A stretch of DNA of 63,753 bases, counting the filler, from Octopus bimaculoides (lineage: Eukaryota): assembly GCF_001194135.2 (NCBI RefSeq). It is 7 parts of 5 records of this genome, joined end to end, with 100 filler letters (N's around TTAATTAATTAA, not from the genome) between each part and the next. Parts side by side here need not be neighbours in the genome. Positions count along the whole stretch, not along the records: positions 7,982 to 16,722 come from NC_068982.1; positions 16,823 to 29,381 come from NC_068994.1; positions 29,482 to 38,137 come from NC_068994.1; positions 38,238 to 57,065 come from NC_068984.1; 3 more parts are not named here. One strand, 5' to 3'. The position numbers were made by a program, and so were the translations under genes. The notes under the pieces are model-generated. The model worked only from the letters and a program-made list of their open reading frames with translations, was not told the origin of the DNA and made no database searches. Of this stretch, positions 1 through 63,753 are shown one piece after another; position 1 is the stretch's first letter, and every line of letters starts with the position of its first letter.

Positions 1-1719
1 ATATATATATATATATATATACACACACATGAGCACACATACATTCATATATAAATACACACACACACATTCACTGATGTATGAAATTCATATAATCAAT
101 TGATTAGTTTCTTGCAATTTAGCCCCAGATTGACCTGGACTTGGCAGATTTATGATCAAAGGTATTTCCATCACGACCATCCCATCTTTGTCCACATTGG
201 CCAATGTGTCTGTCCTCATTTTTTTTTTTTTTTTAATAAAGTCAGGTGTGATTTGTGGGAATGTTGTTGATATTTCTAGCAGGTCAAGCACCCATGGAAA
301 AGGTTCCTTCATTGTTATACAATCATCTATGTAGAAGTCATATGGACTTTTGAATAGGACTTATCAATAGGCAGATGTTTGGGTCTTCAATACACAAAGA
401 TAATTACTCAGACGTCTTTATAATGTTACAGACTGTTATATAGTACTTATTCAAAGGCAGATGTTTTGATCTTGGATACAGGAAGTTGAACATAGCAATT
501 ATGAATAAAACTGTCAGTTGGTCATATAACAAAAGTCATATGATGGTTGAGGCCAAAAACATTCATGTCTATACCTACAGTGAAAATATACATTCCAAAA
601 CCAATATTAAATGTAGTTAATTATTATTAATTAATATCGAAATTTTATTAAAAAGTTATTATGAATACAAGCTAGTTAACATTTCTGATTGTCATGAGAT
701 ACCGAGTTATCTCCACATTCAGTGATTTTAGAGATTATATATATATATNNNNNNNNNNGCAGTTTTAGTCTCTTTTTTTTTTTATGAAATCTTTAGATGA
801 ATTTTTCTAAGTATTAGTTATAGAATTTTTTTTTGCCTTTGCGTATATGTGTGTGTGTGTGTGTGTGCTAGTGTTTTATATAGATATATAGTATCATTCT
901 TAATGTATATACACTGTTGACAGTCAAGATAAACTGTCTTATAGGTGTGCTATGTTAAAAACAATATATACTGGAGGGAGACAAAAAATCATCCAGCCAG
1001 TAACTAATAAGAACACCAAATGCTTCTTAGCTTTGCCCGTGCGTGCGTGTGTATGTATATGTGTGACATTATGTGGCCTAATTTGAGGTAGGAAATGAAT
1101 AATAGGTCTGTTGGACAAATTTGAATCACATATGTGTTGTGTGCCAGGTTTCTGTATTTCTGATTACACTGTACACCTCCTCCAAGTCCTTCCTTTCTGC
1201 ATTAAACAGACAAATATTACTGCTATTTCAGCAAAGCTTCTATCACTGCAAGTATTTTAATTGTTTTGTAGGTAATTTATTTGCTGTTCAGCCCCCACCC
1301 ACCAAACATTTTGTTCTCTTGTGTGTAACATAGCATAATGTGTTTGCATACACACACACAAACAAACAAACAATAATGAAAAAGCAAAGATCTTGCAGAT
1401 GTTTCATAATTTCATTCTAAACTTTACAGCTGTTTCGGTGCTAAAAAGCCAAGCTTCATCATTCATATAATTAGTAAATATATTTATATATATATATCAA
1501 AAATGCATAATTAATTTAGATGTGATAGATAAACAATTTTATCGGGAGATAAAACTGAAATGTGAAAAGGGAAACACCATTGTTGTATTAACTCACAAAC
1601 ACACACACACGTGTGTGCGCATACACTGAAACACACATATAGAAAGGCATTTCTAGAAATATTATCTCATGATAAAAGTCATATTACTTATCATATTGAA
1701 CTTACATTACAAATGAAGT

Positions 1720-1772
<53 letters not shown>

Positions 1773-1815
1773 ATATATGTGTGTGTGTGTGTATATATGT
1801 ATATGTGTGTGTATA

Positions 1816-1897
<82 letters not shown>

Positions 1898-2290
1898 TAC
1901 ATATATAGTAGCCTGTTTAGGCACAGCATATGTACCATTTCTTTCTCTAACACCTTCTAGTAAATACTAACATCCAGCCAGCCATGCATCATGCTAACTA
2001 ACTGACTGACCAAAACACTCACTGGTTCTGCATCCTATAGTACTTAAGGGCCATTCTCCCCTCTGACTTGTGCATGACAAAAAACTGTAGTTTGTTTCAA
2101 ATCAACCGAAATCGCTCTAGTGATAATCTACCTTCTCTCTCTCTCTTTTTCACATTTTTTCTCTCCTCAGTGATTCCAGTTCTTGTCGGTAAGTCTTCGT
2201 TTAGTGTTGTTGTTGTCATTGATGTTTTTCATCTTTTCTTTCCTTTTTCCCTCTTATGTAATTAACATTCTCATCTTAACCCTCATTATT

Positions 2291-2324
<34 letters not shown>

Positions 2325-3019
2325 TTTGCTCTTGGTTTATTCATCTGTTATTTTTGTAGTCTGGTGAGGTATTCTGAGGATGTGTTTAAATGTATTATCA
2401 TTATTATTATTATTATTATTATTCATTTGTGCTGTTTTTTCCCCCTTTTGTGAGAATCTCATGTCAAAAGTAGTTGCAGAAATATGTCTGCATGTGTGTA
2501 TGTACATGTGCATGTGTGTACACACATACAGATATATATATAAACGATTGTTTCTATGTTTCATTATATATGAAAACAGTCAAGTGTTATTTGGAGCATC
2601 ACTCAGTAATAGTACATTTAAGTAGAGTATCAATTCATTTTGACAAAGGAAAACAGTTGAGAGTGACTTCAAAGTTTAGTCTTACTTGCAGTTGTCAAAC
2701 AGATAACTGCAACTAAGCTAAAATTTTGAAGTCACTGTCAACCATTTTGCTTGTAAAAATATGTTAGTTTGTATGTGTGTACACATTTAAGATTACTGAT
2801 GAAAAAAGGCGTACTCAATACATGTAGAGTTTATTTGGATAATGTTAAACATCTTCTCCCAACATATTTGAAATTTTCATCCAGTGCAGTTAATAATAAA
2901 CTGGCAATCTAAATGTCTGAGAAACTAGAAAGTAAGTCATTGAATCTATTCATTCATTCATATATTTATACACATATGTATATACATATAGATGTTTGTA
3001 TATATATGTATGTGTGTGT

Positions 3020-3087
<68 letters not shown>

Positions 3088-3141
3088 AGAGATTTATGTC
3101 AAAGAAATTACAAACTTCAAGAGACATAAAATAAGTTGTTT

Positions 3142-3267
3142 TTAACCTTTAGCATGCTGTATGCACATCATGTTATCATATGAGTTTTCTCCCCTCTCAA
3201 TGTACCAGCAGCTACCAGGGAGAAAACTCTATGGTGACATGATGCACCTAAGCATACTAAAGATTAA
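3142..3267. mobile_element. piggyBac-type palindromic MITE
   Basis: TTAA at both ends (3142-3145, 3264-3267), TIRs CCTTTAGCATGCT/AGCATACTAAAGA, and internal arms TCATGTTATCATATGAGTTTTCTCCC/GGGAGAAAACTCTATGGTGACATGA. Confidence 0.75.
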
Positions 3268-3398
3268 TGGAGAAAATTGAAATCGATAAAGCGATAAATG
3301 ACAATGTAAATATTAGATTTAAAAAGCCCTTGGACGGAAAAAGCTCACATCTGTTTACATGAGACATACCATATATATATGTGTGTGTGTATGTATAC

Positions 3399-3448
<50 letters not shown>

Positions 3449-5422
3449 GAAGAAAAGCAACAAAAATGAATTAGGTTATAGCAGTACGTACGTTTCGTAC
3501 AAACTTCATTTATTTCTGTAGTGAGAACACCACATAAGATATGCAATGAAAATGTACTCCTTAGCTGCATAATGGAAGTTCATTTCAGAAAGTCATTTTG
3601 TAAATGTGTGCAAATACAAGAGTAGGAGATGAAGAAAATACCATCTTGACTGGGCTGGTATAAATGAGGTTGTTTTTGATTTGTTAGTGTTTTGGTTTTC
3701 CTTTGAAAGAGGAATTGATAAAAATATAATCAGCGTTTCAACTGTGTGTGAGTATATGTGTATGTGAATGTTTGTGTGTGTGTGCAATGGAAATGGGATG
3801 GTGAATGTTCAATGCTGAAAAGAAAAATCAAACAGCGTTTCAACTTTGTTCGAGTATATATGTGTAAGTGTGTGCATGTACAAGGGAAGTATATGAATGT
3901 TTGTATGTGTGATTATTATGTACCTTATATATAAAATACTACAATTAGCCGTCATTTTTGATGGCACAGAGTCAGCTAGTTTAACAAATAAATCCAGATC
4001 GTAGTGTTGTGAGTTGGTATTTCAATTAACAAGACATATGAGGGGTGTAGAGAGTGCAGTGATAGACTGGAGTAAATACCTTAGAGTATTTAGTTTCAGT
4101 TATCTCTGTCCTGAGTTCAAAATCCATTGGGGTCAATATGTTGCCTTTCATTGTTAGAGGAATCAATAATCATGATCATCATCACCATCATCATTGTTTA
4201 CTCGGATAGCAAAGAGTCAATCGGGTGTATCCTTGTGTCAATGTGAGTAACCAGTGTTTAGAGTAGGTGCCTTTCTGGAATTAAACAACAGCTTTATTTT
4301 GGTGCCAAATATTCTTGTGTCTACTTTTTGAGATAATCTTTTGTTTCCGAGTAGCATGGTGGTACTATGCTTTTCTATTTTTTACCTTTGTCTGTGTATT
4401 GTGTGTGATGCAACGCAGCCTATTACTGCACCGTTGACCAATAGCTGCCTCTTCCCCCTTCTTCCTCTTAGCTTCTGCATCTCACCTGTCTCTATTATAT
4501 ATCTTGTTTAATGGTCAGTTGTAATTTGTGGTCAGTTGTTTGTGGTGGTCCATGGTTTGTGGTCTGTTCAGTCTCATGCTCTGTACAATATGCTGGAAAT
4601 ATATATACTGCTTAATATATATATATATATTTACATACACACACACACATACCAATGTACATGCATATACAAATACCTATATACAACATACATTCACACA
4701 CTCACACACATACACACATATACATTTATAATTGAACACCCTTTGTTTACACAACCTCAGGTACTGTTTGTCCATTCTATCCAAGAACGTCAAATTTTTT
4801 TATCTCAAATCTTATGCATGCCAAAGGAGAGGAGAGAAATATTGTCATACACTTGTGTGTGTGTGTGTGTGTATATATATGTGTATATATATAGATGTCT
4901 TGTTTTGTTTTTTTCCTTCATGATTTCATGGTTTTTGTTAAATACTTTTTTTCCTATTTACAGGTAATTTTTATTTTATCACTTCAAAATTATTTTTACA
5001 CTCTCAAAACAATAATGGTACTTGTGTATGTGTGAAAGAGAGAAAGAAACAAAAAATCTGTTTCAAGTACAGTAGAAGTATATTTTGGTGTTGTATATAA
5101 TTACAATATAATATAGAAGATGGAACGATAACAATTAACTCTGATGTTTATATTTTTAAATAATATTTTAATATGCATACCTCATTTAATACATGTGCAG
5201 AGGGAGAGGGAGAGACTGATACGATAGTATTTGTATTTATAAATATATGTGTGTGTATATGTGAGTGTATATGTGTGTATATTAGACTACAGTTTTGCAC
5301 CTTGGAGATTGAACTTTAAGGACTCATCTTTACAGTCAAGTGTCATACCCTAGAATTTACTCCTGTTCTCACCAAATTCTTTTCTTCATACCGTCATTCT
5401 CTACAGAGATATACCCTGACAT

Positions 5423-6660
5423 TTGGAAGCACACACCACTGTGTTGCATTTCAAAGAAAGGCAGTGCCTCCAACCCAGCCAACTATCATCCTGGTGTTCT
5501 AACCTCATGACCATTGACATTGACTTTCTTCAACACCTTGAAACTCATTCTGTTGTCCTCGGCATCTCGTATGGCTTCTGCAGAGCCAAGGCCACTGGTG
5601 ATCTTCTCTGTAATGTCATTCACCAGTGGGTTCTTGCTTTAAAGAAGTTTGGTGAAAGAAGTGTTTCTCTGGATACCAAGAAAGCTTTCAGCCATGACTG
5701 GCATGCAAACCTCCTCTCATAACTTCCTACCTATAGACTTCACTCATCTCTCATCTATTAGTTCAATAGCTTCCTATTTGATTATACAGTTGCAGCATGT
5801 GTTCACTGTGTTGTTTCTACTTCACTCTCAGACAACTCTAGTGTTCTTCAGGTTTCATTTTGTCACTCATTGACTTGCCGTTACATCCAACAGTATCCAC
5901 TCTTATGCAGACAACATGACCATTCATTTCTCTTTAGCTGTCTCCAGTTGTGCCATCACTCACCTAGAGCCCAGGCACCGCATGCCAAATCTGCACTGAT
6001 TCTATAAACAGAGACCTTCAATGGGGCCAGCATTGCAACAGTGCTGGCCAGAAAAACTCAAGAACTACTCATTTCCAGAAAATACCACAGCATGCACCCC
6101 ACTAAACATGATTGGCACTCAGCTGGAGCCATCACAGTCTCTCCAAATGCTGGACTGCATTGTCACCAAGAATTTCTCCTGGTGAGCGCACATCTTTAGC
6201 ATAACTAGGACTGCATCACAAAAACTGGCCCTTCTCTTTAGGACCACAAAATATTTTAGCTTCCAACAGCTGCTGTTAACTTTACGGGGCTTAAGTGAAG
6301 TGCATCCAGAGAAGGTCCACTCAGCTAATTGGTTTTCAGTCACTTACAAACATACTCCAGACAAGCTTGCTGTCTCTTCTCCCTATGTTTTCTATTGCTA
6401 CTATAGTAGCCTTTGATCAAATAACTCCACTACTCAGGCACCTGTGATTCACTTTTGGTGCTTCCAACCCTGGCACCCCTACATAAACTATTTTGCTCAG
6501 ACCTTTCTTCCCAGAATATCAGCCCTCTGGGATCTTTTCCTTGTCCATGCCTTTCCTGTAAGAGTTTAAATCGAATATTAACAGTATTAAACTCACCAAT
6601 TTGGAAGACCTGCAAAGATCAAGGCAATGTCTTCTCCTTCAGGCTCAACAACTATAAAAA
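5423..6660 (+). mobile_element. Decayed non-LTR retrotransposon (Jockey/CR1-superfamily) RT region
   Basis: Frameshifted motifs PANYHPGVLTS, YGFCRAKATGDLLCNVIHQW, SLDTKKAFSHDWHANLLS and HSYADNMT (YADD), followed by an A-rich end near 6655. Confidence 0.85.
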
Positions 6661-7514
6661 AAAAGGGGGTGAAATAAAGAATAAGGAAGTTTTTCTATGG
6701 TCATAGCTTTTTTTTTTATATTATTGATAAGAGTTTCAGCCCTGACGTCATCACCCCAGTTAATTCTTTCTGATCTTGTAGTATACAAATAAGGTCGATC
6801 TTGTGTTTGTTGTGTTTGCTTTTGTTTCACATGGACATTGTCGTTTTCATGTTAGTGGTGGGATGGTTTTACTGTCAGGGTAATTATCGGTGGGGCTGGG
6901 CGTCCCTTACTACCAGCATAGTGGAACAGATACGGTACGCTTTCACACACATGAAAAGGGGAAAAAACTTCTTATCCAAACAGTTACGGAACAAACACCT
7001 CCTTTTTTAAGTGTTTAAAAACTGGAAATTGTTTTGGTCAGCCAAGCCAAAAAACAAAAAGATGTACAGAGTTACGTCCCTTGGTTAGTATGGAAAATAC
7101 TGGTGCTCAATATTGTAACTACGGCAATGAGATATAGATTTATTCACCTCCCTACTGATGGCAGGGTCAGTAAACTAGCAGCTTAATATCAATACTATGA
7201 TAAAATATAATGTTCGAATATAAGCCACACGTTCGTGAGTTCAGATCTTAGTAGAAGCCATTGTGTTGTTATTTGACCATGGCAAGGTACGTAACTCTGT
7301 TTGCCAAACTAATAAAAGCTCCATTTTTATTTCTTTTGTGAGGCGTTTGCAGCAGAATGGACATCAAACTATAAAAAATGATTATTGCAATATGATATAA
7401 AAGCAAGTTTGGAAAGATAAATGTGAAACAGCAAAATATATTGCATATGATTTACGTGTGATATGATATATAAAAACATTCACGTGCAATATGTGTGTGT
7501 GTGTATATATCTCT

Positions 7515-7881
7515 TTTACTCTTTTTACTTGTTCCAGTCATTTGACTGCGGCCATGCTGGAGCACCGCCTTTAGTCGAATCAAATCGACCCCAGGACTTA
7601 TTCTTTCTAAGCCTAGTACTTATTTTATCGGTCTCTTTTTGCCGAACCGCTAAGTTACGGGCACGTTAACACACCAGCATCGGTTGTCAAGCGATGTGGG
7701 GGGGGGGGCAAACACAGATACACAATATATACACACATACATATATATATACATATATACGACGGGCTTCTTTCAGTTTCCGTCTACCAAATCCACTCAA
7801 AAAGCTTTGGTCGGCCCGAGGCTATAGTAAAAGACACTTGCCCAAGGTGCCATGCAGTGGGACTGAACCCGGAACCATGTG
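7515..7881 (-). mobile_element. SINE family B copy (head cut by gap)
   Basis: Near-identical to 51791-52201. Confidence 0.9.
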
Positions 7882-7981
7882 NNNNNNNNNNNNNNNNNNN
7901 NNNNNNNNNNNNNNNNNNNNNNNNNTTAATTAATTAANNNNNNNNNNNNNNNNNNNNNNNNNNNNNNNNNNNNNNNNNNNN
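7882..7981. other. Assembly linker: 44 N + TTAATTAATTAA + 44 N (also 16723-16822, 29382-29481, 38138-38237, 57066-57165, 61622-61721)
   Basis: Six identical 100-bp spacers, each with a 12-mer that places stops in all six frames. Confidence 0.97.
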
Positions 7982-8018
<37 letters not shown>

Positions 8019-8040
8019 TACATATATATTTTCTTTTTAA

Positions 8041-8290
8041 GTTTCAGCTTAGAGCTGCGGCCATGCTGATGCACCACCGTGTTGCTACACTGTTATTACA
8101 GGGAGATTCTTACAATATGTGGCACTTGGTGAAGAATGGAGTTTGATTTAGCAACCCTCATTTGCACCTGCTGCCGCGAGGTAGGTTCATCTGGGACTCT
8201 CGATAGGAAGAGGTCCAGCTTTGATTTAAAAACTCCTACATCTACGTTGTGCAGATTCCTCAGGCTCTTTGGGAGAATATTAAAAAGCTA
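8041..8290 (-). mobile_element. 3' end of a CR1-like LINE
   Basis: Minus strand translates LFNILPKSLRNLHNVDVGVFKSKLDLFLSRVPDEPTSRQQVQMRVAKSNSILHQ, homologous to 51016-51352. The 3' UTR reads GGTGGTGCATCAGCATGGCCGCAGCTCTAAGCTGAAAC. Confidence 0.8.
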
Positions 8291-8299
8291 TATATTATT

Positions 8300-8500
8300 T
8301 TATTCTTTTACTTGTTTCAGTTATTTGACTGAGGTCATGCTGAAGCACGACCTCTAGTCGAAGAAATCGGACTCAGGACATACTTTTTTTAAGCCTAGTA
8401 CTTCATCTATCGGTCTCTTTTGCCAAACCAATAGGTGTCGGGGACATTAACACACCAACGTCGGTTGTCAAGTGATAACGGGGTGAGGGACAAACACATA
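8300..8500 (-). mobile_element. SINE family B 3' half
   Basis: Matches the tail portion of 51791-52201. Confidence 0.8.
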
Positions 8501-8689
8501 AATATATCAGCATAGGGTAAGTTTGCTGATGCATGATAGCCTCTGTGGAGATACAATTAAGGAACTGCATTATCATGAACCACACACACCCACTCACGCA
8601 CTTTCGGCATGATAGATCGTTAGCCACTAAAGGTTTTTCTATTTTTTCTGTATTCTATTATTTTCTCTCCTTGTTTATTTCTGTGTTCC

Positions 8690-8723
8690 TTTGTGTTGAA
8701 GAGCGTAGGCTCGAAACGCAAAA
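8690..8723 (+). ncRNA. Decayed hammerhead-like motif in a Penelope-type terminal repeat fragment (~8600-8830)
   Basis: TTT GTGTTGA A GAGC GTAG GCTC GAAAC GCA AAA. Stem II is perfect and followed by GAAAC, but the core has several substitutions. Confidence 0.35.
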
Positions 8724-8943
8724 AACTTTCTCAGTTCCCGAGCGTTAAACTAATACACCTGTTTGTTGTTTACACATCCGTCTTCGGGTTTTGTTTCTTT
8801 TGTAAATTCTCACAATAAATATATAAGTACGTGTGTTTGTATATACATACATTTATATATGCATATATATATATATATATANNNNNNNNNNNNNNNNNNN
8901 NNNNNNNNNNNNNNNNNNNNNNNNNNNNNNNNNNATATATAAA

Positions 8944-9200
8944 AGTTGTTTTTGGAAGACCAGCTGTCACCCATATATACCGGCCTCCCCACTCCACGCC
9001 ACTAGTGTTATGGAAGGGAAAGGTAAAAGTTGATTCAGCTTGGCACCTGTGACGTCGCAACTCATTTCTACACCTGAGTGAATTGGAGCAACGTGAAATA
9101 AAGTGTCTTGCTCAAGAACACAACTCACTGCCCGTTCCGGGATTCGAACTCACGATCTCATGATCGTAAGCTCAACGCTCTAATCACTGAGCCATGCGCC
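8944..9200 (-). mobile_element. tRNA-derived SINE with a distinct tail
   Basis: Head GGCGCATGGCTCAGTGATTAGAGCG..GAGTTCGAATCCC (same head type as 37577) with a different 3' part. Confidence 0.8.
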
Positions 9201-10324
9201 TTCACATATATACATATATGCATGTATATGTGTGTGTGTGTGTGTGTATCTGTGTGTGTGTGTGTTTGTTCAATAGATATTTTTTCAGTTATGAATGAAT
9301 CTTAACCGAATCCATTCCGGAGAAATCATTAAAAAAACCGCTTCAGTCTTACGCTAGTGTATTCCCTGAAGAAAAGTTTTTATTGGAATTTCAGTAATGA
9401 TCGATCGATGCAGAGCGATGAACTTACAAGATTCAAACTGATTTGAAATATACAATCTTCATTCAGCAAGAAAGATAAACATAACAGTTGTAGTCACTCG
9501 GAAATCAGCTCAAAGTTCACACTTTATTGTTGACCTAATGATTTCGTTGACGTGACGGTTTAAAGCAACATATGGATTACATCGAAATATCTAAATTACT
9601 AAATCTTGAAACTGTATGAGTGCTAAAAGTAAGATTATAGGGCAAATGTTCTGCATAAGACAAGAGTTTCGGTTAAACAATATCTGGAAATCAATATAGA
9701 AACAGAGTCAAGACTATTGAAAAGGTTGCAAGACGCAACGAAAATTTTAGGAAAATAAAAATAATAAGTGGAAATTTTAACGGTGAGTGTGTTATATTTT
9801 AAGTCACGATAAGAAAATGACTCTCTCCAGACACAACAGAATACTAGTCTATGTATTTTTCAGAAGGAGAAAAAATAAATTACTGCCATTTATTATGTAG
9901 ACTTCTGATTAATAGTTTACGGATACGCAACACACACATACACACACACACACCCACACACCCACACACAAACACACACACACATGTATATATGTATATA
10001 TAGTATATATACATAAACACACACGGGCGCACCACATGCACACACGCTCACACGAACAGACGAACAAGCATATAGTTTAATGGTCCGTTAAGCTAAGATG
10101 TACAATAATGTAATCTATTCGGTAATGATACATATGTGTGTGTGTGTATGTGTGTATGTGTGTGTGTCTATGTGTTTGTGTGTATAATAAATATGTAATT
10201 TTCTCTGCACACTGAATGTTTCGAAATTCTATCAAACGTTAATTGGATTTAACTGTCAGGCATGAATATTTACCTGGACTCTCTATTCTTACATTTACAG
10301 GTATCTAATTTTTGAATATTGGCT

Positions 10325-10386
<62 letters not shown>

Positions 10387-11200
10387 CATATACATACATA
10401 TATATATAGACAGATATATATGTATGTATATATGTATATATATAAATATATATATACGTATATGAATATATATCTATATATGTATATACATATCTAACTA
10501 TGTCTCTCTCTATATATGTATGCATCCATACATATATACATACATACAAGCACATACATGCATACATATATGTGCGTATTGATACACCAGTAATATACAC
10601 ATAGAGAAAAGGAAATTATACGCGTTTGTAATCACACTCATTGTTACTCCCTAATGCGCGCACTTGTAAAGATTTTGAGGTCGACTAAGGGATAATATAT
10701 CTGTATATACTATTATTTTATCTTTGTTTACATATCCATTGAAACGGTTTTAATTTATGCCCTCGGTTCAAATATAATTGACCAATTATAGAGATCGCTG
10801 GACTTAGCCTGTTCTTAAACGGACAACGGGTTGGTTTCTCTGTAATATTTCTGTGAGTACACTATATTAAGCCTCCTACGTTTATGTTTTGCATACATAT
10901 TATGTATGAGTTTTTTCGTTAGCAAACGTGATCCCCTTTGACAGTCATGTTAATAATTTTCCTTGCATTATTTCTTCTTGGTAACTTCTTTTAGTAATTC
11001 TTAAAACATCTTGGTTCCCCTTTTATACCGGAATTACCCGAAAAAAGTTTTTGCTCCCTAGACCAGCACAAGATCACTCTCTTACCTACGAACTTTGATA
11101 GTAGATTATATGCCTTTAATATTTTGTGCCTATAAACTCCTTTCCTAGGCCATGTTTTCTTTCCTATTCCTTCTTCCTTTTGTTTATTTTGCATTTCCTT

Positions 11201-11313
11201 TACTCTGATGAAGCATCATGCCCTGATTCAGATGTTCTAAGAAGATGAAGAATTCTATCTTCGCAATTATTTGTAGACATTGATTGACATCGTATGCGGA
11301 AACGGCCGTAAGA
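11201..11313 (+). ncRNA. Type-I hammerhead-like motif with eroded stem I
   Basis: CTGATGA (11205-11211) A GCAT..ATGC G GAAAC GGCC GTA AG. Stem III is the palindrome ACGGCCGT and the triplet is GUA; stem I has only 2 bp (CT/AG). Confidence 0.5.
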
Positions 11314-12909
11314 TTGTTATGTCACAGAAATGTTATGTCATGTTTTGCATTAAACAATAAGCAATACATGTAGTCCAACTGATGTGCTTGTTGATCTGAG
11401 GTTTTCTCCATTTTCTGATGATAAATAAATATATATACATTGGCAGATCTAAAATTTTAAAAACAAATATATATGTACATATGTATGTATATATGCGTGT
11501 ATGTACGCACGTATGCATACAATACGGGGATTATTTCAGTTTCCGTCAGCCAAATCAACAATTCGTGGTCGACCTGGGATTACAGTTGAAGACATTACCA
11601 CACACTTAATTTGTACCCAGAACTGTACTGTTTGGAGGCATGTTTAATTCCCTCAACACTGTGCCTGCACGTAAATATATATAGCATTTTTTAAATCTAT
11701 GTATGTATATGTATGCGTATGTATTTGTACGTATATGTATTTCTATGTGATTGTTACTTGTGTGCCAACTATTTCTGAAAATTGCCGGTATTCTTTTTGA
11801 ACTGTCAAATGTGCTAAATATTGATTCAACGAATAGCGGAAGGTGAGAGAGAAAGGCGATAATTGTGTGATTGGCATTTGAAAGGTTACAAGTGTTTCGC
11901 AGAAATGGCTTTGTTTCCTAACGCGTCGCTAATAGCCGGAAGGGTCTTTTCAAATTCTGGTACTTTGCAACGCGTTGTGGGAGAACGAGTGGTGGCGTAA
12001 ATATTCTCGCCTTTTAATCATCGTCATTCATCCTGCAGTTAGAGCTTAGCACTGAATCCTGATAAGAAGTACTGTTTTTGCATTTTGCATAGTAACCTTG
12101 CTACAGCAACATAGCTACCCTAAGCTGAACACTAAGCGTTCTTAATTTTGCCAGTATCGGTTACATATCCAGATAAAATTTGAATAGTGTTTTCTCAGAC
12201 CGCAGTTAAGTCGTTCAGTATTATGAGTGTGTTTCGATCGACGTATTTTTGATGTTACCAGAACGTGATTCTCTGAGTAGCTGAATTTAATTTAAATTGA
12301 ATTTTACAACTTTTCATGAACAGTCATAAATTCATGTAAGTTAACTTTTAGTATGAATATTGTATTCAATTAATGCAGCATATTTCTTAAGTTTACATCA
12401 ATATAAACTATGCAAATGAACTGAGTGTGAAAACGCGTGATTAGATGAATTTCTTAAATATTCACATTTTGTAACTTCTACTTCTATACGCGTGTATAAA
12501 CACTTAGACGTATATATANNNNNNNNNNNNNNNNNNNNNNNNNNNNNNNNNNNNNNNNNNNNNNNNNNNNNNNNNNNNNNNNNNNNNNNNNNNNNNNNNN
12601 NNNNNNNNNNNNNNNNNNNNNNNNNNNNNNNNNNNNNNNNNNNNNNNNNNNNNNNNNNNNNNNNNNNNNNNNNNNNNNNNNNNNNNNNNNNNNNNNNNNN
12701 NNNNNNNNNNNNNNNNNNNNNNNNNNNNNNNNNNNNAAATAATATTTCGGATAGAATAAATGGGTTAATAGAAACCAAGGTAGCAAAGATCACAAAATAA
12801 CTGTGGTGTAAACCTCTTAGTGAGGCAGAAACTCCTTGATATTTTAGGTATTTGAGTATATATAAAAATTTAAGGAATGCAGTAAACGCATGTAATAACT
12901 GCATACTTT

Positions 12910-12995
12910 ATTCAGACATATGTTTCGAAGAATTACAATTTATGCGATCCATAGGAATCGTCGATGTTAAGAATGTAAACTTCTCCTCAGGGAAT
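12910..12995 (-). ncRNA. Type-I hammerhead ribozyme-like motif, intact core (Penelope-like pLTR type)
   Basis: Minus strand reads ATTCC CTGAGGA GAAG..(49 nt)..CTTC GAAAC ATAT GTC TGAAT. Core CUGAGGA/GAAA/GUC is intact; stem II is GAAG/CTTC with further TTACA/TGTAA pairing; stem III is the palindrome ACATATGT; stem I has 4 bp plus one C-U mismatch; AATAAA follows. Confidence 0.7.
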
Positions 12996-13382
12996 GTATG
13001 GGAACCATCTTAAACGTAAGACATTATGACCGAGTATGAAAACTATAGTTGGAGAAGGTTAGAGCTTAATCCATTTGAAAAAACCGTTGGAGATTAGGAC
13101 GCTACCAGATAGTACGTTGGACAAGAAGGGAAGAAAAAAAGAAAAGAAAAAAGAAAAAAAGAGAAAGAAAATTCAGAGTGGAATGTTATGTAATAAAAAA
13201 GCATTATAAATGGGTTTAATCTTGTGTTTCTACAAAAATATTCAGATGAGTGTATATACTCATTTATACTTATGTGTATGCTCATATATACACACAAACA
13301 AATCCACAGTTACTCCCATAAGTTCATGTATGTATATTTATATACATACTCACGTCAAAACTCACACTCATATATACATACG

Positions 13383-13422
<40 letters not shown>

Positions 13423-14759
13423 CATATATATATATATATATGCATATATATANNNNNNNNNNNNNNNNNNNNNNNNNNNNNNNNNNNNNNNNNNNNNNNN
13501 NNNNNNNNNNNNNNNNNNNNNNNNNNNNNNNNNNNNNNNNNNNNNNNNNNNNNNNNNNNNNNNNNNNNNNNNNNNNNNNNNNNNNNNNNNNNNNNNNNNN
13601 NNNNNNNNNNNNNNNNNNNNNNNNNNNNNNNNNNNNNNNNNNNNNNNNNNNNNNNNNNNNNNNNNNNNNNNNNNNNNNNNNNNNNNNNNNNNNNNNNNNN
13701 NNNNNNNNNNNNNNNNNNNNNNNNNNNNNNNNNNNNNNNNNNNNNNNNNNNNNNNNNNNNNNNNNNNNNNNNNNNNNNNNNNNNNNNNNNNNNNNNNNNN
13801 NTAATAGCAATAAAAGTAAAAATAAAAATAAAAATAAAAATATAAATACATATATGTACACCAGAATCTATACAAACACATCTAGTTTCATACAAAAACA
13901 TGAATATATATATATACACACACACACACACACTCTCCCACAGATACACGTATATATATTAACACTTATACACGTATAATCATACACACATATATATTTT
14001 GTATGTATTTGTTGTTACATGAATTTATAAAGACATTCATACGTAACTTAATATACTCCCTAGATGTGTGGTAATTATTAATAAGGTAGAGGGATATTTA
14101 ACTGAAGGTGGTTCATATATAAGTGAATGAGATGATAAATGAATGAAAATTACTAAATGAATTAAAGAATAATAAAGTTAATAGGTTGTCTATTAATCTA
14201 CATGAAATGATTACTTTATTATTATATGCTAGACAAGTTGGGCTGAATTAGGGGTTGAAAGAGTAAATCTTGCTTAAGAAGACACAGTCAAAAATATAAA
14301 TAAGCTTTATTACAGGAATTCCGTAACATATTTGTTGATGTAAAAGTTTTATCGAGTATATTATGGGTGAATGTTACCATACATAAACCAAAAATAATGC
14401 GCTTTTTTATGTTCAAAGATTTTATATGTTCTAATTTAGGTTAATAAATAAAGAATGTTTAGATAAATTATGTCAATCGTAAACAATTTTAATCTCCTAA
14501 CATATGAGGGAGTTAATAACATGTTTTACTAGAACTATTTGATGAACTCATATATTACGGGTTATTTTGATAGAGTTTTATAAAAACAGTGATTGTTATT
14601 TAAATGCTGAAAATACATGTTGTTGCCAATGTTTACATCTGTAAGAATTTTCTATGAACGTGTTTACAGCATGGCGGAAGAACGGTACAGTTAAATAATT
14701 TTTAATAATCTGTTCTGATAGATAATTGTGTTTTTTGGTCATTTATTCTAATGGAAGCC

Positions 14760-14841
14760 ATTCCTGAGGAAGTGCCAAACGTCAGACATCCAACGGATCA
14801 GTCTCTGGATAGAGTCAAGCACAGAAATGTTGACATCGAAT
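14760..14841 (+). ncRNA. Type-I hammerhead ribozyme-like motif, intact core
   Basis: ATTC CTGAGGA A GTGC..(inner hairpin AGAC-ATCC/GGAT-GTCT)..GCAC A GAAA TGT TG ACA TC GAAT. Stem I is ATTC/GAAT, stem II GTGC/GCAC, stem III ATGT/ACAT, and the cleavage triplet is AUC (14835-14837). An AT-rich tail with AATAAA lies downstream. Confidence 0.7.
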
Positions 14842-16360
14842 TGTAAATAATTAAATTAATGGAATAAAAATCGATCGTGTTGGAAGTCTCTATCGTTTTT
14901 AAGTATACAAATTTGAAACCTTGGATATATATATATATATATATATTTATGNNNNNNNNNNTAATTATTAATTTTATTACTAATTGATGATTCCCTGCCC
15001 TGCATATCTATATATATATATATATATATACATATATATATACAAATATATCATGAAATACATACCTACAGTATGTATATATATATATATATATATATGG
15101 TATAGAGTTATCAATAACCAGTTGTTAGAACTTATATACAATGATTTTGAGTGAAGCGTTAGGTAAGAAACGAGCATAAAATATATATAAATGCAAAGAC
15201 AACGAGGTTCACGTGATTAAATTCATTAGCAGAGACCCGTTTCTGCTATTATAAGAAGCAGTGCACTCCGAGCTGGTCGCTTGTGCAAAATTCTAAAGCT
15301 TCTTAGAAGCCATTAAAATGAAATGAATGCTTATTTCAGAAATCCTTTAAATACATTGAGTTAGTTATATTCAAATCCATATAAGGTCTCACCTATCCTG
15401 TGAGAAGCGAGATACCTAAATATGTGATATAAAGCCATTAACATGAATCACAATGTGCTTACCTTTCTATGACTCATTGTTACGATTATTAATGGAGAAG
15501 ACCACAATGACCTATGTATAAGGAATACATTTTGTGATTTAATAAAATGTAAACTTAAATATGGTTTTGTGTTTGTATGGTTTCTTCAGCATTTCTTTAG
15601 AAGATTCTAATATATCTGAAAAGGCTTTTATAAGTACATAACATATAAAACTTCCTTGATAATTTCTTAAATTCTCTTTTACACATCATTATATATCATT
15701 ATATACTTTTCCACTTAACTTCGTAACTTTTCTTCTTTACAGTAAATCTACCGAAAAATCTACCTGTATTTTAATATAATTTAAAATTACATTTTCGATA
15801 TTTTTCTCGCTTTTATTTTTTCAATTAATTCAATCTTATGAAATAACTTGTGAATAAAATTGAAAAACAAATATTCAAATTTATCTGATTTGAACTGAAA
15901 TTGATATTTTTTTCTTTTGAGATGGAAGGTAAAATATCGAAAAGAGTTTGCCTATGGAAGTCAGCAATAATATCTACTTCTTTCGAAAGAAATGAACTTA
16001 AACTTTATACGACAATGACTTTTTCAATGTATACTATATTACATATAATTCCTGATACTGTTAGACCGTGTTAAACCGATTAAACAATCTATTTTCGTAA
16101 TTTATATGGATTACAATCTATTAATCTCTTGTCTCATTAGCTTACAAAAATTATACTCGTCTTAGGATTTCCCTCATAAACCTTGTATCAGATAATATAT
16201 TGTACTCCTCGCATTAATACATTTGAGGACGCTGAATGCAAATGGTATCATTTGCAGAGAGTTGTGAAAATAATTTAAGTAGTTTAATAAAATATTAGCT
16301 CTCAAAGTTTAATGTGAAATGACAGGAACGAAATTGGCTCTAGTACGTTTTATATATCAA

Positions 16361-16512
16361 ATATCAAATATTAAAGGACTTGTATACTTTCTTGCATTTA
16401 AGCAGTCTTCAACGTCCCCGGTTGTGACAGGGATGTTTCCTTAAAAAAAAAACTGGGACCTTGAAGACTGCATAAATGCAAGAATGTATACTAGTCCTTT
16501 AATATTTGATAT
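16361..16512. mobile_element. Inverted-repeat (~62-bp arms) element with an outward-facing hammerhead-like motif in each arm
   Basis: Arms 16361-16423 and 16451-16512 are near-complementary. Right arm (+, 16456-16497): GGAC CTTGAAGA CTGCATAAATGCAA GAAT GTATAC TA GTCC. Left arm (-, 16376-16417): GGAC GTTGAAGA CTGCTTAAATGCAA GAAA GTATAC AA GTCC. Confidence 0.65.
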
Positions 16513-16822
16513 TCAATATTTCATTTATTCAATAAGACAATCAATACTGCATTTCATTTTACTATATATACTATATATACTATATATTCTATATCCTACA
16601 TTAATATTATAAGAATATGAAAAAGAAACATAAAAAACAGACACAGTTGGAATTCATTTGAATAATATATACAACAAAAACCAATAATATTTACGATGAA
16701 AATCATGACTTTATTTTAGATCNNNNNNNNNNNNNNNNNNNNNNNNNNNNNNNNNNNNNNNNNNNNTTAATTAATTAANNNNNNNNNNNNNNNNNNNNNN
16801 NNNNNNNNNNNNNNNNNNNNNN

Positions 16823-17097
16823 AGCTCCATGAGGCTCCGGCAGGGGTTGGTGGCGAACCCTGCTGTACTCTTTCACCACAACTTTCTCTCGCTCTTACTT
16901 CCTGTTTCTGTTGTGCCTATAATTCAAAGGGTCAGCCTTGTCACACTGTGTCACGCTGAATATCCCCGAGAACTACGTTAAGGGTACACGTGTCTGTGGA
17001 GTGCTCAGCTAATTGCACGTTAATTTCACGAGCAGGCTGTTCCGTTGATCGGATCAACTGGAACCCTCGACGTCGTAAGCGACGGAGTGCCAACAAC
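16823..17097 (+). mobile_element. SINE family A body and tail (head lost in gap)
   Basis: CCTTGTCACACTGTGTCACGCTGAAT..GCACGTTAATTTCACGAGCAGGCTGTTCCGTTGATCGGATCAACTGGAACCCTCG, also at 30844, 37577 and 60295. Confidence 0.9.
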
Positions 17098-17477
17098 AGT
17101 GTGTTGTCATATAAATTCCTTCGTTCCTTCCTAATTTTTATTAAATTAACACGAAAATTATTTTTTCGTAAAGTATTATATAATATTACAGCCCTGTCAT
17201 CCCCTACAGCTTTTCTTTGTTGTTTTTGAAATGTGAAGGAATATATGACGACTCACTGCGAAAAAGGGAAGGAAAAAATCATTTTTGACACCTGCTTCTC
17301 TCCACTTTCAATCAAGGTTCCAAAGCTGCCAAAACTGCTTGAGACATTTTTTTTTTTTATTTTCGGGTAGATAAGGCTGTTAGTAATGTTAAATAACCGA
17401 TGGTAGACAGTTTGGTTGCTGATCAGAAAATTTCTCCATTTTCTACTTAATTTATATATATATATATATAGGAGGAA

Positions 17478-17720
17478 TTTCAACCATGTTTCGTGGTCTG
17501 CTACCACAACAGCTCCTTTATAGGATTCAGTTAGCTCAAGACATCATCAGGAGGAACCACGTCCGGTTTTGGCCCCTACTCCTCTACCGTTTTGATGTGG
17601 CAGGGCCCCCCCTTTCGGAGGTGTCCTCAGCTCTGGTGTTGGGTGCATGTCTTCTTTCTTCTATTCCCTGGCCTCTTCGATGCAGCATCAACGAGTGTCA
17701 GCGTCCGGCTGATCGTCATG
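17478..17720 (-). mobile_element. Possible Penelope-like 3' end relic with a weak hammerhead-like motif
   Basis: Minus strand has CTGATGA (17550-17544) TGTCT..AGAC CAC GAAAC ATG GTT GAA with weak stems. Upstream, a frame reading IEEARE*KK loosely resembles the end of a GIY-YIG endonuclease. Confidence 0.3.
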
Positions 17721-17740
17721 TCAAATTCCCCTTTTTATAT

Positions 17741-17844
17741 CTGCTGCTAGGCTCCAGCAGTCAGCCCCAGCTAGTTGTCACGTGACACTGTCTAAATTTC
17801 CCGCTGCTAGGCTCCAGCAAGCAGCCCCAGCAAGTTGTCACATG
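17741..17844 (+). repeat. Imperfect tandem duplication, period 60 bp
   Basis: C.GCTGCTAGGCTCCAGCA..CAGCCCCAGC.AGTTGTCAC.TG at 17741 and 17801. Confidence 0.9.
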
Positions 17845-18571
17845 TGTATGTATATATATATATTTGAAATTACAAATCCTCTAGAATTGATCTGCCTACG
17901 AATGATATCGGGTAACGTTGGTTCCTGTGCCGTTCTTGATCTTTTTTGTTTTTGTTTTCTTTTGTTTTTTGTCAAGCTTTCGAGCAAGGCTATCACTTCG
18001 TTTAACGTGTAAAAGCACGATGGCAAAATGTGTGAAAACTGTAAAATAAGCGGCAATGCTGCCACAAGGTGAGGCCAACATGACTGCATTGCTTCATCGT
18101 TTAGCCGGAGTAAAAGACGGAAACTATTAAAGTTAATCTGTTGAGAGATCATCGGTTAAGAAGGGATCCATTAACGATTGGTCCATTAAGAGATGACTCA
18201 TTTAGATTTGATCCATCCATTAAGAGGTGAGATATTCAGAGGTGGTGCATCAAGAGTCGATCCATTGATGTTTATACAACGTTAAATTATCTTCAAGGTC
18301 GGCTCAATGAGATGAACACTGCCATTACGGAATAGAATTAAAAGAAAATTAATTTTTCAATAATACGAGTCACAATAAATTTCCCACAAGTTTTTTCTGA
18401 AACAAAACAAAATTTAAATAACAGTTGAAGAAACTGGATTTTAACATTAAGGATTCTTGTGGAATGGTAACTACGCTATCATATTGAGCTTCCTTTGAAT
18501 GCGTGCGTGCTGTACGACACGTGGTTTTGATATTACATAGTGAAAATAAAGGCCCGGTCTTTGTCTGTCTG

Positions 18572-18620
<49 letters not shown>

Positions 18621-18689
18621 NNNNNNNNNNNNNNNNNNNNNNNNNNNNNNNNNNNNNNNNNNNNNNNNNNNNNNNNNNNNNNNNNNNNN

Positions 18690-18728
<39 letters not shown>

Positions 18729-18744
18729 AGTAGTAGTATATAAT

Positions 18745-18848
18745 GAAATGGAGTGTTTTGTCCAAGACCACAGCACGCTGCCCGGTCTTCGAATCGAACC
18801 GATGACCTGATGACCGAGAGTGTAACAGTCAAACCACTAGGCCACACA
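18745..18848 (-). mobile_element. SINE tRNA-like head fragment
   Basis: GTGTGGCCTAGTGGTTTGAC..GGTTCGATTCG A and B boxes. Confidence 0.65.
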
Positions 18849-19590
18849 CCAAGTGGTTAGAGTGTTGCACTCGCAACGCACTCACTTGCGTCCTGGGAAA
18901 TTCGTTTTATAATTGATATTGTGACACTACAGCGACTAAAACAGCCGGTCAGTAGCTGTGCACATTGTAATTTGAAATATTTCTGCGCATTTGGGATTTT
19001 ACCAGGGATCAAATAATCGTTGAATGACCATTGACTCTTCTGAGCTTATTATCTCTACTTGGCTGGTTATGTTTTTCATCTCTCAAAGAGTTCCGTATTT
19101 AGTTTTTAGCAAGCAAAAATGATGGTGTTGCCACTTCAATCAGCGACTGTTCACTGTCTACTTATTGTAGTTGATCATGCTTTAATTATAACATATCTCT
19201 AGTTATCGTAAATTAAGGATAACGGTAATATAGAGAAAGAGACTTTGCTGTCGGTTTGGGGTCGCCCCCGCTAAGTAGGTGGATGTTGGGAAGAAAAGGG
19301 TAGTTATGAAGGGATTCCAGGTGGTTTAAAGTTCGCCTGTACTCGTGATGAAATACAGAGGGACTTGTCGAATTCCCACAGCACGTCACAAGGCCACGTG
19401 TGCCAGTAAGTGTACCGGTAGTCAATGGAATATATGAACTCTCATCAAGCGATATTTATTTAGCTTTGCAGAGATTGAAGGTTATAAGAAAGACGGGGAG
19501 GAGTGAGAAAAAGAAAAGAGGGAGAGAAAAAGAGAGACACACAAAGAGAGAGAGACACACACAGAAAGAGAGAGAGAGAGACATACACAA

Positions 19591-19639
<49 letters not shown>

Positions 19640-20157
19640 GAGCGAATTCGGGGCGAAGAGATACAAGAAAATATGGATGATTTCAAAGTAGCAGCTTGTA
19701 GATAAATAAGTCAGAGACGATTAAATTCTTTATCATTGTTCAGATAAGCCTTCAACAATATGGCTATTTGCAAATATCGAAACCTAGAGAGCTGATATTT
19801 ATATAGCTTAGTAGAAACGGACAGTGGATGTAAAATAAAATCAGGAAAAAAGAGAGAGAAAGAAACGAAAAGAGAGACGAGATGTTGTGTATATAAAACA
19901 TGAAGGTTTTTCAAATAAAACATTTTAAATGAAAAAGACAGAGGGAATTAAAATATTATCTTTCTTCAGACACACGTTTCAGCTACTTAGAAATACCCAC
20001 AGCTTGCTGGCAATGTTTATTGCATATATGCACACACACACACACATAGATACATACATACATACGTATATACATACATAAAACAAATGTATATATATAC
20101 ATAGATATATAAATATATGTATGTACAAATATATATATACATATATAAATATGTATG

Positions 20158-20212
<55 letters not shown>

Positions 20213-20213
20213 T

Positions 20214-20357
20214 TTATTAAAAAGCAGCAGAAATATCACAAAAACTGTTACTCGGAGTTTCACGTTCTTGTTCATCGGACAGTTCTGCAAGAATTTTAAC
20301 GAGAACATGAAATTCTGAGTAACAATTTTTGTGATATTTCTGCTGCTTTTCAATAAA
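20214..20357. mobile_element. Inverted-repeat (~58-bp arms) element carrying a minimal hammerhead-like motif
   Basis: Arms 20214-20272 and 20298-20357. Minus strand 20284-20243 reads AACTGT CCGATGA AC AAGAAC GT GAAA CT CCG AG TA ACAGTT, with a perfect 6-bp stem I, 2-bp stem II, 3-bp stem III and a U4C core variant. Confidence 0.7.
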
Positions 20358-20700
20358 CCATATTACTCTACCTCTGGCATTTCAGTACTCTTTTTGCCAC
20401 ATTCTTTCGTATTTATGTGCTTACTCCGGTATATATATATATATAATACAATATATATAATACAATATATATAATACAATATAGTATTTATATTTATTCA
20501 TTTCCAAGGGTTTTCTTTTAATAAGTATATCTGTTATAGAAATATTTATTTTATTTTTTAGCCCTTAATCTTTGGTTCTGATTCAATAAAAAAATGTGTT
20601 CTTCTACTCGGATGATATCTGAATTTTATCATAGATTCATTGTTGAATAGTTTTATCATGGCATTATGCCAGAAACAAGCACTATTAGGTTTCTTTTCAC

Positions 20701-20784
20701 ATAAAAGTGCCCCACTCTTATACAAAGGTACCCCCCTCTTATATAAAGGTACTTCACTCTTATATAAAGGTACCGCACTCATAT
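20701..20784 (+). repeat. 21-bp tandem repeat, 4 copies, consensus ATAAAGGTACCCCACTCTTAT
   Basis: Read directly at 20701, 20722, 20743 and 20764. Confidence 0.9.
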
Positions 20785-22487
20785 GGCTTAGATTGTTTTA
20801 TCTATGCTTCTTCTCTTACTTAGTCCTTAAATCCTCTTCTAGATTTTCATATCTTAATAGATAAATTTTACTATGTTTAGAGACACATTTTCCCCTGTAT
20901 TTCTAAGTCCCACACTTAGATCACAATGTGACCTCCTTTGTTTTCCATTTTAGGCCCCTTTAGTTGATAATCATATGTTAAGCCACCCGTTCCCCTCCTC
21001 TTTGTGGTTATCACCTTCTCTTTATATCCATTATCTTACTAGCATCTTCTGAGACATATTCTATTCTGTAGGTATGGCTGATTTTATGGTCATAGTGAAA
21101 TAGAGGCTAAGAAGAGTCTCTGACATTTGATAATTGATCGCCAAAAACAAGTACTTAACTGTCAATTCCCAATGGTTTTAATTCTAAGGGTATGTTGACT
21201 ACTTGCTGCATTAGGTCTGTTGAAAGTGATAAGGATAAAGATTAATGTAGCTATATCACTATTCCCTCTTTATTGATCTCCATTATTTCCTTCTGTTACT
21301 CTAAATCATAGTAGGTTTTAGATATTTTTCCTTAAATTCATTTTGTTACAATGATAGCCAAAAGAAGCATTGTATTTTAGTCTCTAGTACTGATGAAAAG
21401 TTAGCTAAAAATAAATTACAATGGGATATCCTGCTTGNNNNNNNNNNNNNNNNNNNNNNNNNNNNNNNNNNNNNNNNNNNNNNNNNNNNNNNNNNNNNNN
21501 NNNNNNNNNNNNNNNNNNNNNNNNNNNNNNNNNNNNNTTCGATCAGTGTGGAATGTTGGCTTGCTCACCTAGCCAGCAGGGTGGCGTCATTTGAAGGCTA
21601 AAACAATGCAAAAGCGCATCATGACCAGTGATGTTTAACAGCATTTGATACCCTGGTCAGTCACGTGATCACGTGATACATGTATATTTGTGCGTATGTA
21701 TGCATGCATGTATATATTACTCTAAATATTTATAGATTTTATAGATTTATAGAAATCGGATTTCTTATTTCTTAGAAATTTGTTCCTAACCATGACAAGA
21801 CTTTCGGTCTTTGGCAAACCTCGTTTGGATGAGACGCGAACCAAGATTTTTATCTGCTGATAACTAATCGAATCTGACACCACCGTCAATTTGCCACAAC
21901 CACCTGTACTCCACATCTTTTATCAGTCAAATCTACTGAAAATGGCTAAATAAAGAATGAAATTCAATGAAACAAATATAAAATATATTTCAAATAGAAA
22001 AATGCAAGGTATAGAGTAAATGTCTTCTGTTATACAGAGAATTCGATCTTGCTATTCAAACTGCATTTATATTCTGATCAATTGCTGCATTCGATATCGT
22101 GACATAGCTAAATACATACTGTTATTTTATTCAATATACATACAGGAACAACGAAACACGACCAATACAATTAAGTTTTGTGGCATTATATTTATACATT
22201 TAAATCACCAATTCCATTACAATCTTTTTGCTATTATTGCCATATTTGTATAGAAGCTTTTACTAAATCTAGCTTGCCCTTAATTCAGATGCTGCCGTTG
22301 CAACTACGGCTACTACTACTACTACTACTACTACTACTATTACTGTTACTACTGCTGTTACTGCTACTGTTATTTCTGAAACTACTGCTATTACTATTTA
22401 CAGTGACAATAGTAACAATAATAGTATTTTCGTCCTTTTCTTCTCAATGAACTATATACACAGTACATATATAATATTTAAACGTGC

Positions 22488-22526
<39 letters not shown>

Positions 22527-22657
22527 CGTGTATGTGTGTGTACAGATATATGTAAGCATAGCAAGCCTACACCGCCATGTAAACACAGACACAATACAAC
22601 ACATACATACATGCATGCATGCATACAGGTATGTGTATATGCATTATGTAGATAGAT

Positions 22658-22723
<66 letters not shown>

Positions 22724-22755
22724 GTAGGTAGGTAGGTAGTGTTATATATGTGCAC

Positions 22756-22792
<37 letters not shown>

Positions 22793-22802
22793 NNNNNNNN
22801 NN

Positions 22803-22840
<38 letters not shown>

Positions 22841-23167
22841 CAATAAATATTAATTAACGATACATACAAGCCTAGTGTACAAAAGTATGTATGCGCATAA
22901 CATATATATACATACACAGTAATGAATTAAAATGAACAATAATTTGTATGTATGCATGTATGTATATGTGTAAAACGCATGTATTTTAATGTATTCCCTG
23001 TCACTGGTAGCTTTTTTCGTATGCGCTCTTTGACTATCAATAGCGAATAATGCACGTGCGTAAGTGTTTCTGCAAAAGGTATGCTTTGAGTCCTGAGCTT
23101 CTCAACCATTGCTGGAATGTATGTATATAGTCGTGCGGAAATGTTGTTCGTGTGATACTTTGGCATA

Positions 23168-23220
23168 TTGTACTGAAGACAGCAAGGGGTTTTACAACCC
23201 CAAGCCAGAAATCGATCCAA
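23168..23220 (+). ncRNA. Decayed hammerhead-like motif
   Basis: CTGAAGA (23173-23179), a stem II with 8 of 12 positions paired (GGGGTT/AACCCC core), then GAAA TCGA TC with an ATCGAT palindrome and AUC triplet. Stem I is weak (TTG/CAA, offset by 2 nt). Confidence 0.45.
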
Positions 23221-23833
23221 AATTAACCATCTTTTTTCAAAAAAAAATCTTATTCATTTTTTTCATCTGCCCATTTACAACCCGTGCTAACGGAGTACAG
23301 ATGTGGTTTTTAGAACCATTTTGGCATCTATTTCTAGCGTGTTGGTGGGGTTTATCAGCACCCTTTAATACAATATTATATAATTATAAAATAGTATGTG
23401 TGTGTGTGTGTGTGCATGTGTGAGTGTGTGTGTGTGTATGATGTATGTATATATACGATCGAATTCCTTACAGATTCTGTCTACAAAATCCAATTCATAA
23501 AGCTTTGGTCGTGTTTATAGGAAACACTTGTCCAAGATCCGCGCAATGAGAGTGAACCCAAGACCACGTGTTTCGAAACCATCCTTCTTGCCCACACACC
23601 TACGTCTGCGCCCACATTCAGATTTTATATAAATTTTAGAATTTACAGGTACATACAACATCATTTGTTTTCTTTTCATTAATATTTTCTCTCTTGCGTC
23701 CTTTTATTTCATTCACTTCTTTCATTTTAATCACAAACTTCTTTTTTAACTTCTATCCTTTATTCAAGATTATTCACGATTTTACATTTCGTGTTTAGAT
23801 CGTTTGGCTTAGTTTTCTTGTTTTCTGTATGTA

Positions 23834-23870
<37 letters not shown>

Positions 23871-25211
23871 NNNNNNNNNNATATATATATATATATATAC
23901 AGAGAGAGCGAGAGAGAGAGAGAATTGCTATTATCTCTTCGCTAATGTTGAATTTTCGCTTTTCATTTATGTATTTAATTATTTACTTTTCCCCTTGTCG
24001 GCCTTTCATCTGGATTACTGCATATTTTATCTTTTCATTACCAAAACACATATACAGACAACCGCACATAAAGCGGACACACATACACAAACACGGATAC
24101 ACCTACAGACGTACATACATAATACACACATATATAAGTGTGTGTGTAAGTGCACGAGTGATTATATATTTGTATATACGTGTATATATGCATGAATATA
24201 AAGATCTATATTCATGCATACGCAAATTAACTCACACTTAAATATACATGCATACATATATTTATTTGAGTGTATTAATGAACATACGTGTGTGTGTTTG
24301 TTTGTAAAAATGTATATATATATATATGTGTGTATATATATATATGTGTGTATATACATATATGTTTATATATATAAATGTATATATATATATATATATA
24401 NNNNNNNNNNNNNNNNNNNNNNNNNNNNNNNNNNNNNNNNNNNNNNNNNNNNNNNNNNNNNNNNNNNNNNNNNNNNNNNNNNNNNNNNNNNNNNNNNNNN
24501 NNNNNNNNNNNNNNNNNNNNNNNNNNNNNNNNNNNNNNNNNNNNNNNNNNNNNNNNNNNNNNNNNNNNNNNNNNNNNNNNNNNNNNNNNNNNNNNNNNNN
24601 NNNNNNNNNNNNNNNNNNNNNNNNNNNNNNNNNNNNNNNNNNNNNNNNNNNNNNNNNNNNNNNNNNNNNNNNNNNNNNNNNNNNNNNNNNNNNNNNNNNN
24701 NNNNNNNNNNNNNNNNNNNNNNNNNNNNNNNNNNNNNNNNNNNNNNNNNNNNNNNNNNNNNNNNNNNNNNNNNNNNNNNNNNNNNNNNNNNNNNNNNNNN
24801 NNNNNNNNNNNNNNNNNNNNNNNNNNNNNNNNNNNNNNNNNNNNNNNNNNNNNNNNNNNNNNNNNNNNNNNNNNNNNNNNNNNNNNNNNNNNNNNNNNNN
24901 NNNNNNNNNNNNNNNNNNNNNNNNNNNNNNNNNNNNNNNNNNNNNNNNNNNNNNNNNNNNNNNNNNNNNNNNNNNNNNNNNNNNNNNNNNNNNNNNNNNN
25001 NNNNNNNNNNNNNNNNNNNNNNNNNNNNNNNNNNNNNNNNNNNNNNNNNNNNNNNNNNNNNNNNNNNNNNNNNNNNNNNNNNNNNNNNNNNNNNNNNNNN
25101 NNNNNNNNNNNNNNNNNNNNNNNNNNNNNNNNNNNNNNNNNNNNNNNNNNNNNNNNNNNNNNNNNNNNNNNNNNNNNNNNNNNNNNNNNNNNNNNNNNNN
25201 NNNNNNNNNNN

Positions 25212-25248
<37 letters not shown>

Positions 25249-25343
25249 CATACATACATACATACATACATACATACATAAATACATACATACATACATA
25301 TATACATAGACAGATAAACAGACAGATAGATAGATAGATAGAC

Positions 25344-25430
<87 letters not shown>

Positions 25431-25997
25431 CGGACAGATATACATGTATACGTATGCATACATTTCATTATATTTAGAAGTATAAATATATACCTCTATA
25501 GAGATCTGATGCGATTTTATTATTCCAATTTACTATAACGATCTCAAGATCTCCATGCACCAGTCAGCAATGTTTTTCCTCTTTTAAAATATTAAAACTT
25601 GCTATTTGTTTACTTCCATTGTTAATTTTTAAAATTTTCTTTAACATATTTCCCTCGGCTGTCAAAAGTGACAGCTAGTTGAATGAAATTTTTTCACAAT
25701 AGTTGCTTTTTATTTCTCTTCTAACTTATGAAATTATGACATATTATCAACATTTTCTATTAAGACTGAACTGCTTAATCGGCGCTATCTTTCTGTTATC
25801 ACGAATGTAATGGCTTCATAATACCGACGAAGCCTAAGTTACGTATTTTGTTTGCTTTGGTTGGAAAGGAATAAAAAAAGAATTATTGAAGCTCCTCTAC
25901 CAGTAAAAATGGTTTGTGAAAAGAATAAAAATAGAGATGAATCGTTCAGTTTTAGAAGCTGCAGTATTGTTGTTTAAATTGAATAAACGTTAGCAAA

Positions 25998-39550: not shown

Positions 39551-41175
39551 TACTGTCTACATTTAACTGTATTACCACCGGAAGGGTTTCATTTGTTATT
39601 GTATCTTCCGATGACAAATTTAAATGCACTCCGTTTTTCAGTGATTTACTTAGAACCTTGCAGTTAACTTATCTCGTGAGAGATTAATAGATGTTGTGCA
39701 TCATGTAATGAATTACCTGGTAGCACAAGCTCATATGCAAATCCTGTATGGGCTTAATGTACGGATGTATAGCATGAAGCTTTGCCTTGGAGTAAATTGA
39801 AGACCTTTACTATTCACTGCATCCGCTGATACTCGAGATACATAATGAATGACAATGATAAAACGGAAGGCGTTAAATTATCACCTTTTAGAATTGCTGC
39901 AATTACATCAAAGTTCTTTCTTTATATGGATGATTTTAAATATCTAGAATACCTGTGATGAGCTCATAAAAGGATTTCTTCACCCAGAAGGCAGTGTCAG
40001 GGTCAGCTTGCAACGAACAGGCCAATATTTGGATAACTGATTTAAGCCGAACCTTTAAAATCAATATCTTCCGTGTTCGCATTTAGCCACTTCTATTTAT
40101 TGTATGTTTCGGTGACACAAACACTTTCTATAAGATTTCAAGAACAATTAGATAAAATTCTAAGTTTGGTAAGAAATCATTCACGCAATACACATCCAAT
40201 ACTAAAAGAAATTTATGGGCTTCACTTCTTATGCCACAAAACGTAACCAAGGTAGAATAGAATTTACTGCACACTATTTCAGAGCATGAATTAGCCTCAT
40301 CCTTTGTCCTTTGAATACTCTGGACAACGAATTGGTAAAGAAGTTATAGCGATAAACCAAGAGTCAGCATATTTGATCTATCTTAATGCGTTCTGGGTTC
40401 AAATCGCGGAGAGGTAACCTTGCATTTAATCTTTTCAAGGTCGATAAAAAAAGTATCAATCCAGGGCGATAGATTTGGCAGTGTATGAAAATCAGACCGG
40501 ATGCTTTGCAGTGATTGTTCAGGCTGTTTAGGTTCTGAGATCAAATCTCACCACAGCTACTTCGGTTGTATACTTAACCCGTTGTCCGGTTTTACACTAC
40601 CATTGATACATTGGGTACATTTAGTGAACCCCACTCTGTTTCCAGCATTCGGCCTAGGCTTCCGGTTCGAGAATACCCTCCTCTGTAATGTGTCTTGAAA
40701 AAAACTTTCCCTCTTGATTAATAAATTGGTAACAAACGCTGCTAAGAAATGTCTTAAACTCCCCTGTCCCAGTGATACGGTTAGAAATTCAGACTAAGCC
40801 TCAAGAGATACATTTGTGTCCATAGAATATGATTAATGCTTTATTTTATTTAACCTTCATCTGTCGTTCACGACAAGAGAATCCATCATATATGTATTAA
40901 TATGATATATAGGTACATAGACATGTTATTGATGTCTTAAGAATTTTATAAACTTTCGAGAGAACGTGAAATGATTGTTTTGTTATGTTTTGTTTTTTGG
41001 AAAGATCTCGAAGCACATCCTACAAAGCTATAAATAAGAACATGTAAATATTCGGTTGGTTTGTGTGAAACATTCTAATAGATGTTTTAACTGAATAGGA
41101 AAAAAAACAAAGAACTGTTATTATTATAATATATAATAGACTGGCGTTAATGTATTTCAATATGAGGGCGGCGAA

Positions 41176-41400
41176 GGCGGCGAGCTGGCAGAAACGTTAG
41201 CACGCCGGGCGAAATGCTTAGCGTTATTTCGTGTGCCGCTACGTTCTGAGTTCAAACCCCACCGAGGTCAACTTTGCCTTTCATCCTTTCGGGGTCGATT
41301 ACATAAGTGCCAATTACGCACTGGGGGGGTCGATGTAATCGACTTAGTCCTTGTTTGTCCCCTCTACGTTTAATCCCCTGTGGGGAATAAAGAAATAAAT
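41176..41400 (+). mobile_element. SINE family C copy
   Basis: Near-identical to 25998-26230. Confidence 0.9.
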
Positions 41401-41781
41401 GTATTTCAATATATATAAAGATGATGATGATGATGATGAAGGATGGATGAGGAGAAGGAGGTGGTGGTGGAGGCAGGGGGAAGAATGTGGAGTTGATAGT
41501 TGTAATTTAGATGATGGTAAGTTTGATATTGGTGAGAAATGCCTATTCCGAATTTAAACTCAAAATAAAATTGATTATTGTCAGGAGGGATTTGGAATAA
41601 ATAACTGTCATTTGGGTTTCATTTTTTCCAATCACTGACTAAGAAATGATGATGCTGTTTTTTGAAATGATCATTCAAGCGCGTGTTTAAGGAAAGGTCA
41701 AAAGGAGTTCGACATACATACATACACACATAAACACAATGATGTCAAACACACACATATATGTATATGAGTATTTGTATT

Positions 41782-41822
<41 letters not shown>

Positions 41823-41903
41823 GTAAATATAGATAGAGAGATAGATAGTTAGATAGATAGATATAGATATAGATATAGATATAGATATGTATATGTGTGT
41901 GTG

Positions 41904-41941
<38 letters not shown>

Positions 41942-42055
41942 CGTAAATATATATATATATATCTATACAGTTCTATATTTAAGAGATGAGGAATTATGTA
42001 CATTATCTACATTATTTACTTTTGGCGGATATTTGTCCTCATCTTCTTTGTTGTT

Positions 42056-42100
42056 AACACAACGTTTCGGTTGTATACCTTCCAGCCTTTATCAGGTGTC
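42056..42100 (-). ncRNA. Minimal type-I hammerhead-like motif (G8A, probably inactive) in a Penelope-type terminal repeat fragment (~41970-42150)
   Basis: Minus strand: GACAC CTGATAA A GGCTG GAAGGTATA CAACC GAAAC GTT GTGTT. It has a 5-bp stem I and an AACGTT palindrome at stem III. Confidence 0.6.
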
Positions 42101-42151
42101 TTGGGGAAATTTCGAATTGGACTTTCATTCCCAGAGTATTTTTCGATGTTG

Positions 42152-42184
<33 letters not shown>

Positions 42185-42194
42185 NNNNNNNNNN

Positions 42195-42238
<44 letters not shown>

Positions 42239-43566
42239 GAGTTACTGCCTGAAATCGAACTCGGAATCTTAGATCAAGCCTTATTAGATCTGTGAACAAT
42301 TTGCATCTCATTCTTCCAGTGTCAATAGAATAAAGTACCAGTCAAGTACAGCAATGACCCCCACCAGTGCATGGCTCCATTCAATATTGCTGGCTTAAAT
42401 TAGATTATGATTATTGTTCTGCTTATCGTACAGCATTTGTTGAGATGCTGTAATACGGGTGCCAGTTGTCTACAATCAAAAGATTTAGGTAGTACCTTCA
42501 ATTGTCAAGTATTTTTTACAAGTATTCTAGCATTTCCAATGAGTGTTGTCTTCAATCCTAGTGCTCACAATACCAAGCACCCCAACAACAACGGGACCAC
42601 CTCAACCTTTCCCACTGCCCACAAATATTTTATCTCTCGGGGAAGTAGTTCATATCCCTCAATGTTTTTCTTTTTTGTTTTTTGTTTTTTTTTTCTCAAT
42701 TTTTTGTCACAAATCTTATTAGCTGAACAAAGCTGAAGAAGAAGAAGAGATTTTCCTAGGGTGTCACGCAGTTGGACTGTGGCCGGAACCATCTGGATGT
42801 GAAGCAAGCTTCTTACCACGCAACCACATCTGCATTTATCTGCATTTTTCATCAAGAATTTTAACAAAGCAATCAATATTTTTTCCTTCATTCTTCACGG
42901 CTTCTTGTCAATAAACAGTGAAGGAGAATACATAAATTGACTCATCTGTGAAAAATTGTTGCAGAAGAAGGATTAAAATAAGCGAAGAAAAAAAGAAAAA
43001 AACGAACGAATTTATCAGACAAACCAATATCAATGGGATGACGTAATATACACTTGCTAACTTTGTCCATCTGGTCGTTTAAAGGTTTCTGTTCACCACT
43101 TCTTCATGCCTGAGACACACGCAGTTTCCATAGAGTCTTATTGCCAGTGACTGCTTCTAAGTACCCTGTATTCATGTTGATCGCTTTCATGCCATGCTTA
43201 CGCCATTAACCGATCAATTTTACCAAGTTTCGATGCTCAACGGATCGTTATTTTGAAAAGTTACGCAATTAAATGCAATTATACAATCATGTAATTATCC
43301 GCTTTGCAATTAAGCGGAATCGATTGCAGAGATATTGTACATTGTCATATGAGATGTAAAAACTTAGGCATGTCACGTTGTGCTTGTCGATCCGAGTGTA
43401 TATCTGCGTGTGCGCGGTGCGTTAATGCGAATCATAGTATATATGCATAAGAAATATATATAATCTATATAATTTGTATGCATGTGTGCGCGTACCTCTT
43501 GATATATCTAATTATGTTTGTATCTGTATGTGTATGGGATTATATATATTTGTTTGTAGCTTTGAG

Positions 43567-43597
<31 letters not shown>

Positions 43598-43681
43598 GTG
43601 ACAAATATGTATATAAATATATGTATTTATATACGCACATATACATCTGTACATATATAAATATATATATACATATGTAAT

Positions 43682-43735
<54 letters not shown>

Positions 43736-44117
43736 NNNNNNNNNNNNNNNNNNNNNNNNNNNNNNNNNNNNNNNNNNNNNNNNNNNNNNNNNNNNNNNNN
43801 NNNNNNNNNNNNNNNNNNNNNNNNNNNNNNNNNNNNNNNNNNNNNNNNNNNNNNNNNNNNNNNNNNNNNNNNNNNNNNNNNNNNNNNNNNNNNNNNNNNN
43901 NNNNNNNNNNNNNNNNNNNNNNNNNNNNNNNNNNNNNNNNNNNNNNNNNNNNNNNNNNNNNNNNNNNNNNNNNNNNNNNNNNNNNNNNNNNNNNNNNNNN
44001 NNNNNNNNNNNNNNNNNNNNNNNNNNNNNNNNNNNNNNNNNNNNNNNNNNNNNNNNNNNNNNNNNNNNNNNNNNNNNNNNNNNNNNNNNNNNNNNNNNNN
44101 NNNNNNNNNNNNNNNNN

Positions 44118-44157
<40 letters not shown>

Positions 44158-45580
44158 CCCCTTTATATATATGCTTTATCTGTCTCTTCTATTTTCCCTC
44201 TAACCTGCTTTCTTTCTCTCTCTCTCTCCCTTCCTCATTCTCTCTTCCCTATCTACATCACATTCTCCCTATCACATTCCTTCCCCCATCACAACATTTC
44301 CATCTGGAGTTGCGTGTAATCCAACATTTTTGCATTCTGTGACTCAGATGGCTGAACTAAAGCCAGATACAATATTAAACAAGGATTCGCGAACGAGAAG
44401 GGTGGAGGCGCCACGGAACGGAGAGTCAGGGAATGATGTAAATGAGAATGTATGTAGAGGTATAAAGTCGGGTTTAGTGTCGATAAAGAGGCCAGTTTGT
44501 TGTAATCACCCGTTGGGAAAACTTATCGAGAAACAACATGAAATACAACGAGAATACCAAAAATCGATCTGTTGTGTTCGTTCATCGATATGTGTAATTA
44601 ATGTATTTATTTATGCGCATCTGTATGCTTTTATATACATAGATATATGCACACGTATATATGTATGTATGATATGTGCATGCTTGTATATTGGCAAATA
44701 CAGAGAAGTATATATATATATATATNNNNNNNNNNNNNNNNNNNNNNNNNNNNNNNNNNNNNNNNNNNNNNNNNNNNNNNNNNNNNNNNNNNNNNNNNNN
44801 NNNNNNNNNNNNNNNNNNNNNNNNNNNNNNNNNNNNNNNNNNNNNNNNNNNNNNNNNNNNNNNNNNNNNNNNNNNNNNNNNNNNNNNNNNNNNNNNNNNN
44901 NNNNNNNNNNNNNNNNNNNNNNNNNNNNNNNNNNNNNNNNNNNNNNNNNNNNNNNNNNNNNNNNNNNNNNNNNNNNNNNNNNNNNNNNNNNNNNNNNNNN
45001 NNNNNNNNNNNNNNNNNNNNNNNNNNNNNNNNNNNNNNNNNNNNNNNNNNNNNNNNNNNNNNNNNNNNNNNNNNNNNNNNNNNNNNNNNNNNNNNNNNNN
45101 NNNNNNNNNNNNNNNNNNNNNNNNNNNNNNNNNNNNNNNNNNNNNNNNNNNNNNNNNNNNNNNNNNNNNNNNNNNNNNNNNNNNNNNNNNNNNNNNNNNN
45201 NNNNNNNNNNNNNNNNNNNNNNNNNNNNNNNNNNNNNNNNNNNNNNNNNNNNNNNNNNNNNNNNNNNNNNNNNNNNNNNNNNNNNNNNNNNNNNNNNNNN
45301 NNNNNNNNNNNNNNNNNNNNNNNNNNNNNNNNNNNNNNNNNNNNNNNNNNNNNNNNNNNNNNNNNNNNNNNNNNNNNNNNNNNNNNNNNNNNNNNNNNNN
45401 NNNNNNNNNNNNNNNNNNNNNNNNNNNNNNNNNNNNNNNNNNNNNNNNNNNNNNNNNNNNNNNNNNNNNNNNNNNNNNNNNNNNNNNNNNNNNNNNNNNN
45501 NNNNNNNNNNNNNNNNNNNNNNNNNNNNNNNNNNNNNNNNNNNNNNNNNNNNNNNNNNNNNNNNNNNNNNNNNNNNNNNN

Positions 45581-45639
<59 letters not shown>

Positions 45640-45788
45640 ACTGACATGTATCCATAGCGTATCAGCCAAAAGTAACTGATATCTCTTCTCATTTTTCAAG
45701 CAGAATATAGTGTTGTATAAATAATGACTATATAACTATTCGGACCGTCTCTATCGTTCTGCTACCAGTGTTGTTAAAGATTATTATT

Positions 45789-45838
<50 letters not shown>

Positions 45839-45840
45839 TA

Positions 45841-45897
<57 letters not shown>

Positions 45898-45919
45898 CAT
45901 TATTATTATTATCATCATC

Positions 45920-45969
<50 letters not shown>

Positions 45970-47099
45970 CGGTGGTGGTGGTGGTGGTATTGATAGTGTT
46001 TTTGCTAACGGTATTATTTCCACAATCATCAGCATCGTCATCATCGTCATCACCTCTATTATCATCATTATCGTTTGTTCCTTTTTTTTTCTCGTTGGCA
46101 TTTTTTTTTTTTTTTTTTTTTTTTGCATAATTATTCCGTTATCTCAATGGCATTTCACCAGAAATCCCTAGAAACCGACCGTAAGTGATATTGATAGTGA
46201 AATCGAACTAATTTTTTCCGACGAGATTTACTACTACCAGGTCAGTACGGAGCAGATAATATGCTTCCTAATTTAACTTTGTAAACTAAACTACATGCTT
46301 TATCATCGTCATCACCATCTTCACCATCATCATCATCACCATCTTCCTCATCATCATCATCATCAACTTCATCATCATCCTTGTGATATTAATATCATTA
46401 TTATTGGCACAACTGAATGGATCTACTCTGATCGTACGTAGGAGGAAAAAAACGAGAAGATGGCGTTTTTCATGCCTTAGTGGTTCGTGGCATTGTAATC
46501 CGGGATTTTGGCGTGGGATTTATCCCGAATTACACGTTAGTACACTGCCCCGCTATTAGGGATTCTATTTATCAATTATTTATTTCTCTAACTTGTATTT
46601 GTGTATCTTTTGTTGAATCCTTTAGTGTTGTAGTGTGTCCCTTTTATCGATGCGAACCCCACCTGTTTCGTGTGCTGTAGCATGTCATTTGATATTGTCT
46701 TCCATGTCCTGGGCCCTTGTGCCCAATAAAAGAAATCATCATCATTATCTTTATTGTTATATTTTTCTTCTTTCAATTTTCTTTCCATTTCTTGCCGAGT
46801 GTCTTCCCAACACCTAGGGCAAAGAAACCCATTGTGTACTACTAGGCCATTAAAATAAATACACCGGATTGTTCATTTACAAATTCGAGTTATGTGATAG
46901 AAAAAAAGAGAGAAAAGAGAAGAATAAAAGAAAAAGAAAATATAGAAAATAGAAAGAGACAAAAAAAAAAGGAAAAAAGATGTAATAGAGGAAAGAAAAG
47001 TCACATCTATTATCATCATCATCATCATCATCATCATCATTATCATCATCATCATCATTATTATTATTATTAATATTATTACCATCATCATTATTATTA

Positions 47100-47641
47100 T
47101 TATTGAGTGAGCGGGCAGCGCATGCCATCAAAGTGACACTAGGGGTACAAATATACGAAGCCCTATATACCCATCATGACTACTCGTCTGAGGCACATGG
47201 ATCACAACAATATGTGCGCGACATGGTGATCTCATATCGAGATAAACAACGCATGACCTCGCAGGTGGGCCCAGTTAGAATTCTCTTCAGTTTGAGTGGC
47301 CCAACCCGCTCAAAAGGTCCCTGAATAAAGTTTAAGGATGTTGAGCAAAACACCAATGTTTCCAAAGGTGAATCATTCAAACCCCAAAGAATTACTCTCA
47401 ACACATGGCTATGATGTTCCCCCACTACTTCTGTTCATGATCAGAGATGCACATACCATCAGCCACCAAGGGACATGCTCACCTGGTTAAGGTCAAACAA
47501 CCAACAAGCAAATCTGTGGTATTGAGCAGAATATTTGTTGTAGCCCATTTTTATACCAAGGCAAAACAATGTACATGATAACACTTCCAATCAATTAAGA
47601 TCAGAAGCCACGAGAGCCACTGCCTGGTACTGCATCCGGAC

Positions 47642-47645
<4 letters not shown>
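47100..47645. mobile_element. Unclassified ~545-bp interspersed repeat between (ATT)n tracts
   Basis: A sharply bounded higher-GC block with no ORF, bracketed by (ATT)n on both sides. It resembles a high-copy retroposon tail as I recall it; not verifiable within the window. Confidence 0.45.
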
Positions 47646-47711
<66 letters not shown>

Positions 47712-48448
47712 GAAGACTTCCTCTCTGAATACGTTTCTGCCACACTGCTGACAATTAAATCCCTTAATATCTTTTTTAAGTACTTGCTAATCTTACCATG
47801 CAGTCTGATAGGATAAAAATTGTACTATCTTTTGAAGTTCGTCTGTTTGTTTAGTTAGAACATGGAAAAACGATCTCAATAAATCTCACCGTCTTTCTCC
47901 CTCTCTCTCGCTGTCTCTCCCTTGCTTTCCTCTCTTCCACTCATTCTGTTTCTCTCTCTGTCACTAATTCTCTCTCGCACTTATTCTCTCTCTCTCTTTC
48001 TCTCTCTCGCTCTCTCTCCATATTTTCGCTCCTAAATAGTCACATTGAGATATTGAAACCATCGCTAAGGCCCATTACGTTCAGAAAAGATAAGGATTTT
48101 ATAAGAATTGCGGTACATAATTATAAATAATAAATGAGCACTATGTACGAATACGTTTATATGATTTACAGATTAATCAATTCCGATATTCTGTGTTCTG
48201 TTGCGCAATTTTTATCACATATCCAACTAAGGAGCTGGATTCATTGGAGAAAGAGCAATTTAGATTTGCTGTTGTTCATTATGTAGCATATCGCCAGTAT
48301 AGTGTTACTTCGTAATAAAGTTACTGAGTAAGTGAGGGAGCCTTTGTATACCTACTCGACCTGCTAGAAATAATGCCAAATTGTCACTTAATCTAATACT
48401 AATCATATTAAAAGTCGAAGACATATCAAAACTTTTTAATTTTAAAAG

Positions 48449-48544
48449 GCGCAGATATGGCTCAGCGCAGGTATGGTTAGACGCAGGCACGGTTAGGCGC
48501 AGATACAGTTAGGCGCAGGCACGGTTAGGCGCAGTCAAGGTTAG
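48449..48544 (+). repeat. 16-bp minisatellite, 6 copies, consensus GCGCAGGCACGGTTAG
   Basis: Read directly: GCGCAGATATGGCTCA, GCGCAGGTATGGTTAG, ACGCAGGCACGGTTAG, GCGCAGATACAGTTAG, GCGCAGGCACGGTTAG, GCGCAGTCAAGGTTAG. Confidence 0.95.
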
Positions 48545-48937
48545 TCTGCATATAATTATATCATTAATATCAAACAAGCGTTCCACGCATTTTGCAATAT
48601 GTCGCCCTACACGATTCTCTGACATTATATAATTCAGTTATGAATAACTGTATTTTATTGAAAAATAAATATTTGTAAGATGGTATAAGACTACAAAAGA
48701 ATATATTAGACTTTAAAAGGCTTTAAAAGATTTTAAAGACTTTAAAAGATTTTATAAGAAGTGTTGAAAATGCTGAAAACTTACCGGTATATTATATAAA
48801 ATGTGCCACGTTTTTTGTAATATACCGCTTCAGAGTATATTTTCAAATCTTGAGGCATTCTCCAAATACCAGGTTTTCTCTTCACAAAATCCCTCCAAAG
48901 CATAATGAACAAGCATTGCTTGTGTATACTTAGGATT

Positions 48938-49165
48938 TTAACCATTAAATCCTACTGTCCTATAAATAGGACACTAAATGAGAACATAAAATAAGCTATA
49001 TCATATTGTCTCAGTGTTCTATTTATAGGACACCGAGTATTTCCATTTCTTCTTGATGTAAAGGAGTTTTAATAATTTTTTTCCCTTTTAACCTATTTCC
49101 AATCATCTGTAAAAATTTAAAAGTAATATTCTGAAATTTAAGTACTCTGGTACTCAATGGGTTAA
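48938..49165. mobile_element. Probable piggyBac-type MITE
   Basis: TTAA-CCATT...AATGGG-TTAA ends with an internal 20-bp inverted repeat TGTCCTATAAATAGGACACT / AGTGTTCTATTTATAGGACA (48956-49032). Confidence 0.5.
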
Positions 49166-49219
49166 ATTGAATTTCATTAACGACGAACGAAAGCAGCATT
49201 AGATAAACATTTCTGAATG

Positions 49220-49532
49220 CATGTACCAGTTGATTACTGGGGTTGATGTAATCGACTATCTCGCTCCCCTAAATTTCAGGCCTTGTGCCTAATAATAGAA
49301 AGGATTAACATAAGACATTGAGTTCAAAGTTCAGCAGAAGGTTCAGCAATTTCTAGGGAAATCGTAGTCGTTTACTTCGACCTCAGTGCTCAGCTGGTAC
49401 TTATTTTATCGACCCCGAAAGGATAAAAAGGCACAGTCAACCTCGACTGAATTTGAACACAGAACGTAAAGATGAGCGAAATGCCACTAAGCATTTTGCC
49501 CACTGCGTTAACGATTCTGCCAGCTTACCGCC
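49220..49532 (-). mobile_element. SINE family C copy plus a second fragment
   Basis: Reverse complement of the family C head and central domain. Confidence 0.75.
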
Positions 49533-49943
49533 ATAATATTATCCTAAAAATATTTCAAAGGTAGTCATAACATTATCTGTTTTGTTTCAATTATTATTAA
49601 AAGGCTATCATCGCTTTTACACGATGTAATAGTTTCAGACAATCTCATGATCTCACATGAAGTGGAACTCCAAAGTAGCTAAGTAAAGCAGGTCTCTAGG
49701 GAAATTGGTTGTGACATGATGCCGACGATATAGATACTGTGAAGTCGTAAGTTCGTATACTGTAGGGAGAAAGATTTGGCTGTTTGCCTTTTCGTCTGAA
49801 AGTGAGAGAAAAACGTTCTCGCCATCTCTCTCAGAGACAATTTCCTCTTCTTTCAGTCTCCCGCTTTTCTCACTCTCCCACCCTCTCTCTCTTTCCTTGT
49901 CTCTCTCTCTCTCACCCCATCTATCTAGATTTCTTTCAGTCTA

Positions 49944-49983
<40 letters not shown>

Positions 49984-51015
49984 CCGAAACGTTCAAGTTT
50001 TCCTAACTTACGAAAATAGAGAAACGCAAGCAATTCACTGAAAAATAGAGAGATCGATTGAAAGATAAGTAATCAGACTGGTTATTGAGATAGATGAATA
50101 GATAGATAGATAGATAGATAGATACATACATACATACATACATACATACATACATACATACATACATACATAGACAGATAGATAGATATTCTGACTTGTA
50201 TATATTGTATGTATCGTTTAATTAAACACACCCTAAAATGTTAATGTCTTTTTATCGATGTAATTTCCGCTTCAACAGAAGTAAATTCATCTTGACCACA
50301 AGCGCTGCGCTTCGTTTTACTAAATGGCCAACGCTCGTACACTATTCCGATGTTATCATATGGCAGTTAGACGCCTTGCTTTACATATATGCACGTTCAG
50401 TTATGGCGTAGCGTTCTGACAACTTGCTATAATTAGCTACATTAAACTACTTTGCGCACACAAGAATACACCACACGCAGACACAAAAACGCAAGCATAT
50501 GCACATATAACAATGAATACAGACTGATGACCTCACCACACACATACACGCACACACACGCCTATATATATAGAGAGAGAGAGACCCACACACATATATG
50601 CATGCATACATTCGCTCGGACACGCGTACGAGTATAGCTACATAATATAAAGAAGCACAGACCTAGAATATAATCCCTACATAGACAATTACACACGGCA
50701 CACACATTAATTCAGAATATATATATACATAAATATATGCCCACGTCTTACTCACGCGAAATATGGACGTTGTGATCCTCGTAAATTGTTTAGCGTTGCT
50801 TATAATGCATCATTATCGTCGCCATTTTAATTGTTATGGCCTTTTACGCGGCTTTCTTTTGTCCAATCATCTTCGATCGGCATTTCTAACTTTATTGAAG
50901 CCTGGCGAATAAAGTCAAGGATGATCTACAATACACGTATACACATATGGTCATACATATGCATTCTTATATACATACGTATTGTACGTATGTATACATA
51001 TATATATGTATACGT

Positions 51016-51352
51016 ACAAAGATACTGCAGCAGCCTCGGTTTCAATGGACCTCAGCTCTTCAATGCCCTGCCAAAACATTTCAGAGACCTGCAAGACACG
51101 GACGTGGAGGTCTTCAAGACAAAACTCGACGCTTTCCTGTCCACGATGCCAGACGAACCAATGGTTCGAAATGAGACACAGTTTAGGGCAGCGATGTCAA
51201 ATTCTCTTATACACCAGATGTGCCATCAAAACTCTTGATTGGACTATATCAGGTGCAGGAGAAGAGCCATGCAAGGAACGTGAAGAGAGCAAAGCATAAA
51301 GACAGAAAATCACGGTGGTGCTCCAGCATGACCACAGCCACTTGGCTGAAAC
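51016..51352 (+). mobile_element. 3' end of a CR1-like LINE
   Basis: Translates to SLGFNGPQLFNALPKHFRDLQDTDVEVFKTKLDAFLSTMPDEP..RAAMSNSLIHQM, then a 3' UTR ending GGTGGTGCTCCAGCATGACCACAGCCACTTGGCTGAAAC. Confidence 0.8.
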
Positions 51353-51790
51353 CCATAAATAAATTTTTTAAAAAATATATATATATATATAATATATGTA
51401 TATATATATATATATGCTTTCAGTGCGAATGGTTTTAATATACGGCGCCGTGTTTTACATTCCTGTAAATAATAATAATGGTATTTATATAAGCTTTTGG
51501 TGTTGTCGGTGATGTTTGTCATCATTGAGGTAAAGCGGTAACATTGTTTAGGTGTTGCTATTCAGTAGCAAGTCAGCCATGATCGAGAAGAATCGTAGTC
51601 AAAATTGTTTCGGCTGTGATTGCCTTAGCATTTTTCTACCAGCCAAAGTATATCTTAGACTATATAGCCCAATGTGCTGTTTCTTCTTCTTCTTTTTGAG
51701 GCTATGACGTGATTTAAAGGATATCTTGGTGGGACTGCTTGCATACAGCCTCACCTGCTTGCCTTCTGATGTAAGCATTACTCTCTTACT

Positions 51791-52201
51791 ATTCTAATTG
51801 TTTCAGTCATTTGACTGTGGCCATGCTGGAGCACCGCCTTTAGTTGAGCAAATCGACCCCAGGACTTATTCTTTGTAAGCCTAGTACTTATTCTATCGAT
51901 CTCTTTTGCCGAACCGCTAAGTTACGGAGGCGTAAATACACCAGCATCAATTGTCAAGCGGTGATGGGGGGGGGACAAACACAGACACACAAACATATAC
52001 ACACGCATACATACATATATATATACATATATATATACGACGGGCTTCTTTCAGTTTCCGTCTACCAAATCCACTCACAAGGCCTTGGTCGCCCTGAGGC
52101 TATAGTAGAAGACACTTGCCCAAGGTACCACGTAGTGTGACTGAACCCGGAACCATGTGATTGGTAAGCAAGCTACTTACCACACAGCCACTCCTGCGCC
52201 T
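51791..52201 (-). mobile_element. Near full-length tRNA-derived SINE (family B here)
   Basis: Head GGCGCAGGAGTGGCTGTGTGGTAAG..GGTTCAGTC (A/B boxes), CORE-like CTTGGGCAAGTGTC, an internal (CA/TA) tract, and a tail GGTGCTCCAGCATGGCCACAGTCAAATGACTGAAAC shared with the CR1-like LINE. Confidence 0.9.
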
Positions 52202-52324
52202 ATTAGATAATTAATAATTCCGTTACGAGTGGATAGTGTTCGGTAACTGTGTTCAGTAGTTTTAACAACGGGAATGTTTGTTTTATAAATATATATGTGT
52301 GTGTGTATGTTCTTGCGAGTCTGC

Positions 52325-52850
52325 TTTGTACTCTAGTCGACCAACAACCATCGACATGATCTGATGTAACAATTTTCCACGTTCCTATATTTTATTCCAC
52401 TTGTTTGCTAATCCTTGTTTTCGTGGTGGTAAAAGTCCTTCTGCGCCTTCGTATTTTCCATGTAAATTTTTTTCTAAATTTTCGCCTCAAATGTCTTGTT
52501 ACTTCAGCATTCGATCTTACCTTGTCATTTCTCTAATCTTTCTCAAGAATGGCTTGATTGAAAAAGACGATTTTGCTTATATTATTGCATCTTTCTCTCT
52601 TCTGCTTCTGTTTCCAACAACTTATATCTTTCCTCCGTACTTTAACTCTTGAAATGTTGTTCTAATTTCTTTTCCTTTCTTTCTGACGTGTTACATATCT
52701 TCTAATCTTCCTTTCTCTTCATTTTTATTTATTTCTTCTGCTTCTATGTCTTTCACAACATAGTTGATCTTCATTAATTTCAAGCGCTTTCTACCATATC
52801 ATTTGCAGTTCATCCTTTTGTCCTTTCCATTTCTCAAGCACATAAACACC
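52325..52850 (-). mobile_element. Inverted pre-RT segment of the same R4/Dong-like element
   Basis: Minus strand motifs IRTTFQELK, Q*YKQNRLFQ, NAEVT..GAEGL and GTWKIVTSDHVDGCW resemble EELKQ, QYRQNRLF, PDAEE..AEWL and NWKSPGPDLVQGFW, which precede the RT in this clade (recalled consensus). Confidence 0.6.
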
Positions 52851-52859
52851 AACTAATAT

Positions 52860-53805
52860 CAATGTGACGGCATGTCCAATATCTTAAGACAATCTTACAA
52901 ATCATGTTGTTCTGATATGATTCTTTTCATCAGAGAAACAAGAGACAAATTAATGTTCCATAAGATGGTCTTGAGGATTTTTTTTAAATGATAGACAAAT
53001 ATGTGCGTGGCATGGATCGATTATGGAGGGCCATATGACGTAGTCCTATTCTCGTAATCTAATGTTATATAAAATATTTCAAAATTTCAGAAATGGTTAA
53101 GCACCTGTTTGAAAATGTAATGTTACATTGGAGAGTAATCCTCAGGATAGGAAACATTAGCAGGTGTACAGAGTGGTAGATAATACTTTCAAGAGGTCAG
53201 TGTCTCTTCTTTCTTGTAATAACATTGATCTATTTATCGATTATTCTAAAGGAGAACGTTCACTGTGAGACACTAGGGAAAAAGTGAATTTTCTTCCCAT
53301 ATAGATTTAAAGCTTTATTGCAAAGACAAGAATCAACTGGGTCCCTTCATAGAAACCATCAAAACACTTAGAAGTTACATTAAGATGACATTCGATATTG
53401 ATGAACAAGGGAAAGATCATGAAATATTCAATAGATTTATCTAATGGCGAGTATATCAAATCTTTGAATATAAGAGGAACATATACGATCATGGAACACA
53501 GAAAATTGATGAAATTAATGCAATATATATTGAGAAGACCCTTGGTAAATAATACTTTCGTAGGATTAAGAAGAATTTAACATCAAATTCAGTTCAAGAA
53601 ATATGATACAAGCCATATATATTTGAAGATTATATTACAAATAAAACATGGCGTAGAAATCACTGAAAGGAGAAACGTGGAAGATAATGAGAGAAAGGCG
53701 GGGAAAGAGCTCTCAAAGCATGAGTTTGCGTCCCTTCTTCACCATCATTTGTGGATCGTTTATATTAGAAAACTAGAGTGGGAGAAGTAATCAAGTAGAC
53801 TAAGA
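52860..53805 (+). mobile_element. Decayed R4/Dong-like (RLE-type) non-LTR retrotransposon, RT and thumb region
   Basis: Frameshifted motifs in the expected order: ETRDKLMFHKMVLR, NMCVAWIDYGGPYDVV, ITLIYLSIIL, IDLKLYCKDKNQLGPFIETIK, KGKIMKYSIDLSNGEYIKSL, SRNMIQAI, VDRLY. Confidence 0.8.
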
Positions 53806-53813
53806 TTTGTCTC

Positions 53814-53984
53814 TTAGAGACGGTAGTAAGTGAACGGATTTTTATAGAGTTAGTGGGTGGGGTCACATCACAAAAAATATAATAAACCGAAATTATGGTC
53901 TTTTAGAGACGGTGGTAAGTGAACGGTCTTTTATAGAGTTAATCGGAGGGTCACATCACAAAAAGAATAATAATAAACCGAAAT
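53814..53984 (+). repeat. Imperfect tandem duplication, period 89 bp
   Basis: TTAGAGACGGT.GTAAGTGAACGG..GGGTCACATCACAAAAA..TAATAAACCGAAAT at 53814 and 53903. Confidence 0.9.
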
Positions 53985-54431
53985 CGTGAAATAAAGTCAA
54001 ACTTTGAAGAAAAGAAACTCCATTCAGTTGGTTTTGCTTTATTCTTTGCTTTCTGTCGTTTTGAGTTGTTTTGTTTCGTTTTCAAAAATACAAATCAGAT
54101 AAAGGATGACTATGACAACTGACTTTGTTTAAAGAATGAAGCGCTGAGGAAAGAGAACGAAGGAATAACTTTAGTAACACATGAACAGATTATGAGAATA
54201 AATTAAATGAAAAGATGGACTGGACTGTTAACGTCATAATATTGCTCCGATAAGTCACTAGAATTTTCGCAAGACGTTTCGATACTAGACAATGCTTTTC
54301 CTAAAGCTTCAGCTCCACGTAATGTTAAATAGTTGGCGAAAATGCGACTTCGAAATATTGGTATTCTATTTTAAAAGTTCTTTATGTAACGTTTAATATA
54401 TGATTTATATATATATATATATATATCGTTG

Positions 54432-54815
54432 TTACCTCCACAAAGGAAGGAGGTTATGTTTTTATCGGCGTTGGTTTGTCCGTCTGTCCGTATTTGTGCA
54501 AAATAACTCAAAAGATTGTGAACGGTATTCGATGAAACTTTTAGAAAAAGTTGGTAATGACACAAGGAACAGGTGATGAAATTTTGGTAGTGATCCGGGA
54601 AAGATTTTTCAGTTGTTACACCTACTTTACGTGAAGTATTACAATGTTGCGTTCTTTGATTATCTCCCTTGAAAACACGTTCATTGTTTCCACGTAACCT
54701 ATGGTGGCATTGCTCTTTCCAAAGTTTATTTTCGTTTCTCCATTAATAATTTTACTCGCGTATCTATCTTATGAGCTGCTTGGCGGAGGACTGCGCTCTC
54801 CGAGGGTTTTTCTAG
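54432..54815 (+). mobile_element. Non-autonomous Helentron/HINE (DINE-1-like) element
   Basis: 5' TTACCTCCACAAAGG..GGAGGTTATGTTTT, a (GTCC/GTCT) microrepeat, an asymmetric 3' inverted repeat CTTGGCGGAGG, a small 3' hairpin GCGCTC-TCC-GAGGGT and an end TTTTTCTAG within a T-run. Confidence 0.75.
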
Positions 54816-56197
54816 TTTTTGTTTAAATTCTAGCGATAGAGCTTTCCTACTTTCTTGGACGCCAGGTGTTATCTTGTATGAAGCATTTAACTAATCAAAA
54901 CACCAAGAGATATACAACGAAGATACATACACAGAGATATGCATGCAAACATAGATGCACACACATACATTCGTGGGTATATTTATGAACTTAAATAATA
55001 AACATGATTCGAAAAATACATGCATAGAAACACGTGCTTACATACATTCTTACTTGCTGGCATGCATACGTACATATATTCATACATTCATACATACGTC
55101 CATCTATTGTCTGGGAAATGATCTTAGTCGCTGTACAGGTAATGCAATTTGATGGACATATTACAGCCGTATTGACGGAAAGAATACATGTTCTCCACCA
55201 GTTCAGCGTAGTTATCTACTGTATAGCTCCCAAGAAAATTTCTTACTATCGGAGTTCACTGAATCTTGGAAATTTGGGTCTTTCATAGGTTTCCTTATTT
55301 GAGACCAGTCGAAAATACCTGCCGTCAGCTTCATGCTCCACGCTGGAAATTTTCTCCGTATACAGTTTAAAGCACTCAGTCTGTGTTCGTATCCTCCTCA
55401 TACTGTTTCATTAAACCTAGTTTGATGTATAATGGAGGTAAAGTTATCTCATTCCTGCTAACCAAGAGTATCGCGATTAAACTCCTGTCTGCAACGACCA
55501 CTTTTTAACTCAGAGGCCATTCTTTGCTCATCCAGTGCTCATCCTTAGAGCTACTATCTCAAGGACAGTTAAAGCAGGGATAATAGGTGTAACCACTCTA
55601 CTGACCTATGAGAAAAGATCATATTGTTAAGAACCACAGAGATTAGCCATTGGTGATCGTGGTATGACATATTCTATAAAACTAGTACGATCTTTTTTCT
55701 GCTATTCAGCCATCTTAGTTGAATGACCAGTTAGGATTAATCCATAATTATTGCTACTGCATGGAGGTGTATATTTTAGGCTCCACTTCAAACTATGCAT
55801 GAATAATTGCCATTCATTTGGTACGTATCATGATAGACCTATTTTCATGAGCAAGCCTTGAAGATCTTACAAAAAAAACAAACCATTTTCCTCCGAGAAG
55901 TACAGTAAACAAATTACGTGGTTTTGGTTTGGTATCTTTGTTAATAAGTACATTTCTAGAACTACTAGAAGCAAATAAAGGCCATAGATTTTTTCGGAAG
56001 CATGAATATACCTAGAATATACCATGAATATACCTAGAATCGGGTCTAAAATCTAAGGCACCGAAAAGCTATTAAACTACTTCCCGACTTCATATGTACA
56101 TACACTCACTCGCGCGTGCACGTGCGCACACAGACGCGCGCATATACACACGCGCACGCACAGACGCACGCGTGCGCACACACACACATACATACAT

Positions 56198-56250
<53 letters not shown>

Positions 56251-56312
56251 CGAGTGTGTGTGTATACATATATACGTAATATATATACACTTTTCTAAGT
56301 GCGTGTCGATAC

Positions 56313-56376
<64 letters not shown>

Positions 56377-56547
56377 GGACACGTGTGCAGACAAACATAA
56401 CAACATTCCTATGAAACTAACTCGTTTCCGAGCGGGTGATTGATCTTCCTCTATTGATTAAAAATACATGTAATAAAACCGGAATAACACACACACATAC
56501 ACACACACACACAATCTGATATGCATGCGCCTGCGTGTATGTGTATT

Positions 56548-56605
<58 letters not shown>

Positions 56606-56974
56606 TAGATAGATAGACTCAGACCCCTATATGGAACAGCTAACAAACAATTTTAAGGCTCCCCCTTCTAGTGAGTCAAGGGCAAATCAATAAGACGGAA
56701 CATGTTCCGCTTTTTTTCCCCTTTCTTTTACCCTATTAGATTCGTGAGCCACGAGTTGTAATTTTAGTTGAACGATGCAAATAAGACTTTAAACCGGGCT
56801 TTTTAGGACTAGCTTCACCAAATTTATAACAACGCTTAAAGGCGTAAAATGTATGTACATGTATGTAAACATCTATGTGTGTGCGTATATATGGTGAAAC
56901 GTAGATCACTAAACGAAGCCAATGAAGAGAGTGTGTACGCATACATACACACACACACACACACGCACACACTC

Positions 56975-57009
<35 letters not shown>

Positions 57010-57030
57010 CGCACATACATATACATAGAC

Positions 57031-57063
<33 letters not shown>

Positions 57064-57165
57064 TANNNNNNNNNNNNNNNNNNNNNNNNNNNNNNNNNNN
57101 NNNNNNNNNTTAATTAATTAANNNNNNNNNNNNNNNNNNNNNNNNNNNNNNNNNNNNNNNNNNNN

Positions 57166-57413
57166 GGAACCTTGGACGGACAAAAGTCTTGTGAGTGGAT
57201 TTGGTAGACGGAAACTGAAAGAAGCCCATCATATGTGTGTATGTGTGTGTGTCCACCACCGCTTGACAACCGGTCTTGGCGTACTAACGTCCCCATAATC
57301 TAGCAGTTCGGCAAAAGAGACTGATGGAATAAGTACTAGGGTCGATTCATTCAACCAAAAGTTCTTCGAGGAAGTGCTTTCAACATGACAGAAGTCTAAT
57401 GAGTGAAACAAGA
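57166..57413 (+). mobile_element. SINE family B copy
   Basis: GTGAGTGGATTTGGTAGACGGAAACTGAAAGAAGCCC etc., the reverse complement of the family B body. Confidence 0.8.
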
Positions 57414-57453
<40 letters not shown>

Positions 57454-58380
57454 CGTGTGTGTACAGATNNNNNNNNNNACACACAATATACAAACAGCAC
57501 CATGCCATCTCTCCAATCGTTCCCGTTCGTTTGCCCAGTCTAAATATATGAATGAACATGGCGAAAACAAAAGCCGGCCCGTTCAGTAGTGTGTGTTAAC
57601 AAAACAACCGAATAAAAAGTAACATAGGAAGAAGAGAAAGGAAGTTTAAACACAGAAACCAAGTCACTTGCATGCGTTTACTGATCGTTGTTCCTTGACA
57701 ACCGGGTACGGTGGTGGGATGTAGGACAATCCGGGGATGGGATAGAACCGCGTATGGTGGTTGCAGTAGTAGTAGGCGTGGTGGTGGGGGGGAGAAGAAA
57801 TTGAAAGAGGAGCTGTAGGAGTTTGGTTTATTGGTTTACATGTTGGAACTAATGAAGTGTTAGTGATGTTGGTGTCGGGACAGCAAAGTTGATCAACGAC
57901 TCGGCATGCAGTTGTTGTTGTGGTTGTTCTTGTTGCTGCTGGATTGGTCGTAGTTGCTGTCGCTGTAGTACTAGCAGAAGTTGTTGTTGTTGCCGTTGCT
58001 GCTGTTGGGGGTTTTTCTTGTTGTTGTTGCTGTTGATGTTGTTGCTGATGGTATTGCTGCTGCTGTTGTTGATGTCGTTGTTGGCGCTGCTGCTGTTGCT
58101 GCTCTAATCGCTGTTGTTGTTGTTGTTGTTATTGTTGATCTTACAGTTTTGTTGTTGCTTTCTAGCACTTTTACTGCTCCAACATTCCTATGATCCAAGT
58201 CAGTCCCTCCATGACCATCATGTTTCTTTCCAGCAATTATTTCATCTTAAACCAGACAGCACTATAATACAAGTTGTGTGTAAAATTTGAGGAAGATTTC
58301 ACTGCTATTTCTAGCAGATGGAACGACCACACAGAGCCATCTGCATTCGGTATTGGTTTCCTTTGTATTATATATTTTTG

Positions 58381-58429
58381 CGTGGAGGCGCAATGGCCCA
58401 GTGGTTAGGGCAGCGGACTCGCGGTCATA
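58381..58429 (+). mobile_element. SINE family A head, body in gap
   Basis: CGTGGAGGCGCAATGGCCCAGTGGTTAGGGCAGCGGACTCGCGGTC runs into Ns. Confidence 0.8.
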
Positions 58430-58920
58430 NNNNNNNNNNNNNNNNNNNNNNNNNNNNNNNNNNNNNNNNNNNNNNNNNNNNNNNNNNNNNNNNNNNNNNN
58501 NNNNNNNNNNNNNNNNNNNNNNNNNNNNNNNNNNNNNNNNNNNNNNNNNNNNNNNNNNNNNNNNNNNNNNNNNNNNNNNNNNNNNNNNNNNNNNNNNNNN
58601 NNNNNNNNNNNNNNNNNNNNNNNNNNNNNNNNNNNNNNNNNNNNNNNNNNNNNNNNNNNNNNNNNNNNNNNNNNNNNNNNNNNNNNNNNNNNNNNNNNNN
58701 NNNNNNNNNNNNNNNNNNNNNNNNNNNNNNNNNNNNNNNNNNNNNNNNNNNNNNNNNNNNNNNNNNNNNNNNNNNNNNNNNNNNNNNNNNNNNNNNNNNN
58801 NNNNNNNNNNNNNNNNNNNNNNNNNNNNNNNNNNNNNNNNNNNNNNNNNNNNNNNNNNNNNNNNNNNNNNNNNNNNNNNNNNNNNNNNNNNNNNNNNNNN
58901 NNNNNNNNNNNNNNNNNNNN

Positions 58921-58955
<35 letters not shown>

Positions 58956-59617
58956 TGGGTATCAAGGGTGATAATATACCATCGTAAATCTTACAGGGGT
59001 AGCCTGTATTGTCCTGCCAACGCTCCAGTAGTTACCGTAACAATCCATACTCCTGAACTCGAGTACATTGCTTCGACCGCCTACGGTTTGCCTCGTGTCG
59101 TGTAGGTCCTCCCGCCCGCTGACAAGGCGCCAGATTGTGTACACGAATTTGTCATAAGTTAGTGAAGATTTTTCAGTCAATTATTATGTCTGTTTGGTGA
59201 TTAATTTTTCCGTATTTTACCTGTTTGGTGTGGTTATTAAGGCTGTTCAAATCGCTCGTTAGAAATCAGCCGACCGTCACTTACGCGGAGATGTTCACAT
59301 TACTTATACATCATCAGCACTTGAGTTTGTGTGTTTGTATGGATGTATGCACAGGCACACAGATACATAGATAAGCAGACGTATGTATATATACAATAAG
59401 ATGTAAGCAGATATAGGTATTTATGAATACGTATAAATGTGTAGATACACGCATACGTACGTACATGCACATACACGCACACACATACTGTACATGCATA
59501 CACATACACATACATACCCACACAAATACGAACAAACACACACGCATACACACTTGCATATATGCATACAGACATGCATATATACTCTTACATACCCACA
59601 CACATATATACACACAA

Positions 59618-59727
<110 letters not shown>

Positions 59728-59995
59728 ACACATATACATATATATGATTGTGTGTAGCTATATGTCTAAATAGGTAATATACGAAATATATATAATGTAT
59801 TGTGTGTGTGCATAGACAGATAGATAAACAGACAGATAGATAGACTAGTAGATAAACATATATATGTATATATGTGTGTATACATATCTATATATATATG
59901 TATGTACTTGCGTGTGTATATGCATATATGCAAGTGTGTATGTGTCTGTGTGTTTTGTATTTGTGTGGGTATGTATAATGTATTGTGTGTGTACT

Positions 59996-60038
<43 letters not shown>

Positions 60039-60294
60039 TGTTATTGAAAGGGTGTGAGAATCTCTCACACACAGTTATTTGCTTCTCAATTTACACGCTG
60101 CTTGGATTTCTTGGTTCCGCTTTGACATGGTTTGGATTTTGGCCAAGTTTTTTGTATATTTGTATATGTTATTATTATCATTGTAGTTTTTACCCCTTTA
60201 ATGTCTATTTTCAACTATCATTTCGTATTTCCGTTTCCGGTTTTCATTTGCCTTCCATTTTATTTTTTTTCCCTTCATTTAATTTCCACACTTG

Positions 60295-60651
60295 TTGTTG
60301 GCACTCCGTCGCTTACGACGTCGAGGGTTCCAGTTGATCCGATCAACGGAACAGCCTGCTCGTGAAATTAACGTGCAAGTGACAGAGCACTCCACAGACA
60401 CGTGTACCCTTAACGAAGTTCTCGGGGAGATATTCAGCGTGACAAGGCTGACCCTTTGAATTACAGGCACAACAGAAACAGGAAGTAAGAGTGAGAGAAA
60501 GTTGTGGTGAAAGAGGACAGCAGGGTTCGCCATCACCCTCTGCCGGAGCAACATGAAATAAAGTGTCTTGCTTAAGGATACAACACACAGCCCTGTCCGG
60601 GAATCGAACTCATTACCACATGATTGTGAGCCCGACGCTCTAACCACTGAG
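60295..60651 (-). mobile_element. Composite SINE (head of the 37577 type, body and tail of family A)
   Basis: Reverse complement has head CTCAGTGGTTAGAGCGTCGGG..GAGTTCGATTCCC..GCAAGACACTTTATTTCA joined to CTCCGGCAG..GGCGAACCCTGCTG and the A tail. Confidence 0.85.
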
Positions 60652-60744
60652 TTAATAATGTTTAACTAGAAAAAGTGAAAGGCACCATGATGCAATGAAA
60701 CTTTTCTTCTCAACCATGGTTCATCTCTAATCCCTCTCTTTTTT

Positions 60745-60747
<3 letters not shown>

Positions 60748-60805
<58 letters not shown>
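60748..60805 (+). repeat. (CT)n microsatellite forming the polypyrimidine tract of the Irx exon acceptor
   Basis: A pure TC repeat ending 2 nt before the acceptor AG. Confidence 0.9.
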
Positions 60806-60807
<2 letters not shown>

Positions 60808-60809
60808 AG

Positions 60810-61112
60810 TTACTACTGTCCGGCAGCAACTTAGGCCAAGCAACAGCAGCTGCGGCAGCCGCGGCAGCAGCGGCAGCGGCAGCCGCCGTGACCTCATCAT
60901 CGACCTCGTCGCCAACGTGTTGCGAGAACGGACGACCGATTGTGACGGACCCTTGTACCGGCCAGTCAACCTGCACCTGCCAACTACACCCTGCTCTTCT
61001 GGCCACATACCCGCGCATGCCTGCATCTTTGAGGGAGCATATCTATACGACGACCGGGCTGTCACCTTCTGCTTTACTAGGGACTGAACCCTCGGCGTTT
61101 TACGCACCACTG
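60810..61112 (+). CDS. Irx: Internal coding exon (phase 0/0) of an Iroquois-class TALE homeobox gene, N-terminal region
   Basis: Follows a (CT)n polypyrimidine tract and TTTAG acceptor (AG 60808-60809) and ends at CTG|GTAAGT (GT 61113-61114). The 303 bp encode 101 codons: LLLSGSNLGQAT-A14-VTSSSTSSPTCCENGRPIVTDPCTGQSTCTCQLHPALLATYPRMPASLREHIYTTTGLSPSALLGTEPSAFYAPL. CCENGRP..TDP..GQ..C.CQ and SAFYAPL match the second exon of araucan/caupolican and IRX4/6-type proteins as I recall them. The paralog cannot be assigned. Confidence 0.93.
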
Positions 61113-61129
61113 GTAAGTATTTTCATTAT

Positions 61130-61311
61130 TATCTGCCGCCCTACTGCATGTAGTACTCTAAGGCAAAGAGCTGAAGTTGCTGAAATACCATATCTTCCAG
61201 AACGCCGACTAAGTGACGCCTAACATCCTATCTGTCCTACCACTTGTAGCATCCAATGTAAAGAGCTAAGGTAGCTGGGAAATCGTTTCTTCCAGAATGC
61301 CGACTGATGCC
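61130..61311 (+). repeat. Diverged tandem duplication, period ~99 bp, just inside the intron after the Irx exon
   Basis: TATCTG..TGTAG..AAAGAGCT.AG.T.GCTG..TCTTCCAGAA.GCCGACT..TGA.GCC at 61130 and 61229. Confidence 0.75.
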
Positions 61312-63323
61312 AAAGGAGTTTTAAAGGAGTTTTGAATAGACATGTATATATGATTTCACAGAGCCATATTACAAGAACTTACACAATAATATCAAAATGA
61401 TGACTAAGAGAAAATCTTTGTACGTCTAACATATTTTTTAGTTTCTAGTTTTCATTCCAGTTACTGAAGAGGACAAAATTTGACAATCATGTTTATTTTC
61501 TTCCTTTTTTTTTGGTGAATATCTAAGTTTTTTCTACGAAACAAATTTGTATAGCAACATGAAAAAATAAAAATTATTTTCTATTCCAAAATCTAATCTC
61601 CATTATATAAATATGAATAAANNNNNNNNNNNNNNNNNNNNNNNNNNNNNNNNNNNNNNNNNNNNTTAATTAATTAANNNNNNNNNNNNNNNNNNNNNNN
61701 NNNNNNNNNNNNNNNNNNNNNTATAGATAGACAGATAGATAGAAACAGATATAGCTATATCACAAGTGATGTGTATATGTATATGTATATGTATATACAT
61801 GAGTGATGTGTATATGTATAAATATACACATGTGTATGTATTTATTTACATACATATATTATTATATTAAAGTTGCCAATATATTCAAGAGCTAGACATA
61901 TATTTACAAAAATAACAACAGCAACTATAAGTCATTAAAAAATAATCAGCAAAAAAATGAAGACTGAAATTGATAAGCAAAAATAACAAAGAAAACTAAG
62001 AAAAATGCAACAAAAAAAAATCTAGTTAATGATATAATAAAATCAAAATAAGATCTATAAGCATAAATAACAGTGATGATAATGATGATGATGAAGATGA
62101 GGAGGATAATAATGATATTAATAATAATAATGGTAATAATGATAATAATAATAACAACAATAATGATAATGCTGCTGATGGTGATAACGATGATAAAGAT
62201 GACGATGATGATGATGATGATCATCATCATCATGATATTTATGATGAAGTTTGTGGTGGTGATGATGATGATGAGGAAGAGGAGGAAAATAATAATAAAG
62301 ATATATCAACAATAATAGAAATAATAATGCTGATATAATGATAATAGTTACCAATAACAACAATAGTGGTACTATATGAAACAACAACTATAACAATAAT
62401 AATAATAATAATGATGATGATGATGTTGATGATGATAAAATTAAAAATATAATGATGATAATAATATTCAAAAAACATAAACATAATAANNNNNNNNNNN
62501 NNNNNNNNNNNNNNNNNNNNNNNNNNNNNNNNNNNNNNNNNNNNNNNNNNNNNNNNNNNNNNNNNNNNNNNNNNNNNNNNNNNNNNNNNNNNNNNNNNNN
62601 NNNNNNNNNNNNNNNNNNNNNNNNNNNNNNNNNNNNNNNNNNNNNNNNNNNNNNNNNNNNNNNNNNNNNNNNNNNNNNNNNNNNNNNNNNNNNNNNNNNN
62701 NNNNNNNNNNNNNNNNNNNNNNNNNNNNNNNNNNNNNNNNNNNNNNNNNNNNNNNNNNNNNNNNNNNNNNNNNNNNNNNNNNNNNNNNNNNNNNNNNNNN
62801 NNNNNNNNNNNNNNNNNNNNNNNNNNNNNNNNNNNNNNNNNNNNNNNNNNNNNNNNNNNNNNNNNNNNNNNNNNNNNNNNNNNNNNNNNNNNNNNNNNNN
62901 NNNNNNNNNNNNNNNNNNNNNNNNNNNNNNNNNNNNNNNNNNNNNNNNNNNNNNNNNNNNNNNNNNNNNNNNNNNNNNNNNNNNNNNNNNNNNNNNNNNN
63001 NNNNNNNNNNNNNNNNNNNNNNNNNNNNNNNNNNNNNNNNNNNNNNNNNNNNNNNNNNNNNNNNNNNNNNNNNNNNNNNNNNNNNNNNNNNNNNNNNNNN
63101 NNNNNNNNNNNNNNNNNNNNNNNNNNNNNNNNNNNNNNNNNNNNNNNNNNNNNNNNNNNNNNNNNNNNNNNNNNNNNNNNNNNNNNNNNNNNNNNNNNNN
63201 NNNNNNNNNNNNNNNNNNNNNNNNNNNNNNNNNNNNNNNNNNNNNNNNNNNNNNNNNNNNNNNNNNNNNNNNNNNNNNNNNNNNNNNNNNNNNNNNNNNN
63301 NNNNNNNNNNNNNNNNNNNNNNN

Positions 63324-63356
<33 letters not shown>

Positions 63357-63753
63357 TGTTGCACTGTTTACATACATACACATATATACATGCACGCATA
63401 TATCTATCTATATATACATATATAATATATATATGTATATATATTACATATATATATATATTACACACATATATATATATATATANNNNNNNNNNATATA
63501 TATTACATATATATATATATTACACACATATATATATATATATATGTATACATATATATATCTTGTATGTATACAATATATATTCAATATATCTATCTAT
63601 ATACATAATTAATATATATTTAATGCATCATATTCATATGCATACATTCATATACACACACATACATTCATACACACACACGCATATATGTGTATGTATA
63701 ACATAATCAAGTGCACATACATGTATGTGCGTGTGTATATATATATATATATA

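Follow-up and report, generated by a model that had tools for sequence, protein, structure and literature searches.

What are the hammerhead-like motifs scattered through an octopus locus near an Iroquois (Irx) gene, and where did they come from? We analyzed 63,753 nucleotides of Octopus bimaculoides DNA (NCBI RefSeq assembly GCF_001194135.2), comprising seven parts of five records joined by filler and hereafter called the window. A preliminary description had listed ten such motifs and ascribed them to many ribozyme-bearing Penelope-like element (PLE) or retrozyme-like families. The main text of Cervera and De la Pena 2014 (PMC4209133) places minimal hammerheads in the pseudo-LTRs of metazoan PLEs and describes thousands of dispersed, single, heterogeneous copies per genome.

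Hammerhead motifs exceed chance as a set

We scored the window with a type-I hammerhead descriptor that allows up to two core mismatches, with two sets of 100 local dinucleotide shuffles and the reversed window as controls. At a score of at least 6, the window holds 13 non-redundant sites, against shuffle means of 2.93 and 2.94 (maxima 10 and 9) and a single site in the reversed window; the motif excess therefore holds, as 0/200 shuffles equal the real count. When a perfect inner palindrome of at least 8 nt is also required, 7 sites are found compared to 0.44 and 0.63 in shuffled sequence (0/200), and with the published U3-A8 core permitted there are 26 sites versus 11.5 (0/100), and 14 palindromic sites versus 3.45. 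These excess figures are optimistic because the descriptor was composed after the sites had been read, and chance would account for about 3 of the 13 top-scoring sites. By itself, the combination of GAA and a following palindrome shows no enrichment (21/864). About a dozen hammerhead motifs, mostly decayed, are confirmed as real as a set at several-fold above chance.

The Rfam search of the window gave no hammerhead match (0 at the gathering score), with only microsatellite-driven miRNA matches among the 150 of 339 matches listed, and nothing hammerhead-like was found in a separate search of 14000-14920. Rfam likewise misses the hammerheads of four loci encoding PLE relatives (L001, L003, L006 and L014, below). 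There is thus a fair case that Rfam leaves these motifs unmarked, which covers that part of the earlier claim that they are unannotated. Because Rfam misses them, the motifs could serve as a cheap classifier for octopus repeats labelled as unknown.

The individual motifs

The candidates are as follows.

3481-3568, minus strand: type-I hammerhead overlooked in the preliminary description; G5A, structured helix II region of 61 nt, palindrome of 8 nt; (TA)n follows after 36 nt
8690-8723, plus strand: weak minimal hammerhead, decayed; 3 mismatches in the core, helix II good, score 1.5
9714-9750, plus strand: minimal hammerhead overlooked earlier; U3-A8 core, score 8, 0 mismatches, extra base ahead of G10.1-C11.1, 5-bp helix II, 4-nt palindrome, 3-bp helix I
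11203-11312, plus strand: supported type-I hammerhead; intact core 11205-11211, 85-nt helix II region, palindrome 11302-11309, helix I merely 2 bp
12910-12995, minus strand: supported type-I hammerhead; intact core, long helix II region, 8-nt palindrome 12916-12923; read by eye, score 2.5 (under the scan threshold), first pair of helix I mismatched
14757-14844, plus strand: best type-I hammerhead; intact core 14764-14770, helix II region of 53 nt, 10-nt palindrome 14827-14836 that is nearly perfect, cleavage predicted after C14837
16374-16419, minus strand, and 16455-16498, plus strand: supported hammerhead motifs; C3U, one extra base and one more change apiece
17480-17552, minus strand (17478): weak candidate; intact core, poor helices I and II, score 2.5; (TA)n directly downstream
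20242-20285, minus strand: supported hammerhead motif; U4C
23169-23222, plus strand (23168): weak candidate; intact core, 6-nt palindrome, helix I unpaired
26685-26726, plus strand: hammerhead motif overlooked earlier; U3-A8 core, weak helix I, palindrome of 6 nt; (TA)n follows after 41 nt
42056-42100, minus strand: supported minimal hammerhead in a short relic flanked by (TTA)n and (TA)n; G8A, extra A ahead of G10.1-C11.1, stem III ACGT
54327-54371, plus strand: weaker candidate overlooked earlier; 2 mismatches in the core, helix I of 6 bp, 10-nt palindrome that is imperfect; (TA)n follows after 34 nt

Seven of the ten motifs first described stand (14757, 11203, 12910, 16374, 16455, 20242 and 42056) and three are weak (8690, 17478 and 23168), while 3-4 had been overlooked, two of them with the published U3-A8 core (9714 and 26685). 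The core is fully intact at 9714, 11203, 12910, 14757, 26685, 17478 and 23168, and the other motifs carry 1-3 mismatches. Both strands are used about equally, and most copies show core or helix damage. By eye, helix II opens with a G-C pair in 7 of 12 motifs (3481, 8690, 9714, 11203, 12910, 14757 and 42056) and not in 16374, 16455, 20242, 23168 and 26685; the extra base after A9 is absent at 3481, 12910 and 20242.

Stem III had been called palindromic or nearly so in almost all motifs. This is upheld by the set-level excess but not by 8690, where it reads ACGC and is non-palindromic in its present form, nor by AGTATACT, which has 0 occurrences in the window and is a composite of two arms, AGTATACA and TGTATACT. 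At 42056 the stem is ACGT rather than AACGTT, because the latter takes in A14 and H17. Helices described as mutually unrelated are mostly so, but 12910 and 14757 are not wholly unrelated since they have helix I ATTC/GAAT and CTGAGGA in common; motif flanks otherwise align well only between foldback arms.

Two further matches were set aside. The minus-strand site at 33820 (CTGATGA...GAAA) was rejected, as it lies within the open frame of a coding-like relic and its stem III fails to form, and minus-strand 19889-19975, despite a score of 10, was excluded as probable chance (helices of A/T pairs only, an imperfect stem III of 14 nt and no (TA)n after it). A plus-strand site at 38592 sits in a stretch that we take to be a SINE copy.

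The minimum-energy fold predicted for the homodimer is a double hammerhead in 3 of 10 motifs (3481, the 16455 right arm and 20242) and something else in the remaining 7, and the result for 20242 is altered by trimming one flanking base per end. For 14757, a core-open fold is predicted to cost 10.8 kcal/mol and has no helix I. As monomers, just 3 of 14 motifs fold better than shuffled sequence (z ≤ -2); 8690 has a z of -3.4.

(TA)n tracts, foldbacks and a multi-copy repeat

Of the 16 palindromic candidates, 8 have a (TA)4 tract within 130 nt on the 3′ side, and none has one within the same distance on the 5′ side. The background rate at 3650 random positions is 13.9% (binomial p = 6e-4, with the 130-nt cut-off chosen after the distances were known). 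Two pairs of motif sequences are arranged as foldbacks.

16354-16559: head-to-head foldback; arms 16354-16418 and 16455-16519, one hammerhead motif per arm
20207-20428: head-to-head foldback bounded on either side by (TA)n; arms 20207-20272 and 20298-20363

Both foldbacks are short and ORF-free, with 3′ ends that face outward and a one-sided tail. The first has an extension of about 40 nt on the right arm only, terminating at a TA-rich tract. In the second, the entire hammerhead is at 20242-20285 on the minus strand, and the right arm has the 3′ half only together with a one-sided extension of about 65 nt.

Copy number was examined for a single motif family, that of 14757.

14000-14920, plus strand: one copy of a multi-copy repeat 900 bp or longer, bordered on both sides by TA-rich tracts; the hammerhead sits close to the 3′ end, and no ORF is recognised

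This stretch aligns to 327 contigs, with 30/30 bins covered. The proposal that mostly only the ribozyme-containing terminus was left thus fails for 14757, the sole motif tested, as the repeat extends at least 750 bp upstream. Most other copies carry G at 14842 (37404/37868 depth, 24 contigs; among the 40 of 159 difference rows listed), and since G pairs with C14759 their helix I is longer. The 14757 locus has lost a helix-I pair kept by its family. A related subfamily has only 14727-14783 in common and diverges on either side. At the predicted cut site of 14757, the one motif covered with reads, RNA read ends showed no pile-up in 391 reads from 3 runs, which is a weak test. Only 2 of the 391 RNA reads are at least 99% alike to the 14000-14920 locus, and no back-joint that would mark a circular RNA was seen among them (ordinary cDNA libraries, one family). 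For 10600-12500, no RNA data set was listed as containing the sequence, which counts neither for nor against.

A Penelope-like reverse transcriptase fragment and its relatives

The earlier identification of a Penelope-type RT fragment is confirmed, and it is the only match in the window to a profile built from 161 proteins with Hydra clade coverage only.

36552-36749, minus strand: Penelope-like reverse transcriptase fragment, 66 codons, profile E = 2e-22

The nearest relatives of this fragment are 45-60% identical and are Hydra-clade PLEs. The PLE call rests on motifs in these relatives and on their precomputed PF26215; a Pfam rescan named neither the fragment nor its relatives. The 43 relatives of at least 600 aa carry DKT or DKS (38), CxCX5C (22), RWK (10) and DKG (3). 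A search of viral contigs for relatives found none.

Further, 4 of 14 loci encoding such relatives extend past the 3′ end of the ORF, and all 4 have a type-I core there: intact in L001, with one mismatch in L006, with two mismatches and then (TA)n in L003, and read by eye in L014, where it is interrupted by the contig end. Stem III is 8-9 nt and palindromic or near-palindromic in L001, L006 and L003, and the hammerhead lies about 1.1 kb (L001) or 1.6 kb (L003) past the matched ORF. L014 also has an inverted truncated copy.

At the DNA level, the hammerheads of L001-L014 show no likeness to the window motifs. The 161-protein profile, with its Hydra clade coverage, found no PLE protein remnant adjoining any window motif, Pfam gave nothing meaningful upstream of 6 motifs, and the RT fragment is joined to no motif, so the suggested joining of motifs to PLE RT/GIY-YIG ORFs is not seen in the window.

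Relation to Irx

60810-61112, plus strand: internal coding exon of Iroquois (Irx), beginning at a splice acceptor

The sequenced window lacks the ~32 initial codons that relatives have, and three approaches to Irx exon 1 found none in it. The motifs are thus upstream of Irx relative to this exon only, and the region may instead be Irx intron 1.

Origin of the motifs

We propose that the type-I motifs with a self-complementary stem III are likely (probability roughly 0.84) the 3′ pseudo-LTR ends of dead, 5′-truncated insertions from many PLE families. Several unrelated families with a type-I hammerhead and palindromic stem III, placed like PLE 3′ ends, had been envisaged from the start and are supported here. 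An active element would be transcribed as a partial tandem, its protein would nick AT-rich or (TA)n DNA, and reverse transcription would start 30-130 nt downstream of the hammerhead. Copying would mostly halt early, so that the hammerhead end survives, and would sometimes add an inverted second copy to yield foldbacks. A double hammerhead would form in the parent RNA by pairing of two hammerheads via the palindrome, and it would cut after NUH, slowly and perhaps together with the protein of the element. The lone window copies, with no same-strand partner nearby, are probably inert. We infer dimer formation and cleavage, as well as the PLE clade from which each motif came.

Some families, notably both foldbacks and the repeat of 900 bp that ends at 14757, could be non-autonomous elements (retrozyme-, SINE- or MITE-like) mobilised by PLE proteins instead of truncated autonomous PLEs, which we consider improbable. 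At least 750 bp upstream of 14757 are multi-copy yet without a protein match, both foldbacks are short and ORF-free, the subfamily sharing 14727-14783 differs on either side, and a 2026 preprint (10.64898/2026.07.22.740005) derives animal retrozymes from PLE pLTRs. However, the retrozyme-like tandem arrays suggested earlier are not found, as no array contains a motif and self-BLAST gave no second same-strand copy in the window; real PLEs have long 3′ UTRs, as in L001 and L003; and the normal by-products of PLEs include inverted truncated copies (L014; PMC8557442).

The 3′ ends of dead PLE insertions also have to be weighed against chance and against selection near Irx, both of which we regard as very unlikely. 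Relaxed core matches will arise in AT-rich, palindrome-rich DNA, and this may account for weak single sites (8690, 17478, 23168, 54327 and the ~3 of 13 top scores): shuffles yield about 3 sites, or 11.5 with U3-A8, accidental intact cores exist, as at 33820 within its coding-like relic, and Rfam sees no hammerhead. For the set this reading fails, given the 200 shuffles and reversed window that fall short of the real count, the one-sided (TA)n polarity, and the fact that Rfam is equally blind to L001, L003, L006 and L014. If the motifs had been selected as ribozymes cutting Irx pre-mRNA or a nearby non-coding RNA, a position in Irx intron 1 would suit them, and four core-intact motifs (9714, 11203, 14757 and 26685) share the strand of Irx. 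Against this stand the nearly equal use of strands, the damage in most copies, including the helix-I pair that 14757 lacks and its family keeps, and the rarity at 14757 of RNA reads from the locus itself, with ends that do not pile up. We see no pointer to a role in Irx control.

Comparison with known systems

The description of Hydra-clade EN+ PLEs (Craig et al. 2021, PMC8557442) gives RWK, DKT, CxCX5C and, at the C terminus, GIY-YIG without CCHH as clade criteria, together with (TA)n targets and hammerheads near the 3′ end. The clade motifs are present in the RT relatives and lie outside the 66 surviving codons, and the window hammerheads are not assignable to this clade. EN+ PLE insertions include inverted 5′-truncated copies with 30-40-bp tails, which both window foldbacks match; (TA)n target, inverted truncated copy and one-sided tail all occur in the window. 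Section 11 of that paper names Mollusca and no cephalopod.

Animal non-LTR retrozymes (PMC7229834; 10.64898/2026.07.22.740005) also have type-I hammerheads in ORF-free AT-rich repeats, and are dimer-dependent in amphibians and probably PLE-mobilised. They differ in their tandem 170-400-nt units, mostly canonical hammerheads and abundant circular RNAs, whereas the window has no tandem units.

The closest likeness is to the minimal hammerheads of PLEs as set out in the main text of PMC4209133, which does not name octopus. Shared with the window are type-I topology, palindromic positions 15.2-16.2 or a helix III that is small and palindromic, a helix I of short length, the U3-A8 variant, some opposite-strand pairs (as in our foldbacks), high within-genome heterogeneity and mostly single dispersed copies, with the extra base after A9 in part of the window motifs. 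No window motif has an ORF remnant beside it, a situation that the text reports for most copies. In contrast to the 6-8-bp helix II of that text, the stretch from A9 to G12 leaves 50-85 nt between them in four window motifs; the window motifs also differ in 8-10-nt palindromes and, in several, an unpaired base on each side of helix II. The 50-85-nt helix II of some motifs is the only trait out of the ordinary, and it is mildly unusual. It is conceivable, though doubtful, that octopods carry an undescribed Penelope-linked hammerhead variant with this long helix II, an 8-10-nt palindromic stem III, partly ORF-free 900-bp elements and ~10-14 relics per 57 kb. Such a density, were it genome-wide, would be far above the 2,000-9,000 minimal hammerheads per genome that the same text reports for other animals.

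The label of a major unannotated repeat class was overstated, as the annotation of Octopus vulgaris includes PLEs as an order (PMC13282606) and dispersed hammerheads were reported in 2014 (PMC4209133). PLE hammerheads are dispensable for insertion in vitro and protein-dependent (PMC11167929), and the long-helix-II, long-palindrome families are natural material for asking what they do. The window motifs are new octopus examples of a relic kind known in other animals, and they place octopus, with modest importance, among the animals that have Penelope-type hammerhead relics scattered across their genomes.

Hammerhead motifs in excess of chance

Each type-I hammerhead received a score combining its core mismatches, helices I and II and the self-complementarity of stem III; local dinucleotide shuffles (100 each with 100- and 500-nt blocks) and the reversed window served as controls. 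Our search revealed 13 non-redundant sites scoring at least 6, against shuffle means of 2.93 and 2.94, a number reached by none of the 100+100 shuffles, and the reversed window gave 1. A perfect inner palindrome of at least 8 nt occurred at 7 sites versus 0.44 and 0.63 in the two shuffle sets, and a stricter class (at most one mismatch, helix I of at least 4) held 4 versus 0.6, matched by 1/100 shuffles per set. With the U3-A8 core variant (PMC4209133) also allowed, 26 sites were found versus 11.5 in shuffles, and 3 versus 0.23 had an intact core and perfect palindrome. The significance figures are optimistic because the descriptor was composed after the sites had been read. GAA plus palindrome was not enriched by itself (21/864); the signal resides in the joint pattern. 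The shuffled control proposed in the preliminary description therefore places the motif set above chance.

Hammerhead motifs and related features (window start positions unless a locus is named)
3481, 9714, 26685: new sites, absent from the preliminary description
54327: new site, weaker
8690, 17478, 23168: weak candidates
11203: type-I hammerhead, core intact, helix I of 2 bp
12910: type-I hammerhead, core intact, first helix-I pair broken (read by eye)
14757: type-I hammerhead, core intact
16374/16455: hammerhead pair, upheld
20242: hammerhead, U4C
42056: hammerhead, G8A
36552-36749, minus strand: Penelope-type RT fragment, 11 protein matches at 45-60% identity
60810-61112: Irx exon, protein match to Octopus vulgaris iroquois-class IRX-6-like (100% over 42% of query)
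L001, 4246-4287: core intact, 9-nt near-palindrome, then start of a partial tandem copy
L003, 4047-4084: type-I core, then (TA)n
L006, 1686-1723: type-I core past the ORF 3' end
L014: type-I core at the contig end, inverted truncated copy at the 5' side

Seven of the ten motifs first described stand (14757, 11203, 12910, 16374/16455, 20242 and 42056), whereas 8690, 17478 and 23168 are weak, and one sequence given there, AGTATACT, does not occur anywhere in the window, being a composite of the two arms. Two shapes can be distinguished. Motifs 42056, 9714 and 8690 follow the published minimal form, in which stem III is 4 nt long and an extra base precedes G-C. The second shape carries a palindrome of 6-10 nt, and its helix II often has one unpaired base on either side. 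The helix II region spans ~50-85 nt in 3481, 11203, 12910 and 14757. Rfam detected none of the window motifs.

Flanks of different motifs gave no good alignment, with two exceptions: the arms of the foldbacks (z 45 and 29), and 32 nt of the 3' flank of 11203, which match a stretch near 17420-17450 (z 5.6). This poor alignment argues that the window motifs derive from several families.

Monomers were not predicted to be unusually stable (z ≤ -2 in 3/14), and the best predicted homodimer was a double hammerhead in 3/10 (3481, 20242, 16455). When the core was constrained to stay open, the predicted structures of 14757 and 11203 had helix II and a stem III between molecules, but no helix I.

Probable association with Penelope-like elements

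The RT fragment noted earlier was confirmed as Penelope-type. The nearest motif is 5.3 kb away, across other repeats and gaps; a profile from 161 Penelope-like element (PLE) relatives of the fragment found no other match within the window, and Pfam found nothing meaningful upstream of six motifs. Among 14 loci from other DNA encoding relatives of the fragment, all 4 that reach past the ORF 3' end (L001, L003, L006, L014) carry a type-I core there, none of them detected by Rfam. Viral contigs yielded no relative of the fragment.

A pyrimidine-rich tract lies just 5' of helix I at L001:4220-4245, at L006:1660-1685 and in the window upstream of 3481 (minus strand), 8690 and 11203, ending in AG in L001, L006 and at 3481. 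It is reminiscent of the Drosophila virilis Penelope intron end abutting helix I in the available text of PMC4209133. At L001:3150-4290, an apparently open, GC-rich frame of ~900 nt separates the hammerhead from the matched RT-EN region and suggests that this PLE has an extra C-terminal domain or a second ORF. The contig L014:1-3787, assigned to a bacterial MAG, contains a near-complete Penelope-like ORF besides its inverted truncated copy and terminal hammerhead core, and is likely eukaryotic DNA within a bacterial bin.

For placement we used 16 candidates selected by score and palindrome outside microsatellite. (TA)4 lay within 130 nt downstream in 8/16 and upstream in 0/16, against 13.9% of random positions (p 6e-4, with the 130-nt cut-off fixed after distances were known). 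The two foldbacks are head-to-head (arms 16354-16418/16455-16519 and 20207-20272/20298-20363), their 3' ends facing outward, with one-arm-only extensions of ~40 or ~65 nt. For PLEs, the available text of PMC8557442 describes (TA)n targets, one-sided tails of 30-40 bp and copies that are inverted and 5'-truncated. Retrozyme-like tandem arrays, also envisaged earlier, were not borne out: no tandem array in the window contains a motif.

Other repeats and the Irx context

The window is rich in AT and microsatellites and includes 6552 N. Inverted-repeat hairpins with arms 72-84% alike (2637-2760, 37072-37326, 48785-48827, 48956-49032) contain no high-scoring hammerhead and probably represent MITEs or foldbacks of another kind. 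The hammerhead core at 33820 is false and arises from a ~92-codon open frame (33620-34031, minus strand), which lacks a Pfam match and resembles a transposase-like relic. Broken frames at 27265-28130 (plus) resemble a mariner-type transposase relic, and fragments at 5420-6000 and 50831-51235 (both plus) resemble the reverse transcriptase and 3' ends of LINEs, all judged by eye. An identical 12-mer flanked by 44-N runs at six places (7926-7937, 16767-16778, 29426-29437, 38182-38193, 57110-57121, 61666-61677) is an assembly spacer, not biology.

The motifs had been placed upstream of Irx. This holds only for exon 60810-61112, whose protein matches, including one of 85% to an Argonauta protein, mark the host as an octopod. 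A splice acceptor stands at the start of that exon, and no coding for the first ~32 residues of two relatives was found within the sequenced window, so exon 1 is either hidden in a gap or situated upstream of the window, and intron 1 may contain the motifs. Intron 1 is perhaps >60 kb, or exon 1 within a gap. The NCBI-named O. vulgaris IRX-6-like protein also starts inside this exon.

Reads on the repeat at 14000-14920

DNA run X4 yielded 327 contigs across all 30 bins of 14000-14920, the copy carrying 14757, with a summed depth of 2,180-36,056 versus 39-50 for two listed contigs, which is not a copy number. This stretch, long helix II region included, is plainly a repeat. Position 14842 is G in 37404/37868, pairing with C14759, so the window copy has lost one helix-I pair; among the 40 listed of 159 differences, none is in the core.

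Three RNA runs gave 176, 132 and 83 reads, of which 305/391 were <90% alike, the majority continuing into unlike sequence, and 2/391 at least 99% alike, with mate directions similar both ways. Related copies are transcribed elsewhere at a low level, and the 391 reads, a weak test, gave no sign of transcription or cutting of this locus itself. The proposed search for RNA ends at predicted cut sites, run for 14757 only, found no position collecting ends, which fits the available text of PMC11167929, where cleavage left no read ends in RNA-seq. Most of the RNA reads derive from a related subfamily that has only 14727-14783, the 5' half of the hammerhead, in common with the window copy; its loop II and the sequence upstream differ, and it has C at 14761.

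Origin of the motifs and comparison with known elements

We consider it quite probable (roughly 0.84) that the motifs are the 3' ends, now decayed, of many PLE families. Reverse transcription would begin at an AT-rich nick a short way 3' of the hammerhead, and copying would frequently halt early. Tandem hammerheads in the parent RNA would pair via the palindrome and cut slowly. Non-autonomous elements mobilised by PLEs are an unlikely source. Chance matches are very improbable given the shuffles, even with Rfam silent, and a role at Irx is equally improbable.

For known PLE hammerheads, the available texts report that a single motif showed no cleavage and dimers had low activity (PMC4209133), and that cleavage requires the element's protein and is dispensable for insertion in vitro (PMC11167929). 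The PLE annotation of O. vulgaris shows an expansion at distance 0.2 (PMC13282606); neither its main text nor the available text of PMC8967140 mentions ribozymes or hammerheads, and the giant squid genome has 235 Rfam hammerhead-1 hits (PMC6962438, available text). In literature mainly outside subscription papers we found no description of octopus hammerheads or of a Penelope 'extended stem II', although the PMC4209133 supplements may show long-helix or molluscan examples. The preliminary description was largely correct in observation and its interpretation right in kind, but overstated as a new repeat class. In the available text of PMC4209133, ~2,000 plus 1,300 motifs are counted for Schistosoma, 4,000 for coelacanth and 9,000 for Xenopus. 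They are heterogeneous, occur mostly singly and probably stem from truncated PLEs, and the octopus motifs are additional examples of this kind.
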